NCBI GenBank assembly: GCA_977017575.1
Contig: CDRNVI010000040.1
Coordinates: forward strand, 1 to 64,000
Length of the DNA stretch: 64,000 nucleotides
Direction of reading: 5' to 3'
DNA from: Paramoeba atlantica
Lineage: Eukaryota > Protista > Discosea
The notes beneath the pieces are model-generated. The model worked only from the letters and a program-made list of their open reading frames with translations. It was not told the origin of the DNA and did no database searches. This document shows, in pieces, positions 1-64,000 of the stretch (positions are counted from its first letter, which is position 1; every line of letters begins with the position of its first letter). A program made the position numbers and the translations under genes.

Positions 1-1650
1 CACAATGCTCTGTTTGCTACCATCGAAAGCTCTTCAGGAATTCGCCAAGGATCGGCACTTTCATCAATGTACTTCTGCGCACTTTTGCAAGGCCCGCTAC
101 GAGAACTCATGCACCTCTATCCTGACGTGAAGATCCGAGCATACCAAGACGATGTGACTTTGAGCTCCAAAAACGTGCAAGCATTGGAGGCAGCTTTCTT
201 TTACCTGCGTGAGATCGCCGCAGAGATGAACCTCCGAATTAATTTCCGGAAATGCGATTGGTTTCAGAAGAACATTCCCAACATAGCTCAGCCTCCTCCG
301 TTGGAAAAACTTGGAGTAAACTTTTGCAGTGATGCGATAAAAGTCTTAGGCGCATACGTAGGTACAGACCAAGTCGTGGAAAATCTGCTGATCAAGAAAA
401 TGGAGAAACACAAGTGCCTATTCCGCAGGTTGTTGCTTATGGGTCCCAGTAACTTGTCTCTTGCCATTCTCCGCCGTTGTACGATTCCACGGCACGATTA
501 CCATCTACGAGTACATCGGCCAGGCGCTACTTTCCAACTAGCACAATCCTTCGAGAACCAAGTAAACAAAGTTCTAGAAAAGTGGAGTGGAGCAGACGCA
601 AACGCCCTGAAACTCGCCGCTCTACCACAGAAACTCGGTGGCCTAGGCTTAATTTCCTCGACTCTGAAGCAAAAACATTTCTTCGAAACTGCCAGCAAAT
701 CTATTGATGAGCACCTTAAACCCAATAACGCTCCGGTAGATCAGAAAGGCAGCGAAAAAGCTGTGAAACAACCGCAAAGTCGAGGAGAGGCAGCGCGCAA
801 GCTATTGAAAAAGAAGCTAAGTGCAGAACACGATAAACAGATAACTGAGCTGCAGAAGGATTCTCACATGGGACTTTTATTGAAGCGTACAAAGGAATCA
901 AACATGCATTTAGAAAGCACCAGCAATTATGTAAACCCGTACCTCTTCCGATACACTTTGATGATGCGTTTGGGCGTCGGATTACATAACGCACCGGCCG
1001 ATGTTATATGCCCTGGATGCTGTGGCCATGAATCTCCTACCAGCATTATACCACACGTCGCAGGATGCTCCCGGTGCTCGGGCATGAATTGCACCAGAAA
1101 GCACTCACACATAGTGAGGTACCTCGCAGATTTGTGCTCCAAAGCTGGTCTCCCTTGTATTATCGAACCGCGCATCCATTCTTCGTTTTTCTGTACTAAG
1201 TGCAAGTGTTCCATCTCAGCGGAAGTAGCTGAACATCATCCTTGCAAAGCCCGCAGAATCCGATCCGGTCCTGATCTTGCTATTATGTGGCCCCACATGG
1301 GGGAGGTCCTGTATGATTTTACCGTTGTTCACACTTGTTGCAGCAGCTATGCCAAACAAACAAGTACAGCGCTGATGCAGCACGTGCTCGACAAGAAATT
1401 CAAGAAGTACGTTACGGAGAAAGGCGTAGAAAGCGACTCTTTTCGTTGCCTGGCCGCCTCTGACTGCGGTCTTCTGCACAACGACACCAAAACCCTCCTC
1501 AAGGCATTATCCCAACGAGCCAAACAAAAGTACGAAGACGTACGTGAGGCCTTCCAACTCGAGATAGAAAAGCTAGCAGCGTATACTATTGTATCGCAGC
1601 TCCGCGAGTATATTCCAGAAGCACATTGGATTGGTGGACTGCGTCAGTGA
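1..1650 (+). CDS. CRE/SLACS-clade non-LTR retrotransposon, family I: RT (C-terminal part) + restriction-like endonuclease; 5' part lies outside the window
   Basis: Open from position 1 (..SGIRQGSALSSM..), RT motif AYQDD, CPGC..H..C knuckle, KH (RH-type) motif, EPR, RSGPDL and YDFTVVH endonuclease motifs; homologous to ORFs ending at 28491, 34022 and 62120. Confidence 0.85.
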   Translation, partial: HNALFATIESSSGIRQGSALSSMYFCALLQGPLRELMHLYPDVKIRAYQDDVTLSSKNVQALEAAFFYLREIAAEMNLRINFRKCDWFQKNIPNIAQPPPLEKLGVNFCSDAIKVLGAYVGTDQVVENLLIKKMEKHKCLFRRLLLMGPSNLSLAILRRCTIPRHDYHLRVHRPGATFQLAQSFENQVNKVLEKWSGADANALKLAALPQKLGGLGLISSTLKQKHFFETASKSIDEHLKPNNAPVDQKGSEKAVKQPQSRGEAARKLLKKKLSAEHDKQITELQKDSHMGLLLKRTKESNMHLESTSNYVNPYLFRYTLMMRLGVGLHNAPADVICPGCCGHESPTSIIPHVAGCSRCSGMNCTRKHSHIVRYLADLCSKAGLPCIIEPRIHSSFFCTKCKCSISAEVAEHHPCKARRIRSGPDLAIMWPHMGEVLYDFTVVHTCCSSYAKQTSTALMQHVLDKKFKKYVTEKGVESDSFRCLAASDCGLLHNDTKTLLKALSQRAKQKYEDVREAFQLEIEKLAAYTIVSQLREYIPEAHWIGGLRQ

Positions 1651-1901
1651 GTCGACCAACAAGTTCGCACATTAGAAAAGCTCTTAAAAGTTCTTATTAT
1701 TATTCACAACGATTATCCGTGTTTAGAATGCCTGCGAGATTTAGGATAATACGAACGATCTTTGGGAGAAGGCTCAGAAAAAAAAAAAAAAAATTTAGGA
1801 TGATTGATATAATGGCCCTTGGGGGCACATAATATTTATATTATGAGATATGATTTGTTTGTTTTGTTTCTGTAGCTTTTCTAGTAGTAAAAAAAAAAAA
1901 A

Positions 1902-2750
1902 GTGTGCAAGGTTGGTGAGGCAAGCGCATCTATAGAAGTGACGGAGGCCGTGGCTAACCAGCGCGCGCACAAAGAGTTGTTGAAAGACAAGGACCTCTCA
2001 CCACTTGTGCAAGTCTGCAGCGAAAAGGGCAATAATGATTGGCTCCAAGCGAAGTCAAGATACATCCCATCCCCACAGTTCACGTTGATGATCATGGCTC
2101 GTCTAGGGTTGGCTCACAGCGAGATGCCCAATACAATACTGTGCCCCTGATGCAAAATGATACTCGAAGCGAAAAATGCGTTACCACACTTCCTGGGATG
2201 TGTGAAATGTTTCGGCTCAAATGCTACTACACGGCACAATGCCTTAGTTCGACACATATACGATCTGTGCCTGAAAGCTGGTCTCCCGTGCGAGCGAGAG
2301 CCTCGGCAGTTCTCGACATTTCGTTGTGTGAAGTGTGCAGAAACGGTGGCTGATGGCCAAAAACTACATCATCAGAGGAAATGTGGCACACATTCGTTTC
2401 ACCGCAGTGGACCTGACTTAGTCGTGTTCTGGGCGACAGGCGAAGTTTATTACGATCTCACAGTAGTCAACGAACTTGCGAAATCACACTTGGGAAAAAA
2501 AGCGAGTCACCTATTACAAGAGGCTCAAAAAAAGAAAGTCGCAACATATGTGGACTCCAATTTAATTCCGCGCGAGCAATTCGTATGCCTACCGCTTTTG
2601 ACAGGTGGTGCCATGAACAAGAGCACTATAAATTTCCTCCATAGCCTCGCGGATGCAAACGGATTCGAACGCCGTCATATTCTTGAGGACTTCAAGTTGC
2701 TTCTTCAGAATTGAACGGAGCTCTCCTGGCTTCGCAACTGCGAAAGACAA
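1902..2750 (+). pseudogene. 5'-truncated CRE family I fragment (RLE domain)
   Basis: CP*C (TGA in place of Gly at 2148), RHNALV, CEREPR, RSGPDL, YYDLTV; 1-nt deletion near 2706 (the shifted frame gives QELNGALLASQLRK, as in homologues). Confidence 0.8.
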
Positions 2751-2809
2751 TGCAATAAAACAGGTCATCTCATATTACAAGATGTTATTATTACAAGATT
2801 TTATCATTA

Positions 2810-3134
2810 CTAAGATCACTATCGGATTACATATCCCAGGGTGCGCTCAGTGTTCGGGGCAGAACGCTACCGTGAAGCACAATCGTCTCGTCAAATACCT
2901 CTTTGACCTAAGTCAAAAGTCAGGGATACCTTGCGAACGTGAACCTAGGGCCTTCAGTTCCTGGAAGTGCGCCACATGTAAAGTGGCTATGAATCCGGAA
3001 AACAGGGGAATTCATGAGAAGACATGCTCAGGGCGGCAGTTGTTCAGGTCAGGCCCTGACCTCGTGATTTATTGGTCAACAGGCGAACTGTTTTACGACC
3101 TTACAGTGATTCACGAGCTTGCGCCGTCGAACAT
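2810..3134 (+). pseudogene. CRE family I RLE fragment, left half; interrupted by YR element V1 and continued at 7980
   Basis: HIPGCAQCSG..KHNRLV..CEREPR..RSGPDL..YDLTVIHELAPSNI; joins in frame to 7980 onward (ISKTCANLAKEAIKRKH). Confidence 0.8.
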
Positions 3135-3304
3135 TAAAAGTTTACGAAAAGAATTGTACAATGGAAATTTTGATTTCTGAGAATTATATTTACGTTAGTT
3201 GGCCGACGGGCATTGTACGTTTGTTATTCATAAACTAGTTTATATAGTGACACAAAGCATTATACAGTGAACTGGTAATAGAGCGCGTTTTTATCCTTTG
3301 AAAC
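3135..3304 (+). repeat. Split direct repeat A1 of V1 (170 bp)
   Basis: Matches 7519-7688 (TAAAAGTTTACG...CCTTTGAAAC). Confidence 0.9.
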
Positions 3305-3333
3305 GATAAAGATACAGTTTCTGTACCTTGTTG
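3302..3333 (+). other. Spliced-leader exon relic (AACGATAAAGATACAGTTTCTGTACCTTGTTG)
   Basis: Contains the kinetoplastid SL core GATACAGTTTCTGTAC and ends in TTG; no GT intron follows; gag ATG is 30 nt downstream. Confidence 0.85.
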
Positions 3334-3362
3334 TTGTTTTTGAAACTTTATCTTATCCTTTG

Positions 3363-4430
3363 ATGCCTCCGTCGCCGCGTAGCTCCATAGAGGCACGGAG
3401 AAGCGTGTCCCGTGAACCTTCAGTGGTACCAGACAACCCCATGAGTAGAGAAGAGTTGGCCGTGGTGAAGACGAGAGTTTGTGAGCAACTGCTTCTTTCC
3501 CGCGATCAGAATCCTTCGTTGCACATTAAGGCGGCATGGAATCGGAAGAACGCGGCGACTTCGGCGAAACAAATATCCCACGGGAAAGTACGTCGAGTCG
3601 GGATGGAAATGTGGGCGGTATGGGAAGAGGAGCCAGATCGAGAGTATCCATTTCCCCACAAAGAGTTAAATTACTATCGCATTGATCTAGAAGACGGACT
3701 GGGACACTCGAGCGAAGGACAAGAGTGTGCGTTGGAAGGCGGACGGCCCCTGCCTATTAACGTGCAGCCCTTTGGATCTGTAGCGACCTACAAGATTGAT
3801 CCGTATGAACCTGTGACTTGGCCGGGGCATATAGATCAACGCAACGACGACGGCTTTCGAATTAAGGACCTTTTTCGAGAATTAAAGGAAGCTCCCGAGT
3901 ATGGTTTGAGATTGAATCAATATTATCAGGACAAATCATTTCAGATGCAACAGGAGCGGAATTTCGATCAGTTGCTGGGAAAGTGGATATTGTTGGCACG
4001 CCAAACTCCCGGCTGGAATGAAGGTCCGTTTTTGGAGTTGGGGAAAGCGATAATCCAAAGTCTACGTGATGCTTACTGGCGTGCTTGCAAGGTAGACGTG
4101 GAGGCGGTTCACCGAAAAATGGACAAAGATGATCGGGCGCACGACAAATTCTATCAGCATGTAACAGATCAGTTGAGTGAGCGTGAAAAGCAACGTAGTC
4201 GGTACACTTCTTTCTCTGCGCTACGACGAACAGGGACATATTTCGGAGGAGGATCAACAGGTCAATATTCACAATCGTTTCGCCCCTCGTACGGAACTTA
4301 TCGCGCGCAATGTTACAATTGCAGATCACCAGACCATTTGATTAAAGATTGCCCATACAAACGCACATCACCGCCGGATTTTCGTCAGCGGACGGCTGGC
4401 AACGCCCCCCAGGGCGGAAAGTCGTTATGA
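3363..4430 (+). CDS. Gag-like protein of V1
   Basis: CCHC knuckle CYNCRSPDHLIKDC near the C-terminus; YDPVTW-type motif (YEPVTWP) shared with V2 gag. Confidence 0.8.
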   Translation: MPPSPRSSIEARRSVSREPSVVPDNPMSREELAVVKTRVCEQLLLSRDQNPSLHIKAAWNRKNAATSAKQISHGKVRRVGMEMWAVWEEEPDREYPFPHKELNYYRIDLEDGLGHSSEGQECALEGGRPLPINVQPFGSVATYKIDPYEPVTWPGHIDQRNDDGFRIKDLFRELKEAPEYGLRLNQYYQDKSFQMQQERNFDQLLGKWILLARQTPGWNEGPFLELGKAIIQSLRDAYWRACKVDVEAVHRKMDKDDRAHDKFYQHVTDQLSEREKQRSRYTSFSALRRTGTYFGGGSTGQYSQSFRPSYGTYRAQCYNCRSPDHLIKDCPYKRTSPPDFRQRTAGNAPQGGKSL

Positions 4431-5594
4431 AACGCCCGTCCATTAATCGCCAGTGTTCCTCGAGTCACATACACGCGTATAGATCCAGGAACGAACATCT
4501 CGCATACAATACCCGCCAAACGCGGCAGAAGCAAAGCAGTCAAATACAAGAGGATACATCCAGGGGATCAAGGGGAGAGTGTAGCGAAGAGAACGCGAGT
4601 GATACAAGGGGGTGTAAAAAATGTGAAAGACTCGAATGGAAGATCAATTGCTTGTGGAAATTTGTACCAGGGAACATTGAGCCTGGAATGCAGGAGTGTG
4701 GCTCGGAAAAATCTTTTGAGTCTGTTGATGGGGGTAAGCAGGATTACTCCCGAGGTACGCGTGGCATTGGACGCGATGTCCGGAATGTGGAGCTCGTCGA
4801 CGTGTGAGACACGAGCAAGGTTGTGGGAAAGGTTCCTGGTATATTGCACCGGGAATCATATAAGACAGACACCCCTTCACGCAGTGACGTTCGTGCAACT
4901 TCTGCCAGTGTCAATACAAACCAAGGTGTCCTACGGAAGGGCGCTAATGACCTTATTCAACCTGATCGGATTAAATACTGTCCCAATAAAATTCTTTTGC
5001 AAAGCTCTTCAGGCACAAGGAGCAGAGGAGCCAGTACATCAAATGCAGCCGTTGACACCATTCCTACTGAACAAGATACGAAGAAGGTGCACCCAATCCG
5101 AAAGTCAAACATTGCTGATGTGCTGGAAGGCAGCATCCCGTTGGTCCGAAACCGCCAATTTGACCAAGGACAAATTCGTGGAAATATCACCGCAAAAGGT
5201 TGTAATTGCTTGGGGAAGGGGGACAAAGGCTACAAGGTGCAACCCGTGGCGCGAATCGATGTACACAGTCATCCAGGGCCAGGGCACAATCGAATTGGCT
5301 CAATACGTAAGTACGCTCAGGTCATGGGATCGAATGTGCCGGACAAATGTGAGAGAGATGGACAGGAATATAAAGAGGGTTCTGGGAGAGGGTTTCGGCA
5401 CACATTCCGCCAAGAGAGGAGCGGTAACGCAATTATTCCAGGAAGTTGTCAAGGGGACAGTGGGAATCGAAGATGTGAAAAAATTAGCGAAGCACCAGCA
5501 GATCGAGTCCCTGTTGCGTTACAATTCAAACCCAGTTACCACCGCGCTAGCTCTAGGAACGGGGAAGGCGACAGCCAAACTGAGGACGCTTTAG
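4431..5594 (+). CDS. Tyrosine recombinase of V1 (frame open from directly after the gag TGA; true start uncertain)
   Basis: CWKAASRWSE (R), GTHSAKRGA (HxxR), KH...LLRY (H, Y) catalytic motifs. Confidence 0.85.
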   Translation, partial: NARPLIASVPRVTYTRIDPGTNISHTIPAKRGRSKAVKYKRIHPGDQGESVAKRTRVIQGGVKNVKDSNGRSIACGNLYQGTLSLECRSVARKNLLSLLMGVSRITPEVRVALDAMSGMWSSSTCETRARLWERFLVYCTGNHIRQTPLHAVTFVQLLPVSIQTKVSYGRALMTLFNLIGLNTVPIKFFCKALQAQGAEEPVHQMQPLTPFLLNKIRRRCTQSESQTLLMCWKAASRWSETANLTKDKFVEISPQKVVIAWGRGTKATRCNPWRESMYTVIQGQGTIELAQYVSTLRSWDRMCRTNVREMDRNIKRVLGEGFGTHSAKRGAVTQLFQEVVKGTVGIEDVKKLAKHQQIESLLRYNSNPVTTALALGTGKATAKLRTL

Positions 5595-5596
5595 CA

Positions 5597-7243
5597 ATGA
5601 AGGAGTTATTTCGAGAATATTTGCGGGACATGCCGCAGGAAAAGCATCGATACACGATTGTACGTACCAGACGTACGACAAAATTGGCCACGGAGGAAGA
5701 TTTAAAGCTACCACTGCACGTAAAGAAAATTCCCAAAATGGATGTCAATGAAATTGAGAACATGATGAATGGAAGTACAAGAAACCGGTTTAGAGAAACG
5801 TTGAATACTTTGTTGGATCGGAGGAAGAAACCCGATAGTGAGCCAAAGGTAAATCCACGATTGAACATGGAAGATATTAGTCATTTGCTAGACGCACGTA
5901 TTGTTTCGCGTGTTTCCCCTGAGGAGGAGAACAAAAGACCATCCAATCAATGGGTGATACCGTTCACAGTAGTTGAGCCTGCGGACGATAAAGGGGAAAC
6001 GGAGAGGCGGCGCTTCATAGCCTGGACGAAGGAGGATAATGAGCGAATTAAGAACGAGTACATGCCGCACGTCCCGTTAAAACACGCGGCTTATTATCTC
6101 CATCGAGCGCAGGAAGCTTTTGGTGTGAAGCGTGACCTGACATGTGGATTTTATCAAGTACCGATTCCGGTAGCAAGTAGAACAAAATTTCGATTTCGCG
6201 CAGTAAACGGTGAGTTGTTTGAACTTAATGTGATGCCAATGGGGCACCGGTGCGCCCCGGAACTGATGCACACCATTACATCCACAATCGCAGGAGATCC
6301 GGAGTATTGCAGAGCCGAGACGGCGTATACAGAACAGTTTAAGGTCGATGTATATGTGGATGGATTGAGAAGTGCAGGTTCACTAGACCAAGTTCAGCAG
6401 TATACGGAATTTGTGGAAACTCGCGCGGAGAAAGTTAACGCCACGTTTAAGGATAAAGAAAAGGAGCCCATGAAGCAGTATGTTTTTAATGGCGTGGAAT
6501 ACAGCCATACCGAAGGTAAGGTAAGAATGGGACCGAGGATCGTGAAAAAGATGCAAGGCGATACTTTTCGGAATGCAACGTACGGAAAACTAGAATCAGC
6601 TGTGGGTAGATTAGTCCATGCATCAGCAGTACTGGGAGAACCCGTTGCCAATTACCACTTCACCTTAAAATTAGTGCGGCGCCGTATAAATGCGTTAAAC
6701 AATGATCCGACATTATTGGATGTGAAGGTTCATCTTCCCCCCAATGTAACCATGGACTTGACGCGATGGAAGAAAAAGTTGATTTCAAACATATTCGTGG
6801 CGCCGCCGCCTCATCCCGACACTGTACCACATAGCCACGTTTTGTATACGGACGCTTCGTCAAAAGGTTGGGGAGGAATAATATATTTGGACCACGGTTC
6901 CGTGATATGTGTGGGAGGTCGCTGGGAAGATGATTTCGATTATGAAGTCAATCGAGCGGAGACGAGGGCCGTTCGTCTCGCGTTCGAGAAATTGTCGCAC
7001 CATTTTCAACGAGGTACCTGCGTAGACCTATTTATTGATAATACATCATGCTTAGCTTCCATATGCAAAAAATCGACCAAATCGGATGGAATAAATATCG
7101 AATTGATAGGTTTACTTAAGTTTTTAAAGAGACAGGGTATAATAGTACAGCCGCATTACATTCCGTCAAAACTGAACCCTGCGGATCCAATAAGCCGAGG
7201 AGGATGGGATTGCGACAATGTGGCGAAAGGGGTGAAAGATTGA
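5597..7243 (+). CDS. RT-RNase H of V1 (frame also open upstream to 4823, overlapping YR)
   Basis: KRDLTCGFYQ, PMGHRCAP, YVDG; RNase H motifs LYTDAS.GWG, NRAE..AV, IDNTSC, NPADPISR. Confidence 0.85.
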   Translation: MKELFREYLRDMPQEKHRYTIVRTRRTTKLATEEDLKLPLHVKKIPKMDVNEIENMMNGSTRNRFRETLNTLLDRRKKPDSEPKVNPRLNMEDISHLLDARIVSRVSPEEENKRPSNQWVIPFTVVEPADDKGETERRRFIAWTKEDNERIKNEYMPHVPLKHAAYYLHRAQEAFGVKRDLTCGFYQVPIPVASRTKFRFRAVNGELFELNVMPMGHRCAPELMHTITSTIAGDPEYCRAETAYTEQFKVDVYVDGLRSAGSLDQVQQYTEFVETRAEKVNATFKDKEKEPMKQYVFNGVEYSHTEGKVRMGPRIVKKMQGDTFRNATYGKLESAVGRLVHASAVLGEPVANYHFTLKLVRRRINALNNDPTLLDVKVHLPPNVTMDLTRWKKKLISNIFVAPPPHPDTVPHSHVLYTDASSKGWGGIIYLDHGSVICVGGRWEDDFDYEVNRAETRAVRLAFEKLSHHFQRGTCVDLFIDNTSCLASICKKSTKSDGINIELIGLLKFLKRQGIIVQPHYIPSKLNPADPISRGGWDCDNVAKGVKD

Positions 7244-7258
7244 CTGGCGAAAGGGTGG

Positions 7259-7979
7259 TCCCCGCGTGGACACCCGTTCGAGAAAGGGAGGGAAGGGAGT
7301 TCTCTCCAGGAAAAAGTTCATGAGGTATATAAAATAGATTTGATACTTACTTCGCGAAGTTGATATTACAGTACTGGTGAAGATAATGTCTTTTACTCTG
7401 TTGTCCATGATGGATGTTATATTTCGGTAGCTCTGTAGTTCTACAGATTAAACATTACAGTTTACATACGCTTACTATATCTGATTGACTATATGTTTTT
7501 CTTCCGGAAGTGCAATTCTAAAAGTTTACGAAAAGAATTGTACAATGGAAATTTTGATTTCTGAGAATTATATTTACGTTAGTTGGCCGACGGGCATTGT
7601 ACGTTTGTTATTCATAAACTAGTTTATATAGTGACACAAAGCATTATACAGTGAACTGGTAATAGAGCGCGTTTTTATCCTTTGAAACTTTTTGCCCCAC
7701 CCACCAACCCCCAAACCACTCCCCGCGTGGACACCCGTTCGAGAAAGGGAGGGAAGGGAGTTCTCTCCAGGAAAAAGTTCATGAGGTATATAAAATAGAT
7801 TTGATACTTACTTCGCGAAGTTGATATTACAGTACTGGTGAAGATAATGTCTTTTACTCTGTTGTCCATGATGGATGTTATATTTCGGTAGCTCTGTAGT
7901 TCTACAGATTAAACATTACAGTTTACATACGCTTACTATATCTGATTGACTATATGTTTTTCTTCCGGAAGTGCAATTC
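7259..7979 (+). repeat. B1-A2-spacer-B2 block of V1
   Basis: 260-bp B repeated at 7259 and 7720; A2 lies between them, followed by a C-rich spacer (CCCCACCCACC...). Confidence 0.9.
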
Positions 7980-8177
7980 TAGTAAGACATGCGCGAACCT
8001 GGCAAAAGAAGCAATAAAACGGAAGCATCAAACATACGTAGAATCAGGAAAGATCCCTGACGTAGCTTTCCAATGCTTGCCGGTTTTTTCTTGCGGATCC
8101 TTGCATCAGAACACCCGATTCCTCATCCATGCTTTGGCGGACGCTGCGTGCCTTGATCGCCACAGAACAGAGAAAAA
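7980..8177 (+). pseudogene. CRE family I RLE fragment, right half (continuation of 2810-3134)
   Basis: SKTCANLAKEAIKRKHQTYV..FQCLPVFSCGSLH..LIHALADA matches CRE C-termini. Confidence 0.75.
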
Positions 8178-8209
8178 AACGATAAAGATACAGTTTCTGT
8201 ACCTTGTTG
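8178..8209 (+). other. Spliced-leader exon relic at the 5' end of CRE-A
   Basis: Same 32-mer as 3302; followed by a 41-nt UTR and ATG at 8251. Confidence 0.85.
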
Positions 8210-8250
8210 AATTGTTGTAAGATCAACCTTTTTATTAAGATCTTTTTGTG

Positions 8251-8402
8251 ATGGGCATGTTCACTCGGAGCCGAGCGAAAGATACTGGAGTAGCTCCAGT
8301 TGTCCAGCCTCTGCCAACGACCCGCCGCAGGAAGAAACCTACGGAGGAACGGCCTCGGCCGGCACCGTCTGAATCGCGAGCAACTGGACCGCCGCCGCTT
8401 GA
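8251..8402 (+). pseudogene. CRE-A ORF piece 1 (MGMFTRSRAK...GPPPL)
   Basis: ATG follows the SL relic; cut by the LINE1 insertion. Confidence 0.7.
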
Positions 8403-9354
8403 CCTTTCCTTATTGTAAGACCTTTCCTTATTGTAAGACCTTTCCTTATTGTAAGACCTTTCCTTATTGTAAGACCTTTCCTTATTGTAAGACCTTTCCT
8501 TATTGTAAGACCTTTCCTTATTGTAAGACCTTTCCTTATTGTAAGACCTTTCCTTATTGTAAGACCTTTCCTTATTGTAAGACCTTTCCTTATTGTAAGA
8601 CCTTTCCTTATTGTAAGACCTTTCCTTATTGTAAGACCCTTCCTTATTGTAAGACCTTTCCTTATTGTAAGACCTTTCCTTATTGTAAGACCTTTCCTTA
8701 TTGTAAGACCTTTCCTTATTGTAAGACCTTTCCTTATTGTAAGACCTTTCCTTATTGTAAGACCTTTCCTTATTGTAAGACCTTTCCTTATTGTAAGACC
8801 TTTCCTTATTGTAAGACCTTTCCTTATTGTAAGACCTTTCCTTATTGTAAGACCTTTCCTTATTGTAAGACCTTTCCTTATTGTAAGACCTTTCCTTATT
8901 GTAAGACCTTTCCTTATTGTAAGACCTTTCCTTATTGTAAGACCTTTCCTTATTGTAAGACCTTTCCTTATTGTAAGACCTTTCCTTATTGTAAGACCTT
9001 TCCTTATTGTAAGACCTTTCCTTATTGTAAGACCTTTCCTTATTGTAAGACCTTTCCTTATTGTAAGACCTTTCCTTATTGTAAGACCTTTCCTTATTGT
9101 AAGACCTTTCCTTATTGTAAGACCTTTCCTTATTGTAAGACCTTTCCTTATTGTAAGACCTTTCCTTATTGTAAGACCTTTCCTTATTGTAAGACCTTTC
9201 CTTATTGTAAGACCTTTCCTTATTGTAAGACCTTTCCTTATTGTAAGACCTTTCCTTATTGTAAGACCTTTCCTTATTGTAAGACCTTTCCTTATTGTAA
9301 GACCTTTCCTTATTGTAAGACCTTTCCTTATTGTAAGACCTTTCCTTATTGTAA
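8401..9354 (+). repeat. 18-bp tandem array (GACCTTTCCTTATTGTAA) x53, 5' part of LINE1
   Basis: 954 bp = 53 units; one substitution visible near 8640. Confidence 0.97.
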
Positions 9355-12300
9355 TCGTTATAATAAGGCCATGGATACCTCCGGCACGGTCAATGAGAGA
9401 AAGCGGTGTTCTGACCCGGTTGCTCTTATTGGTCGGTCCAGGTTAGGTCGGGGCGTCAATTTTTGGCCATCAAAGTCAAAGGTTGGCGTAGCAAAACTCC
9501 GTGATCGTGCGGTAACCAGTATGTCCAACACGATTCGTGCGGGGTCTCGTGTCGCTGTGGTCTGGAGCTGGTCGTTTGCTCAAAGGCTAAAGATGTGGCA
9601 AGGGACTGCGAAATTTCGGGCCAAAAATGGTCTATGGCGTATTCGCTATGACTGTTGTCCTGGAGTATCGTTTCCTTTTCCCCCTATAGACCAACGAGTA
9701 GCGATCTGTGCGGGCCGCGTGGCACCCCCCCGTAAGAAGAAATGTAGGAAGCACCGTTCTGCGCGACTTCCCCGTCGGAATGGCTCCCCGGCGGTCGAGG
9801 AATCTAACCCCATTGCCACGAACAAGACGCTACATCTTGCAACTCTAAACGTCACTACCCTGAAACTAAAGGGAACTGATTATTTCTCCCTTCGCAAATC
9901 GACACGACTACGGGAAATTATGTCGTACATGGTCGAGCGAGGCCTTGCCCTCTGTTGCCTTCAGGAAACTCGTGTACAAACCGATATCATTCAAAACATT
10001 GCACATCAGACAATTCGTCATGGAAAGTTCGTATTTCATGTTTATATTCAAGGCGCTATCAAAGGTTACGGTGGACTCATGATTCTAAGCCTATTTGAGC
10101 CTGCTCTTGTGTCGCGAATCAGTGATCGGATCCAACAGGTTACTCTAGACTTACCAAAATTCCACGGTGTGCTATTCAATGTTTATGCCCCCACGGCGGT
10201 GGCAAAAGATGACGTAAAGGAGAAATTTTGCAATGATCTACGTGATGCATGGTATCTTAGTAATGCGAAAATAAAACTTGTTCTGGGGGATCTTAATGCG
10301 CCACTGACAGATAAGTGTCAGCAAATAATGCGTAAAAATAAGGCACAACATCGGCTTACCAATTTACTGTCTGAGCTTGGGGCTCGCGCGGCACATACAT
10401 CCTGCCCAAGCAGAAAGAAGTGGACTTATACTTTTCAAAATGGAACTGTAAAACAACTAGACCATATTCTTGTCAACAAACGTTTCGTCACTACCTTACA
10501 TGGCCACAGAGTTCTCCAACCCCCGGTGCCGACTCGACATCAAATAGTAACAGTAAAAACTAAGTTTCGTTGGAAAGCTTCAGTAAATGACGGTAGCTTG
10601 CGATTACCGTGGTATCAGTTAAAGGATCCACAAATATGTATGGACTTCATACGCCGTGTGAAAGAGAACTACACCGAACATGCGGAGATAGTTGGGATGA
10701 AAAGAAGACGAAATGAGCCAAACCAGAAAATGTCAACCGAAATGCCTGTGATATTTCCAAGTGATATTTTGTTGGATAAATTGGAAAAAGCAATTATCAT
10801 GGCTGCTGAATCTATACCAACGAAGGAGGAAAACATAAACATGTTTGCTTCAAACGATGAAACTACTACACAGTTGCGAATCCGTGACATTTTCCGTACG
10901 TCTCAAAGTCCGCAGAGGTTCGATTCTCTAGTAAAAGAACATAGCATCACCGTGAATGAAAATATCACTCAAGAATGCCTGTCTCTACAACAAAACTTTC
11001 AAAGATACAAACGTTCTTCTTGGAGACATGTTAAAATGATGGCTGGGCACACTTCATCACGCCTCAGACCGCCAGGAAAAACAAAAAGCGAACAATTATG
11101 TAATGTGCGATTACACTTTCAGAATACTGTGCAACTAAAGGAGGTAGACAACAAGATCAAATTTGCGGAAGCGCCAAAGTCGTTTATCCCTATATCTGAT
11201 GGACCGTTTGATCTCAATGAATTGACGACTGCTCTTAAAGATATGGCAACTGGTAAAGCACCAGGCATTGACTCGATTCCAATTGAAGCCTTACGAGTAC
11301 TGAACAGCGATCCGTTCATACAATCTATTCTTCTACATTTAATTAATATGGTTCGTGAGAGCGGAAGAGCTCCACAGACATGGAAACGAGTTATCCAAGT
11401 CCCAGTTCCGAAAAAAGGCGACTTAGGCAACATAAACAATTGGAGACCAATATGTCTAATAGTGCACGCTGCAAAACTCATGAACCGTATGATACTAAAT
11501 CGAATTCTTCCTACAGTGGATGCTCAATTAAGTGATTGTCAATACGGATTCCGACCCAATAGAGCAACAACGGGAGCACAAGCAACCCTCATTGAGTTGT
11601 GCCAGAAAGCGTCTCGTGAGAATCCTGGTGTTGCGCTAGGCTTCGTGGATTTCCGTCAGGCATTTCCTTCAGTCAGCTTTTTCTCCATTCGTGCTGCACT
11701 GGAAGCCTTTCACATCCCGCAGCATCTCAGCAGCATGATAATGTCTATGTATGAAAAAACAGAAGCAGTTGTACGATGCAAAAGCGGAGTTACTGATACG
11801 TTTCCGATCCAGTGTGGCACACTTCAAGGTGATGTTTTGGCCCCTGTCCTATTCCTCATGGTTCTGGATCGAGTCATGGCTGAAGTGTATAAGGAAAATG
11901 AGTTCGGACTTATCTTGCGAAGGGCGGGCACAAAAAGACAAGGAAAGCCTGCGCAATGTCTAAATTATTTAGCATACGCGGATGATTTAGTGCTCATATG
12001 TCCCTCTCTTACTAATTTGAATCGCGTTATGGAAAGACTGGAACAAACAGCTGCGAAAGTCAACTTACGTCTCAACATTGGTGTAAATAAAACTGCGTGG
12101 ATGGCAGTAGGTCAAGTGAATGACGCACAAGGTGACTTGATTCTAACGAATGGGGGGTTGGTGCCTCGAATCACCGAATATCGATACTTGGGGTTGAAAA
12201 TTACTAATAAGGGTGTCATTGTAAACTTTGAAGACCGAATTAACTTAGCGTGGGCTGCAACACATCGCCTACAGTCATTATGGAAATCAGGCCTCACGCT

Positions 12301-14111
12301 TGTCACAAAATTTCACTTATTCGAATCTCTGGTTTCACCTTTATTGCTGTATGGCTGTGGAAACTTTTCCCTAATAAAAAAAGACGCTGATTTAATTGAC
12401 TGTGAAGTGAACCGAATGAGAAGACTAGCGCTCGGGGTTCGTACTTGGGATGGTAAAAGAGGTACACCATGTGATGCACTATATGGGAACAGAATGCGAC
12501 TTTCTAACGCATGTCGAGTCCTCCGAGTTCAAATGCTAGGACACCTGATCCGCGGCAATAATCCCTTCAAATCGGTAATGCTATGGCGCAAAGCAACAAG
12601 AAAGAAATATCGTCCCACTCTATCAGAGGCATGTGCTGAAGACATGTAACTAGATGTCGAAGATCTCAATGTCCTAGCGGGAGATCGGGATTGGTGGGCG
12701 TCGAGAGTTAAATTTTTGCGTGAATATCTTGAATCTCACAAATCCTACATGGTTTTCGGCTCTAGATCCTGGAAGAAGGTATGCCAGGAATTAGATACTA
12801 CCACCTACAAAGTACTCGAAGGAATTGAAGAAGGCACGGACCATTCTCCTCTCTCAGCTGATTCCGAACACATATACGTAGATGGGGCTGTCAGTTCAGA
12901 AGCAGGAAAACCAGCCGCGGGTTCGGGGATAGTTATTGTTAATTCAAATGGTGTAAGAACCAGACAACACGTTTTACCACCGGAATGCACTTCACCGGAT
13001 CGGGCTGAACTTCGCTCCTTTCTTTTAGGCATTCAGGCAGCTTCGTCTTCTACGAGGAACACAGTTATACATACTGATTCTCATTATGTATGGGACTGGT
13101 ATCATAATGTTAGGGTTCGTTTTTCAATCATTGGATACGGTGGCATGCCAAATGCTGACCTACTCACGCAGATACAAGGAGCAATTAAAGAGCGTTGTAC
13201 AGGTAGTAGTCTCTACGTTATTAAAGTGCGGGCACACTGCGGGAATTCCTTCAATGAAAAAGCTGATGAAATAGCACGCAAAGCACAGAGAACAGCTGCA
13301 CGTCGTTTTTCATGCGTCATTCACACGCAAAGGGAGGGAAACAAATCTAATCACGGTCAAAAAAGGGAGCATGATCTCCAAGAGAAATCTCCACACAAAG
13401 TGAATATGAAAAAAGGGAAACTGAAAAATACAGAAGAAGGCAGCACAGTCAGGATTGCTCGTTCACTCAACCCAGGAGCTAATACCGGGGATCCAGTAAC
13501 GTTTTCTCAGTACAAGACATCACGGGGTAGACTGACGAATGCCCCCATTTTTGTGAAGAAAAGCCGCTATATGTAATCGAAATTTGCTGTGTATAACTTT
13601 GCGCATTAATCTGGAACGCTTATTTTCAGGAGTGTTATGTCCTCTTGGTACATTTATTTATCAACGCGTTAATAATATTCTGGAGCATTTATGTATATTT
13701 CATTGCTAAATATCCGTACTCATCGAAAACACTGAGTGGGATACGTAATATTGATAGTATACGGTGGTTTATTTGGCAAGCAGAGAACAAGTTGGCGCTG
13801 AGTTGCTCTTCGGGCATATGACGCGGCAATGAAGGCAAGAACTTGCGTACTGCTTAACCCTTGGTACCGCGTTGAATATCGATGGTGAAATATTGAGCTG
13901 AAAATGGCTAATTGTAAGATTGTTCTGGTTTTCTTGTGCTCGTTTGTACACGTTTTCTCCTAATTGCAAAAGAAGATAGGTCTCCTACCTCCATTCGCAT
14001 AATCCGCGGTTTGGCCTATTCGTGATGTGGATAGATGTTTCAGTGCGCTAAGGAGAGTGTACGTTGAAAGTTGCATGTGTATAGTCTTTTGTTATTATTA
14101 TTATTATTATT
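8403..14111 (+). mobile_element. LINE1: RTE-like APE-RT-RNase H non-LTR retrotransposon with 5' 18-mer array and (TTA)n tail
   Basis: CTTGA duplicated at 8398-8402 and 14112-14116; (TTA)n at ~14092-14111; single ORF. Confidence 0.85.
9371..13576 (+). pseudogene. LINE1 polyprotein (small N-terminal module, APE, RT, RNase H); one in-frame TAA at 12647-12649
   Basis: APE: ATLNV, LQETR, FNVYAPT, GDLNA, QLDHIL; RT: KAPGID, NWRPICL, QYGFRP, QGDVLAP, YADD; RNase H: YVDGA, RAEL, HTDSHY, VRAHCGNSFNEKAD, in the same frame after the stop. Confidence 0.85.
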
Positions 14112-14863
14112 CTTGAACTTTCGGCGCCGCCGCCGCCGTCACCGCAGTCGCTGCCGAGCGATCGACACAAGAAATCTCCTGAGGGTCCGTCTGCGACAAC
14201 ATTGCCGCGATCACAACTATTGCCTCCGTCGCAAAAGTCTCCGTCGCAACCGCGATCGTCTCCGACAGCACCGCAAGCGCAAACGTCGGAATCGCCAGCA
14301 CCGCCGCGATCGCCCCCGTCGCAAAGTCCTGCGAAGCGATCGCAACCGCCTCCGCAGCGGCAACCTCAACCGTCCCCGCCGCGACCGTCTACGCCACAAC
14401 CGTCCCCGTCTACGCCGCAACCATCTCCGCCGCAACCGCGACCGTTTCCGCCCCAAGCATCTTCGTCGCAAGAGCTACCGGTCCCGTTACCGCTACCGCA
14501 ACCGACAAACACACAGCACTCCGAGCGGTTGCGAGCCACCCTGCAGAAAAAGAGGGCTTTCGTTTTCCCTCCACAAAAGACTCCTTTGCCGCCACCACGG
14601 AATTCCCCATCTTCGAAATCCCCGACATCGTCGACGCCGCCACCCTCATCAGAATCTTGCATTTCACCTGGATCGCAATCTCCGTCGCATCCTCTGAACG
14701 AACGGAACGAAGGACGAGCTGAGGAACGGAAAGAAGCGAAAGATAAAAAAGCCATTGAAGCATCGAAACAAACCAATTCACACATTCGCATTCGTCGACC
14801 GACCGGCTCTCGATTCACGTTTCCTACAGCTAGCACCGTGATTCAGACCATGAAACCAATTGC
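14112..14863 (+). pseudogene. CRE-A ORF piece 2 (Pro/Ser-rich)
   Basis: In frame with pieces 1 and 3 once the insertions are removed. Confidence 0.7.
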
Positions 14864-17800
14864 TAATAGTTCACGTTTTGAAATTTAGCCGAGGGGCGGC
14901 TATATATTTGCCTGCTGGCCCTTCGGGGCACATAATTTTCTCAAATTATGATGTAGTATTCTCTAATTGCATGGAGGGGGGTGTTTACTCGTTTGTTATA
15001 TTCTTGTTAGGTTGTTATTTTGTTACGTTTAAAGTTTTGTGCCCACCCACCGAGCCCCCAGCCATTTGGCCGAGGGTTCCCCCTACGATCCGGTTACTTG
15101 GCAACCGTGGATCGACACGGATGATTTGTTCAAGCCACGTGAACTCATCCGTGAGCTGCGCGAAGCTCCGCAGCTTGGGGTACGCTTCAACCCTCCGCCG
15201 CAGCGTGAGCGCCTGTTCAAGATGTTAACTGAATGGGTGTACGCTGCGTGCAATACGGAGGGATGACTAGAGAAGCACAACCTCGCCGTAGCCCTTCTCA
15301 TCATCGAAGAGCTTCGCAACCATTATTGGGCTGCGGCGGGCGTTGCTGTCGAGCTTGTGCAACAGCGGTTGCACCGTGACGACGACCCTCAGGACCGCTA
15401 CGGTCAGCTTGTGGTTGACGAGCAACTGAGGGGCCGGACTGCGCAGCGTGCTCCTCGTCGACGCAGCCAAGGACCTTTCTGTTTTGGCTGTCATCAGCCA
15501 GGCCACCTCCGATCGAACTGCCCCCAAGCGTCCCAACAGCAGGGGGGGCAGTTCCGTACCACACGCACCCCGCAACAGGATTTTCGCGGCGGGGTGGTGG
15601 GCGGCGCCAACCGTTACGGCGCAACACGGGCTTTCCACTAGGAAATGCCCCCCACCCCAATTACTGCTCGTGCCCGTCGTCTCAGGCGACGACGGGTGGA
15701 TATTCTTACCCCCGTTTCCTCCCCGTCTCTCCGCCAGCGCGAAAGACGGCCACGCGTGCGTGGCACTACTCCTCCTCCCCGCCCTCTCTCCCCGTTACGT
15801 CTAAGGCGCAGAAGCGTCTCCCTCCCAATCCGTCCTCTACCCCGGCTTCCCGTTCCCGTTTACACCGCCGCCAAGACCGCCGCCGCCAAAACCGCTGCCG
15901 TCGTAACCGCCGACGCCGCGCAGCCTCCAGGAGGACGCCGCCAGGAGCTGCTGAGGGCGATTCTTCGAATGCCCCCCGAGGACCCGCGCGCCACTCAATT
16001 GGGCGAGGCGCTCAGACCCATGTGGGCAACGGCCACGTGGGCCACAAGGGAGCGACTGTGGTTCCGCCTGCGCGAGTATTGCCAGGCGAAGGGAATCACC
16101 GCGAATCCTGCAAACGCGGTGCTCTTCCTGGAGACTCTGCCTCTCGCTACCTCGACGCGCATGGGGTACGCAGGGGCATTGAGGACTCTGTTCGAGCTCA
16201 TGGGAATCGAAGGTACCCCATTGAGTCTCTACGTAAAGTCCCTGCAAGCGCAGGGGGGGCTAGAACCCACGCGGCAGATGCTACCAATCACGCCACTTCT
16301 TCTAAAGAAGCTGAGACGTCATCTCGACGTAAAGGAGAGCATGTGTTGCCTCCTGTGTTGGAAAGCCGCTGCGAGATGGACCGAGACCGCCGACCTGAGG
16401 CGGGAGCAGTTCGTGAGTGTGGCCAGTCACGAGGTAATCATTTATTGGGGCAGGGGGACCAAGACAACCCGTCTGAATCCTTACCGGCCGTACCTCTACG
16501 CGATAGTGACTGGATCGGGGACACCCGAACTGGCTCAGTTTGTGGGAAGTTTGAGACCAGGCCAGCGCCTGTGTTACACGACGGTCCGGGAGATGGACCA
16601 CAGGATGAATCAACTTCTCGGTCCGGGGTATGGAACACATTCCATAAAAAGAGGTGCAATTACTTACCTATTCGACGAGATCTCCCTCGGGAATCTCAGG
16701 ATGGAGGACGTCCAGAACCTCACGAAACACCTCAACGTCGAATCACTGTTGCGCTACAACGCAAGCAGTATTACAACGGCAAGGGCTCTCGGGACGCAGA
16801 GAGTCTCAGCACGTCTCCCAGTGCTGTAACCTCGGAGCACGTGGCAAAGTGCTTCGAGGAAGTGCCTTACCTTCGCAGGCACTCCGTTGTTTGTGCACGC
16901 CGCTCTTCACGGCTAGCCAAGGCACACGACGCTCACCTACCTTTGCACGTTAAGAAGTCGATACCTGTTATCCATTTGGATCAGGTTAAGGAGTGGATGA
17001 GTCTGTCAGCTGCCACTCGTTTTCGCAAGGTAGTGGATGAATTATTATGGGTACCTAAAGCCCCGTACCCCGAACCTAGTGTGAAAGGTTCATTGCCTGA
17101 GGCGGACGTCCGATTGTTGGAGGACGCAGGCATAATCTCCAAGGTCCCGGCGCAGGAGTTGAGAAAGCGCCCATCGATGCAGTTCATGATTCCCTTCACG
17201 GTTGTGGAGACCGATGATGAGGGCAATCAGCGCAGAAGATTTATTTCATGGACAAGGGACGATAACGATAGATTAAAATCATATGAACCAAAGGTCCCAT
17301 TATATCATCCCTCCAAGTATCTTCATAAGGCGCACGAGCCGATGGCTGTGAAGCGGGACTTCACGTGTGGATTTTACCAGATTGGTATCCCAAAGAGGGC
17401 GCGGCCCAAATTCCGCCTTAGAACGACCAGTGGAGACGTGTTTGAGATGAACGTCCTCCCGATGGGCCATAGGTGTGCACCGGAGGTTATGCACACGGTT
17501 ACCGCCGCGATTGCTGGCGAGGCGTCTATTTGTTCTCAGCGCTACTCGTTTCACCGAGGCGCTATCGACGTTTATGTTGACGGAGTTCGGTTTGCAGGAA
17601 CCCACTCCGAGGCCACCACGTACGCTCAGTTCATTGACGAGCGTTGCGACAAGGCGAACGGTCTTTTTAAAGATCGGGGTCAGCCCCCTGTAGCACAGTA
17701 CGTGTTCAATGGGGTGGCGTTCGACCATAACGCGCATACGGTCTGCCTGGGACCGCGAGTGATCAGGAAACTGCGAGCCGACTCTTTCTTCAATATTTCC

Positions 17801-17978
17801 TTTGTTGACCTAGAGGCGGTGGTGGGGCGCCTCATTTATGGCTCCGCAGTTCTCCGACTCAATATGCCGCGGTTTTATTTCGCTTTGAAGGTGGCGCAAC
17901 GGCGTATCAACTTGTTGAACCGTTGCCCGAAGTTATGTGACCGTCCGGTCGCACTCCCTGTCGTCACTCGCTCCATGC
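14864..17978 (+). mobile_element. YR retrotransposon family V2, copy 1 (left end A-spacer-B' fused to mid-gag; truncated in RT)
   Basis: A repeat 14864-15041; gag remnant ~15081-15641 with TGG>TGA at 15264-15266; intact YR; RT cut at the (CA)n tail of LINE3. Confidence 0.85.
15645..16829 (+). CDS. Tyrosine recombinase of V2 copy 1
   Basis: CWKAAARWTE, GTHSIKRGA, KHLNVESLLRY. Confidence 0.85.
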   Translation: MPPTPITARARRLRRRRVDILTPVSSPSLRQRERRPRVRGTTPPPRPLSPLRLRRRSVSLPIRPLPRLPVPVYTAAKTAAAKTAAVVTADAAQPPGGRRQELLRAILRMPPEDPRATQLGEALRPMWATATWATRERLWFRLREYCQAKGITANPANAVLFLETLPLATSTRMGYAGALRTLFELMGIEGTPLSLYVKSLQAQGGLEPTRQMLPITPLLLKKLRRHLDVKESMCCLLCWKAAARWTETADLRREQFVSVASHEVIIYWGRGTKTTRLNPYRPYLYAIVTGSGTPELAQFVGSLRPGQRLCYTTVREMDHRMNQLLGPGYGTHSIKRGAITYLFDEISLGNLRMEDVQNLTKHLNVESLLRYNASSITTARALGTQRVSARLPVL

Positions 17979-20900
17979 ACACACACACACACACAACACT
18001 GAAGGCATTACCCTTCAGTTGAGAAACTGTTCAAGCTTCACTAAATATATGCTCCTAAAACTAGAACTAATAGAATTTGATTCCCACACCATCGTGCGCC
18101 CTATTGGTAGATATATTTTTCCATTACTTTCGTTTTGAGTACACCCCTGAGTTTACAGGTTGGATATTCGGAAATGTTTCTTTTCGCTTTGTTCAAATTC
18201 TGCGTTAGCAAGCGAAGACGCGGTGTCTAGTAACTTACCTTTTCTCTTACGCCGCATCCGACGCTCCTCACGGGTTGGGTTCGTGGTTTTCTTTTCTATT
18301 GTTTTAAGGCACGCTATCCACTCATATTCGGAGTGGGCCGATTCATTTCCTCGGTTCAGGTTTTTTCTTCGTTTAGAAATAGGTTCCGAACTAACGAGCT
18401 TTTTACTTAAGGTATCCGCTTCTTCATTCCATTTATTCCCTGAATGGCCTCGGACCTTAATAAAGGTGATGGTTCTCCCCTGACAATGCGCTGATCGAAT
18501 AAAACTATCCAGAAAACTAAGCAGATCGGAATTCGAGCCTTCAAAACCAACCAGTCGATCTTTCCTTCGGCGCATATTTACAAAATTCCACACATAATAC
18601 GAATCTGTGTGTACAACAACATTTTCAACTTCTTTTAGTTTACTCAAACCAAATAGGGCAGCGTGAATTTCGGCTCTTTCAGGAGATTTGGTTTCCAGGT
18701 AGGATAGGGAGGACGAAAAACTTTCATGCTTCTCTGCGTTTACTATTACACATCCAACTGCTACCTTTACCCTTGTGTCCGTATCATCGGAGATAGAAGC
18801 ATCCACGTACGCATGCATTTCCTCTGGTTTTACAGGAAAAGGGGTTTCCCCTTCTTCGATAAATTCTAATTTATTACACACTGTTTCTTTTAAAGCGTTT
18901 TTGTATGCTAGTTTCCATTTAGGACTTTTGTAGCCAATATAAGACTCTGAGGGCTCGAGTCTCTCTGAGAGGTTTTCAATTAATTTGGCCCAGTGTGCGC
19001 GATCAGAGGCATATACAAGCATTTCTTCCATCTCAATCCCAAGGTCTTGTGCGCATGCTTCGGAAGGCGATGGAAATCTCGCCTTTTCCCGGGAGCCCCA
19101 TCCTACTAAAGAGCGGTAGATCTCAGAGTGCCTAATTTGGTGACCCACAAGGCGCGCCCGATTAATACGATGTATTGTATTGAAATGTAGCGTGTTGTGG
19201 CACAGAGATTCAATAGGATAACAATGCCCATTCTCATCAACTCCTACGGCGTCACACACGATGCGCCTCATGTTGTTTACCTGTACTTCAACGTTTCTCA
19301 CCTGCGATGCCGATATCACCATGGATGACGTACCGTAGTTTAGTATGGGATAGACAAGGGTGTCAAAAATTCGAAGCTTAGCCTTTACGCGAAGAGGCGA
19401 GATCCAAATACCTCGTAGTTTGCTAAAACACGCCCACGTCAAACGTAATCTGTCGGTTAATGTTAATTTAGGCTCGGTTTCATGCTGAACATGCCCCAGA
19501 TGGCGGTACGATTTTACTTTCGGAATGTTCCCACAAGTTGATGAAAGGAGATCGCCATCCTTATTCTCATTCTTCGAGATGGACATCCATGCCGTTTTGT
19601 TGACACCAGCGGCTATACTCAAATTAGCTTTGGATGCTTCAGTAGCGACGCTGTCGACCATCCTTTCTAATGAACGTTTGGAGTCGGAAAACAGGATCAA
19701 ATCATCAGCGTAATCAATATCAGTCACTCGTGTTGATTTATATCCACGTTTTCTGGTTCCGGCGGAGCTCAGCGTTAGTCCATCATCTTTATTTTTCAAT
19801 GCCGCGTGAAGGATGCGATAGAGAACCATGATAAATAAATACGGAGCCAGCACATCCCCTTGCAAAATACCCGAGGTAATAGGAAAGGAGCTGGTTTTCC
19901 CAAACGGGGTACGTACAATGGCCTCTAAGCCCTCGTAGGCCGACATTGCAAGGGTTGTCATTCGAGGTCCTACGTGGAACGAATGTAACGCTGCCCTGAT
20001 AGATGAGTGTGAAAGCGATGGAAAGGCACTCGCGAAGTCGATGAAAGCAATCATGACATTTTCGTGACTTCGATTCCGTCTTGATTTCGTGAGGATTTCA
20101 TTGAGAATAATTTGGGCTCCACAGGTGGACCTCTCCGGGCGGAAACCATATTGATTTTCGCGTAGAACTCGCTCGGTCGAGGGCCGAATACGATTCAAAA
20201 TCATACCGTTAATTAGCTTGAGGATAACGTTGACAAGACATATTGGGCGCCAATTCCGCAGCTCGGAAAGATCACCTTTTTTTCGGTACGGGGACTTGCA
20301 GAACGGTTTTCCAGAGATGGTGCGTCTTTCCCGTTTCAAGGGCTTTGTTGATGATTCCAAGAAGGAGATGGCGTAAAGAATTTTCTTCGAGTATGGATAT
20401 GTACGCTTCCGCTGGTATCTCGTCGAGTCCTGGAGCTTTTCCTCGTTTAAGTCTACGCGCAGCGCATGCAAGTTCATCTTCTGTGAAAGGTGAATCCATG
20501 ATTTCTCCATCAAAGTTTTTGGCCTCATCAAATTCAACTTTTGTGTCTCCAACACCTCGGTTAGCAATTTTAGAGAAGAAGTCCTTAACGGCTGCTAGTC
20601 GTTTCCGGTTTGATTGACCTGCGCCATAATTAAAAACTGTTTTCCTCATTCCGCATATTTCGCGAATGAATCTCCAAGGGCTGGAATGGTTTTTCCGTAG
20701 TTTTTCTTGGAGAATTGCACATTCAGCTTCAATTGTTTCCTCAATTTGCTCACGACTCTTGTCTACAAGACCTTTGAATGTATGCGCATTTCGACTAGAT
20801 TTGTACAGGGCGCTGAGTGATAATATTTCCTCTTGTTTGTTTGTTTCTTCTCGTTGCCCATTGGATTTACTTAAGTCACTTGGTGCCTCGAAATCCGGAA

Positions 20901-21906
20901 GTGTTTTCTGTGCCGCATATAGTATCCCCTCTGATAAAACCTCCCACGGGTCGGGTCTTCCCTCTCCGATTACTTTGAAAACAGCTTGTTGGGTACATTT
21001 ATTGAATTCCTTGCAAATATTTTCTGATTTTAGGTTGTACCATGGCAAATAATTGCCAGGTTGTGTTTCATTCGCTTTCCACTTAATCTTGAGACGGGTG
21101 ACAACCGAGCAGTGCTGCGTTGGGAAAGGAGCAAGTAAAACTTTATGATGTTGTATTGCTGACGCGTATCGATTGGAAATTATAATATGATCTAATTGTC
21201 TCTCAGCGCCATTGGGAAGTTTACAAGTCCACTTTCGAGAGCTTGGTGAGAGAGTGTGGGCAGACTTGCAACCAACGTCTACAAGTAAGGCGCGAAATCG
21301 TGCTACAGCTGCTTTGTCTTCAGCAGTTTTGTTGACCAGCGTTAAAGGGGAATTAAAATCTCCAATTAAGATCGTAGGTCGTTGGGGGTTCGTGGATTCA
21401 AGATCGCGAACGGCCTTTCTTAAAGAAGCGTCGAAGGTAGATTTCATTTCCTTAGAAGAATCCCTAATGGGACCGTACACATTGAATAGTGTAGCGTTCC
21501 CGTTTTCTCAAGGAAACTGTGCAGTCATAATCCGTTCTGAGATAACCCGCACCTTTTCCAATGGAAAAGTACTAACGAGCGCCATTCCGTTGTAAGAACG
21601 GTCGGACGTTGCTGAGGAAAAATATAAGTAATACGTAACGCCGGTGTCCTCCGTTTGCTCACGTAGAATCTCACCAAAGAGACGAGAATCAAAACGGAAC
21701 CTCGTTTCCTGCAACCCCAGTATGTGAATCCTCTTGCTACTCATAAGGTTCAATATTTCCTTCAATCGGACACACGATCGAATAGAAAACAAATCCCCCC
21801 CCTCTAATTTTAATGAGGTCACATTCAGGGTCGCTATCGACAACTTCTCCTTCACAGCCGAACCATTTTGGTTCTCCAAAGCGCGATCGACATGCTCGCC
21901 GGGCGA
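17979..21906 (-). mobile_element. LINE3: 5'-truncated RTE-like APE-RT-RNase H element with (TG)n tail
   Basis: Minus-strand ORFs 21508-21879, 20272-21480 and 18153-20567 give APE, RT (QGDVLAP, YADD) and RNase H with frame breaks (one at an A7 run near 20280); (CA)n at 17978-17994 on the plus strand. Confidence 0.85.
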
Positions 21907-24900
21907 CGAGATGGACCGAGACCGCCGACCTGAGGCGGGAGCAGTTCGTGAGTGTGGCCAGTCACGAGGTAATCATTTATTGGGGCAGGGGGACCAAGAC
22001 AACCCGTCTGAATCCTTACCGGCCGTACCTCTACGCGATAGTGACTGGACCGGGGACACCCGAACTGGCTCAGTTTGTGGGAAGTTTGAGACCAGGCCAG
22101 CGCCTGTGTTACACGACGGTCCGGGAGATGGACCACAGGATGAATCAACTTCTCGGTCCGGGGTATGGAACACATTCCATAAAAAGAGGTGCAATTACTT
22201 ACCTATTCCACGAGATCTCCCTCGGGAATCTCAGGATGGAGGACGTCCAGAACCTCACGAAACACCTCAACGTCGAATCACTGTTGCGCTACAACGCAAG
22301 CAGTATTACAACGGCAAGGGCTCTCGGGACGCAGAGAGTCTCAGCACGTCTCCCAGTGCTGTAACCTCGGAGCACGTGGCAAAGTGCTTCGAGGAAGTGC
22401 CTTACCTTCGCAGGCACTCCGTTGTTTGTGCATGCCGCTCTTCACGGCTAGCCAAGGCACACGACGCTCACCTACCTTTGCACGTTAAGAAGTCGATACC
22501 TGTTATCCATTTGGATCAGGTTAAGGAGTGGATGAGTCTGTCAGCTGCCACTCGTTTTCGCAAGGTAGTGGATGAATTATTATGGGTACCTAAAGCCCCG
22601 TACCCCGAACCTAGTGTGAAAGGTTCATTGCCTGAGGCGGACGTCCGATTGTTGGAGGACGCAGGCATAATCTCCAAGGTCCCGGCGCAGGAGTTGAGAA
22701 AGCGCCCATCGATGCAGTTCATGATTCCCTTCACGGTTGTGGAGACCGATGATGAGGGCAATCAGCGCAGAAGATTTATTTCATGGACAAGGGACGATAA
22801 CGATAGATTAAAATCATATGAACCAAAGGTCCCATTATATCATCCCTCCAAGTATCTTCATAAGGCGCACGAGCCGATGGCTGTGAAGCGGGACTTCACG
22901 TGTGGATTTTACCAGATTGGTATCCCAAAGAGGGCGCGGCCCAAATTCCGCCTTAGAACGAACAGTGGAGACGTGTTTGAGATGAACGTCCTCCCGATGG
23001 GCCATAGGTGTGCACCGGAGGTTATGCACACGGTTACCGCCGCGATTGCTGGCGAGGCGTCTATTTGTTCTCAGCGCTACTCGTTTCACCGAGGCGCTAT
23101 CGACGTTTATGTTGACGGAGTTCGGTTTGCAGGAACCCACTCCGAGGCCACCACGTACGCTCAGTTCATTGACGAGCGTTGCGACAAGGCGAACGGTCTT
23201 TTTAAAGATCGGGGTCAGCCCCCTGTAGCACAGTACGTGTTCAATGGGGTGGCGTTCGACCATAACGCGCATACGGTCTGCCTGGGGCCGCGAGTGATCA
23301 GGAAACTGCGAGCCGACTCTTTCTTCAACATTTCCTTTGTTGACCTAGAGGCGGTGGTGGGGCGCCTCATTTATGGCTCCGCAGTTCTCCGACTCAATAT
23401 GCCGCGATTTTATTTCGCTTTGAAGGTGGCGCAACGGCGTATCAACTTGTTGAACCGTTGCCCGAAGTTATGTGACCGTCCGGTCGCACTCCCTGTCGTC
23501 ACTCGCTCCATGCTAGCAGAATGGAGAAACGAGTTGCTGGAGAATGTTCCACGGTCTCCACCTCCCCATCCCGATGTTGTTCCACACAAGCATCGTCTCT
23601 ACACCGATGCCTCGGTGAAAGGATGGGGAGCGATTATGTATTTAGACAGCGGAGAGGTTTTGATTACGGGTGAGGCGTGGCCTGAGTCATCCTCGTATGA
23701 GGTGAACCGTGCGGAAGCTGCAGCAGTCCGCTTAGCCCTCGAGAAGTTTTCCGCGCATTGCCCCCGTGGAACCTGCTTGGATGTTTTTGTTGACAACACC
23801 TCCTGTCAGGCTGCACTGAACAGGAGGATCTCCAAGTCAGAGGGGGTTTCAATGGAATTGCGCGAAGTCCTGCGACTGACAGAGGACAAAGGTATTTGTG
23901 TCAAGGCAGCGTACATATCCACGGATGAGAACCCGGCGGATGCTGTCAGTCGCGGGAAGGAGATTGAGAGAGAGAAGGTTGAGAAATATAAAGGCAACAT
24001 CGACAAATACAGCGATAATCAGCATCATCATATTGGTAAGCTAGACAGTCATATTGAAGGAAAACCCTAGGGGACAGGATCACCAAATACAAAAAAAAAA
24101 AAAAAAAAGACAAGAAAAAAAGAAAAAAAACAAAGACAAAAAAAAAAAAAAAAAAAAAAGCGAGCGGACGGGGTCCTGGGGTTTGGAGGTTGTCCCTATA
24201 ATTTTGGAAGGTTATGGATGTTAATCGGTTGACAAACTTTATCCTCACGCCTTGGTTTTCGAAAACAAGGTTCCCCAATGTGAGATAAAGGTGAGTAAAG
24301 TTTTCTTTACTCTGCGATTAGCGCCTTAATGTTTTTAACCGCGTCATTGTTGACACGGCCGTACACCACGCCTAGTTGCTCCACACTTCTAGGTCCCAAG
24401 TTGGTATATGGGCAGAGGTTGAAAGCGTAACCTGTGTAGCTCGTGTGAGCTTGTAAAGGGCGTGGTAATGGACTGGTCATCTATTGCTATCGTTATCCTT
24501 TTGTGAGCTCTGCATGTTTTGATATTTTCTATCTATTAATATTTGACTACGTGATTGGGCATTTTGCGTTTATTGTGACGTGTGTGTGGGCAGGTTGGCC
24601 GAGGGTTCCGGTGGGGGGGAACCCCGTTAACAGAGTAACATTGATTGTGTTGTTTTATGCAGGCTTGTTTCTTTTCCATCTTTGTGCGTGTGAAATGAAT
24701 GAATGATACGTTGTGTCATTTTGAATTACGATTGAGCTATTCATAGTTGTTCATTTATTCATATATGTTATCAGTGTATATGTTTCCAGGGAGCCCCTCG
24801 GCGTGGATTTCTAATAGTTCACGTTTTGAAATTTAGCCGAGGGGCGGCTATATATTTGCCTGCTGGCCCTTCGGGGCACATAATTTTCTCAAATTATGAT

Positions 24901-25230
24901 GTAGTATTCTCTAATTGCATGGAGGGGGGTGTTTACTCGTTTGTTATATTCTTGTTAGGTTGTTATTTTGTTACGTTTAAAGTTTTGTGCCCACCCACCG
25001 AGCCCCCAGCCATTTGGCCGAGGGTTCCGGTGGGGGGGAACCCCGTTAACAGAGTGACATTGATTGTGTTGTTTTATGCAGGCTTGTTTCTTTTCCATCT
25101 TTGTGCGTGTGAAATGAATGAATGATACGTTGTGTCATTTTGAATTACGATTGAGCTATTCATAGTTGTTCATTTATTCATATATGTTATCAGTGTATAT
25201 GTTTCCAGGGAGCCCCTCGGCGTGGATTTC
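21907..25230 (+). mobile_element. V2 copy 2 (5'-truncated; complete RT/RH and right end)
   Basis: Starts inside YR; RT/RH stop at 24070; internal A-tract ~24089-24160; B1 24595-24811, A2 24812-24989, B2 25014-25230. Confidence 0.88.
24595..25230 (+). repeat. B1-A2-spacer-B2 block of V2
   Basis: 217-bp B twice, 178-bp A matching 14864-15041, 24-bp C-rich spacer. Confidence 0.9.
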
Positions 25231-28200
25231 AACCTTGATATCAAATACACTGCCTTCTTTAGCCCAATTGGCGGACCCTGCGCCGGATGCGCAAACAACA
25301 GCCTCCAAGTCCAAACCAGTTGCGCAACCTGAAATTCAGCCAGAAGAGTTCTACGACTGCAGCTCACCCGCGTCAGAGGAGAAAGGACAATCACCCAGCC
25401 CAGGCCGCATACCCTCGCCCCTGCCGCTTGATGAAGTGAATGTAGATTCGACGAACAATGCAGACCGACTAACGCAAATTGTGGACGACATGCGCGCAAA
25501 CGTGAAACCTGAGACTGAGTTCCCATTGACGCCGCAAGAAGTGGAGTCACATACCAGAAATGCTCGGAAAGGCGACGAATGCGTGGTAGCGTGGTGTTTC
25601 GACCAACAAGTATTGTTAAACATCTCTGCTGGCACAGTTCAAACGGCGAGATCAAGGGCAGGTGTACGCAGACTGACTGTAAAATACGACGGCCTACAAG
25701 GACACTGCAAGGAACGAAGCTTCGCGGGATCGATTCCTGCTCAGGAAAGTGTGCGCATCTATAAAATTGTATGGATTAACGTTTTGAATAGAGGCGCTCA
25801 AGACGAGCAAGTCGCGTCTGCAAAAGATATACCGTCTGTGAAGCAAACAGTCGAAGATTTGGATTACGAACCTATTCCTACAGTCAGAAACGTAAGCGCT
25901 GAATTTATACCGTGCGTGGTGTCGGTTTACCGCGATCTTATGAGGGATTATGCAGATTGTGATTATGCTCACCGCTGTCGGATATGGCACAGGGTGCTCT
26001 CCGCGATGAAATACTCGCTGGCAGAATTAAGAGAGCAGTCAGCGCGCAGTCGACGACGTCGCCCAGTGCTTACGCAATCCGAGCTTCAAGAAAGAGAGAA
26101 GGACGCGGATGAAGGGCAATTCGCTGATCGCAGAGCGATAAAAAAAGCCACACGCCTTGTGCTCGAGGGATCGATCTCAAAAGCGGCAAAAGTTCTGGAT
26201 CAGGTCACGGTAATCAACAAATTATCTGACAAAGAAACATTTGCCAAACTCCAAAAACTGCACCCTGCGGCTCCTTGCGTTTTCGAATTACCAGCAGACG
26301 CGACACAGACAGCGATCATAACAACGGAAGAACTCCGCGAGGCAGGTCGTCGATTGGCCAAGGGCGCGGCACCCGGTCCATCTGGGACAACGGACGGTAT
26401 AGTCAGACTGTTGCTCGACGATCAAATCTGTTGCACAGCTCTGTGTCACATGTTACTGGATGTTGTAAATGGAGCGATCTCGAAAGACGTGATGGACAGG
26501 TTGAAGAGGGCAAGGTTAGTCGCCATACCGAAAGCAAATGGAAGGGACGTGCGCCCGGTTGCTGTTGGGGAGATTTTTTTCTAAAATTAGCAGAGATCGT
26601 CTTGTTGCAAAAATATGAACATTGTCTGCCGCCGATTTTTGCTCCGTGGCAATTCGGAGTGGCAACTAAATCAGGATGTGAAACAGTAGTACACCGCCTA
26701 CATAAACTCTATCAGGAAGGACAATCAATCCTAACAATGGACATCAGCAATGCATTCAACACTCCTTGGAGGCAAGACATCGCGAACGCACTCTTCGCGT
26801 TCTCTAGTTTGCGACCGTTCTGGAGGCTTTTTCACGCTCAATATGCCGAGCCGTCGGAGCTGCTGTATTTTGGATCAGACGGAAAGTTACACGACAAAGT
26901 TTTCAGCACAGCAGGAGTTCGACAGGGGTCTCCCCTTTCTACGCTTCTTTTCTGTACAATGATGCAACCCATCCTCGCAACGCTGGCCTTAGAATTTCCC
27001 TCGATCAAAATATTCGCATACATAGACGACATAAACTTTGCTTCGGATGATCCTGCACTCCTAACGAAGGCATTTTATAGAGTGTGGGATTTGTTGAATG
27101 AAAGAAACATGCAAATGGCAAATCATAAATGTGTGTGGTTCGGAGGAACGAAGGGCACGGAAATTCCGGAAGTTCTGCGAATGGCGCAAGTCAACGTAGA
27201 GAAGGACGCAATCAAGGTTCTCGGCGCTTACGTGGGAGAAGACGAAAAGGTAGATCCCCTACTACTAGAAAAGCTACAGAAACATAAAACAATTTTCCGT
27301 CGGTTAAGTCAGATGGGAGCGAGCAACGTATCTACTATCCTGCTCTCTAAATGTGTTAACATTCGTCATCGTTTTCATATTCGCACACACACACCGAACT
27401 CCTCTGAAGCGATGGCAAAGGAGTTTGACGGCGAAGTTGAGAAAGTTCTGAAGACATGGTTCGGACCAATGACGCAAGATCAACTGGACTGGGCAAGGCT
27501 TCCCCTTCGTATGGGTGGGCTGGGCCTGCCTTCTACTGATGCACTCCTGATGCGCAGTGTGGCTTTTGAGCAGCCAAAATTCCTTTCAGCTCAAGTCACG
27601 CCTAGCGAGTCGGACACTGCACCTGTCGCTGAGATGACGGCAGTCGAAGTCAAGATGCACAAAGAAGTGAAGGAGCGCCTTCGGAAGAACAAGAAATTTG
27701 CAAGAATCATGGACGCTACAACGAAGAAGGGTAGTTATACATGGATACAAGCAAACGAGCGACTCGTGCCGTCGCGGAAATTCACCTTAGCAGTAATGCC
27801 CCGCCTGGGAATGGGCCATCCACGTCTTCCCGAATCTCTCACCTGCCCCGGATGCAGAGTTCTTCTAAACAGTGCCACTGCCCTTACACATATTCCGGGT
27901 TGCGTCCGATGTGCGGGAATGAATACAACGGTAAAGCACAACGCACTAGTACGCTATATTCATAATATGTGTCTGCGTGCGGGTATTCCTTGTGAGTTAG
28001 AGCCACGGCAATTCTCCACATATGTGTGCACATCATGCTCCGAGGTGATCCGAGAAGAACGTCGGCGAGAGCACATTGCGACATGCAAAGGCAGCACGCT
28101 ACACCGTTCAGGGCCCGATTTGGTTATTTATTGGGCGACAGGTGAAATCTTCTATGATCTCACCGTCGTACACGATCTGGCACCATCTCTTGCGGGAACA

Positions 28201-28491
28201 ACACCGGCGAAGGCAATCAAAGATGCGATCGCGCGGAAAAACACCAAATACGTCTCATCGAATATGTTCGCCGAGGAGCGATTCGCCTGTTTACCGGTGC
28301 TGTCAAGTGGCTCGTTGCACGCCCGAACTCGGGAGCTGCTACGGCTTCTGGCGGAAAAGATTTCTATTGAGCCCAGCAAGGTGGAAAACGATTTCATACT
28401 TCTCTTGCAGGAGATGAATGGAAACATTCTCCTAGGCCAGCTCAGAAAGTACCTGAGCCAAAGCCATGGGGACGATATTTGCGCTTTTTGA
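25231..28491 (+). pseudogene. CRE-A ORF piece 3: N-terminal module, RT, RLE; frame break at a T7 run (26574-26580)
   Basis: GAAPGPSG, RPVAVGE, WQFGV, RQGSPLS, AYIDD, GGLGL, CPGC, KHNALV, RSGPDL, YDLTVVH. Confidence 0.85.
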
Positions 28492-28830
28492 TGGAATATG
28501 CAGTGAGAATCCGTGGTAGGAAGTCTCATAGTTTACGAAAAGAATTGTTTGAAGAGGATTCGCAGTTTATATCATACAATTATTAAGACAACGTTTAAAA
28601 AAAAAAATAATTCTGTAAAAAAAAAAATTTTGACAGGATGTGTTATCACTACATAATGTATATTGATAATTTGTTTTAACGGGGAATTTGAACATTACAG
28701 AGATGGAGTTTAAATTACTGTTGCAAGAACAAAATGGGCTCGAAGTGTATGCGCAGCTTCGTAGTCACCTGGCCGACAGGAAGGTGCAAGAATTAAGTGT
28801 TTAGTGTGATAATCATAATCTATTAATGTC

Positions 28831-28865
28831 CTTTATTAAGACCTTCACCTTTATTAAGACCTTTA
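28831..28865 (+). repeat. Two-unit 18-bp repeat CTTTATTAAGACCTT
   Basis: Period 18; same TAAGACC core as the long arrays. Confidence 0.7.
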
Positions 28866-28974
28866 GGTAATACAATAGAAGTCTACGCATGGAAATTTAA
28901 CCGAGGGGCTAATATCGGGTCAAATGACCCGGAAGGGGGTTATAATTTTCAAAAAAAAAAAAAAAAAAAAAAAA

Positions 28975-29622
28975 ATACACCATCTTCCAGACCATGGGAG
29001 GGCACCCCCCTCAAATACACTCCTTTTTGTCGGCATCCCCCTTCCCCGTCTCGTCCCATCACCCCCCTGCGCCGCATCCCCCCACCTCACCCTCCCTCCG
29101 CAGTGCGCTTGCCCCCCTGTTGTGTTTCTCTCTCGTGTCCCCCACCCCCGTGTCAGCAGCCAAAAGTATACAATACTTGCTCACGGGGTGGGGGCAGAGT
29201 TCCTGGCAGATGGGCCCGTGCTTCGCCTCCTCTCGCCCCTGCGTCAGTCCCCCCGTGTCTCTCTCCGCGCTCTTCTCCCTCGGCGTGACGACGTCTTTGT
29301 GTTTCGTGGCCTCCACGTCTCCCACCCTCGTACGGCAACCAAAAGTATTTATTACTGCTAACGGGGTGGGAGCGGAGGTGCAGGACCATACGGGCCTGGG
29401 TGCATGCGGATCGGTGAGTGGGGTAGGGAGTGAGGGAAGGGAAGTACGAGAGGGCTAAGAGGAGTAGGTGTGGAAAGTATGGGGAGTAAGGGAAAGTGAA
29501 GGGCCGTAAGTGTGGAAATTGTGGAAAAGTTGGACTCCATACATAAAAAGTTAGACTCAATACTATTCCCCCCAATTATTTGAAGGAAACCCCCAATTAT
29601 TTGCAAAAAAAAAAAAAAAAAA
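28975..29622 (+). other. Probable orphan 3' UTR of a retroelement ending in poly(A)
   Basis: C-rich then G-rich; ends CCCCCAATTATTTGC-A(n), similar to CRE family II ends; ~29385-29605 recurs at ~56671-56868. Confidence 0.4.
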
Positions 29623-29625
29623 TCA

Positions 29626-29697
29626 GAAATCCACGCCGAGGGGGCTCCATGAAACATATAAGTAACAAACAAATATAAGCAAATACCTATGACTAAT
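29626..29697 (-). repeat. Right-end (B) relic of a V2-related YR element, inverted
   Basis: Reverse complement ends TATATGTTTCATGGAGCCCCCTCGGCGTGGATTTC, a diverged V2 B end. Confidence 0.65.
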
Positions 29698-29876
29698 TAA
29701 TAGTTCACGTTTCGAAATTTAGCCGAGGGGCGGCTATATATTTGCCTGCTGGCCCTTCGGGGCACATAATTTTCTCAAATTATGATGTAGTATTCTCTAA
29801 TTGCATGGAGGGGGGTGTTTACTCGTTTGTTATATTCTTGTTAGGTTGTTATTTTGTTACGTTTAAAGTTTTGTGT

Positions 29877-30414
29877 ATGAGATCCCAACGTTTACGGGCT
29901 CCGTCGGAGCCACGCCAGGAGCGCGATAGATCACCGAAGCGGAATAGGGCGCCGACACCCATTCAGACCTCCTCCGTCCAAGACCATTCTAAGCGTCAGT
30001 CCCTTTCGTGCCCTCCCGTGCGCCCCCCTCTCCCCCCTCTCCCCACGCAGCCGGCTCCGCAGGTATCCGCGCGACCTCCTCCGATTCCCCCTACTCCTGT
30101 CCCAGCGCGCCGAAAGGTACGCCCTTCAGGAAGAGCACTCAGCCCCGCCCGCGAACCGCCTAGCCCTCTCCCTTCCAACCTTCCCAGTTTGCCTGCGAGC
30201 TCCCTCCCTAGCCCGTACCCTTTTCCGCTGGAGGCTCCCGAGCCCCATATGCGACGAAGAGGAACCCTTAACCCCGACCAGGTTGCGGCTTCTCGCTCGC
30301 CGCGCCGTTACGAGGCCCTTGACATTGACCACGTCGAGTTGCCGCAGCGTTCACGCTGTGATGCGCGTGGGATCATGACACAATCCAGCAAAGAAGAGTT
30401 CATCACGAAAGTGA
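29877..30414 (+). pseudogene. V2 gag, N-terminal Pro-rich part
   Basis: ATG directly after A1; in frame with 34448 across the AAGTGA(TT) duplication. Confidence 0.75.
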
Positions 30415-30430
30415 TTTCTGTACCTTGTTG
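30415..30430 (+). other. 5'-truncated spliced-leader relic (TTTCTGTACCTTGTTG) at the 5' end of CRE-B
   Basis: Abuts the left target duplication; pyrimidine-rich UTR and ATG at 30460 follow. Confidence 0.8.
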
Positions 30431-30459
30431 ATTTTTACTACTTTGCTTTTCTTTCTTTT

Positions 30460-33400
30460 ATGTCAGAACCTCCCCCGAGGGCGGCGCAAGGCACGCCGTC
30501 GCATCCGCAGCAGAACACTGCAGCAGTGAGGTCCACTGACGTAAAGGAGCACAACTTGAACTTTACGGAACAAGCGAATAGACACGAGATTGGATCATGG
30601 GACCAGTTTGAGGCAAACAAGAAACTCATCCAAGACGCTAGCACGTACGACGACCTCATGTACACAACCCCCATTCCGCAGCATATTCCCCTCAACTGGC
30701 AAAAGAAGATGGAACACAAAGCGCAAAGCATCGAGAAAAACCCAACGTCAGACCACGGCCGCCACAACACGAAAGACGAGGAAACCGCTTTTGCCAGTGT
30801 TCGGAGAAATGAAATTCTACGAAGAAGTCAAACTGGAGAGTCATCCTTGAAAATTAAGATCAGAAAAGAGACACGACTGAAGAAAACTCCGAAAAAGATA
30901 AAAGTGATACTCCGTAGCTCTGATCTAACGAAGGCGAACCTCGGACAAGCGGACATGTCACATGACGAAGGATCGGAGAGCTCATCTGCATCAGGATCAG
31001 ACATCTCGGAGGACGATCGGGTGGCCGAGGTCGCCGAAGAAACAATGAAAGCTCCGGACCAAATACTAAAGATAATCAACGACTGGGGAAAAGGAACTAC
31101 TTGCGAGCTACATTGGAAATTCCGCCACAGCAGTGAGATTTATCAGTCGATTGGAGAAGTTGTTACGCGACATTCTAGAAAAGGTGCAATCAGGGTAAAG
31201 ATTTCCTACACACCGCAGCATCAGCCAGGTCCATCAGGATTTCTATATCTACCTGCATCTCACAAGATTAACATCTTCCGATTACGGGTGGTAAAGCTCA
31301 ACCGTATTGTGACACAAACGCCATTTTTGGATATCGAAGAAACACAAGATTGTGACACGGGATGCGACTTGGAGCTTCTTCCCCCACTCGCCCACATCGA
31401 CCCCACGTTTGCCGCTCACGTCATAGCAATCTTTAGATCAATCCTGCGAGGATATCCCACGCTCAAGCTTATAACAGAGAAAACATCCGTCTGGCACAAG
31501 TTTCTAAACGCACCCCGCGACTCACTCACCACTGTGCGACAAGCGATCCAGCGGAAGTATCATGTGCCAAACAAATTGCGCAACGAGGAGCCGGCGTTCT
31601 CCTCACCTGACGAGAAACTTGAACGTGAAGTCGACCGCCGATCAATCCGCAGTGCGCTTCGAACGGCTAGGGCTGGTAACCTAAGCAAAGCTACGCGTAT
31701 CCTCGACAACGTATATTTTGACTCGAACCTTAGCGTTGAGGAGAAAGTAGCGGAGCTCAAGAGTCTACATCCCGATGGAGAGCGCCCACAAGCTCAGACG
31801 GACGCAGACCCCCGAACAGGAATCATCGAAAAACACGAACTTCGGGCCGCGATAGAGAAACTGGCTCCGGGAGCTTCCCCGGGCCCTACGGGATTGAGTG
31901 AAGCCATGTTGCGCCTACTTGCGGATGACGAGGAATCCAGCACCGCGCTCTGCCATATGTAGTGAACGGGGAGATCGCATCGTCGGTGCGTGACAGACTG
32001 ACACGATGTCGACTAATGGCCATCAACAAACCGCAGAACGGAATACGACCGATTGCAATTGGGGAGACTCTATTGAAAGTATGTGGCTCGATCCTTCTAA
32101 ACAGGAACGAAGAGAAACTGAAGAAATTTTTCCAGCCTGTCCAAAGAGGGATCCTCCAAAAGAATGCGTGCGAGGGAATTGTTCACGAGGTGCTCGATGA
32201 ATATGACAAGGGACACGCCATCTTGGCGATCGATTATAAGAATGCCTACAATACCCCCACGCGTCAAGCAATCTTCGAAGCACTCAAGAAAGACGGCATC
32301 TTCAAGCCTTTCATGCGGATTTTTAATCTTGAGTACGGGGACTCGTCTGATCTGCTCTTCTTTGCCAATAACTCGCCCCATTCGATCGTGAAGAGCACTT
32401 CTGGCGTTCGACAGCGCTCAGCGCTTTCGTCACTATACTTCTGTGCCCTGATACAGGATTCGCTCAAAGAAATCGAAGAGTCCTTTCCAGATGTAACGGT
32501 TCGAGCGTACATGGACGACATAACCTTGTCATCAACAAATCCCCTATCCTTGCAGACCGCCTTTCTACACCTGCACGAATCTTCACGACTTCTGGGACTG
32601 GAAATGAACTTCCAGAAATGCGAATGGTTCAAGAAAACAGACACTCCATGGACGCCCCAAACTCTGCAAGCGATGGGGGTAGCCTGCCCGCAAGAAACAG
32701 TGAAAATTCTAGGTGCATATATCGGACAGGACGAGATGGTAAGTGAATGCCTAAAGAAAAAGATGGACAAACACAAGTGTCTCTTTCGCCGTCTTCGACT
32801 CATGGGACCGAGCAACCTATCCCTCGCAATTCTGAATCGGTGCGCCATCCCCCGTCAAGACTATCACCTCCGAGTACACAAGCCCGAAGCATCCCTTGAA
32901 ATCGCCCAGCAGTTCGACGCGGAAGTAGGCAGTATTATTCAGCATTGGTTTAATGCAACGGGCCCTACTGCAAAACTCGCCACACTTCCGCAATATCTCG
33001 GCGGACTCGGACTTACTCCGTCATGTTTGAAGCAAAAGCACTTTTTCCAAGCGTCTCGCAAAGCCATTGAAGAGCAATCCAAAACCAATAACGCTCCGGT
33101 GGTCATAGCGGGATCCAAGCGAAACAGGGCTCTGAACGAACGTGGCAGCCAGAAGAATGATACTTCCAAGCGATTAGTCATGAAAGCAATACGATCTGAA
33201 CAAAAACGATTTGCAACCGAGCTGAGAAAGGACATGCGCCTCAAAGAACTAATGGAGCGAGGATCCGCATCATTTCACCACCTGCAATCAACCAGCAACT
33301 ACATCAATCCGTACCTCTTCCGTTTCTGTATAATGATGCGCCTGGGAATAGTGCCAGAAAATATGCCTAAGAGTGTGGTATGCCCGGGATGCCTGACAGA

Positions 33401-34022
33401 ATATTCTTCTGATACCATCTTCCAGCACATTCCTGGATGTACACAATGCTGTGGGATAAATGCAACGAAGAAGCACACACGATTAGTCCGTTTCCTAGGT
33501 GAATTGTGTGCCAAAGCAGGGGTGCCCCATGTTATAGAACCTCGAGTACATTCATCATTCTTCTGCACCAAATGTAAGGCCACCATATCCGAAGAGCTCT
33601 CTGAACATCACCCATGCAGAGCAAGACGTATGCGATCAGGCCCTGATCTCGGTATCATGTGGTCCCATCTCGGAGAAATTCTCTACGATGTCACCGTAGT
33701 TCACAGTTGTGCCCCGAGCTATGCCAAAACCTCCGTCGAGCAGTTAATCCAAAATGCCCTTGAGCGCAAGCACAAAAAATACGTTGTACAAGGAGGCATA
33801 CCGAAAGAAAGTTTCAGCTGCTTGGCAATGACCGAATTAGGACAGTTGCACAACAACACGAAAACTCTCATTGTCTCGCTCGCACAACGGTCACAACAAA
33901 ACGTGAAGGATGTCAAAGAAGCGTTCCAACTTGAAATAGAGAAGATGAACGCGTACACAATTGCCACGCAACTCCGACAATACTTTCCACCAATTCAGTG
34001 GCTCGGAGGACTTGAACACTAA
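30460..34022 (+). pseudogene. CRE-B polyprotein: LsmAD-like domain, N-terminal module, RT, RLE; frameshifting deletion near 31958
   Basis: WDQFEAN..STYDDLMYTT; GASPGPTG; RPIAIGE; YMDD; RSGPDL; YDVTVVH; homologue CHMLLDVVNG vs CHM*..NG here. Confidence 0.85.
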
Positions 34023-34445
34023 TCAGAATTTCCTTTCACTTACAACCTCTATTTGATTTGATAAAATTCCCCGTCATCTCCGTTGATATCATCTCATGAT
34101 CTAAGTTGATATTAACTTATTTCAGATAAAGAGCTCATGGAGAGTATTGCTGCTGTTAATGTCTGTACTTTTCTCAATATGCTTTACAATAGGAGGAACC
34201 AAGGAGTGAATTTTGTTTGTTTGGAGTGAATTTTGCTTGTTTTAATAGCTTACTCATTATTCATTCTTCGCTTGGCATGTAACTCAGCCGTTATGGAAAA
34301 AGATATTTTATGTATAAAATGGTTTTCTATAGACGCAAATTAAGAAAATTTCATGTTGGAGTTTCTTGAACACACAACATTCTATAAATTGAATTCATAG
34401 TACAGATACTCCAAATTGTAACGGGGCAAAAAAAATTTGACTGTG

Positions 34446-35317
34446 AAGTGATTGAGCTTCTGCGCAAGGACTACGAGGTCACCGTCGAGGCTGTATGGTC
34501 CCTTCCCCGTGACGGCCTACGGCAGACGGTTATAGGGTTGGTGCATATGACGCATCCTAAGGACCCTAACTCAACTGAGTTGTTCGCCGAGTGGGATGGG
34601 GACAAGAACACTGCCTATCGTTTTCCCCATCCCGAGATCAACTACCACTCTTTGGAACTGGCCCATGTTCGGGCGCAGATGCCGGGTGGGAAACCAGTTG
34701 AAGATCTGATCCCCACGTTTGAACGCGTCCGTATTACGGACCCGAAAGGCTTCTCCCCCTACGATCCGGTTACTTGGCAACCGTGGATCGACACGGATGA
34801 TTTGTTCAAGCCACGTGAACTCACCCGTGAGCTGCGCGAAGCTCCGCAGCTTGGGGTACGCTTCAACCCTCCGCCGCAGCGTGAGCGCCTGTTCAAGATG
34901 TTAACTGAATGGGTGTACGCTGCGTGCAATACGGAGGGATGGCTAGAGAAGCACAACCTCGCCGTAGCCCTTCTCATCATCGAAGAGCTTCGCAACCATT
35001 ATTGGGCTGCGGCGGGCGTTGCTGTCGAGCGTGTGCAACAGCGGTTGCACCGTGACGACGACCCTCAGGACCGCTACGGTCAGCTTGTGGTTGACGAGCA
35101 ACTGAGGGGCCGGACTGCGCAGCGTGCTCCTCGTCGACGCAGCCAAGGACCTTTCTGTTTTGGCTGTCATCAGCCAGGCCACCTCCGATCGAACTGCCCC
35201 CAAGCGTCCCAACAGCAGGGGGGGCAGTTCCGTACCACACGCACCCCGCAACAGGATTTTCGCGGCGGGGTGGTGGGCGGCGCCAACCGTTACGGCGCAA
35301 CACGGGCTTTCCACTAG
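34446..35317 (+). pseudogene. V2 gag, C-terminal part (interrupted upstream by CRE-B)
   Basis: YDPVTWQPW, CFGCHQPGHLRSNC knuckle. Confidence 0.8.
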
Positions 35318-35320
35318 GAA

Positions 35321-36505
35321 ATGCCCCCCACCCCAATTACTGCTCGTGCCCGTCGTCCCAGGCGACGACGGGTGGATATTCTTACCCCCGTTTCCTCCCC
35401 GTCTCTCCGCCAGCGCGAAAGACGGCCACGCGTGCGTGGCACTACTCCTCCTCCCCGCCCTCTCTCCCCGTTACGTCTAAGGCGCAGAAGCGTCTCCCTC
35501 CCAATCCGTCCTCTACCCCGGCTTCCCGTTCCCGTTTACACCGCCGCCAAGACCGCCGCCGCCAAAACCGCTGCCGTCGTAACCGCCGACGCCGCGCAGC
35601 CTCCAGGAGGACGCCGCCAGGAGCTGCTGAGGGCGATTCTTCGAATGCCCCCCGAGGACCCGCGCGCCACTCAATTGGGCGAGGCGCTCAGACCCATGTG
35701 GGCAACGGCCACGTGGGCCACAAGGGAGCGACTGTGGTTCCGCCTGCGCGAGTATTGCCAGGCGAAGGGAATCACCGCGAATCCTGCAAACGCGGTGCTC
35801 TTCCTGGAGACTCTGCCTCTCGCTACCTCGACGCGCATGGGGTACGCAGGGGCATTGAGGACTCTGTTCGAGCTCATGGGAATCGAAGGTACCCCATTGA
35901 GTCTCTACGTAAAGGCCCTGCAAGCTCAGGGGGGGCTAGAACCCACGCGGCAGATGCTACCAATCACGCCACTTCTTCTAAAGAAGCTGAGACGTCATCT
36001 CGACGTAAAGGAGAGCATATGTTGCCTCCTGTGTTGGAAAGCCGCTGCGAGATGGACCGAGACCGCCGACCTGAGGCGGGAGCAGTTCGTGAGTGTGGCC
36101 AGTCACGAGGTAATCATTTATTGGGGCAGGGGGACCAAGACAACCCGTCTGAATCCTTACCGGCCGTACCTCTACGCGATAGTGACTGGACCGGGGACAC
36201 CCGAACTGGCTCAGTTTGTGGGAAGTTTGAGACCAGGCCAGCGCCTGTGTTACACGACGGTCCGGGAGATGGACCACAGGATGAATCAACTTCTCGGTCC
36301 GGGGTATGGAACACATTCCATAAAAAGAGGTGCAATTACTTACCTATTCCACGAGATCTCCCTCGGGAATCTCAGGATGGAGGACGTCCAGAACCTCACG
36401 AAACACCTCAACGTCGAATCACTGTTGCGCTACAACGCAAGCAGTATTACAACGGCAAGGGCTCTAGGGACGCAGAGAGTCTCAGCACGTCTCCCAGTGC
36501 TGTAA
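35321..36505 (+). CDS. Tyrosine recombinase of V2 copy 3
   Basis: R / HxxR / H / Y motifs as in copy 1. Confidence 0.88.
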   Translation: MPPTPITARARRPRRRRVDILTPVSSPSLRQRERRPRVRGTTPPPRPLSPLRLRRRSVSLPIRPLPRLPVPVYTAAKTAAAKTAAVVTADAAQPPGGRRQELLRAILRMPPEDPRATQLGEALRPMWATATWATRERLWFRLREYCQAKGITANPANAVLFLETLPLATSTRMGYAGALRTLFELMGIEGTPLSLYVKALQAQGGLEPTRQMLPITPLLLKKLRRHLDVKESICCLLCWKAAARWTETADLRREQFVSVASHEVIIYWGRGTKTTRLNPYRPYLYAIVTGPGTPELAQFVGSLRPGQRLCYTTVREMDHRMNQLLGPGYGTHSIKRGAITYLFHEISLGNLRMEDVQNLTKHLNVESLLRYNASSITTARALGTQRVSARLPVL

Positions 36506-38211
36506 CCTCGGAGCACGTGGCAAAGTGCTTCGAGGAAGTGCCTTACCTTCGCAGGCACTCCGTTGTTTGTGCACGCCGCTCTTCACGGCTAGCCAAGGCA
36601 CACGACGCTCACCTACCTTTGCACGTTAAGAAGTCGATACCTGTTATCCATTTGGATCAGGTTAAGGAGTGGATGAGTCTGTCAGCTGCCACTCGTTTTC
36701 GCAAGGTAGTGGATGAATTATTATGGGTACCTAAAGCCCCGTACCCCGAACCTAGTGTGAAAGGTTCATTGCCTGAGGCGGACGTCCGATTGTTGGAGGA
36801 CGCAGGCATAATCTCCAAGGTCCCGGCGCAGGAGTTGAGAAAGCGCCCATCGATGCAGTTCATGATTCCCTTCACGGTTGTGGAGACCGATGATGAGGGC
36901 AATCAGCGCAGAAGATTTATTTCATGGACAAGGGACGATAACGATAGATTAAAATCATATGAACCAAAGGTCCCATTATATCATCCCTCCAAGTATCTTC
37001 ATAAGGCGCACGAGCCGATGGCTGTGAAGCGGGACTTCACGTGTGGATTTTACCAGATTGGTATCCCAAAGAGGGCGCGGCCCAAATTCCGCCTTAGAAC
37101 GAACAGTGGAGACGTGTTTGAGATGAACGTCCTCCCGATGGGCCATAGGTGTGCACCGGAGGTTATGCACACGGTTACCGCCGCGATTGCTGGCGAGGCG
37201 TCTATTTGTTCTCAGCGCTACTCGTTTCACCGAGGCGCTATCGACGTTTATGTTGACGGAGTTCGGTTTGCAGGAACCCACTCCGAGGCCACCACGTACG
37301 CTCAGTTCATTGACGAGCGTTGCGACAAGGCGAACGGTCTTTTTAAAGATCGGGGTCAGCCCCCTGTAGCACAGTACGTGTTCAATGGGGTGGCGTTCGA
37401 CCATAACGCGCATACGGTCTGCCTGGGACCGCGAGTGATCAGGAAACTGCGAGCCGACTCTTTCTTCAACATTTCCTTTGTTGACCTAGAGGCGGTGGTG
37501 GGGCGCCTCATTTATGGCTCCGCAGTTCTCCGACTCAATATGCCGCGATTTTATTTCGCTTTGAAGGTGGCGCAACGGCGTATCAACTTGTTGAACCGTT
37601 GCCCGAAGTTATGTGACCGTCCGGTCGCACTCCCTGTCGTCACTCGCTCCATGCTAGCAGAATGGAGAAACGAGTTGCTGGAGAATGTTCCACGGTCTCC
37701 ACCTCCCCATCCCGATGTTGTTCCACACAAGCATCGTCTCTACACCGATGCCTCGGTGAAAGGATGGGGAGCGATTATGTATTTAGACAGCGGAGAGGTT
37801 TTGATTACGGGAGAGGCGTGGCCTGAGTCATCCTCGTATGAGGTGAATCGTGCGGAAGCTGCAGCAGTCCGCTTAGCCCTCGAGAAGTTTTCCGCGCATT
37901 GCCCCCGTGGAACCTGCTTGGATGTTTTTGTTGACAACACCTCCTGTCAGGCTGCACTGAACAGGAGGATCTCCAAGTCAGAGGGGGTTTCAATGGAATT
38001 GCGCGAAGTCCTGCGACTGACAGAGGACAAAGGTATTTGTGTCAAGGCAGCGTACATATCCACGGATGAGAACCCGGCGGATGCTGTCAGTCGCGGGAAG
38101 GAGATTGAGAGAGAGAAGGTTGAGAAATATAAAGGCAACATCGACAAATACAGCGATAATCAGCATCATCATATTGGTAAGCTAGACAGTCATATTGAAG
38201 GAAAACCCTAG
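35698..38211 (+). CDS. RT-RNase H of V2 copy 3 (5' third overlaps YR; start uncertain)
   Basis: KRDFTCGFYQ, PMGHRCAP, YVDG, LYTDAS, NRAE, VDNTSC, NPADAVSR. Confidence 0.85.
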   Translation: MGNGHVGHKGATVVPPARVLPGEGNHRESCKRGALPGDSASRYLDAHGVRRGIEDSVRAHGNRRYPIESLRKGPASSGGARTHAADATNHATSSKEAETSSRRKGEHMLPPVLESRCEMDRDRRPEAGAVRECGQSRGNHLLGQGDQDNPSESLPAVPLRDSDWTGDTRTGSVCGKFETRPAPVLHDGPGDGPQDESTSRSGVWNTFHKKRCNYLPIPRDLPRESQDGGRPEPHETPQRRITVALQRKQYYNGKGSRDAESLSTSPSAVTSEHVAKCFEEVPYLRRHSVVCARRSSRLAKAHDAHLPLHVKKSIPVIHLDQVKEWMSLSAATRFRKVVDELLWVPKAPYPEPSVKGSLPEADVRLLEDAGIISKVPAQELRKRPSMQFMIPFTVVETDDEGNQRRRFISWTRDDNDRLKSYEPKVPLYHPSKYLHKAHEPMAVKRDFTCGFYQIGIPKRARPKFRLRTNSGDVFEMNVLPMGHRCAPEVMHTVTAAIAGEASICSQRYSFHRGAIDVYVDGVRFAGTHSEATTYAQFIDERCDKANGLFKDRGQPPVAQYVFNGVAFDHNAHTVCLGPRVIRKLRADSFFNISFVDLEAVVGRLIYGSAVLRLNMPRFYFALKVAQRRINLLNRCPKLCDRPVALPVVTRSMLAEWRNELLENVPRSPPPHPDVVPHKHRLYTDASVKGWGAIMYLDSGEVLITGEAWPESSSYEVNRAEAAAVRLALEKFSAHCPRGTCLDVFVDNTSCQAALNRRISKSEGVSMELREVLRLTEDKGICVKAAYISTDENPADAVSRGKEIEREKVEKYKGNIDKYSDNQHHHIGKLDSHIEGKP

Positions 38212-38250
38212 GGGACAGGATCACCAAATACAAAAAAAAAAAAAAAAAAA

Positions 38251-38856
38251 AGTCACACATTACTCGTCACACATGACGACCGGCTGGATTCATTCCGAAC
38301 TGGTCGTTTGCGCCCATGAACATCTGGTCGGGATGCTGGTCGGGTCGACAGAGTCTATGCTCACGCCTAGTCCGTCAGGGCTAGGTACCCCAAGTGAGGT
38401 AGTACACGGGTAGTGAATCTCCTCCCCGTCGACCAGCATCCTGTTTCGCGACCGTGTCGCTGTCGACACAGGCCCGCGCCTGCGCCCTCCCATATAGCAA
38501 GGGAAGGGTTCACAAGTCAGGCCGTGGAGAGGTCGAAAGACCCGGTCCGGGACGCGCGAATGGATTGGGTCTGTATTGCTTGTTTTAGTTTTTACTGTTT
38601 CTTGTTTGTATTATATACTTAGGGGAGATTAAATTGCTAGTTTTGGGCTGAGAGAAAAAACAATAGGTACATCTGTGGAAACAAAAAGATTTGCTAAAAA
38701 AATTTTCAAATTGCTAATTTGATTGTTTGTTTTCAACTCGTATCCCCCCCCCCCCCAATGGACCTACTTGGTTCGTCTACTGGGTCAAAATATAGAGGCA
38801 ATGCCGCGTTTTATACTTCTCCCCCCTTATTAAAAAAAAAAAAAAAAAAAAAAAAA
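38251..38856 (+). other. Orphan 3' UTR + poly(A) of a CRE family II element
   Basis: Shares a 50-nt block with 55864-55913 and a 52-nt terminal block with 52036-52087; A25 at 38832-38856. Confidence 0.7.
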
Positions 38857-40512
38857 CTTCCACCTGATCCCTCATCTGAATTATTGGAGCGCGCTGACAA
38901 GATTGCCTGCGACATTAAGAACTCTACAGAAGGCGAAACGCCAGACACAGGACACCAGAATGCTACCACCGAAGAAGAACTGTTCTCCAGTGTCCGCCCG
39001 ACGGAAAGCCTCGAGTTCCAATTCGAAGGAGCCAATTCCTCTTCACTCAGCCAATTAAAGTCCTCTAGCAAGGCTGTGAAGGAGAAGTACGAGCGCCATA
39101 ACCGCAGGGTAGGCTGTGCCGAATATGACTATGCTGATAACAGGCTAGTTTTTCCTGATCTCACGCCTCCTGATCTTCGCTTCTCAGTAAAGGGTAGCAG
39201 TAAAGGCCGTAAAAAGAAGAAACGCCCGAAGGGCATCAATCTTTCTCAGCTGGATGCAGTGTCCGGGGCCGACAGCGAGGAACGCGACAATATAGAGTCC
39301 AGCGCGAATTCACCCGGGCCACGCACTCATGCCACCGGAGTCATGGACAGCCCGTCTATCAAATTGTCCCAAAAGGAACAGAACACTAACACCCCCACGG
39401 GTAAGCGTAAACGTCACGTGCAGGTGTCGAAACCAGGGCCACGCGATTCCTCAGATACCGAAAGGCTCAATCAACCCCCCAATACCACTCCAGAAAAGCC
39501 ACCTACAGTCAATGGAAACACGCGGAAATGTCCTTCTCAGGGATGTGCATGGCAAACTGTGCCTCACGGGGGCCAATGGCAATCCTTTTATAACCACGTA
39601 TCCCACAGACACGGGGACGAGGTGCCTGATACCTGGTGGAACGAGGAGGGACGTTTCCGATGCAGGGATTGCAACAGGCACTACAACCTAAGCAAACAGG
39701 TCACCCATGCCGAAAACTGCGCTTTCCGCTGCTCTTCTCCCCCACCTATCTCCGAACCTACACAGACAGGGGGCGACCCGAGGGACAACCCTGCATTTTT
39801 TGCCGCACAAGCCGTCGCCGAACCCCTTCCCTCCCTGGCGTCAATCTGTTCGACACCTCTCAACACATGCAAAGACATTCCCAACAGCTGTCGCCAGGGG
39901 TGGGCGAAAGTCTTCTGTGAGTGTCTCTCTTCCGCTGTACGAGACAATACAGTTGAGGCCTGGACTCTTCTCGCCATGCTACCGAAATGCGTACTACCGG
40001 CACCTCATCGTGGGGGGAGCAGGGCAAAACTATCGTACGCCTCGCACGTTCGGAAGTGTCTCGCCCGGTGGTCACGGAAAGAATTTCTCCCCCTTTGGAA
40101 CGAAACAATTGCGAGCCTACAACACAAAAAACGCGTCGCACAAGCACAGAGTCCGGAGGACGAGATAACCAAATCTGCTATGCGAGCTGAAAGACTCGTT
40201 CGCGACTCGGAACTATCTCGAGCTATGGCTGCCCTAACCTCTGAACCAGTAGCCCCGTATGACGATGATACTTACACTAAACTCCAAGCTAAGCATCCAT
40301 CCCGACTCGCTACGTCGGTGAAACCCCTCAGTTCTTCGACGGAAATGGGACCAAAACCACTTCGAGCCACAGAGGAAGACGTAACGCAGGCTCTTGCAAC
40401 TTTTCACCGGGGGTCATCGGGTGGCGCTTTTGGGCTACGCCCTGAACACGTACAAGTGGCACTAGAGTACCACCATGACGGCCGTACGGATCCATTGGGT
40501 ACACTGACCCAT

Positions 40513-43500
40513 TTAAGACCACTTTTTGTATTAAGACCACTTTTTGTATTAAGACCACTTTTTGTATTAAGACCACTTTTTGTATTAAGACCACTTTTTG
40601 TATTAAGACCACTTTTTGTATTAAGACCACTTTTTGTATTAAGACCACTTTTTGTATTAAGACCACTTTTTGTATTAAGACCACTTTTTGTATTAAGACC
40701 ACTTTTTGTATTAAGACCACTTTTTGTATTAAGACCACTTTTTGTATTAAGACCACTTTTTGTATTAAGACCACTTTTTGTATTAAGACCACTTTTTGTA
40801 TTAAGACCACTTTTTGTATTAAGACCACTTTTTGTATTAAGACCACTTTTTGTATTAAGACCACTTTTTGTATTAAGACCACTTTTTGTATTAAGACCAC
40901 TTTTTGTATTAAGACCACTTTTTGTATTAAGACCACTTTTTGTATTAAGACCACTTTTTGTATTAAGACCACTTTTTGTATTAAGACCACTTTTTGTATT
41001 AAGACCACTTTTTGTATTAAGACCACTTTTTGTATTAAGACCACTTTTGTATTAAGACCACTTTTTGTATTAAGACCACTTTTTGTATTAAGACCACTTT
41101 TTGTATTAAGACCACTTTTTGTATTAAGACCACTTTTTGTATTAAGACCACTTTTTGTATTAAGACCACTTTTTGTATTAAGACCACTTTTTGTATTAAG
41201 ACCACTTTTTGTATTAAGACCACTTTTTGTATTAAGACCACTTTTTGTATTAAGACCACTTTTTGTATTAAGACCACTTTTTGTATTAAGACCACTTTTT
41301 GTATTAAGACCACTTTTTGTATTAAGACCACTTTTTGTATTAAGACCACTTTTTGTATTAAGACCACTTTTTGTATTAAGACCACTTTTTGTATTAAGAC
41401 CACTTTTTGTATTAAGACCACTTTTTGTATTAAGACCACTTTTTGTATTAAGACCACTTTTTGTATTAAGACCACTTTTTGTATTAAGACCACTTTTTGT
41501 ATTAAGACCACTTTTTGTATTAAGACCACTTTTTGTATTAAGACCACTTTTTGTATTAAGACCACTTTTTGTATTAAGACCACTTTTTGTATTAAGACCA
41601 CTTTTTGTATTAAGACCACTTTTTGTATTAAGACCACTTTTTGTATTAAGACCACTTTTTGTATTAAGACCACTTTTTGTATTAAGACCACTTTTTGTAT
41701 TAAGACCACTTTTTGTATTAAGACCACTTTTTGTATTAAGACCACTTTTTGTATTAAGACCACTTTTTGTATTAAGACCACTTTTTGTATTAAGACCACT
41801 TTTTGTATTAAGACCACTTTTTGTATTAAGACCACTTTTTGTATTAAGACCACTTTTTGTATTAAGACCACTTTTTGTATTAAGACCACTTTTTGTATTA
41901 AGACCACTTTTTGTATTAAGACCACTTTTTGTATTAAGACCACTTTTTGTATTAAGACCACTTTTTGTATTAAGACCACTTTTTGTATTAAGACCACTTT
42001 TTGTATTAAGACCACTTTTTGTATTAAGACCACTTTTTGTATTAAGACCACTTTTTGTATTAAGACCACTTTTTGTATTAAGACCACTTTTTGTATTAAG
42101 ACCACTTTTTGTATTAAGACCACTTTTTGTATTAAGACCACTTTTTGTATTAAGACCACTTTTTGTATTAAGACCACTTTTTGTATTAAGACCACTTTTT
42201 GTATTAAGACCACTTTTTGTATTAAGACCACTTTTTGTATTAAGACCACTTTTTGTATTAAGACCACTTTTTGTATTAAGACCACTTTTTGTATTAAGAC
42301 CACTTTTTGTATTAAGACCACTTTTTGTATTAAGACCACTTTTTGTATTAAGACCACTTTTTGTATTAAGACCACTTTTTGTATTAAGACCACTTTTTGT
42401 ATTAAGACCACTTTTTGTATTAAGACCACTTTTTGTATTAAGACCACTTTTTGTATTAAGACCACTTTTTGTATTAAGACCACTTTTTGTATTAAGACCA
42501 CTTTTTGTATTAAGACCACTTTTTGTATTAAGACCACTTTTTGTATTAAGACCACTTTTTGTATTAAGACCACTTTTTGTATTAAGACCACTTTTTGTAT
42601 TAAGACCACTTTTTGTATTAAGACCACTTTTTGTATTAAGACCACTTTTTGTATTAAGACCACTTTTTGTATTAAGACCACTTTTTGTATTAAGACCACT
42701 TTTTGTATTAAGACCACTTTTTGTATTAAGACCACTTTTTGTATTAAGACCACTTTTTGTATTAAGACCACTTTTTGTATTAAGACCACTTTTTGTATTA
42801 AGACCACTTTTTGTATTAAGACCACTTTTTGTATTAAGACCACTTTTTGTATTAAGACCACTTTTTGTATTAAGACCACTTTTTGTATTAAGACCACTTT
42901 TTGTATTAAGACCACTTTTTGTATTAAGACCACTTTTTGTATTAAGACCACTTTTTGTATTAAGACCACTTTTTGTATTAAGACCACTTTTTGTATTAAG
43001 ACCACTTTTTGTATTAAGACCACTTTTTGTATTAAGACCACTTTTTGTATTAAGACCACTTTTTGTATTAAGACCACTTTTTGTATTAAGACCACTTTTT
43101 GTATTAAGACCACTTTTTGTATTAAGACCACTTTTTGTATTAAGACCACTTTTTGTATTAAGACCACTTTTTGTATTAAGACCACTTTTTGTATTAAGAC
43201 CACTTTTTGTATTAAGACCACTTTTTGTATTAAGACCACTTTTTGTATTAAGACCACTTTTTGTATTAAGACCACTTTTTGTATTAAGACCACTTTTTGT
43301 ATTAAGACCACTTTTTGTATTAAGACCACTTTTGTATTAAGACCACTTTTTGTATTAAGACCACTTTTTGTATTAAGACCACTTTTTGTATTAAGACCAC
43401 TTTTTGTATTAAGACCACTTTTTGTATTAAGACCACTTTTTGTATTAAGACCACTTTTTGTATTAAGACCACTTTTTGTATTAAGACCACTTTTTGTATT

Positions 43501-44744
43501 AAGACCACTTTTTGTATTAAGACCACTTTTTGTATTAAGACCACTTTTTGTATTAAGACCACTTTTTGTATTAAGACCACTTTTTGTATTAAGACCACTT
43601 TTTGTATTAAGACCACTTTTTGTATTAAGACCACTTTTTGTATTAAGACCACTTTTTGTATTAAGACCACTTTTTGTATTAAGACCACTTTTTGTATTAA
43701 GACCACTTTTTGTATTAAGACCACTTTTTGTATTAAGACCACTTTTTGTATTAAGACCACTTTTTGTATTAAGACCACTTTTTGTATTAAGACCACTTTT
43801 TGTATTAAGACCACTTTTTGTATTAAGACCACTTTTTGTATTAAGACCACTTTTTGTATTAAGACCACTTTTTGTATTAAGACCACTTTTTGTATTAAGA
43901 CCACTTTTTGTATTAAGACCACTTTTTGTATTAAGACCACTTTTTGTATTAAGACCACTTTTTGTATTAAGACCACTTTTTGTATTAAGACCACTTTTTG
44001 TATTAAGACCACTTTTTGTATTAAGACCACTTTTTGTATTAAGACCACTTTTTGTATTAAGACCACTTTTTGTATTAAGACCACTTTTTGTATTAAGACC
44101 ACTTTTTGTATTAAGACCACTTTTTGTATTAAGACCACTTTTTGTATTAAGACCACTTTTTGTATTAAGACCACTTTTTGTATTAAGACCACTTTTTGTA
44201 TTAAGACCACTTTTTGTATTAAGACCACTTTTTGTATTAAGACCACTTTTTGTATTAAGACCACTTTTTGTATTAAGACCACTTTTTGTATTAAGACCAC
44301 TTTTTGTATTAAGACCACTTTTTGTATTAAGACCACTTTTTGTATTAAGACCACTTTTTGTATTAAGACCACTTTTTGTATTAAGACCACTTTTTGTATT
44401 AAGACCACTTTTTGTATTAAGACCACTTTTTGTATTAAGACCACTTTTTGTATTAAGACCACTTTTTGTATTAAGACCACTTTTTGTATTAAGACCACTT
44501 TTTGTATTAAGACCACTTTTTGTATTAAGACCACTTTTTGTATTAAGACCACTTTTTGTATTAAGACCACTTTTTGTATTAAGACCACTTTTTGTATTAA
44601 GACCACTTTTTGTATTAAGACCACTTTTTGTATTAAGACCACTTTTTGTATTAAGACCACTTTTTGTATTAAGACCACTTTTTGTATTAAGACCACTTTT
44701 TGTATTAAGACCACTTTTTGTATTAAGACCACTTTTTGTATTAA
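40513..44744 (+). repeat. 18-bp tandem array (TTAAGACCACTTTTTGTA) x~235
   Basis: 4232 bp; only two single-T deletions visible (~41045, ~43330). Confidence 0.97.
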
Positions 44745-44758
44745 TACGTTGGTACAAA

Positions 44759-47700
44759 ATGGCGGAGGCCTCCGGACCGTTCGAAAGTGTGTTGGAAGTC
44801 TGTGGCAAACTTCGGACGGCCAGGTGTGGTCGGGGCAACCTTTTTCTGCCTCCACAGCAGAGGGGGGTTGGGACAAAACTCCGGCAGCGGGCCCTTTTAC
44901 AGATGTCAAAGGTTTTGGCTGTGGGAAAACGCGTGGCTGTTGTTTGGTGTATGGCTTATAACGAACGTATTACACTCTGGGAAGGGGTGGTTCACTCATC
45001 GCTTGATGGGTCTGGTTGGCTCGTCAAGTACGACTTGATGAATGGGCGCCTTCTCCCGTTTCCTCCGAGAGATGATCGTATCCATGTGCTAGGCGGCAGA
45101 GTTGGACTGCTTCCAAAATCTTTGCGCAAACGTAATCGGAAACGCAAATCCTGCTTTCGGCGTGGCTACCGAGAGCAGAGACCCAAGATCAAAGCTATGA
45201 GAGAGGGGTTTGCAGTAAGCACCATGAATGTAGATACTTTAAAGTGTAAAACCACAGACGAGTTTGCTCTACGTAAATGTTTCCGTTTGCATCAAGCTGT
45301 AGAGTTCATGCGAAGTTACGGCGTAACAATAATGGCCTTGCAGGAAACGCGACTATCGTTCAAGAGCGAGGAACCGATCATTCATCGTAGGCTCTATCTG
45401 GCTGGCATTAGTGTTAATATATATATTATGAGTGCAATAAAGGGCTATAACGGAATGGCAATGCTGAGTCTGCAACCCATGGGTGTTGAAAAGATCAATG
45501 ATCGCATTATGAAAGGAACAATGCATATTGGAAAGATGAAGGCGTGTATATTTAATGTTTACTCCCCGACGGCTGGTGCAAAGAAAGAGAAGCAAGAATC
45601 GTTTGATGAGGAGCTATTTGATGCTTGGCATGATTCACAATGTTCGCTAAAGATAATATGCGGAGACATGAACGCACCTTTGCAAGATCCAAATGGCAGA
45701 AAATGTTGTTCGGAAAGAGCGCAAGAATTTCGCAAATTCTTGGTAACCCTTGGATCTAAATCGGCTCATCAATGTTGCAGCGCAGAAAGAAAGTGGACTT
45801 ATAGGTTTCCACCTACGCCGAAACACCCTGATGGTCTAACAAAACAGCTTGATCATATCATAATAAATTCCCGTTTCAGCTCAGCATTTCGGTATCAGAA
45901 GGTGCTTTTGGCTCCCATACCTACGAGACACTGTGCAGTAATAGCAGGATTAAATATAAAATGGAGAGTGGCATGCAAACCTGGTAAGTTACAACCGTTT
46001 TGGGGATCCTTGAGAAACGAAACCATATGTGATACATTCGTGAAAAGTGTGGAGGAGTCAATTCAGGGGGGAAATAAACGGTCACGAGAAGGGTCAATTG
46101 GCCCCGCTTTATGGGATAAGCTATCGTCCGCAGTCAACTCCGCCGCAGAGAAATTACCCAGGAAAATTGCCAATATTGGAAAAGCTCCTGACTCGGAAAC
46201 TGACTCGCATTCCCTTGATATGAAAACTATTGTGCAAATTGCTCGAAATCGAAGGACTTTCGATACCTTTGCTCGAGAACACGGAAAAATGATTGAAGAA
46301 TGCGTGAAAGAAGAATGTGAAGTGATCCAAGAAAAGCTATATAAATGTCCAAAAAGCGCGTATCAAGCAATTCGCTATATTGTAGGGGAAAATCGAAAAG
46401 TATTCTCCATGTTCGGTGAAAATGTTCGAGACAGTATGTGCAGAGTGAGAGGACATTTTCAGGCGATAGGTAATCAATTAAATCAAATTTCCGAACCGGT
46501 AAACTTCCCTAACTGTAATAAAAGCTTAATTGGTATTGAGGATACGGAATTTACCCTAAAGGAGCTCAGAATTTCTCTGCAAAAAGTCAAATCTGGAAAA
46601 GCTTCAGGCTCCGACAACATTCCTATTGAGGCTCTCTCTACATTGGCTCGGAGCGAAGAAGCACTTGGCATGCTCTTGAACATAATAAATGAAGTAATGT
46701 GTACCGGTGCCGCGGCGGATAAATGGAAGATGATTCTGCAAGTGCCACTTCCAAAGAAAGGGAATCTCAATGATCTTACAAATTGGAGACCGATATGCAT
46801 TGTAAACCATGTGGTAAAGGTAATGAACCGGATGGTACTAGAGCGTATACAACCAGCTGTTGAGAATATGCTTCGCTCAAATCAGTTTGGATTTCGCCCG
46901 CACCGATCCACTGCCGGCGCACAGGCAACTTTCGTGGAAATAGCTACTAAAGCTTCGAGGGGAGAAGGTGTTGCGGTAGCGTTTGTTGACTTTAAGCAGG
47001 CATTTCCTTCCGTTACTTTCTCTGCAATACGAGATGCGCTGAGAGCATTCCACATACCGGAAAATATTACTAAAGTTATTATGAGCATGTATGAAGGCCT
47101 GAAATCTTATGTGAGGACGCCTCATGGTGACACCGAATCGTTTTCTATTGAAAATGGTACTCTACAAGGGGATGTGCTCGCGCCATATCTCTTTATTATG
47201 GTCCTCGACAGGATTATGGCAGAGGCCATTGACGCGAAGGGGTTGGGTGTCATTGCTTATTCCACCGGGACGAAGAGTCGCGGCGAAAAGCACCTCCGAA
47301 TTTCTGATGTGGCATATGCAGATGACGTAGTTCTCTTCGCTTCTTCTAGGTCTGAACTCTCCGAAATGCTAGAAAACCTGTGCAAGTATGCAAAGAGGGC
47401 AAACCTTCAGGTAAATCTGGGCAAAAACAAGACCGCATGGATGGTTCTAGGAAAAATTGATGACATGACAGCTCCCCTTCTAGTCCCAAGTGTTGGAGAA
47501 ATCCCCCGAGTATACAAATATAAATATCTTGGAAGTACACAAGAGAATGAAAATCGTCATGTAGCCCCACAAGAACGCATTCGTCTAGGATGGGCCACAA
47601 TGCATAAACTTCATGCGATATGGAACTCACCCATTCAAGTCGCAAGTCGGTTAAAAATATTTCGAACACTTGTTATGCCTGTTATTAATTACAACTGCGG

Positions 47701-49060
47701 CACGTGGAATATTTCATCGAATCAAATGAGCGAATTGGACGTACAAGTCAGCAAAATGCGAAGATGGGTATGCGGAGTAGGGAAAAGATGGAAAACGGGA
47801 AAGTGCATTCGTCTTGAATCTCTTTATCAAGATGACTTGAAACTCAGCACAGCATCAAAAATACAACGTGCTCAACTTATTGGCCATCTTGTTCGACATG
47901 AATCGCCGTTTAGCCTAGCCATTCTGTGGCGCGTGCAAGACAAATCATCATATCCTTCGATCTCTGAATTATGCGCAAAAGATTTAAATCTTTCAATAGA
48001 AGAAGTCATACATTCGTCTCGGGACCGCGCCTTATGGAGGTCAAGCGTTGATCGACTACGAAATCGGATCGAACCACGCCCTGATTATGTACCCATCGAA
48101 GCAAAATCATGGGAAAAACGAGCAATGGTTGCACGAAAAGAGAGTCAATATAAATCACTACAATTCGTCGAAGAAGGCGCATTGCCATTCCCAAATATTT
48201 CCCCAGCCGTACACATGTATACTGATGGCTCTCTTAAAACAACGAAATCGAAAGTTACTTCTGGATGCGGAATCGTGTGGTGGGGGGGTGGTATTGAGAA
48301 GTCCTTAATGGGAGTACGACCTCCTACGGATATTGAGCTCACCATAACTGCGGTAGAGCTCTATGCCGTATATGAGGCACTGAATCTTGCGGCACATTAT
48401 GGGCAGGACATTGTATTACACACAGACTCAAAATACGTATGGGAATTCTTCCACATTATAAGGCATCGATTTTGCATAGTTGGGTTTCAATTATTCCAGA
48501 GCGCACAACTACTCAAGAAGATACAACTTTTGTGTTCTAAGATCGAGCAAAATAGCAATGTATATTGCATCAAAACCAGAGGGCATGAAGGAAACCCGCA
48601 CAACGCAACCTCAGACTGGCTCGCTAAACGAGCTTGCGCACATCAAGACGAAAACCCTTCCTTTACTTACCGCGGTTTTGATATCGTGACCAATCAAAAG
48701 AGGAAAGGTAACGAAATTCAAAACAATATGAAAAAGAACAAAAACAAAAATACGAAATTACCAGAGTTTGCGCACACACCTATCGAAATGTCTCCTACGC
48801 ACTCTATAAGCACGAAAAATAAAGGTAACCTGATAAATGAAAAGGGGAAACGATCAAGATCCAAGAACAAGCGTGAAAATGCGAATACGCACAGCAACCA
48901 AAAAGCACGAAAAACTGATGGAAAGAGGAGTACGAATACATATTCACCAGGATTAGCAGAGGTAACTTTAGCAAGAAAGCATCCACAAAGAAAGCGAGCT
49001 AATTGTGAAGAGGAGTGCAAGAGAACTCGAAAGGGGGGGAGCTCTTCTTCTAAAACGTGA
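44759..49060 (+). CDS. LINE2 polyprotein, intact (N-terminal module, APE, RT, RNase H), 1433 aa
   Basis: STMNV, LQETR, FNVYSPT, GDMNA, QLDHII; NWRPIC, QFGFRP, QGDVLAP, YADD; YTDGS, AVEL, HTDSKY, TRGHEGNPHN. Confidence 0.9.
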   Translation: MAEASGPFESVLEVCGKLRTARCGRGNLFLPPQQRGVGTKLRQRALLQMSKVLAVGKRVAVVWCMAYNERITLWEGVVHSSLDGSGWLVKYDLMNGRLLPFPPRDDRIHVLGGRVGLLPKSLRKRNRKRKSCFRRGYREQRPKIKAMREGFAVSTMNVDTLKCKTTDEFALRKCFRLHQAVEFMRSYGVTIMALQETRLSFKSEEPIIHRRLYLAGISVNIYIMSAIKGYNGMAMLSLQPMGVEKINDRIMKGTMHIGKMKACIFNVYSPTAGAKKEKQESFDEELFDAWHDSQCSLKIICGDMNAPLQDPNGRKCCSERAQEFRKFLVTLGSKSAHQCCSAERKWTYRFPPTPKHPDGLTKQLDHIIINSRFSSAFRYQKVLLAPIPTRHCAVIAGLNIKWRVACKPGKLQPFWGSLRNETICDTFVKSVEESIQGGNKRSREGSIGPALWDKLSSAVNSAAEKLPRKIANIGKAPDSETDSHSLDMKTIVQIARNRRTFDTFAREHGKMIEECVKEECEVIQEKLYKCPKSAYQAIRYIVGENRKVFSMFGENVRDSMCRVRGHFQAIGNQLNQISEPVNFPNCNKSLIGIEDTEFTLKELRISLQKVKSGKASGSDNIPIEALSTLARSEEALGMLLNIINEVMCTGAAADKWKMILQVPLPKKGNLNDLTNWRPICIVNHVVKVMNRMVLERIQPAVENMLRSNQFGFRPHRSTAGAQATFVEIATKASRGEGVAVAFVDFKQAFPSVTFSAIRDALRAFHIPENITKVIMSMYEGLKSYVRTPHGDTESFSIENGTLQGDVLAPYLFIMVLDRIMAEAIDAKGLGVIAYSTGTKSRGEKHLRISDVAYADDVVLFASSRSELSEMLENLCKYAKRANLQVNLGKNKTAWMVLGKIDDMTAPLLVPSVGEIPRVYKYKYLGSTQENENRHVAPQERIRLGWATMHKLHAIWNSPIQVASRLKIFRTLVMPVINYNCGTWNISSNQMSELDVQVSKMRRWVCGVGKRWKTGKCIRLESLYQDDLKLSTASKIQRAQLIGHLVRHESPFSLAILWRVQDKSSYPSISELCAKDLNLSIEEVIHSSRDRALWRSSVDRLRNRIEPRPDYVPIEAKSWEKRAMVARKESQYKSLQFVEEGALPFPNISPAVHMYTDGSLKTTKSKVTSGCGIVWWGGGIEKSLMGVRPPTDIELTITAVELYAVYEALNLAAHYGQDIVLHTDSKYVWEFFHIIRHRFCIVGFQLFQSAQLLKKIQLLCSKIEQNSNVYCIKTRGHEGNPHNATSDWLAKRACAHQDENPSFTYRGFDIVTNQKRKGNEIQNNMKKNKNKNTKLPEFAHTPIEMSPTHSISTKNKGNLINEKGKRSRSKNKRENANTHSNQKARKTDGKRSTNTYSPGLAEVTLARKHPQRKRANCEEECKRTRKGGSSSSKT

Positions 49061-52000
49061 TTTTGGAAGCCCAAAAGTTGAATGGAGTATCATTTTATTT
49101 ATTTTGTTTATTTATTTTTACTTTTATTTTATATTCAATAATGCGATCAATTGGTCTGTTTCAGCAGTTGAAGAGGGGGTTGTGAGACGAAGGGTTGTTC
49201 ATATATTTATATATATATTTATAAATTGTATTTATACGTTATTATTTGTTTTAGTTGTGTTTCGCCAGCAGATAAGGTGGCCAAGTGTATGGGAGGTGAG
49301 TTGGAGGACATTTTCGCCCTATAGGGCCATTCTCATAAGAAAGTAATGAGGATGCACGAGTTCTTGGCTGCAGATGGACTCTTTGCGCGTAAATTTTATG
49401 TGAGTTTACATGGAGAAGTGTTTATGTTTATGGTGTAAATTCTAAACCCCCCAGCTGATACATATGTATCAGTGTCTTTGTTGTTTTGTTGTTGTGGGTA
49501 CACTGACCGACTTTACGAACCACATGCTCGCGGGGCAAGTGCCGCTCGAAGTTCAGTGCTATTTCGCTGGAGGCCGCTTATGCGCGTTAAAGAAAGGGGA
49601 GCGCGACGTGCGGCCAATAGCGGCCGGAGAGACGCTCCGTCGCCTGGTGAGCAAAGTCGCCTGTCTCTCCGCCAAAACAACAGCTCGTAAGCTCTTCAAA
49701 GGACACCAATACGGTGTGGCCACTCCAGCAGGGTCTGAGCGCGTCATCCATCGATGCAGACAGACATTCGATTCTCACGTTGATGACAATGACTTCATTC
49801 TATGCAAAATTGACCTGAAAAACGCATTTAACCATGTCTCACGGGACTGGATCATTGCCCTTACTCGCGAACACTTTCCCGCTCTCAGTCACTACGTAGA
49901 TTGGTGTTACTCTTCGGACAGCCTACTTACTTTCGGAACACGCACCATTCCGTCTTCTGAAGGAGTGCAACAAGGCGACCCCTTAGGTCCTCTCCTTTTT
50001 TCCCTGGTTCTGAGAGAAGTAGCGGCGGAAATTCACGCAGTAGCCCCAATGCTCGATTTGAATCTGTGGTATCTGGACGACGGGGTGCTGGCTGGATCAT
50101 CTGCTGATGTGCGGCACGCATTCGACGTGCTGGAAATCAAAGGACCACAACGGGGACTCCATATCAACGCCGCTAAATGTGAACTCGCCTTACACCCCTC
50201 ATCATCTCCTCGCGCCTCCGTTTTCCCTGACATCCCTGGCCCGAATAAAAATTTCGAGGGTAATTTCAACATTTTAGGTAGCCCAGTCGGATCCACTGAA
50301 TACTGTCATAAATTCCATTTGGACAATGCCTTCGAACTGGCCCAAGATTCCCTAACCGCTATAACTTTGCTCGAGGATCCCCAGATCGCTCTCTCCCTCA
50401 TCCGGCATTGTACAGGCTTCTGCAAGATGGTCTACTCTCTCCGTACCACCCCGACATCTGCACTGCAAGATATTTGTCGACGCCTGGACGACACTGTTCA
50501 GTCCACTCTCGAAAACTTTTTCCACCCACTTGGCGATGACGCCCGGCGACAGACACAACGAGACAAGCGCTTCGGAGGGCTAGGGCTCCGTTCAGCAGAG
50601 GAACATTCCTCTTCTGCTTACGTGGCCTCCGTGGCATTCGCATCAAGGAAGGATGGCTGGGCCCCCACCGAAGCGAAAGGTTTCGAAGAAGCAGTGAGCG
50701 ATGTCAACAATCGCGCTGGACTAAATCTGGTAGACGGCGAAAATGGCACAATACCCAAGAGCATGGTTGTGTCAGATCGTTCCCTCTTTAGTACTATCGA
50801 AGCGAGCGAATCTAGAAATGAAGCGGTAGTTCCCAGACAACGGGATCTCAGTCACTCGATCTCTTCCCAGGAATACAACAACGCGCTTAATACCGCTGAC
50901 CCGCGGACGAGGGCCCGATGGATCTCTGAAACGGGGGAAGGAGCGTCGGAGTGGGCATTTGTTTTGCCTTCCAAGAAGAACGGTCACGCATATACCCCGA
51001 CAGAGTTCCGGATGCTGGTACGCTGGTGGCTTGGGGAGAACATATACCCCGGCACCCGACCTTGCCCCATGGACAAATGCACGCAGCCGCTTGGTCCAGA
51101 GGGGGATCACGCGATGTCGTGCAAAAGCGGGCATGGTATCATTTCCCGACACAATGCTCTGGCAACACAGTTTGCGGCGGAGTGTTCCAAGGCCGGGCTC
51201 GCCCCCAAACGAGAGGTCAGCCTGGGAAACAAGGGTCCGGGGGGCACCCTCACTAGGCCTGCAGATGTCTTTATAGACAGCCACCTCGGTCGGTCCCTTG
51301 TACTCGACTTCGCTGTCACCCATGTCCAGCAACAAAAGTATACGGACACAGTCCGTGACGCTAACTGGGTGACGGCGGGGTCGTTCGCGGAACAATATGC
51401 CACCGTGAACAAGAGCATGCAACGCGCAGAGGCGACTGCAGCACACTTTAAGTTCGGAGCTATGGTCGTAGAATCCTACGGCTCGTGGTGTCCCAGCGCA
51501 ATGTCTGTTCTCCGAGAGGTCGCAGTAGCTAGGGCGGCTAAATCGGGCAGTGACATATCGAAGGGGGCGGCCTTACATCAGATTCTCACAGCTCTGAATG
51601 TAACACTGATGAGGTCGCAGGCCCGAATGCTAGTCTTGCGATTACCCGCAACGGGCCCCGACCTGGCTCTCCTGGGGTACGGGAAGGAAGAGTAGCAAGC
51701 GGCCAAGAGGTGGAAAACCTCGTGGGCAAGGGTGGGGCGGTAAGTGTCGTGGTTGCTTTGCTTGGTTCCTGGTTCTGCAGGGGGGTTGTGGCCAGCGTCG
51801 GACGGTCCTGCGGGCAATAAGGTCCGGGGTAGTGAGAGAGGTGGCAGGTTGAGGTTTGCTCGTTTCGGGTTTGCTTGGGCATAGATTGCTTGTTTTTATT
51901 GTTATTGTTTTTATTGTTCTTATACTTACGGGAGATCGAATTGCTAGTTTTGGGCTCCAAAATATGAAATTGCTAATTTGATTGCTTGTTAAAAAAAAAA

Positions 52001-52144
52001 TTTGATTGCTTATTTTCAACTCGTATACCCCCCCCAATGGACCTACTTGGTTCGTCTACTGGGTCAAAATATAGAGGCAATGCCGCGATTCATACTCCTC
52101 CCCCCTTATTAATTGCAAAAAAAAAAAAAAAAAAAAAAGACAAG

Positions 52145-52176
52145 AACGATAAAGATACAGTTTCTGTACCTTGTTG
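52145..52176 (+). other. Spliced-leader exon relic at the 5' end of CRE2b
   Basis: Same 32-mer; ATG at 52221. Confidence 0.85.
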
Positions 52177-52220
52177 AATTATTTTTATTAACCCACTATT
52201 TTCCCTAGCAGGGTCTCACC

Positions 52221-55200
52221 ATGCCACACGACGACCTCTTCGATGCGAATGCAGTACCCATGGACGACGACTCTTTCCGTCAGGAAGAAATTTCGCACAA
52301 CACGGGTGCTTGGGACCAATTTGCAGGAAACGCACATTTAATTCCCGGTCAGAGCTCCTACGATGAACTCTTGTACACAACACCGATTCCCAAACATATC
52401 CCCAAACACTGGGCAAAAAGAGCCGCCAAGATCGCCGGAGAGGCTCCCACGCCGGACACGGGAAGAATGACGGAAGATGAAGAGACGAATCACTCCCTCG
52501 TCGTGGAAGCAAGCCCGAGAAACACACCGGAGGTTCCTGACGCCCAAGTACCTTCTCCAAACAAGGCCTCGAAGCGCAAGAACATAAATCCGGTACCGAT
52601 CCCGCAGCACTGTACTCAGCGCGTATGCCCAGCTGAAGGATGCACTTGGAAGACTCCTCCTCACGGTGGGCAATGGCAAGCATTTTACAATCATGTGGCC
52701 CACCGACACGGAGAAAGCGTACCAACCACTTGGTGGGAGGGGGAGGGAAGATTTCTTTGCAAGGACTGCTGCAGGCACTACGATAAGAACAAGGAGAATT
52801 CTCACCCCAAACAGTGCAAAGGCCGTAACCACCCCGTGCGATCTCAAACCCCACCTAGGCCAACGACAAGTCTCGAAAATGCAACTGAAATTCCTCCAGA
52901 AAACATGCTACCAACGTTGAGCTCTATCTGCGCGCTGCCCATAAGCACATGCAAAGATGTCCCCCATTCCTGTAGGTTTCTATGGGCGAGCATTTTGACA
53001 CAGGTCATGACATCTGCTGTGCAAGAAAACACAGTGGAGGCATGGACGTTACTGGCAATGCTCCCTAAATGCGTCTTACCTGCACCTTACCGAGGCGGTC
53101 GCAAAGGACACACGTCATACTCTACATACGTGGAAAAAAGCATGGAACTCTGGCTAGAAGGGGAGTACCTCTTGCTCTGGGAACAGGCCCTAAAGGATCA
53201 CGCCAAAAAACGCTCCAAGCCTAGAAGTTCCGAAAATGAAGAAGAAAGAGCGGCAATCAGGGCAGAAATACTGTCACGTCAAGGGGAATACTCTAGGGGA
53301 ATAGCCGCTCTAACCGCAGCACCCATGGCGCCGGACAACGAGGAGACCCTTGCGAAGCTTCTAGAAAAGCACCCAAATCCTCACGAAAACCCACTTGAGA
53401 ACGATCTTCCACCGATTGAGGGTAATCCCCTGCGTCTGGAGGAAGTGGAAGTCAGGAAAGCGGTCGAAAGTTTTCGCAGAGGGTCTTCTGCCGGAACAAT
53501 GGGTCTACGTCCAGAACACATCCAGGCCGCCATTTTGGAACACGCCAACAAGAAGGTGGGTCCTCTTTCGTCCCTCACTCGCCTCGTGAACCACATGCTC
53601 CAAGGAAAGGCACCGCCAGAGGTACAACTGTTCTACGCTGGAGCCCGTCTCTGCGCTCTGGAGAAAGGTGAAGAAGATGTCCGACCCATAGCAGCAGGCG
53701 AAACCCTCAGACGTCTAGTAAGCAAAGCGGCATGCGTCGCCGTAAAGGAGAAGGCTGAAACTTTATTCCGGGGAAGACAGTATGGTGTGGCTGCATCCGC
53801 GGGGGCCGAACGAGTAATTCATCTGTGCCGGAAAACAATGCTAAACAACATGGGGAGCGACAGTCTTGTTCTCTGTAAGGTAGACCTCAGAAATGCGTTC
53901 AACAACGTCAGCAGGCCTGTCTTCACTTTGCTCACACGTCTCAATTTTCCAGAACTTTCACCCTGGGTGGAATGGTGCTACACAAACCCGAGTTGTCTTA
54001 CCTACGGGAATCACTTCCTATCCTCAGCCGAAGGCGTCCAGCAAGGTGACCCATTGGGTCCGCTTCTCTTCTCTCTAGTCCTTTCTGGGGTAACCGAGGA
54101 AATATCATCCCGATCAAACCTAGATTCGCAACTATGGTATTTGGACGACGGAGTTCTCATGGGGGAGGCGGCGGAGGTTCGAAAGGCGCTTGATGTTTTT
54201 TCCGAGGTTGGTTCACAATGCGGGCTATTTCTGAATCCGAACAAGTGTGAAATAATAACGCCACCTGCCTCAGCCCATCACACGACTTTATTTCCGGAAA
54301 TACCTACCGCCAAAATTCGTGTTGACGGGAATTTCGATATTCTCGGATCCCCGATTGGGTCTGCGGAGCACTGCGCGGAGTTCCTAATGTCTCACGCCAT
54401 CGAACCCGCACGCGAGACTCTCGCAGCAATAGGGCTAATAGGCGATCCACAAGTTGCCATCGCCCTCATCCGCCAGTGCACTGGCTTCTGCCAAATGGTG
54501 TACGCTCTCCGCACCACACCCCCCCAGGCTCTTTTTCAACTTTGTAGCCTACTAGACGAAACCGTTCTTAAAGCTGTCGAGTGGGCACTTTTCCCCCTGG
54601 AACCCCACGCACGTGACCAAATCCAACGAAGGAAACGCCACGGAGGTTTCGGCCTTAGGTCTGCAACACTCCACGCGACAGCCGCTTACGTTTCTTCCGT
54701 CGCGCACGCCGCCGACATAGACGACTGGGATCCTACAGAGGCTGATGGATTCGCCATTTCGGTACAAGACGTAAACCGTAAAGCAGGAGTAGCGCTAGTG
54801 GATCCCAACACGGGGCGCACACCCAAGCAGGACAAGCCACTCCCATACTCAGGCCACCATCACAACTTCCTCCCGAAAAGGAAACGCCCACGGAGCACTC
54901 AAAACAAAATGGAAGCGGACAGGGCAACCGCGCCGGAGATGGTCATCCCTCGACAGCAGCAACTCAGCCAGGCTATCTCACAGCAGGAATTCACCACAGC
55001 ATACGAGCAGGCTGACCCTCGCACTCGCGCACGGTGGGTTTCAGAGTCGGGTAAGGGAGCAGGTAGCTGGGCTTTCGTGACGCCCTCTAGGAGCAAAGGA
55101 TACGCCTTCACACCAACAGAGTTCCGCACGCTGTCCCGCTGGTGGCTGGGATCCGACATCTATCAAGAAGATCGCCCTTGCCCAGCGAAGGGATGCATAT

Positions 55201-55799
55201 TACCTCTGCAGAAAAATGGGGAACATGCATTGTTATGTAAGAACGGACATGGCCTCATCACCCGTCACAACGCGGTCTGTGAGCAATTCACAGCATTCTG
55301 CAGAAAAGCCGACATAGCTCCGCAAAGGGAGAAAAGCCTGGGAAATCGTGGTCCAAGAGGGGGTCTCACCAGACCTGCTGACGTGTTTCTCCCGAATTAC
55401 ACCCTGGGAAGTGGTATGGTGTTAGACTTCGCAGTCACCCACGCACAGCAACTAAAGTATTTGGACTCTGTCCGGAATGCTAGCTGGGTGGCTGCAGGAT
55501 CTTTCGCTGAACACTACTCAGCAACGAAGGATAAACAACGCCAGGAAGCGGAGGAAGCGAAATTACTTTTTACGGCCATGGTAGTTGAATCCTTTGGCTC
55601 GTGGAGTAAAAGCGCGATGGCTGTTTTGTGGAAGGTGGGGGCGTTACGCGCAAACGCGTCAAACGGTCTACTCACAGACACTCAAGCCCGAAATGACCTT
55701 CTCAAAGAGCTGAACGTGGCTCTCATGCGCTCCCAGGCCCGGATGATGGTCTCTAGGATAGTCGTCAGTGACCCTGACGCTCCCCTGGAAGGGGCCTAA
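52221..55799 (+). CDS. CRE2b polyprotein, intact (LsmAD-like, Zn fingers, RT, RLE), 1192 aa
   Basis: WDQFAGN..SSYDELLYTT; CP..GC..H...H and C..C..H fingers; QQGDPLGPLLF; WYLDDG; RHNAV; RPADVF; VLDFAVTH. Confidence 0.9.
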   Translation: MPHDDLFDANAVPMDDDSFRQEEISHNTGAWDQFAGNAHLIPGQSSYDELLYTTPIPKHIPKHWAKRAAKIAGEAPTPDTGRMTEDEETNHSLVVEASPRNTPEVPDAQVPSPNKASKRKNINPVPIPQHCTQRVCPAEGCTWKTPPHGGQWQAFYNHVAHRHGESVPTTWWEGEGRFLCKDCCRHYDKNKENSHPKQCKGRNHPVRSQTPPRPTTSLENATEIPPENMLPTLSSICALPISTCKDVPHSCRFLWASILTQVMTSAVQENTVEAWTLLAMLPKCVLPAPYRGGRKGHTSYSTYVEKSMELWLEGEYLLLWEQALKDHAKKRSKPRSSENEEERAAIRAEILSRQGEYSRGIAALTAAPMAPDNEETLAKLLEKHPNPHENPLENDLPPIEGNPLRLEEVEVRKAVESFRRGSSAGTMGLRPEHIQAAILEHANKKVGPLSSLTRLVNHMLQGKAPPEVQLFYAGARLCALEKGEEDVRPIAAGETLRRLVSKAACVAVKEKAETLFRGRQYGVAASAGAERVIHLCRKTMLNNMGSDSLVLCKVDLRNAFNNVSRPVFTLLTRLNFPELSPWVEWCYTNPSCLTYGNHFLSSAEGVQQGDPLGPLLFSLVLSGVTEEISSRSNLDSQLWYLDDGVLMGEAAEVRKALDVFSEVGSQCGLFLNPNKCEIITPPASAHHTTLFPEIPTAKIRVDGNFDILGSPIGSAEHCAEFLMSHAIEPARETLAAIGLIGDPQVAIALIRQCTGFCQMVYALRTTPPQALFQLCSLLDETVLKAVEWALFPLEPHARDQIQRRKRHGGFGLRSATLHATAAYVSSVAHAADIDDWDPTEADGFAISVQDVNRKAGVALVDPNTGRTPKQDKPLPYSGHHHNFLPKRKRPRSTQNKMEADRATAPEMVIPRQQQLSQAISQQEFTTAYEQADPRTRARWVSESGKGAGSWAFVTPSRSKGYAFTPTEFRTLSRWWLGSDIYQEDRPCPAKGCILPLQKNGEHALLCKNGHGLITRHNAVCEQFTAFCRKADIAPQREKSLGNRGPRGGLTRPADVFLPNYTLGSGMVLDFAVTHAQQLKYLDSVRNASWVAAGSFAEHYSATKDKQRQEAEEAKLLFTAMVVESFGSWSKSAMAVLWKVGALRANASNGLLTDTQARNDLLKELNVALMRSQARMMVSRIVVSDPDAPLEGA

Positions 55800-56213
55800 G
55801 GGATCTCGGGAATACCCACTGGGACATAAACCGCTGGTCCGGATGCTGGTCGGTGCCGACAGGGTCTATGCTCACGCCTAGTCCGTCAGGGCTAGGTACC
55901 CCAAGTGAGGTAGGACAAGGGTAGGGAACTTTGTTCCCCCCCGTCGGCCAGCATCATGCTCCGCGACCGTGCCGCTGTCGGCACAGGCCCATTGCTTGCG
56001 CCCTCTCGTACAACAAGAGAAGGGTTAACAAGGCAAGCTGGGAGTGGTCGAAAGACCCGGTTCGGAACATGCATGAGGAAGATGGGAGCGCGAATGGATT
56101 GGAGAAGACCTCGCCTCCCCCCTTCTTTATCATCAAAAACCCTCTTGTGGCGTAGGTGCGAGGCGAGGCAGAGGGAGACCTTACCCTCCCTGGAAAGGTG
56201 GAAGTTCGGTAAG

Positions 56214-56293
56214 GGGAAGTGGGAAAGTTGGGAAGTGGGAAAGTTGGGAAGTGGGAAAGTTGGGAAGTGGGAAGGTTGGGAAGTGGGAAAGTT
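56214..56293 (+). repeat. 16-bp G-rich tandem repeat (GGGAAGTGGGAAAGTT) x5 in the CRE2b 3' UTR
   Basis: Ten GGG runs read directly from the sequence. Confidence 0.85.
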
Positions 56294-56376
56294 GGTTTGC
56301 TAGTTTTTATATAGTTGTTAAAAAGAGGAAAAAGATTTAAATAAAGAAAAATATAATCTTTAAAAAAAAAAAAAAA

Positions 56377-57240
56377 CTATCCAAAAAAGAAGCCTTACAT
56401 CGACTTCTTGCTGGCTTGAACGTCACTTTAATGCGGTCGCAGGCACGTATGATGGTGCTACGATCCTCACAAAAAAAAAAAAAAAAAAAAAACTTTTTAC
56501 ATAGAATCATCAAAAGACAAGAAAAAAAGAAAAAAAACAAAGACAAAAAAAACAAAGACAAAAAAAAAAAAAAAAAAAAAAGCGAGCGGACGGGGTCCTG
56601 GGGTTTGGAGGTTGTCCCTATAATTTTGGAAGGTTATGGATGTTAATCGGTTGACAAACTTTATCCTCACGACCATACGGGCCTGGGTGCATGCGGATCG
56701 GTGAGTGGGGTAGGGAGTGAGGGAAGGGAAGTACGAGAGGGCTAAGAGGAGTAGGTGTGGAAAGTATGGGGAGTAAGGGAAAGTGAAGGGCCGTAAGTGT
56801 GGAAATTGTGGAAAAGTTGGACTCCATACATAAAAAGTTAGACTCAATACTATTCCCCCCAATTATTTGCAAAAAAAAAAAAAGACAAGAAACTCTGTAC
56901 CCGGTGGTGTGTTTTCTGTCCCTGTAGGCGCGTTGGTCGTTTTTGTGGTTCGGTCCTTTTTTGAGAGTCTTTTCGCTGTGTGTACCATATTTTCCGATAA
57001 GTGTTCCCATGTGATCTCTTCCTCTTTCTTCGCCATTTCCCACACTGCTTGCTGGAAGGATGCCTTCTTCTCTTCATCTCCAAGTCTTGGCCAGGGTACC
57101 TTGCTTTGCCTAGAGTTAAAAAAAAACAAAGACAAGAAAAACAAAGACAAAAAAAAAAAAAAAAAAAAAAAAGAGAGCGGATGGGGTCCTGGGGTTTGGA
57201 GGTTGTCCCTATAATTTTGGAAGGTTATGGATGTTAATCG
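56377..57240. other. Patchwork of short element fragments joined at A-runs
   Basis: CRE II C-terminus (LNVTLMRSQARMMVLR), V2 A-tract segment twice, a copy of ~29385-29605 and a copy of ~59243-59460. Confidence 0.7.
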
Positions 57241-59083
57241 GTTGACAAACTTTATCCTCACGCCTTGGTTTTCGAAAACAAGGTTCCCCAATGTGAGATA
57301 AAGGTGAGTAAAGTTTTCTTTACTCTGCGATTAGCGCCTTAATGTTTTTAACCGCGTCATTGTTGACACGGCCGTACACCACGCCTAGTTGCTCCACACT
57401 TCTAGGTCCCAAGTTGGTATATGGGCAGAGGTTGAAAGCGTAACCTGTGTAGCTCGTGTGAGCTTGTAAAGGGCGTGGTAATGGACTGGTCATCTATTGC
57501 TATCGTTATCCTTTTGTGAGCTCTGCATGTTTTGATATTTTCTATCTATTAATATTTGACTACGTGATTGGGCATTTTGCGTTTATTGTGACGTGTGTGT
57601 GGGCAGGTTGGCCGAGGGTTCCGGTGGGGGGGAACCCCGTTAACAGAGTAACATTGATTGTGTTGTTTTATGCAGGCTTGTTTCTTTTCCATCTTTGTGC
57701 GTGTGAAATGAATGAATGATACGTTGTGTCATTTTGAATTACGATTGAGCTATTCATAGTTGTTCATTTATTCATATATGTTATCAGTGTATATGTTTCC
57801 AGGGAGCCCCTCGGCGTGGATTTCTAATAGTTCACGTTTTGAAATTTAGCCGAGGGGCGGCTATATATTTGCCTGCTGGCCCTTCGGGGCACATAATTTT
57901 CTCAAATTATGATGTAGTATTCTCTAATTGCATGGAGGGGGGTGTTTACTCGTTTGTTATATTCTTGTTAGGTTGTTATTTTGTTACGTTTAAAGTTTTG
58001 TGCCCACCCACCGAGCCCCCAGCCATTTGGCCGAGGGTTCCGGTGGGGGGGAACCCCGTTAACAGAGTGACATTGATTGTGTTGTTTTATGCAGGCTTGT
58101 TTCTTTTCCATCTTTGTGCGTGTGAAATGAATGAATGATACGTTGTGTCATTTTGAATTACGATTGAGCTATTCATAGTTGTTCATTTATTCATATATGT
58201 TATCAGTGTATATGTTTCCAGGGAGCCCCTCGGCGTGGATTTCTAATAGTTCACGTTTTGAAATTTAGCCGAGGGGCGGCTATATATTTGCCTGCTGGCC
58301 CTTCGGGGCACATAATTTTCTCAAATTATGATGTAGTATTCTCTAATTGCATGGAGGGGGGTGTTTACTCGTTTGTTATATTCTTGTTAGGTTGTTATTT
58401 TGTTACGTTTAAAGTTTTGTGCCCACCCACCGAGCCCCCAGCCATTTGGCCGAGGGTTCCGGTGGGGGGGAACCCCGTTAACAGAGTGACATTGATTGTG
58501 TTGTTTTATGCAGGCTTGTTTCTTTTCCATCTTTGTGCGTGTGAAATGAATGAATGATACGTTGTGTCATTTTGAATTACGATTGAGCTATTCATAGTTG
58601 TTCATTTATTCATATATGTTATCAGTGTATATGTTTCCAGGGAGCCCCTCGGCGTGGATTTCTAATAGTTCACGTTTTGAAATTTAGCCGAGGGGCGGCT
58701 ATATATTTGCCTGCTGGCCCTTCGGGGCACATAATTTTCTCAAATTATGATGTAGTATTCTCTAATTGCATGGAGGGGGGTGTTTACTCGTTTGTTATAT
58801 TCTTGTTAGGTTGTTATTTTGTTACGTTTAAAGTTTTGTGCCCACCCACCGAGCCCCCAGCCATTTGGCCGAGGGTTCCGGTGGGGGGGAACCCCGTTAA
58901 CAGAGTGACATTGATTGTGTTGTTTTATGCAGGCTTGTTTCTTTTCCATCTTTGTGCGTGTGAAATGAATGAATGATACGTTGTGTCATTTTGAATTACG
59001 ATTGAGCTATTCATAGTTGTTCATTTATTCATATACACGTTATCAGTGTATATGTTTCCAGGGAGCCCCTCGGCGTGGATTTC
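57115..59083 (+). mobile_element. V2 3' end only, with amplified terminal repeats
   Basis: Matches ~24110-25230 but carries B-(A-spacer-B)x3. Confidence 0.85.
57608..59083 (+). repeat. 419-bp tandem of V2 split direct repeats
   Basis: B at 57608, 58027, 58446, 58865; A at 57825, 58244, 58663. Confidence 0.92.
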
Positions 59084-60120
59084 CGGATTAGAACGGTTTC
59101 GCCGCAGACCTGCTTCAATTTCGGCGCATTCCTGCCCAATCTGCGCCTCAATTTCTTCTCCGTGCTCTTTTAGCACTTCCTTGAAGTGGTCCGGTTTTCG
59201 ACTCTGAAGAAATAAGTCGCGAAACCCTGAGATGCGCGGTGTTTCTGTACCCGGTGGTGTGTTTTCTGTCCCTGTAGGCGCGTTGGTCGTTTTTGTGGTT
59301 CGGTCCTTTTTTGAGAGTCTTTTCGCTGTGTGTACCATATTTTCCGATAAGTGTTCCCATGTGATCTCTTCCTCTTTCTTCGCCATTTCCCACACTGCTT
59401 GCTGGAAGGATGCCTTCTTCTCTTCATCTCCAAGTCTTGGCCAGGGTACCTTGCTTTGCCCCCCTGTACCTTTAGAACGCCACATGATTTTCACATCCGC
59501 CATAACGACGCAGTGTACTGTAGGCACTGGCGCCTTGAGTACTTTGTGCCTCCTAATGCTGGAGGCAAAGCGCTCACTGACCATGATGTGGTCAAGCTGT
59601 CTCCGCACCTTGTTGTCCCCACGCCTTTTGCTACCTCCCTTGTTGCCGACCTCCCCTTTTACGTGCATGTACTCACAGGCCTTGTCCCCATTTTCCTCTC
59701 CTTCCCTTCCCCTCTTCACCATACCGTTGTTATCCGTCCCCTCTGGCTCTGATCCTTTCCTTCCCATTTCCACCTTTCCTTCTTCCCCCTTCTGCCCCAC
59801 CTTCTCTGTTCCTACGTTGCGACGGTCCTTTGTCTCCGCTCTCCTGCCCGGCAGCTCACATGTCCATTTCCTCTTGCTCGGGCAGAGGGTGTGTGCTGAC
59901 TTACAGCCAATGGGGCACAAGAGGCCTTTCAGCTGAGAGACCGCTGGGGGATCCATGCTCGGATTCGTCACGAGCGTTATCGGTGCATTGAAATCCCCCA
60001 TGACCAATAAAGGTCTTCGTTTCCGTTCAGCCTTGACCTCACGACACGCCTTGTCCAAGTCACCCAGAAATGCCGCATGAACGGCTTCTGAGGAGTCCCG
60101 TATTGGGGCATAGACATTGC
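59084..60120 (-). pseudogene. LINE4: APE-domain fragment of the RTE-like family
   Basis: NVYAPIRDS, GDFNAP, KSAH..CPS.RKWTC, RQLDHIMVS; closest to LINE3. Confidence 0.8.
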
Positions 60121-60129
60121 ATAGACATT

Positions 60130-62120
60130 TGCCCAAACAAATAAATAAACTGCGCCCGATCGCTATAGGAGAGACCATCCTTAAAGTGTGTGGCATCATT
60201 CTTTTGCAACGACATGAAGACGCGCTTAAAAAGCACTTTCAAACCTTCCAACGAGGCATACTACAAAAGAATGCGTGTGAGCAAATTGTGCATGAACTGA
60301 TAGAAGAATACGAGGCAGACCACAAGATCGTCACAGTCGATTACACTAACGCATTCAACACACCAAACAGAATCGCCATTGCAGAAACTCTTCAAAAGCA
60401 TGATGTTTTCAGACCATTTATGCGCCTCTTTTTCCTAGAGTACTCCGAGCCATCTGATCTTCTTTTCTTTGCTGACAACACACTCTATTCAACAATCAAA
60501 AGCACATCTGGAGTACGACAAGGTTCAGCGCTCTCATCTCTCTGCTTTTGTAGCTTAATACATCCCATCCTAGCTGAAGTAGCCGATCTTTTTCCTGAAG
60601 TCACGATCCGAGCATACATGTATATGGACGACATCACGCTTTCATCTCGAAACACTTTATCCCTAGAAGCCGCTTTCCTCCATCTTCAAGAACTTTCTAA
60701 AGACTTATCACTTGATGTCAACTGCAATAAAACAGAGTGGTTTCAGAAAGGAGCAAAAAACTGTCCACTGGCATTGCAGAAAGCTGGTCTATCGTCACCG
60801 GAGAAATCTGTCAAGATCCTAGGCGCCTACATAGGGGAGAATGAGGACGTTAGTGAAAAGCTCGTACGACAGTCAGTAAAGCATGTATGCCTTTTTCGAC
60901 GTTTGCAAATCATGGGCCCAAGCAATCTTTCGTTAGCAATGTTGCAACGATGCACGATTCCACGACAGGATTACTTTTTGCGCGTCCACAAACCAGCAGC
61001 TACACTGAAAATTGCGGAATGCTTCGATGTTGAAATATCAAGAATTATCTCACACTGGTTTCTCGCCACAGGTGACTCACTCTGCCTCGCAACTCTACCG
61101 CAAAAAATGGGAGGTCTTGGTCTCACTCAGTCCACCTTAAAGCAACGGTACTTTTTTGAAGCAGCCAGACGATCTATTGATGAGCATAAAATATCCACTA
61201 AAGCTCCGGTAGGTCAACAAGCTGTTGAGAAAGTTAGTGGCGTTACTTTGAATCCGATGAAAATAAAAACTAAGACCTCTAAAGCAATTCGCGAAGAGCA
61301 AACAAAAGTGCTGTCAGAAATCAAAGCAAACAAGCGATTAAGTGAAGTCATTAGCAAAACAAAGGACTCGAATTCACTCTTGGTCTCCACTAATGATTAC
61401 ATCAATCCCTATCTTTTCCGATATTCCATAATGATGCGATTGGGGATATCACTCCCGAAAGCCTCAGGGATTTGCCATTGTCCGGGATGCGGGTCACAGC
61501 AAGAAGGAAACGGCCTTCTTCATCATGTTGCGGGCTGCGCACAATGTTCAGGTATGAACACCACGAAGAAACACACACACCTGATCCGTTTGCTTTCAGA
61601 TTTATGCACCAAGGCTGGGCTCCCTCACGTGGTCGAACCTCGAGTACATGCTTCATTCTATTGCACAAAGTGCAAGGCAAGTATTTCTGCAGATGCAGCT
61701 GAACGACATGCGTGTAGAGCGCATCGGATACGTTCTGGTCCTGACTTGGGAATAATGTGGCCTCACCAGGGAGAGATATTGTATGACGTAACTGTTGTAC
61801 ATACTTGTACGGTGTCAAATGCAAAGTTCACCCCTGAACAACTAATGGAAAACGCACTGGCCAGGAAAAATAAAAAGTATGTAGAACAGAATGGTTTGGA
61901 ACCAGAGGCGTTCAAATGCTTAGCGGTGACTGATTGTGGGCTTCTCCATGAAGACACTAAAAGACTCATCTCTGTTTTAGCAGCACGGGCACACCTCAAT
62001 CCTAAAGACACACGCGATGCCTTCCGACTAGCAGTTGAAAAATTCAATGCATACACAGTTGTATGCCAACTAAGAGACGTGATCCCACACTGCAACTGGA
62101 TAGGCGGACTAAGTAACTAA
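60130..62120 (+). pseudogene. 5'-truncated CRE family I element (RT + RLE)
   Basis: RPIAIGE, RQGSALSS, AYMYMDD (6-nt duplication), RSGPDL, YDVTVVH. Confidence 0.85.
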
Positions 62121-62690
62121 TCTTTCCTTAAACGGTTTTATTAACACAACTAATCTTTCCCAGTAAACGCAAACTGAGCACTTTACTTTACTTTATGGTT
62201 ATTTTCCTGAAGGACAAATATCACAATGACAAAAATGTAAACTTGTGTTAGTAATTATACTCGGAAAGTCAGGTAATCGTTCAGACGAAATATATGATTT
62301 TATTTTATTGAACATTAGAAACAATTTCCATAAGTTAAAACTTTTTGCAAAAGTTAATAAAGCTTTTGCTTTACTTTGCAACTCGAAAATTTTGGACCAC
62401 CACCCTTACCTTTACATAATTAGAAAAAAAATTTAGCAAAATCAAAATTTTCGAATAATCGCCCCTTTGCACAAATGATGGCGAATATATCTAAATATAG
62501 TTACCTTCGTCTAAAAAAAAAGATATTTTATTATACTATATAGAAATAAATGAAATTAAATAAAAAAAAGAAGGATTGTTATTCTAGGTTGAAAAGTGAT
62601 ATTCAAAATGTGCTATTCAATAAAACGTCTACTCGTTCTGCGTGATATACAGATATGTTGTGTAATGAATTTACTATTTATATTCGTGTC

Positions 62691-62722
62691 CTTTCTCTTG
62701 TTAAGACCCTTTCTTTTGTTAA
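62691..62722 (+). repeat. Two-unit 18-bp repeat CTTTCT(C/T)TTGTTAA(GACC)
   Basis: Period 18, TAAGACC core. Confidence 0.65.
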
Positions 62723-62731
62723 AAAAAAAAA

Positions 62732-62757
62732 AAAGATACAGTTTCTGTACCTTGTTG
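62732..62757 (+). other. Spliced-leader relic at the 5' end of CRE2c
   Basis: AAAGATACAGTTTCTGTACCTTGTTG after an A-run; ATG at 62787. Confidence 0.85.
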
Positions 62758-62786
62758 ATTTATTTTCTTAATCTTTCTCACGTTCC

Positions 62787-64000
62787 ATGGTTCTAACTCG
62801 CTCTAAAGCAAAACAGGAATCCAACTTTGATCGCGAAGCGGGCGCGCACAAGCTCGGTTCATGGGACCAGTTTCAGGCAAACAAAGACCTGGTTAAAGGC
62901 GCTAGCACATACAAGGAAGAGCTGTACACGACACCACTTCCGCCGGATCCTTCATCAGAATTAGAACAACGGGCCGAAGACATTGCCCTCAGCATTACGA
63001 ACTCCATCGAAGGCGTGACACCAGACACAGGGCGTCAGCAAACGAGCTCGGAAGAAGAATTATTTTCCAGCGTCCGTCCCACCGAGAATTCCGTTTTCCA
63101 GTTCGAAGGGGCCGCTCCTTCTTCACTCAGCCAATCGAAATCTACAAACAAGGCTGTGAAGGAGAAATGCGAGCGCCACAACCGGGGGATAGCTCGTACC
63201 GAATACAATTATGACGACGACAAATTAATTCTCCCCGACCTGACGCCTCAAGACCTCGACTTTTCGTTGAGCGGTGGAACCAAAGTAAGGAAAAAGAAAA
63301 AGCGCCCTAAAGGGATCTCACTTTCCCAGCTACATACCCAGTTATGCACCGAGTCTGGGGGCGACAGTGATGACCGTGACTCCACAGATGCGTCAACAAG
63401 TGTTCACAGCTCTCCGGCTGAATCACCCCTGAAGAAGTTAACCCCGAAAATGGCTGTAGGCAAACGTAAACGTCCCCAGCAGGTGTCGAAAACTACCTCC
63501 CCTGACGCCCCCAAAGCCGAAACAATGAACAATGCCCCCGAATCGACCCCAACCCAAAACTGTGCGATAGAAAAAACACACACCACGCATGAAAATACGC
63601 GAAAATGTCCCTTCGAGGGATGTACTTGGAAAACAGGGCCCCACGGGGGCCAATGGCAGGCATTCCACAACCACGTAGCAAACAGACACAGTGATGAGGT
63701 CCCAGACGAGTGGTGGAAAGACGAAGGACGTTTTAGGTGTCATGATTGCAATCAACATTATGATCAAGGCAAACTGGAAACCCATGACAAGATCTGCATG
63801 TTCCGCCATTCCTCTCCTCAAAGCCGTCCGTCGCCCTCGACGAGCAGTGCCGATCCTGTTCTAAGCCCCAATGTGGACTCGAATGCTCTTCCTGCCCTTA
63901 ACTCACCTTCCACACCCTCTCATCAAAGCGTAGTAAGCGAAAACGTGAAAGTCTCCGACACACCCCTTCCGAGTTTATCCTCTATCAGTGCGCTACTTAT
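62787..64000 (+). CDS. CRE2c polyprotein N-terminus (LsmAD-like, Zn fingers); runs off the window
   Basis: Hand translation: MVLTRSKAK..GSWDQFQANKDLVKGASTYKEELYTT..EEELFSSVRP; CPFEGCTW..GPHGGQW; homologous to 38857 onward. Not in the ORF track because it has no stop in the window. Confidence 0.8.
   Translation, partial: MVLTRSKAKQESNFDREAGAHKLGSWDQFQANKDLVKGASTYKEELYTTPLPPDPSSELEQRAEDIALSITNSIEGVTPDTGRQQTSSEEELFSSVRPTENSVFQFEGAAPSSLSQSKSTNKAVKEKCERHNRGIARTEYNYDDDKLILPDLTPQDLDFSLSGGTKVRKKKKRPKGISLSQLHTQLCTESGGDSDDRDSTDASTSVHSSPAESPLKKLTPKMAVGKRKRPQQVSKTTSPDAPKAETMNNAPESTPTQNCAIEKTHTTHENTRKCPFEGCTWKTGPHGGQWQAFHNHVANRHSDEVPDEWWKDEGRFRCHDCNQHYDQGKLETHDKICMFRHSSPQSRPSPSTSSADPVLSPNVDSNALPALNSPSTPSHQSVVSENVKVSDTPLPSLSSISALL

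What the first reader, a model, noticed from the sequence alone, without database searches (positions are those of the whole stretch)
8178..8250. Five element copies begin with a spliced-leader relic: genomic cDNA copies of SL-bearing RNAs
Seen: the SL-like sequence occurs at 3302, 8178, 30415 (16 nt), 52145 and 62732. Each is followed by a different 29-44 nt AT/pyrimidine-rich UTR and an ATG, and never by a GT intron. At 30415 it sits directly against the target duplication of a complete insertion. Established: GATACAGTTTCTGTAC is the kinetoplastid SL core, and CRE/SLACS/CZAR are known for inserting into SL RNA genes. Inference: these elements are not in SL genes but carry the SL at their own 5' end, from trans-splicing or from transcription out of an SL-gene insertion. 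Its presence in a YR element favours trans-splicing.
Basis: partly seen in the sequence, partly recalled or inferred. Interest (0 to 1): 0.85.

Follow-up and report, generated by a model that had tools for sequence, protein, structure and literature searches.

The report
Retrotransposon copies tagged by spliced leader
Full-length copies of three unrelated kinds of retrotransposon in this euglenozoan genome carry the host's spliced-leader sequence just upstream of their first gene, which marks them as DNA copies of mature trans-spliced mRNAs; dinoflagellate retrogenes carry a similar tag, but it does not seem to have been described for mobile elements of this group.

Summary
The SL-like 16-mer occurs five times in the window, all on the + strand, against about 0 expected. 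Each copy sits 29-44 nt upstream of the start codon of a retroelement ORF.

An independent metagenome contig holds a genuine SL RNA gene next to a 5S rRNA gene. Its exon ends ...CTTGTTG|GTATGAG, exactly where all five window copies diverge. The window contains no SL intron.

The tagged elements belong to three mechanistically different orders:
- a VIPER/TATE-like tyrosine-recombinase element;
- an INGI-like APE LINE;
- three CRE/R2-like RLE LINEs.

Contigs from the same or a very close genome add 13 more relics. Their 3' boundary is constant and their 5' extent varies (38 to 13 nt). All are identical to the SL, although the leaders behind them have diverged. One window copy is a clean 4,029-bp insertion with an 8-bp target duplication.

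Best explanation: reverse transcription of trans-spliced element mRNAs.

Corrections: in the YR element the relic lies inside the element, after terminal repeat A1. Most relics abut the poly(A) tail of an upstream element.

Unresolved: no AG acceptor and no SL-less source copy was seen, so how the junction is renewed is unknown.

I rate this a new variant of a known kind.

The parts
3135..7981 (+). E1: VIPER/TATE-like tyrosine-recombinase retroelement. A1 3135-3304; SL relic 3302-3333; leader 3334-3362; gag (zf-CCHC) 3363-4430; YR ORF 4599-5594; RT/RNase H ORF 4823-7243; B1 7259-7520; A2 7519-7688; 31-nt spacer 7689-7719; B2 7720-7981.
   Evidence: A1=A2 and B1=B2 at 100% identity. Pfam zf-CCHC and RVT_1. 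YR: 8 of 52 homologues hit PF00589; conserved R181, K210, H269, G274, H299, Y308; AF2 pLDDT 90; Foldseek top hit is Cre recombinase, E 7e-8, TM 0.6. Architecture matches VIPER/TATE as drawn in PMC12278014.
3302..3333 (+). SL relic 1 (32 nt, SL nt 7-38). It lies between repeat A1 and the gag leader, and AAC is shared with the end of A1/A2.
8178..8209 (+). SL relic 2 (32 nt), preceded by an A7 run. This is the relic of the reported finding.
8210..13576 (+). E2: INGI-like LINE. Leader 8210-8250; ATG 8251; 18-bp tandem repeat 8401-9354 that breaks the reading frame; APE+RT ORF 8300-12649; RNase H ORF 12716-13576. The 3' end was not determined.
   Evidence: Pfam Exo_endo_phos, RVT_1, RNase_H. N-terminus MGMFTRSRAKDTGVAP is shared with the intact SL-tagged copy in L006.
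30415..30430 (+). SL relic 3 (14-16 nt), abutting and overlapping the left copy of the target duplication.
30417..34445 (+). E3: CRE/R2-like RLE LINE, 4,029 bp. Leader to 30459; ORF1 30460-31962; RT-RLE ORF2 31962-34022. It is flanked by the 8-bp duplication AAGTGATT (30409-30416 and 34446-34453), inside the gag ORF of another YR-type element.
   Evidence: Removing it plus one duplication copy restores a 513-aa ORF with a CCHC knuckle. RVT_1. RLE motifs.
52145..52176 (+). SL relic 4 (32 nt), preceded by the A22 tail of the upstream element (52117-52138) plus the filler GACAAG (52139-52144).
52177..56106 (+). E4: CRE/R2-like RLE LINE. Leader 52177-52220; single 1192-aa ORF 52221-55799 (N-terminal LsmAD-like motif, RT, C-terminal CCHC/RHN/RPAD/D..V RLE); 3' UTR homology extends to about 56106.
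   Evidence: Pfam. Best solved relative is R2Bm 8gh6, E 4e-7. RLE alignment. 3' UTR homology.
62732..62757 (+). SL relic 5 (23-26 nt), directly after the poly(A) tail of the upstream RLE LINE (60117-62734).
62758..64000 (+). E5: 5' part of a CRE/R2-like RLE LINE. Leader 62758-62786; ATG 62787; the ORF stays open to the window end.
   Evidence: 99.4% identical to L004 2232-3500, whose full copy has LsmAD+RVT_1 ORFs and a longer (36-nt) SL relic at the same junction.

Best explanation
These are genomic cDNA copies of retroelement mRNAs that had received the host spliced leader by trans-splicing. In this euglenozoan, retroelement transcripts, like other Pol II transcripts, get the capped ~38-nt SL (AACTTTAACGATAAAGATACAGTTTCTGTACCTTGTTG) joined upstream of a short pyrimidine-rich leader. 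When the element's reverse transcriptase copies such an mRNA to or near its 5' end, the new DNA copy keeps the SL. It usually lacks the first 0-7 cap-proximal nucleotides and is sometimes truncated further. Shown here: the identity of the relic with a real SL exon, the constant 3' boundary at the exon end, the variable 5' extent, the presence on three element orders, a target duplication, and the absence of the intron. Inferred: that trans-splicing of the element's own pre-mRNA supplies the SL, that cap-4-type modifications cause the cap-proximal stops, and, for the YR element, that repeat A1 was rebuilt from A2 after the cDNA reached the SL.
For: (1) A genuine SL RNA gene with a neighbouring 5S rRNA gene has an exon identical to the relics, and its exon|GTATGAG boundary is exactly where all relics diverge. 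(2) There are 5 relics in the window and 13 more in 9 loci of ENA assembly ERZ24900291, which holds 99.2-99.4% identical copies of window elements. All are in sense orientation 26-46 nt before an element ATG. (3) The 5' extents are 38, 37, 36 (x4), 35, 34 (x2), 33, 32 (x3), 26, 17, 16 (x2) and 13 nt, with a fixed 3' end. Two copies of one family (window E5 and L004) share the junction but differ in SL extent (26 vs 36 nt), so these were independent events on SL-headed RNA. (4) The relics have no mismatch to the SL, while the leaders behind them differ between families. That argues for resupply from the host SL rather than long-term inheritance. (5) The tag is on APE (E2, L006), RLE (E3-E5 and others) and YR (E1) elements. 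(6) E3 is a clean insertion with an 8-bp TSD and a truncated relic. (7) There is no SL intron in the window. (8) One locus (L009 3758-3835) carries stacked relics whose inner 16-mer starts right after the SL's only AG, as expected if a relic-bearing transcript were re-spliced.
Against: No RNA data were available. The junction ...TTG|leader has no AG, so a daughter copy cannot be re-spliced at the same place. Yet related but divergent RLE families keep the junction at the same position of homologous leaders. Every one of 17 leader-bearing copies in 229 kb has the SL, and no SL-less, AG-bearing source copy was seen. The leaders are 72% pyrimidine and 11 of 17 lack any AG, against a background probability of 0.10; plain trans-splicing does not explain this. 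In E1 the relic is internal. The stacked relics can also be read as RT slippage, since they form 16-mer and 10-mer tandem duplications.
Confidence: 0.78

Rival explanations
1. The SL relic plus its pyrimidine-rich, AG-poor leader is an inherited functional 5' module of the elements. It might act as an internal initiator/promoter mimicking the SL RNA gene. Or it might be a homology patch that lets the reverse transcriptase switch onto SL RNA or another mRNA and so 'heal' a full SL each generation. On this reading the tag is not simply a passive scar of trans-splicing.
For: The junction position is conserved across divergent families with homologous leaders. No SL-less source copy was seen and no AG lies at the junction. 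The leaders are AG-depleted. In trypanosomatids the LINE 5' end Pr77 is an internal promoter that binds the factors TBP and SNAP50 (PMC8190864, PMC1874656; abstracts).
Against: Relics truncated to 13-26 nt and differing fillers show that many tags are simple 5' ends of cDNA. Zero mismatches in the relics fit resupply from the host better than vertical inheritance. A promoter-only model predicts erosion and inherited filler nucleotides, and neither was seen. No functional data exist.
Confidence: 0.12
2. The SL was captured without trans-splicing of the element RNA. The reverse transcriptase, on reaching the 5' end of an unspliced element RNA, jumped onto a free SL exon (a trans-splicing intermediate) or onto SL RNA.
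For: Template jumping or capture of host RNA clearly occurs in this genome. A complete SL intron copy with an A-tail sits after a poly(A) at L004 7420, and 8-9-nt intron snippets sit at two other poly(A) junctions. Fillers of 0-6 nt lie between the poly(A) and the relics.
Against: A jump onto SL RNA would bring the intron between SL and element, and this is never seen. The SL|leader junctions show no filler, and are the same in both same-family pairs seen (window E5/L004; L005 7185/9964), unlike the poly(A)|SL junctions. The free exon intermediate is rare (general knowledge).
Confidence: 0.06
3. This is ordinary SL-gene association as in CRE/SLACS/CZAR. Source copies sit in SL RNA genes at the exon/intron boundary, are transcribed from the SL promoter, and spread from there.
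For: E3-E5 are RLE LINEs of the R2/CRE type, a group known for SL-gene targeting (PMC12278014). One poly(A) in L004 is followed by an SL intron.
Against: The same exact boundary would have to be hit by APE, RLE and YR elements. The flanks upstream of the relics are poly(A) tails, repeat A1 or a disrupted gag ORF, not SL promoters. No element in the window is followed by the intron. The L004 intron copy has its own A-tail and no SL-gene context. SLACS-type insertion is inside the exon (nt 11/12, from memory), not at its end.
Confidence: 0.03
4. This is an assembly or library artefact, with cDNA concatemers mixed into a genome assembly.
For: Poly(A)-SL-ORF-poly(A) chains superficially resemble concatenated cDNAs.
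Against: There are no adapter sequences at the junctions. The contigs are 10-123 kb and contain truncated, nested and interrupted elements, a TSD-flanked insertion, 100%-identical split repeats around a YR element, and minisatellite arrays. The same families occur at different loci with different flanks.
Confidence: 0.01

Closest known systems
Dinoflagellate DinoSL relics in retrogenes ('mRNA recycling'; Slamovits & Keeling 2008 from memory; PMC5585692, PMC6050394, PMC12014239 seen)
   Same: A DNA-encoded spliced-leader remnant at the 5' end marks a copy as reverse-transcribed from a mature trans-spliced mRNA. Stacked relics can arise from re-splicing, and one possible stack was found here (L009).
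   Different: Here the tagged sequences are the autonomous retroelements themselves, of three orders, not host genes. The host is a euglenozoan. This SL ends in TG, not AG, so relics do not provide an acceptor at their end, and stacks are rare (1 of 18).
Dispersed partial SL exons in Diplonema papillatum (PMC10161547, supplement section 4) and Papus ankaliazontas (PMC7859406)
   Same: Those papers report hundreds (Diplonema) or about 80 contigs (Papus) of partial SL exon sequence outside the SL-5S arrays. The Diplonema authors guessed 'collateral damage of retrotransposon mobility'.
   Different: Neither paper gives any anatomy. Here each relic is shown to be the 5' head of a specific retroelement copy, with junctions, truncation series, a TSD and poly(A) adjacency. 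The SL sequence differs from both species.
CRE / SLACS / CZAR elements of trypanosomatids (and NeSL-1 of nematodes, from memory)
   Same: E3-E5 share the RT plus C-terminal CCHC/RLE layout and the poly(A) end (PMC12278014). They are also associated with SL sequence.
   Different: Those elements insert at one fixed position inside SL RNA genes. The elements here are outside SL genes, carry the SL exon up to its 3' end on their own 5' side, and mostly sit in the poly(A) tails of kin.
INGI/L1Tc with the Pr77 internal promoter (PMC1874656, PMC8190864)
   Same: E2 and its L006 relative have the APE-RT-RNase H layout. They face the same problem of expression in a polycistronic genome.
   Different: L1Tc makes unspliced transcripts from its own 77-nt promoter. 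E2-type copies instead carry an SL tag, which implies trans-spliced templates. A second APE LINE in the window (44759) has no SL at all.
VIPER/TATE (DIRS-order YR retroelements; PMC6681497, PMC12278014)
   Same: E1 has gag, overlapping YR and RT/RH ORFs, split direct repeats A1...B1-A2-B2 at 100% identity, and no visible TSD.
   Different: An SL relic sits between A1 and the gag leader. No such feature is mentioned in those papers.

Membership tests
SL-relic-tagged retrocopy (mRNA-derived insertion) | The 5' tag is identical to the host SL exon and ends at the exon's 3' end, without the intron. | tested here: met
   All 18 relics perfectly match the exon of the SL gene in L003 up to ...CTTGTTG. 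There is no intron in the window. Caveat: L003 comes from a related species, and the host's own SL gene was not retrieved.
SL-relic-tagged retrocopy (mRNA-derived insertion) | Variable 5' truncation with a fixed 3' boundary, including within one family. | tested here: met
   Extents range from 38 to 13 nt. Window E5 (26 nt) and the L004 copy (36 nt) share the same junction.
SL-relic-tagged retrocopy (mRNA-derived insertion) | Insertion hallmarks: 3' A-run and target-site duplication. | tested here: met
   E3 has the 8-bp TSD AAGTGATT and removing it restores the host ORF, although 10 nt follow its A8 run. The L005 chain elements each end in A26-A29. Other TSDs cannot be read because the insertions lie in poly(A).
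SL-relic-tagged retrocopy (mRNA-derived insertion) | The corresponding transcripts are trans-spliced at that junction. | not testable with these tools
   No RNA data were available.
CRE/SLACS/CZAR clade | RT followed by a CCHC + restriction-like endonuclease; poly(A) 3' end. | tested here: met
   Invariant C..C..H..C, (R/K)H(N/T), R..D and D..V.H columns in six C-termini. The best solved relative is R2. Poly(A) tails are present.
CRE/SLACS/CZAR clade | Insertion at one fixed position within SL RNA genes. | tested here: not met
   The flanks are poly(A) tails or other elements, and there is no SL promoter or intron.
CRE/SLACS/CZAR clade | Phylogenetic placement of the RT within the CRE clade. 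| not tested
   No reference CRE sequences were at hand.
INGI/L1Tc clade | APE + RT + RNase H in one element. | tested here: met
   Pfam hits in 8300-12649 and 12716-13576.
INGI/L1Tc clade | Pr77 hallmark at the 5' end. | not tested
   No Pr77 reference sequence was available. The 5' end here is SL plus a 41-nt leader.
VIPER/TATE (DIRS order) | Tyrosine recombinase ORF overlapping RT/RH, preceded by gag. | tested here: met
VIPER/TATE (DIRS order) | Split direct repeats A1 ... B1-A2-B2; no TSD. | tested here: met
   A1=A2 (170 bp) and B1=B2 (262 bp) at 100%. The flanks ...aacatt and gtaaga... are not duplicated.

The most novel reading that the evidence does not exclude
The SL relic plus the pyrimidine-rich, AG-depleted leader is a self-renewing 5' module. 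It lets promoter-less retroelements of a polycistronic genome regain a pristine SL at the same junction every generation. Possible routes are homology-guided template switching onto SL-bearing RNA, collapse of tandem SLs, or rare source copies whose relic end has mutated to an AG acceptor. In addition, the RLE elements preferentially integrate at poly(A)/SL-relic junctions of their kin. That would be a plausible evolutionary stepping stone towards the strict SL-gene specificity of CRE/SLACS/CZAR.
Probability: 0.18. Interest if true: 0.85.

Novelty: new variant of a known kind. Interest (0 to 1): 0.62.

Why it matters
First, it gives a built-in marker for full-length, mRNA-templated retrotransposition in a euglenozoan. 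That allows genome-wide counting and dating of events and separates spliced from unspliced templates.

Second, it shows that elements using three different integration chemistries all use trans-spliced mRNAs as templates. This is a different answer to the 'no promoter' problem from the Pr77 internal promoter of trypanosomatid LINEs.

Third, it explains the unexplained scattered SL fragments reported in the Diplonema and Papus genomes.

Fourth, the cap-proximal stop positions are a natural record of where reverse transcriptases stall on the modified SL cap.

Fifth, the link between CRE-like elements and SL sequence outside SL genes bears on how SL-gene specificity arose.

Sixth, abundant reverse transcription of spliced RNAs is the activity invoked for RT-mediated intron loss in kinetoplastids (PMC11613528).

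Tried and rejected
- Literature search for the exact SL 20-mer found nothing.
- Rfam found no family in the window at gathering thresholds.
- Exact-protein look-up of a window ORF found nothing. The window contig itself is apparently not indexed, so relatives were reached through homologues.
- Pfam and PDB sequence searches on the YR ORF alone were blank, and the single-sequence AF2 model failed (pLDDT 36). The question was resolved with a 52-sequence alignment.
- PDB sequence search of the E4 C-terminus was blank. RLE status therefore rests on motif conservation.
- A second copy of the E1 family (L007) was fetched to look for an SL-less 'source' 5' end, but another repeat has replaced its 5' part.
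- A search for leaders without an SL found none in 229 kb.
- I tested whether the element upstream of poly(A)-preceded relics is always RLE-type, which would favour SL-targeted insertion. It mostly is, but RLE elements dominate these contigs, so the result is not discriminating.
- The idea that the leaders are 5'-transduced flanks was rejected. Leaders of related families are homologous.

Full report
OBSERVATION

The 16-mer TTTCTGTACCTTGTTG occurs five times in the window (3318, 8194, 30415, 52161, 62742), always on the + strand, with 0.01 expected by chance. The longer GATACAGTTTCTGTAC occurs at four of these sites, with 0.00 expected.

Extending each match against the full SL gives relics of 32, 32, 16, 32 and 23-26 nt, ending at 3333, 8209, 30430, 52176 and 62757. 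After ...CTTGTTG the sequences differ. An ATG follows after 29-44 nt and opens a retroelement ORF. The reported span 8178-8250 is relic plus 41-nt leader in front of the ATG at 8251.

IS IT THE SPLICED LEADER?

One scan of JGI metagenome contigs with the 23-mer found a single contig, L003 (Ga0316204_10168667). On its minus strand it reads ...gtagtAACTTTAACGATAAAGATACAGTTTCTGTACCTTGTTG|GTATGAGAAGCTTCGAAC....

- A 5S rRNA gene (98 bits) lies 400 bp away.
- The rest of the SL RNA, including a stem-loop, sits at the other end of the contig. The contig is therefore one unit of an SL-5S tandem array.

This is a genuine SL RNA gene. Its exon/intron boundary is exactly the point at which every relic diverges. 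The SL resembles that of Diplonema papillatum (AACCAACGATTTTAAAAGCTACAGTTTCTGTACTTTATTG; PMC10161547 supplement) and those of kinetoplastids, but it was not found in the searchable literature.

The window contains no piece of the SL intron.

WHAT THE TAGGED ELEMENTS ARE

The window is almost entirely retroelements.

E1 (3135-7981) has the following parts:
- a gag ORF with a zinc knuckle;
- a 331-aa ORF whose homologues hit Phage_integrase (8 of 52) and which keeps the R/K/H/R/H/Y set; with an alignment it folds at pLDDT 90, and the model matches Cre recombinase (E 7e-8, TM about 0.6);
- an overlapping RT/RNase H ORF;
- split direct repeats A1...B1-A2-B2 at 100% identity.

This is the VIPER/TATE layout (PMC12278014).

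E2 (8178 onward) is an APE-RT-RNase H LINE of the INGI type. Its start MGMFTRSRAKDTGVAP is shared with an intact SL-tagged relative in L006. In the window copy an 18-bp tandem array breaks the ORF.

E3, E4 and E5 are related LINEs:
- they share an N-terminal LsmAD-like motif (GSWDQFxAN);
- their RT is closest to R2 among solved structures;
- they carry a C-terminal CCHC/RHN/R..D/D..V restriction-like endonuclease.

They are therefore CRE/R2-like.

MORE COPIES

A homologue 99% identical to a window LINE led to ENA assembly ERZ24900291. Nine loci from that assembly (165 kb) carry 13 further relics.

All 18 relics share these properties:
- each is in sense orientation, 26-46 nt upstream of an element ATG;
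- each ends at the exon end;
- none has a mismatch to the SL.

Their 5' extents are 38, 37, 36 (x4), 35, 34 (x2), 33, 32 (x3), 26, 17, 16 (x2) and 13 nt. Window E5 and its 99.4% identical relative in L004 share the junction but carry 26 and 36 nt of SL. Each 5' end was therefore formed separately on an RNA that began with the SL.

The clustering of starts within the first 7 nt fits reverse transcriptase stalling at a modified cap. This is an inference. The Diplonema authors note the same effect in RNA-seq.

E3 is a clean 4,029-bp insertion. Removing it together with one copy of AAGTGATT restores a 513-aa gag-like ORF.

MECHANISM

The simplest account is that element mRNAs are trans-spliced like other mRNAs of the organism and that these mature RNAs are the templates for new copies.

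A tag at the identical exon boundary on elements that integrate by APE, RLE and tyrosine recombinase rules out a shared target-site explanation. The absence of the intron and of SL-gene flanks rules out ordinary SL-gene insertion. The perfect conservation of the relics, next to leaders that have diverged between families, argues that the SL is resupplied from the host rather than inherited with the element.

In E1 the relic lies inside the element. A1 and A2 both end ...cctttgaaac, and the relic continues ...gataaag, so AAC is shared. I infer that a trans-spliced RNA lacking A1 was copied up to the SL, and that the cDNA then moved to the A2 copy by microhomology and rebuilt A1. This is in line with the repeat-annealing model cited for such elements (PMC6681497). 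It is not shown.

WHAT DOES NOT YET FIT

The junction TTG|leader has no AG, so a daughter cannot be re-spliced at the same site. Three further points add to the problem:
- related RLE families keep the junction at the same place of homologous leaders;
- every leader-bearing copy in 229 kb has the SL, and no AG-bearing source was seen;
- the leaders are 72% pyrimidine (background 50%), and 11 of 17 lack AG (background probability 0.10).

Possible answers are rare source copies (for example a relic end mutated to an AG), homology-guided switching onto SL-bearing RNA, or collapse of tandem SLs.

One locus (L009 3758-3835) carries a stack: partial SL, then 35-nt SL, then a 16-mer, then a 10-mer, then the leader. 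The 16-mer starts right after the SL's only AG. That is what re-splicing of a relic-bearing transcript would give, as in dinoflagellates. However, the stack can also be read as slippage duplications.

ARRAYS

Twelve of the 18 relics are preceded by an A-run of 7-29 nt belonging to an upstream element. Between them lie 0-6 odd nucleotides (GCAG, GAT, GC, ACT, GGATC, G, GACAAG). Further related structures were seen:
- poly(A) tails are also followed by a 5'-truncated element without SL (window 38832-38857);
- L006 holds stutter arrays of 3'-UTR fragments;
- in L004 a poly(A) is followed by a complete SL intron copy with its own A-tail, and two other poly(A) junctions carry 8-9-nt intron snippets.

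These head-to-tail chains explain why nearly everything in the window is on one strand. They could arise by insertion into poly(A) tails, by end-to-end template jumping, or by RLE targeting of SL relics. I could not separate these possibilities.

PRIOR KNOWLEDGE

- SL relics as tags of retroposition are well known for dinoflagellate genes.
- Scattered partial SL exons were noted, without anatomy, in D. papillatum ('collateral damage of retrotransposon mobility') and in Papus ankaliazontas (about 80 contigs).
- The VIPER/TATE and trypanosomatid mobilome papers I read do not mention SL relics.
- Trypanosomatid L1Tc uses an internal promoter and makes unspliced RNA.

I found no description of autonomous retroelements carrying the SL in their genomic copies. 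The searchable library is incomplete, however.

The closest named relatives of the E1 recombinase are from Papus, a prokinetoplastid, at about 35-40% identity. The host is an unidentified euglenozoan with the kinetoplastid-type element repertoire.

VERDICT

This is a new variant of a known kind, of moderate to high interest. A real open question remains about how the junction is maintained.

Noticed in passing
L004:7398-7497: A complete copy of the SL RNA intron (GTATGAGAAGCTTCGAACTCT...CCCCGGTTCCCGAGAAGGGAACTGGGGCTTATT) with its own A7 tail sits after a poly(A) tail, with no exon. Short 8-9-nt intron snippets ((A)TGAGAAGC) sit at two other poly(A) junctions (7055, 7398). The trans-splicing by-product, or SL RNA, is evidently also reverse-transcribed. 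Compared with L003, the intron stem differs by paired changes on both arms that keep the pairing.
   Followed up: partly
L009:3758-3835 (also L002 around 4119 and 15177, minus strand): Stacked SL relics: partial SL, then 35-nt SL, then the 16-mer TTTCTGTACCTTGTTG, then the 10-mer TACCTTGTTG, then the leader. L002 has a degenerate run of GTACCTTGTTG-like pieces. These arose either by re-splicing at the SL's internal AG or by RT slippage.
   Followed up: partly
window:40513-44747 and 8401-9354: Two large arrays of 18-bp tandem repeats sit in or at LINE 5' regions. (TTAAGACCACTTTTTGTA)n, about 4.2 kb, lies directly upstream of the SL-less APE LINE at 44759, and its unit matches that LINE's own 5' end. 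A different 18-bp unit (about 53 copies) breaks the E2 ORF.
   Followed up: partly
window:44732-49060; L001:9974-12532: A full-length APE-RT-RNase H LINE whose two copies both begin at CTTTTTGTATTAATACG, 27 nt before the ATG, with no SL relic. Not all LINE families here use SL-tagged templates.
   Followed up: partly
window:57608-59083, 24595-25230, 14859-15080, 29698-29875; L007:1601-2021: A unit of about 419 bp is present as tandem copies and as single pieces in front of YR-type gag ORFs. It is also inserted inside an E1-family copy in L007. It is probably the terminal-repeat or SIRE-like part of another YR family.
   Followed up: no
window:38832-38857; L006:269-4300: A poly(A) tail (A25) is followed directly by a 5'-truncated E5-like copy without SL. 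L006 holds a stutter array of 3'-UTR-only fragments, each ending in poly(A). Poly(A) tails are preferred junction points for new cDNA.
   Followed up: partly
window:52221-52500, 30460-30800, 62787-62900: The RLE LINE ORFs start with a conserved GSWDQFxAN...YTTPIP motif that gives weak hits to the ataxin-2 LsmAD domain. This may be an RNA- or PABP-related module in ORF1.
   Followed up: no
L005:14423-14432, L010:4839-4848, L009:9882-9891: Three relics read (A)CTCTTTAACG... instead of AACTTTAACG.... This is either a host SL variant with an extra CT or recurrent misincorporation at cap-modified positions.
   Followed up: no
all 17 leaders (window 3334-3362, 8210-8250, 30431-30459, 52177-52220, 62758-62786 and the loci): The leaders between SL and ATG are 72% pyrimidine (background 50%), and 11 of 17 contain no AG (background probability 0.10). 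10 of 17 begin with AATT.
   Followed up: partly
window:3290-3362: The gag leader after the E1 relic (TTGTTTTTGAAAC TTTATCTTATCCTTTG) contains two imperfect copies of the end of repeat A (GTTTTTATCCTTTGAAAC). This may be a footprint of how A1 was rebuilt next to the SL.
   Followed up: no

Follow-up and report, generated by a model that had tools for sequence, protein, structure and literature searches.

A LINE without a promoter of its own needs a means of defining the 5' end of its RNA, and in R2 and L1Tc the known answer is an HDV-like ribozyme. In LINEs that are co-transcribed, such ribozymes carry out 5'-end processing, as described for R2 (PMC3774820) and L1Tc (PMC3185411, PMC4035085). 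In R2, the cleavage site is set wherever ~7 nt can pair with P1', at distances from 23 to >700 nt, and long, variable J1/2 linkers are normal (PMC3774820). In the R2 model of Eickbush, upstream duplicates of P1 act as rival cleavage sites and make J1/2 longer; what is duplicated, once and at integration, is 28S target sequence (PMC3774820). The first 77 nt of L1Tc are unrepeated and hold an internal promoter together with the HDV-like ribozyme (PMC3383444). Tandem units at a LINE 5' end are known from mouse L1, whose promoters are built of a variable number of ~200-bp monomers and whose new copies are often truncated within units (PMC10620060). Satellites can also be seeded by the untranslated regions of transposable elements; a review table gives 3' UTR, ORF, or LTR origins for those derived from retroelements, and no LINE 5' leader (PMC9659126).

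The LINE clade described here, which comes from a little-studied euglenozoan, appears to use the known HDV-like fold, but with the strand that carries the cleavage site repeated in tandem. The predicted topology is the nested double pseudoknot of the R2 and L1Tc ribozymes, including P1, P1.1, P2, P3, P4, a cytosine in J4/2, and an L3 UCC facing a GG after P1'. As in those elements, it is positioned at the extreme 5' end, overlaps the ORF start, and has the predicted job of releasing the element RNA from a co-transcript. L1Tc would represent the same solution in another euglenozoan. Unlike R2 and L1Tc, the clade has the P1 5' strand and the cleavage site repeated tens to hundreds of times. The repeated sequence is the clade's own 18 nt rather than target sequence as in R2, it occurs up to 235 or >419 times, and it does so in at least six lineages. 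Unlike the mouse L1 monomers, which are DNA promoters, the 18-19 nt units are tied to an RNA helix. A literature search yielded no description of tandem repetition of an HDV-like P1 5' strand plus cleavage site, and nothing specific on short 5' tandem repeats in LINEs.

Tandem arrays at the 5' ends of a LINE clade

LINE1 and LINE2 are located in the window, i.e., the whole 64,000-nt stretch of DNA that was analysed (Table 1). The initial annotation had described a 53-unit, 18-bp array in LINE1 that ends 16 nt before the ATG. Tandem Repeats Finder (TRF) agrees, reporting a period of 18, 53.0 copies, 99% matches, and a score of 1901. Fifty-two units are identical and one carries a single T>C change at 8635. 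The array was also said to be free of ATG, and none occurs on the sense strand of the unit or the spacer. LINE2 has an array of its own with the same period, as had been noted: TRF reports 235.2 copies, departures are limited to two 1-nt deletions in T runs, and three extra nucleotides, CAT (40510-40512), precede it. The LINE1 and LINE2 units differ in sequence and have in common the period of 18 and a (T/G)TAAGACC motif; their proteins are 38% identical.

Table 1. Coordinates of the array-bearing elements LINE1 and LINE2 and of their predicted ribozyme-like cores in the window
Feature	Coordinates	Strand	Basis
LINE1 left probable target duplication, CTTGA, 5 bp, overlapping first two array bases	8398-8402	.
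LINE1 head array, units of GACCTTTCCTTATTGTAA	8401-9354	+	TRF, unit count, P1 complementarity
LINE1 last-unit P1 5' strand, GACCU	9337-9341	+	pairs with AGGUC at 9445-9449
LINE1 spacer, 16 nt, array end to ATG at 9371	9355-9370	+
LINE1 ORF: Tudor-like N-terminal domain, AP endonuclease, reverse transcriptase	9371-12649	+	Pfam, ORF list, alignment
LINE1 predicted ribozyme-like core, codons 1-44	9372-9501	+	parse and statistics, RNAalifold, pseudoknot pair counts
LINE1 core, P2 5'	9372-9376
LINE1 core, P3 5'	9377-9379
LINE1 core, L3 UCC	9380-9382
LINE1 core, inserted hairpin	9383-9440
LINE1 core, P3 3'	9441-9443
LINE1 core, P1 3'	9445-9449
LINE1 core, P1.1 GG	9450-9451
LINE1 core, P4 hairpin	within 9452-9487
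LINE1 core, J4/2	9488-9496
LINE1 core, P2 3'	9497-9501
LINE1 ORF continuation, same frame, RNase H	12650-13576	+	Pfam RNase_H, E 2e-16
LINE1 3' UTR, (ATT)n tail ~14092-14111	13577-14111	+	end fixed by alignment to L006
LINE1 right probable target duplication, CTTGA	14112-14116	.
LINE2 left target duplication, 13 bp, GGGTACACTGACC	40497-40509	.
LINE2 head array, 235 units of TTAAGACCACTTTTTGTA, P1 5' strand GACCAC in each	40513-44744	+	TRF, purity, P1
LINE2 last-unit P1 5' strand	44727-44732	+
LINE2 intact ORF, 1433 aa: endonuclease, RT, RNase H	44759-49060	+	ORF list, Pfam
LINE2 predicted ribozyme-like core	44763-44883	+	parse and statistics, RNAalifold, pseudoknot pair counts
LINE2 core, P2 5'	44763-44767
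LINE2 core, P3 5'	44768-44770
LINE2 core, L3 UCC	44771-44773
LINE2 core, inserted hairpin	44774-44822
LINE2 core, P3 3'	44823-44825
LINE2 core, P1 3'	44826-44831
LINE2 core, P1.1 GG	44832-44833
LINE2 core, 13-bp P4 hairpin	within 44834-44869
LINE2 core, J4/2	44870-44878
LINE2 core, P2 3'	44879-44883
LINE2 3' UTR: perfect hairpin CTGATACATATGTATCAG, (TTG)n-type tail, no poly(A)	49061-49495	+
LINE2 right target duplication, 13 bp, GGGTACACTGACC	49496-49508	.

Elements of the clade have a single ORF with AP endonuclease, reverse transcriptase, and RNase H matches in Pfam, the makeup of LINEs (non-LTR elements). They have target duplications of 5-13 bp and 3' tails of family-specific simple repeats. 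The LINE1 ORF matches Exo_endo_phos and RVT_1 and terminates at an in-frame TAA (12647-12649); in the second LINE1 copy, at locus L006, RVT_1 and RNase_H are found in one called product (P0020, 986 aa). Comparison with this copy places the LINE1 3' end at 14111, in the (ATT)n tail. A host ORF of ~310 codons becomes continuous once LINE1 (8403-14116) is removed, which makes it plausible, if weakly so, that the CTTGA repeats are a 5-bp target duplication.

Six lineages of the clade have arrays with a period of 18-19 whose last base lies 0-16 nt upstream of the ATG; in a seventh, L007, one unit remains at the edge of a contig. Together, these lineages represent five different samples. Those with arrays encode proteins ~32-53% identical to LINE2, and each has a distinct unit; the period is nearly constant, and the position relative to the ATG is shared. 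These comparisons support the head array as a clade-wide trait, in line with the family trait proposed initially. The array is not a constant feature: at most one unit is present in three LINE2 copies whose bodies are full-length (99% identical), and one of these copies has an intact 1433-aa ORF. Full-length members without arrays, which the initial annotation had named as counter-evidence, thus exist in part, although six lineages do have arrays. Close copies of LINE2 were found only in ENA assembly ERZ24900291.

Is the array part of the element, or a pre-existing host satellite into which a site-specific LINE inserted? Many LINEs target simple repeats, and one array without an attached LINE ORF is present in L001 (7232-7353), a type of finding that the initial annotation had likewise listed as adverse. 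Against this idea, each family's unit occurs only at its own 5' end in the 64-kb window and 15 further loci. Furthermore, the repeat never extends beyond the 3' end of an element, and target duplications enclose the array in LINE2 of the window and in L004. The array had been placed between the left target duplication and the ORF, and it is indeed enclosed, most clearly in LINE2 with its 13-bp duplication. The enclosing duplications rule out a host satellite as the insertion target, leaving that explanation with virtually no probability, and the sequence comparison supports an array that is the element's own 5' end.

Other roles for the array were considered and set aside. Translation as a hexapeptide repeat is open in frame in LINE1 and LINE2, but an in-frame TAA immediately precedes the ATG in L008 and L009, and the L013 array has a period of 19. 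Eight-unit arrays fold like arrays of shuffled units, neither better nor worse, giving no sign of RNA structure within the array. The N-terminal protein domain was a candidate binder of the repeat; a fold search suggested a chromatin reader of the Tudor type rather than a protein that binds RNA.

A predicted HDV-like fold formed by the unit and the ORF

The first evidence for an RNA role comes from complementarity between the unit and the ORF. The fold was compared in seven lineages (LINE1, LINE2, LINE3, LINE5, L007, L008, and L009). In all of them, the unit opens with 5-7 nt complementary to a site ~100-310 nt downstream in the ORF, and the ORF strand directly precedes a conserved G(G/A)G. 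The resulting P1 pairs are GACCAC/GUGGUC, GACCU/AGGUC, GACAAC/GUUGUC, GUUGAU/GUCAAC, GGUUC/GAACC, GCCGU/GCGGC, and GGAAAA/UUUUCC. The unit phase was fixed independently, by the right edge of the array. Contiguous P1 pairs averaged 5.9 in matched families versus 1.7 in mismatched ones, and the observed sum was reached by 1 of 5040 permutations. The GACC common to the LINE1 and LINE2 units mirrors the GGUC common to their ORF sites. The initial annotation had characterized the unit as a pyrimidine tract followed by TAAG. All units are T-rich and end in AAG, but this is probably not the operative feature, because the G of TAAG (followed by ACC) would be the first nucleotide of the P1 that covaries with the ORF strand. 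In LINE1, the unit opening comprises the P1 5' strand and the predicted cleavage site, and J1/2 is 30 nt, consisting of the rest of the last unit (9342-9354), the spacer, and the A of the start codon.

The remaining helices follow the same pattern. P2 has 5/5 pairs in six lineages, with the compensatory versions CGGAG/CUCCG, CGGAU/AUCCG, CGGAC/GUCCG, and CGAGC/GCUCG. P3 has 3/3 pairs in all seven, where GCC/GGU changes to GCG/CGU. P1.1 joins the L3 UCC to the GG after P1' in five lineages, and LINE3 and L009 have the compensatory combination of UUC and GA. P4 is a 13-bp hairpin that is fully paired in both LINE1 and LINE2 despite different sequences. J4/2 has the sequence GACAAAA in LINE2 and G-C-(G/A)-A-A/U-A in the other six lineages, 4-5 nt ahead of the P2 3' strand. 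The G-C-(G/A)-A-A of the clade resembles the GGCGAA of HDV, and the J4/2 cytosine is the predicted candidate for the catalytic C. All five helices occupy homologous positions in the canonical nested order of a double pseudoknot, with compensatory changes, in the seven lineages. In other words, the unit start and the ORF site, with P1.1, P2, P3, P4, and the J4/2 cytosine, are predicted to form an HDV-like fold.

Alignment statistics corroborate this prediction within a small sample (seven lineages, and nine junctions for the 5'-end evidence discussed below). RNAalifold independently recovers P2, P3, the L3 stem, and P4, with compensatory changes at 19 of 30 pairs. With the P1.1 pseudoknot included, 87.1% of cells pair versus 69.4% in shuffles (0 of 500), and pairing falls to 37-50% of cells when the partners are slid by 1-3 columns. 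Pairs changed on both sides number 20, versus 10.5 in shuffles.

The predicted fold also departs from HDV. The G at +1, present in all seven lineages, pairs with C, whereas HDV itself has U, and the HDV-type G.U wobble is therefore not found. L3 is not short: it carries a hairpin of 43-58 nt in all seven lineages, with MFE z-scores of -2.4 to -6.5. Despite this insert, the P3 3' strand still runs directly into P1'. To our knowledge, described HDV-like ribozymes have no such L3 hairpin. An Rfam scan of the LINE2 head only (44690-45000) at an E-value threshold gave no HDV-like match, and scans of the window and loci L001-L008 at the gathering threshold gave no match at all. Curated covariance models cope poorly with pseudoknots and long inserts. 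If confirmed, the clade would provide a clean set of natural covariation for a large HDV-like variant whose L3 contains an insert.

The core spans approximately codons 1-45 of the ORF in LINE1, LINE2, LINE3, and LINE5, and lies deeper in the ORF in L007-L009. Part of its conservation is therefore protein-driven. The compensatory changes and the pairing with a non-coding unit are not protein-driven, as judged from the aligned lineages. Annotation of these codons calls for caution, as they would be under RNA-structure as well as protein constraint.

Insertion 5' ends, the spliced leader, and promoters

The host is a euglenozoan, judging from kinetoplastid/diplonemid-type spliced-leader relics in other retroelements: a 32-nt relic with the core CAGTTTCTGTAC heads six copies of other retroelement families. 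A dinoflagellate spliced leader is absent. In such a host, genes would be transcribed as long polycistrons and mRNAs capped by spliced-leader trans-splicing, and an inserted LINE would therefore be transcribed by read-through. The predicted cut, just 5' of the G that opens the unit (between UUAA and G), would free the LINE RNA from upstream sequence and give it a defined 5' end without a spliced leader, as in R2 and L1Tc. The relic was found at none of the nine 5' junctions of the clade. If confirmed, the ribozyme would explain why the clade is missing a spliced leader, unlike neighbouring retroelements.

One alternative is that the units are tandem trans-splice acceptors, each a U-rich tract plus AAG, that yield a capped mRNA anywhere in a polycistron and are repeated since each splice removes the signal upstream of the used AG. 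The host does use a spliced leader, and the nine unit types resemble acceptors in being T-rich, ending in AAG, and having no ATG, with exactly one AG in eight of them and two in the L009 unit. In Trypanosoma brucei, acceptors are defined by a pyrimidine tract upstream of AG, poly(U) tracts of <9 nt support only poor splicing, and use of several AGs is common (PMC9639853). An unrelated retroelement also has two 18-nt U-rich/AAG modules, at 8210-8250, between its spliced-leader relic and its ATG. The clade's junctions, however, have no relic, in contrast to the six copies of other families. Furthermore, the L009 unit has a pyrimidine content of only 33%, and the G of AAG and the bases that follow are explained by covariation with the ORF site, which an acceptor has no reason to show. 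Acceptor function is thus an unlikely explanation of the array. Splicing and ribozyme roles could coexist, with spliced RNA serving translation and cleaved RNA serving transposition.

The units were also considered as relics of the host spliced leader, a candidate that was rejected: each family's unit differs and is unrelated to the 32-nt relic. Dinoflagellate retrogenes carry relic spliced-leader arrays, which are likewise short tandem 5' units in a trans-splicing host. The dinoflagellate units derive from the leader itself, in truncated form, and do not differ between genes, whereas the units of the clade are family-specific and unrelated to the leader.

Where do the insertions begin? The LINE2 copy in L004 starts at (GA)CCAC and has one unit, and two more short LINE2 copies start 3 and 5-6 nt later. 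About 2-4 of the nine insertions have 5' ends at the predicted cleavage phase and the rest begin inside a unit; the nine junctions show no overall clustering of phase, the fitting ones being only the three short LINE2 copies and LINE1, whose array measures exactly 53.0 units in the phase of the opening G.

These ends bear on another alternative, in which the units are promoter or initiator monomers, like miniature mouse L1 5' monomers or the Pr77 of L1Tc, and transcription starts within the array. A TATA-like motif, T(A/T)TTAA, occurs in every unit and lies 26-30 bp from the beginning of the second unit downstream, a spacing consistent with where the short LINE2 copies start. There are precedents in the variable-number tandem monomers of mouse L1 promoters (PMC10620060) and in the promoter that coexists with a ribozyme in L1Tc (PMC3383444). 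The idea would predict 5' ends evenly spread along long arrays, and it does not account for why unit starts covary with the ORF site. Moreover, euglenozoan protein-coding genes generally do not have individual promoters (PMC10161547). A promoter array has only a slim chance of being correct, less than an array of splice acceptors.

Multiplicity of the unit and array turnover

The interpretation preferred here, held with moderate confidence, is that the array is a stack of possible HDV-like cleavage sites that set the 5' end of the LINE RNA. Self-cleavage, the unit that is used, and the benefit of many units are the parts that we infer. In this view, the array would repeat in tandem the 18 nt with which the element's own RNA begins, a segment made of the P1 5' strand and the start of J1/2, with the remaining ribozyme parts encoded in the ORF. 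Each unit has the same P1 strand, and each is therefore a possible cutting site. A cut at the last unit would yield RNAs and new copies with ~1 unit, and a cut or a stall farther upstream would yield copies with more. Units may also be gained and lost in place via slippage or unequal exchange, and arrays may reach satellites of at least 8 kb.

Why should the strand be repeated? Spare units might preserve a usable P1 strand if reverse transcription halts a few bases early, and might keep unpredictable flanking sequence distant from the ribozyme core. One P1 is enough for a ribozyme, and the benefit of many units is therefore conjectural; the arrays could be neutral. A tentative extension, which we consider possible though on the unlikely side, is that selection has shaped the array into a heritable magazine of substrate strands for the ribozyme. 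Most retrotransposition cycles would collapse the head to ~1 unit via cleavage at the last P1, and slippage in reverse transcription or replication would regrow the array from that functional unit. The bottleneck would amount to concerted evolution that keeps the array matched to its own P1'. Such a magazine would shield the ribozyme from 5' truncation and random flanking RNA, and would occasionally run away into kilobase satellites. If true, this would be the first case in which a mobile element inherits, under selection, a tandemly repeated cleavage site of a self-cleaving ribozyme. Confirmation would show how a ribozyme-dependent element might handle 5' truncation and unpredictable flanks.

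It is also conceivable, though rather improbable, that the ribozyme is real and the repeats are a neutral minisatellite, a slippage by-product on the 5'-terminal 18 nt whose multiplicity gives no advantage. Array copy number ranges from <1 to >419 across the clade and from 0.6 to 235 among 99%-identical copies, and the full-length LINE2 copies with at most one unit also fit neutrality. An HDV-like ribozyme needs one P1 strand only (PMC3774820). In-place amplification points the same way: adjacent units share variants in the L006 array, and the L013 array contains repeated multi-unit variant blocks, patterns in which changes within the DNA array itself are visible. Against neutrality, the arrays recur in six diverged lineages, each with its own units, a similar period, and the same ATG position, and a by-product so persistent would need a clade-specific mechanism that produces it repeatedly. 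Furthermore, the LINE2 copies shortened by 3-6 nt lost P1, which is precisely the damage that spare units would cover.

As to how cleavage-site arrays are maintained, the whole array of each family carries the P1 version that fits its own P1', which suggests that arrays are regenerated from functional units. The L013 array behaves like a young satellite born from the untranslated region of a transposable element (PMC9659126), because it fills the whole 8 kb of fetched flank in addition to having the multi-unit blocks. If confirmed, it would document one way in which satellite DNA arises from a strand of a ribozyme. A small array of three units is located at 1502-1557 of L001.

Tandem arrays at the 5' ends of the LINEs

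The head array of LINE1, a tandem run of its 18-bp unit, was confirmed by TRF and by unit count as 53 units ending 16 nt before the ATG, as the initial annotation had it. Fifty-two units are identical and one carries a T>C change. A second LINE with an array of the same period and a different unit was also recovered as claimed. This is LINE2, whose array is flawed by two one-base deletions in T runs and nothing else. The LINE1 and LINE2 proteins are 38% identical across ~1080 residues, and no nucleotide similarity was found between the two elements. The LINE1 ORF encodes AP-endonuclease and reverse transcriptase (RT) domains, with RNase H in the same frame beyond a single TAA. In L006, a locus fetched for comparison that holds a second LINE1 copy, one called product (P0020, 986 aa) contains both RVT_1 and RNase_H, which suggests that its frame is open at the position of the TAA. 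This in-frame stop separates the RT region from RNase H and probably makes the window copy inactive.

That the array is the 5' end of the LINE itself is borne out by the target duplication of LINE2, which encloses the array. The 3' end of LINE1, with its (ATT)n tail, was set by alignment to L006; CTTGA is present on both flanks, and removal of LINE1 restores a continuous host ORF. The repeat was never seen past the 3' end of an element, and each unit sequence was confined to the 5' end of its own family in the window and 15 fetched loci. These two observations, together with the LINE2 duplication, led to rejection of the idea that the LINEs landed in a host satellite.

Relatives were gathered by protein searches, which found close copies only in ENA assembly ERZ24900291 and relatives at 25-41% identity in other metagenomes. 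The contigs from other samples were short-read and broken within arrays. The L006 copy of LINE1 has 70.2 units and the LINE3 copy in L001 has 8.6. LINE2 copies are mutually 99% identical, and they have 2.1 units in L003, about 1.0 in L004 (with its own 11-bp target duplication), 0.8 in L002, and 0.7 in L001. At least 5.9 units are present in L009 and a single one was kept in L007, and L008 and L014 provide an identical unit from two samples. The LINE5 array in L013 extends across the full 8 kb of flanking sequence fetched and includes multi-unit variant blocks, each repeated 5-17 times. Judged from this sequence, a LINE head has here become a satellite that shows higher-order structure. In each case, the long ORF opens at the first ATG past the array, 0-16 nt downstream. 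The survey of unit numbers and ATG spacing thus bears out the proposed family trait across the clade's lineages, with the limits that the number of copies is hypervariable and that an array is not obligatory. In other words, multi-unit arrays occur across the clade, but L002 has an intact 1433-aa ORF with less than one unit. More distant LINEs without the clade's N-terminal domain (L010-L012) showed no array.

This clade-specific domain (~130 aa; RVAVVW...LW.G.V...YD...PFPP) lies at the protein N-termini; in a search of 1.84 billion representative proteins, its profile matched only 59 clusters. The top PDB fold matches of its AlphaFold2 model (pLDDT 79) were Spindlin Tudor-like repeats (probability 0.94-1.0, E 0.03-0.1); the domain may thus guide chromatin-directed insertion. 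The tails are family-specific simple repeats: (ATT)n, (TTG)n, (TAG)n, (TGG)n, and (TAGG)n. No poly(A) was found at the clade's 3' ends in the window or in L007, L008, and L009; poly(A) ends are present in other window LINE families. A perfect 18-nt palindromic hairpin lies directly 5' of the LINE2 tail.

A predicted HDV-like fold joining unit and ORF

When the array's right edge is used to set the phase, the unit opens with the G that follows TTAA. The initial 5-7 nt of the unit complement the bases directly 5' of a G(G/A)G that is conserved in the ORF. This ORF strand (P1', the 3' strand of helix P1) lies downstream, at ~100 nt in LINE1, 2, 3, and 5 and at 140-310 nt in L007-L009. The P1 strands are wholly different among lineages, yet they match within each lineage. 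Matched unit and ORF strands form 5-7 contiguous base pairs (mean 5.9) versus 1.7 for mismatched ones, and in a permutation test the observed pairing total was reached by the true assignment alone (1/5040).

The remaining parts of an HDV-like fold flank P1 in canonical order. P2 (5 bp) shows three kinds of compensatory change, and P3 (3 bp) changes from GCC/GGU to GCG/CGU in LINE3 and LINE5. In P1.1, UCC of L3 pairs with the GG after P1', and the two change jointly to UUC and GA in LINE3 and L009. P4 is a 13-bp hairpin that pairs completely in LINE1 and LINE2, and its sequence differs between the two. J4/2 reads G-C-(G/A)-A-A directly before the P2 3' strand and resembles HDV's GGCGAA. An independent RNAalifold prediction returned P2, P3, P4, and a stem in L3, and 19 of its 30 pairs were compensatory. 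When the P1.1 pseudoknot was included, 87.1% of cells paired versus 69.4% in shuffles (0/500), and pairing fell to 37-50% of cells with partners slid. Double changes were observed at 20 pairs versus 10.5 expected. Unlike classical HDV-like ribozymes, L3 holds an inserted 43-58 nt hairpin and the first P1 pair is G-C rather than G.U. The first ~40 codons of the N-terminal domain overlap the ribozyme-like core. Neither the array nor the fold had an Rfam match in scans of the window and L001-L008 at the gathering threshold or of the LINE2 head at an E-value threshold, and no consistent RNA structure was found across the arrays themselves. Translation of the array as protein was ruled out, since L008 and L009 have in-frame stops and the L013 period is 19 nt.

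Spliced leader and cleavage model

Six occurrences of a 32-nt sequence, AACGATAAAGATACAGTTTCTGTACCTTGTTG, were found, four in the window and two in ERZ24900291 loci; it apparently lacks ~4 nt from the start of the leader. The core of this sequence, CAGTTTCTGTAC, typifies the 39-nt spliced leader found in kinetoplastids and diplonemids, and of 55 papers with this string, the 20 listed all have a trypanosomatid subject. A table of Euglenozoa leaders has a consensus beginning AACCAACGAT (PMC3795323). The start of this consensus resembles that of the relic. We take the consensus to be the Diplonema leader. The leader core identifies the host, on this evidence, as a euglenozoan, with polycistronic transcription and universal trans-splicing (PMC10161547). 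Each relic follows unrelated DNA or a poly(A) tail and precedes a different sequence, with an ATG 25-60 nt on in five of six. By their structure, the six relic-headed copies, which belong to other retroelement families, show retrotransposition from leader-capped, trans-spliced mRNAs. At this clade's 5' junctions, a leader was found in 0 of 9.

HDV-like ribozymes are known to free the element RNA at the 5' ends of co-transcribed LINEs, both in R2 (PMC3774820) and in L1Tc and its relatives in trypanosomatids (PMC3185411, PMC4035085). Cleavage falls where ~7 nt can pair with P1', at a distance of 23 to over 700 nt (PMC3774820). LINE 5' HDV-like ribozymes are known; new here is the tandem repetition of the substrate strand of a predicted one. 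Because every unit carries the P1 strand, every unit would be a cleavage site, UUAA|G. The initial annotation, largely right on the array as LINE 5' end, had emphasized a pyrimidine tract plus TAAG; the motif is present, but covariation with the ORF recasts it as this putative site and the start of P1. Cleavage at the units would explain why the clade has no spliced leader, why the G is invariant and preceded by A/U-rich bases, why upstream ATGs are lacking, why LINE1 has an exact 53.0-unit register, and why some LINE2 copies have one unit or fall short of it by a few bases. Likewise, LINE1 and LINE2 would share GACC because both have the same GGUC in P1', and the array would stop just short of the ATG because the ATG sits in J1/2.

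The whole array in each family matches its own P1', so the arrays must have been rebuilt time and again from a unit that functions. L013 and L006 directly show amplification in place. A serious rival is that the repeats are a neutral by-product of slippage; minor alternatives are that the units serve as splice acceptors or promoter monomers. Under the cleavage model, many units may shield P1 from 5' truncations of a few bases, as in L002 and L001, and may insulate the ribozyme core from arbitrary flanking RNA.

Other heads and repeats in the window

Coordinates of the arrays, relics, and fragments in the window and fetched loci
Feature	Location	Observation
LINE1 array	8401-9354	18-bp period, 53.0 copies, 99% matches, TRF score 1901
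LINE1 ATG	9371	16 nt past array
LINE1 stop	12647-12649	TAA
LINE1 3' end	14092-14111	ends at 14111
LINE2 duplication	40497-40509, 49496-49508	13 bp
LINE2 array	40513-44744	235 units of 18 bp
LINE2 ORF	44759-49060	intact, 1433 aa
LINE2 3' end	49455-49495	
N-terminal domains	9371-9790, 44759-45178	
LINE5 array	L013 1-7999	period 19, at least 419 units, 94% matches
Leader relics	3302-3333, 8178-8209, 52145-52176, about 62733-62757	last further 5'-truncated
Leader relics	L003 16937-16968; L004 around 11228 (minus strand)	
Head-like modules	8210-8250	two of ~18 nt ending TAAG|AT, between leader relic and ATG 8251
Element interrupted by LINE1	from 8251	ORF from ATG, resumes at 14117
LINE3-type unit	28578-28611	one, abutting poly(A)
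RT-encoding ORF	26275-28491	just upstream of that unit
LINE3-type units	L001 7232-7353 (minus strand)	6.8 units, then A8
Two-unit head	28832-28975	18-bp units (CCTTTATTAAGACCTTCA), ~85 nt without long ORF, 25-nt poly(A)
Fourth clade member	18384-21858 (minus strand)	34-40% identical to LINE2
Short clade fragment	59099-60127 (minus strand)	
419-bp tandem repeat	57608-59083	3.5 copies, 99%
419-bp repeat segments	14859-15080, 24595-25230, 29698-29875	

The LINE3-type units without a LINE3 body might be 3' transductions or fragments, and the two-unit head may mark a small non-autonomous retroposon that begins in the same way. The match of the fourth clade member begins at about residue 146 of LINE2, its head being truncated or interrupted; this copy and the short fragment are uninformative on arrays. 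The 419-bp repeat is part of another repeated element in a densely nested transposon region. The window consists almost wholly of nested retroelements, with at least nine ORFs matching RT, seven of them on the plus strand.

Follow-up and report, generated by a model that had tools for sequence, protein, structure and literature searches.

Non-LTR retrotransposons spread through this genome encode, at the very start of their reverse transcriptase (RT) protein, an LsmAD, the domain that defines the ataxin-2 family. That family is linked to SCA2 and ALS, and deletion of LsmAD is lethal in flies. We put the probability that these elements bear a captured LsmAD kept by selection at about 0.9. The window analysed here (the whole stretch of 64,000 nucleotides) contains exactly four LsmAD segments in a six-frame scan with an element-domain profile; this profile spans the 95-residue domain only and includes three of the four window families, so that the scan is informative on the number of segments and not on their significance. 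Judged by profile scores, alignment and position in the reading frame, the four are genuine LsmADs, and each sits at the far N-terminal end of the single protein that a poly(A)-tailed non-LTR retrotransposon of the RLE type encodes. Across the 45.7 Mb genome there are at least 102 LsmAD matches, the best two being alleles of the host PBP1/ataxin-2 gene, and at least 100 LsmAD-bearing element copies from many families, with at least 90 element copies over the Pfam cut-off. A first-pass annotation of the window, made from the letters alone, had proposed such a fusion and knew of no earlier account of it; we likewise found no published description. Full-text searches returned no literature joining LsmAD and retrotransposons, and a 2026 catalogue of ataxin-2 chimeras has no reverse transcriptase or transposon in its text or supplements (PMC12898128).

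All four copies lie on the forward strand. Copy A, of family A, opens with a 16-nt relic of the 3' part of the spliced leader (SL), TTTCTGTACCTTGTTG, at 30415..30430, which is the 5' end of the element; the same 16-nt relic heads 11 further family-A copies, whose upstream flanks are unrelated. Its frame is broken. Part 1 (30460..31962, 500 aa from the element ATG) holds the LsmAD at 30571..30840, found by Pfam (19.5 bits, E 0.0014), by the element profile and by alignment to host PBP1. At 31962, after residue 500, the frame shifts, and part 2 continues in another frame (31962..34022) with the RT at about 32022-32714 (RVT_1, 73.4 bits) and, by pattern, CCHC motifs at 33381-33617 and a PD...D restriction-like endonuclease (RLE) motif at 33642-33698. 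Copies elsewhere that are 97-99% identical to copy A have a single open frame of 1214-1226 aa, and an identical duplicate with the same break at residue 500 is present at C63:632717. The segment marked in the first-pass annotation, 30592-30807, falls within the LsmAD of copy A.

Copy B is a 5'-truncated element that begins inside the LsmAD, so that only the C-terminal half of the domain is present (38854..39036; positions 35-95 of the element profile; Pfam 15.4 bits in the ORF at 38719). It belongs to the same family as L051, its sequence matches L051/P0115, and it is directly preceded by a 26-nt A run that is the end of another element's 3' tail. Copy C is intact: a 31-nt SL relic (52146..52176) directly after the poly(A) run of a preceding element (52117-52138) is followed by a single ORF of 1192 aa (52221..55799). 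This ORF encodes an LsmAD (52281-52538, residues ~21-106; Pfam 19.8 bits, E 0.0011), a zinc knuckle (52758-52817, residues 180-199), an RT (about 53664-54260, residues 482-680; RVT_1, 63.4 bits), a CCHC motif (55179-55250, residues 987-1010) and the RLE motif RPAD...LDFAVT (55371-55439, residues 1051-1073), with the knuckle, the CCHC and the RLE motif assigned by pattern. Copy D has a 23-nt SL relic (62735..62757) after an A run (62721-62734) and an ORF that starts at 62787 and leaves the window at 64000, continuing as an intact frame of 1347 aa to contig position 66830. Its LsmAD lies at 62832-63113 (Pfam 34.9 bits over 62856-63080, E 2e-8), and its full ORF (L034:2788-6828) scores 30.0 bits for LsmAD and 63.7 bits for RVT_1. 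In element copies the LsmAD starts some 20-45 residues from the N-terminus of the single-ORF protein. The peptides quoted in the first-pass annotation are present at their positions in the window by translation and string check, and no RNA family reaches its Rfam gathering score within the window.

The nearest solved chain to the copy C protein is Bombyx R2 (8GH6, E 4e-7), which, together with the element anatomy, identifies these as RLE-type non-LTR retrotransposons. Like R2 and the CRE clade (CRE1/2, SLACS and CZAR; described in PMC12278014), they have a single ORF, an N-terminal zinc knuckle, an RT and a poly(A) tail, and also a C-terminal CCHC and PD...D endonuclease motif, here recognised by pattern only. 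The layout of the CRE clade (RT, CCHC, RLE, zinc finger, poly(A)) is thus found in the elements, with RVT_1 scores of 63-73 bits and with R2Bm as the sole reference RT matched, and the CRE label given in the first-pass annotation is provisional. Unlike CRE or R2, they carry an N-terminal host domain, which is not reported for either; a 2025 paper on the trypanosomatid mobilome gives no LsmAD-type domain for CRE elements. Unlike the CRE clade, they are not inserted at a fixed site in the spliced-leader RNA gene, as judged from 53 5' ends.

That the segments are true LsmAD homologues, fused N-terminally to retrotransposon RT proteins as first proposed, is borne out by several lines of evidence. 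Against the curated Pfam cut-off for LsmAD (PF06741, 25 bits), copy D scores above, and copies A, B and C, in the same alignment, score at or under it (15.4-25.6 bits, the upper figure being copy C in the genome scan together with its neighbours; the genome scan otherwise gives it 24.1 bits). In the reverse direction, when 12 element domains, with the host sequence left out, were made into an HMM, it gave 114 ataxin-2-type proteins a median score of 51.9 bits (range 12.9-62.2). Of 1.84 billion representative proteins, 1543 matched in a profile search at E<=1e-3, with element-type proteins at the top, followed by proteins of ataxin-2 layout, which make up most of the matches. All 80 aligned element and ataxin-2 sequences share residues Q, F, N, Y, T and E, nearly all have W, E, A, E and V, and the element domains display the LsmAD signature W-x-QF-x-x-N ... 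STY-x-E-x-x-YTT ... A ... EE ... S-x-V. For element residues 1-120, the nearest match by ESM-Atlas features is a cluster named 'LsmAD domain-containing protein' (0.92, 181 shared features). In AF2 models the element domain and the host domain have their helices in the same order, and in both the confidence peaks on the long helix; each model is flexible (pLDDT 73 and 75, pTM 0.35), in agreement with published work on human ataxin-2, whose LsmAD folds poorly and by itself does not bind RNA (PMC11898529). An Atlas fold search with the element model returned 0 matches, and no solved LsmAD structure turned up when the host LsmAD was searched against PDB sequences. By Pfam score, reciprocal profile and ESM-Atlas features, the homology of the element segments to LsmAD is far beyond chance.

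The resemblance to ataxin-2, Pbp1 and PBP1 extends to the signature residues, domain length, predicted helix order and reciprocal profile match, and the nearest relative of the element LsmAD is this genome's own PBP1. The host gene, which adjoins a TruD gene, encodes both an SM-ATX (31.1 bits) and an LsmAD (48.6 bits), and by eye the stretch LNPNARAFTP in the printed host sequence resembles a PAM2 motif. Unlike ataxin-2, the element proteins have no LSm (SM-ATX) domain by Pfam, either before or after the LsmAD, no PAM2 motif by pattern in the 14 element proteins searched, and they lack a long disordered tail. On this domain inventory they bear an LsmAD and yet are not members of the ataxin-2 family. 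A 2026 review found that practically all LsmAD-containing sequences are ataxin-2 orthologues, and it regards the domain as unique to ataxin-2 (PMC12898128). The element domain itself differs from that of ataxin-2 by the loss of about 8 residues and by replacement of the N-x-H-x-x-E/D-R-G stretch with TPDTG(H/R).

Phylogenetic evidence places the source of the element LsmAD in this host's own PBP1/ataxin-2 gene lineage, to the exclusion of a distant donor. A careful tree of 137 LsmADs unites 23 element domains with host PBP1 and one metagenomic PBP1-like protein in a clade at support of 100/97, in line with the host origin proposed at first, and leaves 101 ataxin-2 and 10 diplonemid LsmADs outside it; the element domains are themselves monophyletic with support of 100/75. 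Bootstrap values in this tree are not fully settled; a quick tree agrees with it, and a reduced tree supports the clade of elements and host at 97. Host and elements have in common, to the exclusion of other LsmADs, SH-x-GSWDQF, L(V/I)xG in place of the usual FGV, and TT(P/S)IP, and the residues that they share extend upstream of the Pfam LsmAD boundary. Of the 114 public relatives of the copy C protein, seven carry an LsmAD and all seven are from ENA; for one such ENA contig that we looked up, the assembly also contains exact copies of genes of this genome. The 150 best hits from which the tree was built include no named kinetoplastid PBP1 (Bodo, Trypanosoma), which bounds the time of capture only loosely. 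There was no Bodo-type LsmAD among the proteins fetched for the tree, and a word-index search with host PBP1 residues 130-360 found no homologues. The PBP1 of B. saltans, from the supplement of PMC12898128, has FGVKTTYKEEMYTTTLD where host PBP1 has LVRGKSTYDELLYTTSIP, a mismatch on which B. saltans was set aside as the host.

The domain occurs in two deeply diverged RT lineages and, by pairwise identity, is far less diverged than the RTs. Between copies A and C the RTs are 23% identical over 335 residues, and their LsmADs are 53% identical; across comparisons of family A with other families, the figures are 47-53% for LsmAD and 23-26% for RT. Between copies C and D, LsmAD is 48% and RT 61% identical. 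Because LsmAD identity between the lineages is about twice that of RT, the module is younger than the split of the RT lineages. The first-pass annotation had two RT-distinct families keeping a captured host domain: there are indeed two RT-distinct lineages, and the domain was captured and has been kept, but this account is too simple, as the module was moved or captured after the RT split. To judge from these identities, either the RT lineages exchanged it or the same host gene supplied it on two occasions. In an AU test the grouping of family A with the host domain was not rejected (p 0.52), a result that fits a single capture with exchange and two captures alike. A shared 8-residue deletion and a shared T(P/S)D-x-G motif lead us to favour one capture followed by exchange.

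Substitution patterns show that purifying selection acts on the LsmAD about as strongly as on the RT, a result that agrees with the idea of a retained domain. In five independent pairs pN/pS in the LsmAD is 0.18-0.34 (pooled 0.25, Fisher p 8e-51), and in the one pair with unsaturated dS, dN/dS is 0.16 in the LsmAD, 0.12 in the RT and 0.26 in the adjacent linker. In every pair dN in the LsmAD (0.09-0.22) is below that of the linker (0.18-0.38). These values bear on the simplest alternative, that the segment is a functionless captured fragment or a chance resemblance, for which it can be said that two of the four window copies fall under the Pfam cut-off. We find it barely credible: it is already contradicted by the selection and profile results, with reciprocal scores at a median of 52 bits and dN under that of flanking sequence, and the domain persists across families with RT identity of only 23%.

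The same rates speak to a second alternative, in which the LsmAD might lend support to whichever part of the element protein binds RNA or DNA, independently of any host partner. In ataxin-2 the LsmAD helps the adjacent LSm domain to fold and to bind RNA, the human LsmAD modulates its LSm domain (PMC11898529), and the flexible helical segments of the AF2 models (pTM 0.35), like the poor folding of the human domain alone, would fit such a role. No LSm domain flanks the LsmAD in the element protein by Pfam, however, the adjoining linker evolves twice as fast, and the LsmAD sits on two very different protein bodies; by analogy with ataxin-2 this role may be entertained, and we think it improbable.

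The ends of the elements reveal what kind of RNA probably served as template. Full-length copies open with an SL piece of 16 nt in family A and 23-35 nt in other families, ending TTTCTGTACCTTGTTG, followed by a short 5' UTR and then the ATG; an SL relic lies near the start in 52 of the 53 5' ends examined. The piece is the 3' part of the leader joined to the element 5' UTR, an arrangement that points to a trans-spliced RNA template and not to insertion into an SL gene. At the 3' end, copy D has a conserved tail and then poly(A), and the same conserved tail with poly(A) also stands just upstream of copies B and C. With an SL relic at one end and poly(A) at the other, the template looks like an ordinary trans-spliced, polyadenylated mRNA. 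An A run of at least 8 adjoins the leader relic in 31 of the 53 copies, and the remaining 5' flanks are unrelated sequence; copies of the C, D and E types mostly stand behind A runs, many of them the tails of other copies, and the flanks of family A are varied. A tracts, the tails of older copies among them, are thus frequent landing sites of new copies. RNA sequencing runs yielded no element: in one possible RNA run with the same species label, contigs match only the SL part, at 52145-52186 of copy C and near the contig ends.

What the domain does must be read against the literature on ataxin-2, in which neither a function nor any interaction partner of LsmAD is known according to a 2026 review (PMC12898128). 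The first-pass annotation had linked LsmAD to the binding of Mkt1 and of DDX6/Dhh1. The former link is contradicted by mapping in yeast, where the Mkt1-binding region is Pbp1 residues 491-549, outside LsmAD (PMC12345631), and the latter has been mapped only to the whole LSm/LSmAD region (PMC12898128). In T. brucei, PBP1-LSM12-PABP-MKT1 complexes raise the expression of mRNAs to which they are tethered; the preprint that reports these PBP1-associated proteins does not mention LsmAD (10.1101/2020.03.02.973057). Human LINE-1 offers a further parallel, as it too is a poly(A)-tailed non-LTR element, and its RNP depends on poly(A)-tail machinery: PABPC1 promotes L1 RNP formation and retrotransposition (PMC4782638). 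Unlike L1, which uses PABPC1 via the RNA and encodes no such piece, the elements described here have a piece of a PABP-associated protein built in.

Metagenomic relatives from the same RT lineage (37-38% identity over 87-90% of copy C; 34% over 91% for P0030) carry other modules. Two of them, P0023 and P0024, at 38% identity, have no LsmAD and instead a C-terminal MLLE domain of PABP (46.8 and 49.3 bits); P0025 has an N-terminal Prim-Pol domain and P0030 has ubiquitin repeats in place of LsmAD. The MLLE-bearing relatives point to the same poly(A) machinery.

These observations suggest, tentatively and at somewhat less than even odds, that the element LsmAD is a putative adaptor to the PBP1/poly(A)-tail mRNP of the element's own RNA. 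Element RNAs would resemble ordinary host mRNAs, with an SL relic at the start and poly(A) at the end. A stand-alone LsmAD could then act as a protein-protein adaptor, attaching newly made RT protein to the partner normally bound by the LsmAD of PBP1, that is, to the PBP1/PABP poly(A)-tail mRNP. The RT protein would thereby stay with the 3' end of the mRNA that encodes it, the starting point of target-primed reverse transcription, and/or the element mRNA might gain a stabilisation like that conferred by PBP1, much as first suggested. We favour the adaptor reading given the MLLE-bearing relatives, the tethering effect of PBP1 complexes and the data on PABPC1 and L1. Against it count the lack of a PAM2 motif in the element proteins, the absence of the element from the RNA runs and the review's statement that LsmAD has no known partner (PMC12898128). 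A complex prediction between the LSm of host PBP1 and the element LsmAD (residues 12-105) scored 0.00, which speaks neither for nor against it. The AD-domain family of LSM12 (PF09793) has no match in the genome, and none in any control genome either.

The structured domains of ataxin-2 are thought to act through bound proteins (PMC7946432), and this would serve equally well an LsmAD that worked as a decoy. In that case the stand-alone domain would compete with PBP1 for the LsmAD partner and weaken a host mRNP or granule pathway that silences or sequesters element RNA, and a host-derived, selected LsmAD that lacks the LSm and PAM2 of PBP1 is as much to be expected as under the adaptor reading. 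Non-LTR elements usually make little RT protein, however, a decoy has no need of fusion to RT, and the MLLE-bearing relatives look like recruiters and not decoys, so we regard competition of this kind as unlikely. Far less probable again, and drawn by analogy, is a role in directing the protein to a location in the cell: Golgi/ER signals have been reported in human LsmAD, and a Golgi effect of an LsmAD deletion is on record, but the same review calls the evidence equivocal and the motifs poorly conserved (PMC12898128).

More generally, the adaptor reading can be extended to one in which LsmAD is a portable docking module that was taken from PBP1, passed between unrelated RT lineages or taken twice, and plugs the RT into the PBP1/PABP poly(A)-tail particle of the element's own SL-capped mRNA, with relatives doing likewise through the MLLE of PABP. 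As a whole this picture is doubtful. If it were true, the element domain would be a minimal natural bait for the partner and function of LsmAD in ataxin-2. The elements in any case present a natural stand-alone LsmAD, stripped of LSm, PAM2 and disordered regions, on more than 100 mobile-element copies, and its selected retention in elements concerned only with their own RNA and its reverse transcription narrows the role that LsmAD may have and makes it a compact bait in the search for a partner. For transposon biology, they would add a case of host-domain capture aimed at the machinery of the mRNA 3' end, along with evidence that such modules may move between element lineages.

Copy A, the element at window positions 30460-34022 whose ORF is broken into two frames, has a 100% identical twin on another contig of this genome (C63:632717-634216), and the twin carries the same frame break. 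Such a pair is better explained by segmental duplication or by a haplotig than by two insertions. The family-A lineage is also represented at window 60117-62120 by a 667-aa RT/RLE ORF that is clearly similar to the second ORF of copy A; no LsmAD was found upstream of this ORF within the window, and it is probably a 5'-truncated copy.

Elements of the superfamily are arranged head to tail (window 52040-52176, 38760-38856 and 62721-62757; L034:7040-7200, in the contig stretch that holds copy D). At these junctions one copy ends in the conserved 3' tail (...ctccccccttatta...) and poly(A), and its neighbour begins immediately afterwards, either with the spliced-leader relic or with a truncated 5' end. 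An A run of at least 8 nt adjoins the relic in 31 of 53 element copies; this suggests that the elements use A tracts as insertion sites.

Elsewhere in the genome, a third LsmAD match (43 and 31 bits) of canonical FGV form lies on the minus strand of an AT-rich contig (C163:169015-169329; L033:5015-5329), split into two pieces about 117 nt apart, and may belong to an intron-bearing gene or to another organism's DNA. A 360-aa ORF that occurs twice (C48:75467-76546, minus strand, and C90:84283-85362, plus strand; also protein P0147, L069:6001-7083) ends in an LsmAD scoring 26.4 bits, with 45-51% identity to the element domains versus 38% to that of host PBP1, the genome's own ataxin-2-type protein. 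Over residues 1-260 the ORF has no match to PBP1 or to a Pfam family, and it could be a host gene with a module taken from an element, or an accident of the gene model. As for host PBP1 itself, residues 1-138 of its longest frame (L031:3848-4261) are low-complexity and F-rich with PPWTPP repeats, and the true start is probably the Met immediately before the LSm domain.

Different host modules are found in metagenomic proteins that belong to this RT lineage and are 34-38% identical: P0023 and P0024 (L048:1308-4991) end in a PABP MLLE domain, P0025 has a Prim-Pol domain at its N-terminus, and P0030 has ubiquitin repeats.

The LsmAD profile also matched P0182 in nine stretches (E 2e-11); this 1350-aa protein has bacterial cell-surface domains (SLH, cohesin), and the match is most likely a false one driven by repeats. 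Repeated LsmADs outside the ataxin-2 layout occur in five proteins: P0127 (KAJ9472136.1, Diplonema papillatum; with PDZ and RRM domains), P0135 (with RRM), P0144 (with PDZ), P0138 and P0140. Since the LsmADs of all five form one clade (support 100/99), we take the latter four to be diplonemid proteins like P0127. In Euglenozoa, therefore, LsmAD is not strictly restricted to ataxin-2.

Follow-up and report, generated by a model that had tools for sequence, protein, structure and literature searches.

Copies of mouse L1 carry a variable number of tandem 5′ units, monomers of ~200 bp that act as promoters, and the origin of new units is unsettled. Tandem repeats also lie at the 5′ end of SLACS, a kinetoplastid non-LTR element of Trypanosoma brucei that is specific for spliced-leader genes, and dinoflagellate retrogenes bear stacks of relict spliced leaders, short 5′ units that arose by repeated retroposition. 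L1Tc/ingi elements have an HDV-like ribozyme at position +1 (PMC3185411, PMC4035085), and in R2 the element's protein can continue cDNA synthesis at the 5′ junction on an additional template (PMC11331408).

We analyzed a 64,000-nucleotide stretch of a Paramoeba atlantica contig (CDRNVI010000040.1, positions 1 to 64,000; hereafter the window) in which a LINE, LINE-A, is preceded by a long array of 18-bp repeats. The repeat unit is the element's own 5′ end, and the array consists of ~235 tandem copies of the LINE's first 18 letters. Unlike the mouse L1 monomer, the unit is only 18 nt long and is the terminal piece of a predicted RNA fold, and its arrays reach tens of kb; the units of SLACS are far longer and are not tied to a ribozyme strand. 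Like the present element, L1Tc/ingi, with its Pr77 sequence and L1TcRz ribozyme, is an APE-RT-RNase H LINE of a spliced-leader organism (PMC3185411, PMC4035085, PMC12278014), and in both an HDV-type 5′ fold would release the element RNA from host co-transcripts by cleavage at +1. Compared with Pr77 as described, the fold predicted here extends over ~157 nt and into the ORF, has a J1/2 hairpin and a long helix in the place of L3, and was missed by Rfam; the tail is (TTG)n rather than poly(A), and the P1 strand, together with one arm of the hairpin, is present in 1 to ~2000 tandem copies. R2 likewise has a 5′ end set by an HDV-like ribozyme (PMC3774820, PMC11331408), but it is site-specific, uses a restriction-like endonuclease, and tandem repeats of its P1 strand are undescribed in the literature searched. 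The presence of HDV-like ribozymes at the 5′ ends of LINEs is known, but we found no description in the literature of amplification of the substrate strand to arrays of tens of kb.

Table 1. Positions of the LINE, its array and the predicted 5′ fold in the window.
Feature	Position	Strand	Description
LINE-B comparator, same window	8401..9525	+	53 x 18 bp of GACCTTTCCTTATTGTAA, then a head of the same design
Host retroelement ORF, upstream half	38719..40509	+	split by the LINE insertion
Target-site duplication TGGGTACACTGACC, 5′ copy	40496..40509	+	14 bp
5′ junction	40510..40516	+	CAT (3 extra bases), then TTAA = final 4 nt of the unit (partial)
Array, 235 x 18 bp	40513..44744	+	unit GACCACTTTTTGTATTAA = P1 5′ strand + 1 nt + 5′ arm of the J1/2 hairpin
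Last unit	44727..44744	+	sole unit contiguous with the ribozyme core; predicted cut directly 5′ of G44727
Predicted HDV-like fold	44727..44883	+	structure alignment and covariance model
P1 (predicted)	44727-32 with 44826-31		
J1/2 hairpin (predicted), 11 bp	44734..44759	+	loop UACG; 5′ arm = the unit's final 11 nt
P2 (predicted)	44763-67 with 44879-83		
P3 (predicted)	44768-71 with 44822-25		
P1.1 (predicted)	44772-73 with 44832-33		
Inserted helix (predicted)	44774-44821		
P4 (predicted)	44836-70		
J4/2 (predicted)	44871-78		candidate catalytic C at 44874
Intact LINE ORF, 1433 aa	44759..49060	+	APE endonuclease, reverse transcriptase, RNase H
3′ UTR	49061..49494	+	ends in a (TTG)n-type tail, 49477-49494; without poly(A)
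Target-site duplication TGGGTACACTGACC, 3′ copy	49495..49508	+	14 bp
Host retroelement ORF, downstream half	49509-51695		has RVT_1

An earlier sequence-only reading of the window had placed the array inside a target duplication of the LINE, without an ATG and ending 14 nt before the start codon, and repeat finding together with a count of the duplication bore this out. Tandem Repeats Finder reported 235.2 units with a period of 18 bp and 99% matches; 231 of 235 units were identical and none carried a substitution, although 2 units were short of one T in the T5 run, so the near-invariance noted earlier was also borne out. The duplication is perfect and occurs twice in the whole window (chance expectation, 0), the array and the LINE lie between its two copies, and deletion of the insertion with one duplication copy recovered an uninterrupted host frame of 1325 aa. 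The plus strand of the array has no ATG, and a 14-nt spacer, TACGTTGGTACAAA, separates it from the ATG at 44759. Because the unit at the 5′ junction is partial, the array is out of phase at its start, as with an aborted or truncated cDNA. The ORF was indeed intact, a single frame with all three Pfam domains in the order Exo_endo_phos, RVT_1, RNase_H, and the kinetoplastid setting in which the element had been placed was judged to be correct. Outside the species, the closest relatives in a database protein search were unnamed and 22-28% identical; the search otherwise returned only the window locus in another assembly (P0001, locus L069), and a metagenome scan found 2 distant loci, both lacking the head and the array.

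We considered whether the array could be an assembly artefact, or a free-standing satellite that abuts the LINE by chance. One contig, C63, matches the window in its 5′ flank and in array length (4234 bp), with different small errors, but differs from it in the LINE body and 3′ flank, a pattern that an assembly fork could produce. However, in three public read sets, the organism's own, the word depth of unit-only contigs was ~25,000 against ~250 for the LINE body, and this excess of at least 100-fold indicates that the unit is genuinely highly repeated, the exact length of the window array being assembly-based. The array also lies inside a perfect target duplication, other families possess cognate arrays, and the unit forms the LINE's 5′ end in one- and two-unit copies elsewhere. 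An artefact or a chance neighbor is therefore extremely unlikely.

The copies at other sites with one or two units identify the unit as the LINE's 5′ terminus. LINE-A copies begin no more than about 3 nt from G1, and the starts of copies and arrays, taken from genomic DNA ends, cluster at G1 within about the same distance. Fourteen genomic copies of the LINE-A head, with from ~1 unit up to long arrays, have differing flanks and share no upstream sequence; in the C41 and C94 copies the target duplications are short or imperfect, and tail length differs between copies. A comparison of array lengths among copies, which had been proposed as a check, gave highly variable values of 1 to ~2000 units, spread about evenly on a log scale; extents beyond the 13 loci read (10 kb each) presuppose continuity between pattern positions, and the arrays on C14, C20, C39, C43, C46, C47, C147 and most of C8 and C52 were located by such positions only. 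Of two sister copies with 3 differences in 4756 nt, one has a single unit and the other 181. The genome thus holds many natural constructs, with 1, 2, 7, 35, 53, 181, 235 and more units ahead of the same core, which makes it possible to test by what means LINEs acquire 5′ repeats, a problem that has stood since the mouse L1 monomers, and whether a non-LTR RT can recopy its template's end.

The first ~157 nt of the element are predicted to fold into an HDV-ribozyme-like nested double pseudoknot, partly within the 5′ part of the ORF (Table 1), with P1, P2, P3, P1.1 and P4 in the canonical HDV order. The unit is made up of a 7-nt tail, whose predicted pairing partner lies ~100 nt downstream, and the 5′ arm of the hairpin, the last pair of which includes the A of the start codon. 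As each unit supplies the 5′ strand of P1, the predicted cut coincides exactly with the start of the unit, and self-cleavage would probably occur precisely at unit starts. Covariation supports the fold: across four head types, 20 pairs were changed on both sides compared with 5.9 ± 1.9 in shuffles, counted on the same sequences from which the structure was derived; none of 500 shuffles reached 20, slid partners gave 1-7, and 92.8% of cells were paired. The two-sided changes fell in P1 (2), P1.1 (1), P3 with its extension (4, of which 1 in P3 itself), the hairpin (5 of 11 pairs) and P4 (8), while P2 showed none in this four-type comparison. LINE-C disrupts the nested alternative fold and retains P3 and P1.1. 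A different, nested fold had been obtained with RNAalifold from LINE-A copies only; it had no compensatory pairs and was superseded after LINE-B and LINE-C were added. A hammerhead formed by adjacent units was rejected, its core motifs being missing.

A covariance model built from the pseudoknot had 148 matches genome-wide. The unpaired candidate catalytic C of J4/2 is conserved in LINE-A, one A2 copy, A3, LINE-B and LINE-C; two old dead copies deviate, L051 with G and L054 with T at this position. Several features count against an HDV-like assignment: the usual short L3 loop is replaced by a CC bulge (UC in LINE-C) and a conserved ~48-nt helix, G1 is paired with C rather than with the U of a G-U pair at the base of P1, P2 is without covariation, and Rfam ribozyme families had no match to either head at E values up to 10. 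If the prediction holds, a helix in the place of L3 and a start codon inside J1/2 would widen the known structural range of the fold.

The layout recurs in several related LINE families of the genome, with the design kept and the sequence not. The LINE-B protein is 38% identical to that of LINE-A, and the 18-mers of LINE-B and LINE-C are unrelated in sequence; each is nonetheless a 7-nt tail followed by the 11-nt 5′ arm of an 11-bp hairpin and ends at the edge of the hairpin loop. Three or four unrelated unit sequences thus follow one plan, each family with its own cognate array. In LINE-B, the array begins precisely with GACC, at the predicted cut, in three of six cases.

The sequence-only reading had offered the units as stacked trans-splice acceptors, in which a pyrimidine tract and AG would take the spliced leader and spare units would replace the acceptor lost from the RNA; the expected RNA junction is the leader followed by ACCACTTTTTG. 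The units of LINE-A and LINE-B do both have a pyrimidine-rich stretch, with AAG following at the junction between units; the genome employs a spliced leader, and RNAs that bear it are often retroposed, the leader's 3′ end, ...CAGTTTCTGTACTTTGTTG, heading many retrocopies. Yet although leader heads are common on other elements, nowhere in the genome did the leader 3′ end have the unit core downstream of it within 30 nt. Copy and array starts, including those of single-unit copies, retain the G of the AG, which trans-splicing at that site would remove, so the acceptor reading is unsupported. The pyrimidine tract of LINE-A is merely ~6 nt, and the conserved GACC is accounted for by P1 pairing with compensatory changes. 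We regard this explanation as very unlikely. The logic of spare 5′ modules survives, since each unit starts at the predicted ribozyme cut site, but not for splicing. The dinoflagellate stacks are the closest analogue of the acceptor reading, but there the units are truncated leaders; here no leader junction was found and unit and leader are unrelated, an origin of the unit as a leader relic being rejected for lack of similarity between the two. The element's sequence was absent from the one possible RNA run, which was searched beside four DNA-type contig sets.

Our preferred explanation, to which we assign a probability of about one half, is that the array arose by tandem amplification of the predicted ribozyme module at the element's own 5′ end, first through reverse transcription and then through growth in the chromosome. 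The element would be transcribed within longer host transcripts, and the ribozyme would cut at a unit start, usually that of the last unit, so that the RNA begins with GACCAC and the upstream units are lost. At the end of first-strand synthesis the RT may sometimes recopy the terminal 18 nt, jumping from the RNA 5′ end to the edge of the hairpin loop, and the new copies would then have two or more units. With at least two units in place, unequal exchange or replication slippage could expand and contract the array, up to tens of kb. The array would be harmless, and so presumably neutral, because the ribozyme trims it off the next RNA. Self-priming of the cDNA 3′ end was rejected as a source of units, as it would yield inverted rather than direct repeats.

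This explanation is favored by the conservation of the fold with covariation, by array starts at the predicted cut, and by growth on dead copies: the largest arrays (24-36 kb) head copies whose ORF is broken at 216-221 aa. In the C94 array a pair of variants is repeated at a 71-unit offset, the C52 array has a higher-order period of 3330 bp, and between C8 and C52, which are duplicated loci, the arrays differ in length and order, whereas their copy with 2 units has stayed at that number. Between them, C94, C52 and C8 display both hallmarks of a chromosomal minisatellite or satellite that evolves by unequal exchange, higher-order blocks and length differences at duplicated loci. The block duplications and the position of the largest arrays on dead copies suggest that unequal DNA exchange lies behind much of the growth, a route by which a mobile element could seed satellite DNA. 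Against the preferred explanation stand, besides the unusual features of the fold, the scant homology available for realignment of the RT and the finding that all six LINE-B copies have at least 7 units, an odd result if most cutting takes place at the last unit.

That last finding, and the presence of a P1 strand in every unit, would fit an inherited leader instead. Here the array is transcribed and reverse-transcribed, any unit can serve as P1 and so act as a spare cut site of adaptive value, and the RT makes no units; their number changes only with the cut site used, with 5′ truncation and with chromosomal exchange. Even a cDNA that ends within the array has a complete head, and progeny would vary in unit number. 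Two LINE-A arrays do begin mid-unit with extra bases, like 5′-truncated cDNAs of a longer template, and the C94 array is more varied (7 kinds of variant unit in 3.3 kb) than its body (3 private changes in 4.8 kb), as if it predated the insertion. However, arrays at independent loci have no common variant pattern, the window array has no substitutions against 10 private ones in the LINE body, and arrays of 24-36 kb cannot pass through RNA. Single-unit lineages could never regain an array, and the origin of the first junction between a unit end and the RNA 5′ end is left unexplained. Such inheritance is possible, though we think it somewhat unlikely.

In the preferred explanation that first junction has a source: it joins the physical 5′ end of the RNA to the hairpin loop and must therefore arise at the RNA/cDNA stage. 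A reduced form of a second proposal of the sequence-only reading, iterative copying of an 18-nt template in the manner of telomerase, hence stays alive; it is needed for at least the first duplication, whereas chromosomal exchange explains much of the length. We find it unlikely that, at the RNA 5′ end, the RT-RNase H retains just the last 18 nt as a free template, released by the hairpin of the cDNA itself, and recopies it end-to-end many times like telomerase or DRT2, with the ribozyme erasing arrays from the next RNA generation. Less likely still is the birth of whole arrays at insertion, by repeated end-to-end copying of an ~18-nt RNA remnant left by RNase H, which a cDNA hairpin would strip off and free for reuse as in telomerase or DRT2. 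The left edge of the unit is the RNA's physical end, the period of 18 holds in four unrelated unit sequences, and the window array is perfectly homogeneous, all as this scheme would have it. Single-base extras also lie precisely at unit junctions, with the same extra T ahead of two LINE-B array starts, and the variable (TTG)n or (TTA)n 3′ tails suggest an RT prone to slippage. The bacterial defence RT DRT2 provides a precedent for long concatemers through template jumping (PMC12039810), and there, as in telomerase, an RT copies one short template into a tandem DNA repeat. But in DRT2 and telomerase realignment relies on terminal redundancy or on a dedicated scaffold, whereas the unit start here shares with the bases after the unit only AC (LINE-A GACC type) or A (GATC type), a redundancy of at most 2 nt, and much of the growth appears chromosomal. 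Copying unit by unit cannot make the block duplications of the largest arrays, which sit on dead copies; the constant period is equally explained by a conserved 7-nt tail and 11-nt arm; and the log-even spread of unit numbers better matches multiplicative DNA growth than a fixed probability per round. Moreover, the C44 array runs through 9 consecutive 18-mers and then 25 consecutive 19-mers, which is not expected of a fixed template.

We analyzed the array that heads a LINE in the window (LINE-A), and its anatomy was as the sequence-only reading had described it. The near-invariant array lies between the two TGGGTACACTGACC copies of the target duplication, contains no ATG along its whole length, and ends 14 nt before the ATG of an intact ORF of 1433 aa with APE, RT and RNase H domains. 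By tokenising, 231 units were identical to GACCACTTTTTGTATTAA and two lacked one T, with no substitutions in the array. At its 5' start the array reads CAT and then the last 4 nt of a unit. Removing the insertion together with one TGGGTACACTGACC copy restored a 1325-codon open frame in the host retroelement.

That reading had left room for an assembly artefact or a free-standing satellite. Both are very unlikely, as the unit is overabundant in all three of the organism's read sets, with unit-only contigs showing a word depth ~100x or more that of the LINE body, and a single unit forms the 5' terminus of the element in other copies. The length of 235 units is the assembled one, and the reads support high repetition of the unit rather than that exact number. 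A second locus, on contig C63, has a 5' flank identical to that of the window's array (516/516 bases) and an array just as long, though the single-base errors in the two arrays differ. From +659 the LINE body there departs from the window's, and its 3' flank is a different one that shows no target duplication; the locus is a recombinant allele, the product of a LINE-LINE deletion, or a fork in the assembly.

In the 45.7-Mb assembly, the sequence that links array and ORF was present 14 times. Because the upstream flanks of these copies are unrelated to one another, the single unit is the 5' terminus of the element. Copies whose units start with GACC (GACC type) have bodies 99.1-99.9% identical, and two of them, with 3 differences in 4756 positions, have 1 versus 181 units. 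In a subfamily ~80% identical across the first 600-750 nt, the arrays consist of GATCAC units from end to end (GATC type), and two 16-nt units are present in a third group, of 74% identity. The 181-unit array on contig C94 starts with extra bases followed by the last 13 nt of a unit.

Arrays and associated features of LINE-A and of two further LINEs (LINE-B, LINE-C). Positions without a contig are those of the window; C-numbers are contigs of assembly G000. Sizes of the GATC-type arrays and of the LINE-B arrays listed by contig come from pattern positions, with continuity of each array assumed.
Feature	Location	Size	Remarks
LINE-A array	40513-44744	235.2 copies, period 18	99% matches, Tandem Repeats Finder
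Target duplication TGGGTACACTGACC	40496-40509 and 49495-49508	14-mer	sole two occurrences in window; 0 expected by chance
LINE-A 3' tail	49477-49494		(TTG)n type, without poly(A)
LINE-A copies	C2, C27, C84, C18	~1 unit
LINE-A copies	C41; C52 and C8; C59	2 units	C52 and C8 are one duplicated locus
LINE-A copy	C44	34 units
LINE-A copy	C94	181 units
LINE-A copies	window; C63	235 units
LINE-A copies	C8, C52		arrays extend past the fetched 10 kb
Locus L048	C63:642769-651745	4234-bp array	5' flank and array match window's
GATC-type array	C52	~36 kb
GATC-type array	C8	at least 24.5 kb
GATC-type pair (L051, L053, L054, L055)	C8:246950-296139 and C52:241500-301629		same pair of copies, ~42-50 kb apart
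LINE-B array	8401-9354 (head region to 9525)	53 units of 18-mer GACCTTTCCTTATTGTAA	ATG at 9371
LINE-B array	C5	~7 units
LINE-B array	C40	~53 units	same array as at 8401-9354 (C40 is the window's contig)
LINE-B array	C25	~81 units
LINE-B array	C43	~249 units
LINE-B array	C46	at least 657 units
LINE-B array	C47	~807 units
LINE-C array	locus L069	8.6 units of GACAACGTTTTTTATTAA	at LINE head

We then considered the proposal that the array is a stack of trans-splice acceptors. In this genome the spliced leader has CAGTTTCTGTACTTTGTTG at its 3' end and is found at the head of many retrocopies. A search of the whole genome for this leader end followed by the unit core within 30 nt gave 0 places. Single-unit copies and array starts begin with GACC, or with CCAC where there is microhomology with the target, and hence retain the G of the AG that splicing would remove. 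On these two grounds we rejected the acceptor stack. The AG may be used for translation-only mRNAs, distinct from the RNA that gets copied. The LINE-A sequence was not found in one possible RNA run.

The same plan was present in other LINE families. LINE-B, whose protein is 38% identical to that of LINE-A, is inserted in a GC-rich repeat-coding host gene, has its RNase H part in another frame (ORF 12716-13576) and ends in a (TTA)n tail near 14250. LINE-C is an insertion into the tail of another element, and its array (L069:3250-3480) begins directly 3' of that element's poly(A) run. Orphan arrays of a fourth 18-mer were also present. In each type the unit consists of a 7-nt tail and the 11-nt 5' arm of an 11-bp hairpin, and its right edge is the 5' edge of the hairpin loop. 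The loop and 3' arm are present once, 3' of the array, and the stem stops at or just before the start codon. Short 18-mer arrays of the C, D and A types with no LINE head after them were seen at L069:7232-7353, L069:1502-1557 and L058:310-450. Many small runs of the LINE-B unit (3-5 units), with no LINE-B start after them, were seen on C3, C9, C17, C18, C21, C22, C27 and C39; these may come from other subfamilies or from non-autonomous elements with that head.

The first 105 nt of LINE-A are predicted to be closed by a GACCAC/GUGGUC pairing (z = -3.5, RNAfold), and the tail's partner changes with the tail, to GACCU/AGGUC in LINE-B and GACAAC/GUUGUC in LINE-C. We wrote a structure with the topology of the HDV ribozyme on an alignment of six such heads (A2). 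The predicted fold comprises P1, a J1/2 hairpin, P2, P3, P1.1 (a CC bulge pairing with a GG located after P1), a long helix extending P3, and P4, and 92.8% of its cells are paired. Pairs changed on both sides numbered 20, versus 5.9 ± 1.9 in shuffles (0 of 500 reached 20) and 1-7 with slid partners, counted on the same sequences from which the structure was derived, which weighs against assigning the heads to the HDV-like family. By helix these were P1 2, P1.1 1, P3 and its extension 4, the hairpin 5, P4 8 and P2 0. The P1.1 change is in LINE-C, from CC/GG to UC/GA, and there a purely nested alternative is broken while P3 and P1.1 are kept. The candidate catalytic C of J4/2 (44874) is conserved apart from the L051 and L054 heads, both of old dead copies, where G stands in one and T in the other. 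Membership is also disfavored by L3, which consists of a bulge and a helix, and by G1, which pairs with C; Rfam ribozyme models gave no match to the heads. A covariance model built from the nested part of the fold gave 148 matches genome-wide at E ≤ 0.001. Evenly spaced matches to this head model, every 3420 bp in C71:30258-49437 and every 3740 bp in C61:1040-16172, suggest that whole short elements, each bearing a head, are arranged there head to tail in tandem.

The cutting rule of HDV-like ribozymes, established for L1Tc/ingi and R2 (PMC3185411, PMC4035085, PMC3774820), would place a cut by the predicted ribozyme just 5' of a unit's first base, and the starts of copies and of half of the LINE-B arrays fall at this position.

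Comparing array lengths among copies, as the sequence-only reading had proposed, gave ~1 to ~2000 units, with a roughly even distribution on a log scale, which is what length-dependent growth predicts. In the C52 array, variant spacings of 684, 900 and 756 bp come back at a 3330-bp offset, and in the C94 array a pair of variant units repeats 71 units apart. C8 and C52 carry the same region in duplicate, either as haplotypes or as a segmental duplication. Between the two, the giant arrays are unequal in length and their units are ordered differently; the two-unit copy still has two units in both and differs by one base. In the GATC-type copies that bear the largest arrays the ORF is interrupted at 216-221 aa, and C44 has 25 consecutive 19-mers and then 9 consecutive 18-mers. 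We read these patterns as marks of unequal exchange or chromosomal slippage, with array change going on after element death. The feature is best modeled as a LINE headed by a predicted ribozyme, whose putative cut-site module has been multiplied into a tandem array that on dead copies has become a satellite. LINEs headed by a ribozyme are known; the array and the dead-copy satellite would be the new part.

At the junctions inside the arrays, the last base 5' of the hairpin loop abuts the base with which the RNA starts. Only RNA or cDNA has a physical end at this starting base, which in the chromosome is an arbitrary point beside unrelated flank, and the 18 nt amplified in each family are that family's own terminal ones; the founding duplication must therefore have occurred at the RNA/cDNA stage. 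One possible route is that RT, after arriving at the 5' end, re-copies the terminal segment; another is that multi-unit leaders pass through RNA and are cut at differing units. Precedents for the first route are the R2 protein, which copies extra template at 5' junctions (PMC11331408), and DRT2, which makes long concatemers (PMC12039810). The mid-unit starts of the window and C94 arrays resemble cDNAs that were aborted or truncated. Some unit junctions have one extra base exactly at the join, two LINE-B array starts are preceded by the same T, and the terminal redundancy usable for realignment is 2 nt or fewer. The data at hand fit both routes alike. We favor a scheme in which rare RT re-copying would seed the array, chromosomal exchange would be the engine of its growth, and the predicted ribozyme would trim the array from the RNA and so render it harmless. 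Iterative RT copying of an 18-nt 5' template, suggested earlier for the array as a whole, is kept as the likely seed, since the junction joins the RNA's end; that it built whole arrays is unlikely, given the marks of chromosomal exchange.

The 3' tails of the LINE copies (window, L045, L047, L048, L050) are variable (TTG)n, with (TG)n in one copy, and at several of these 3' ends 12-13 extra bases separate the tail from the duplicated target. The window also holds a 419-bp tandem repeat at 57608-59083 (3.5 copies, 99% identity).
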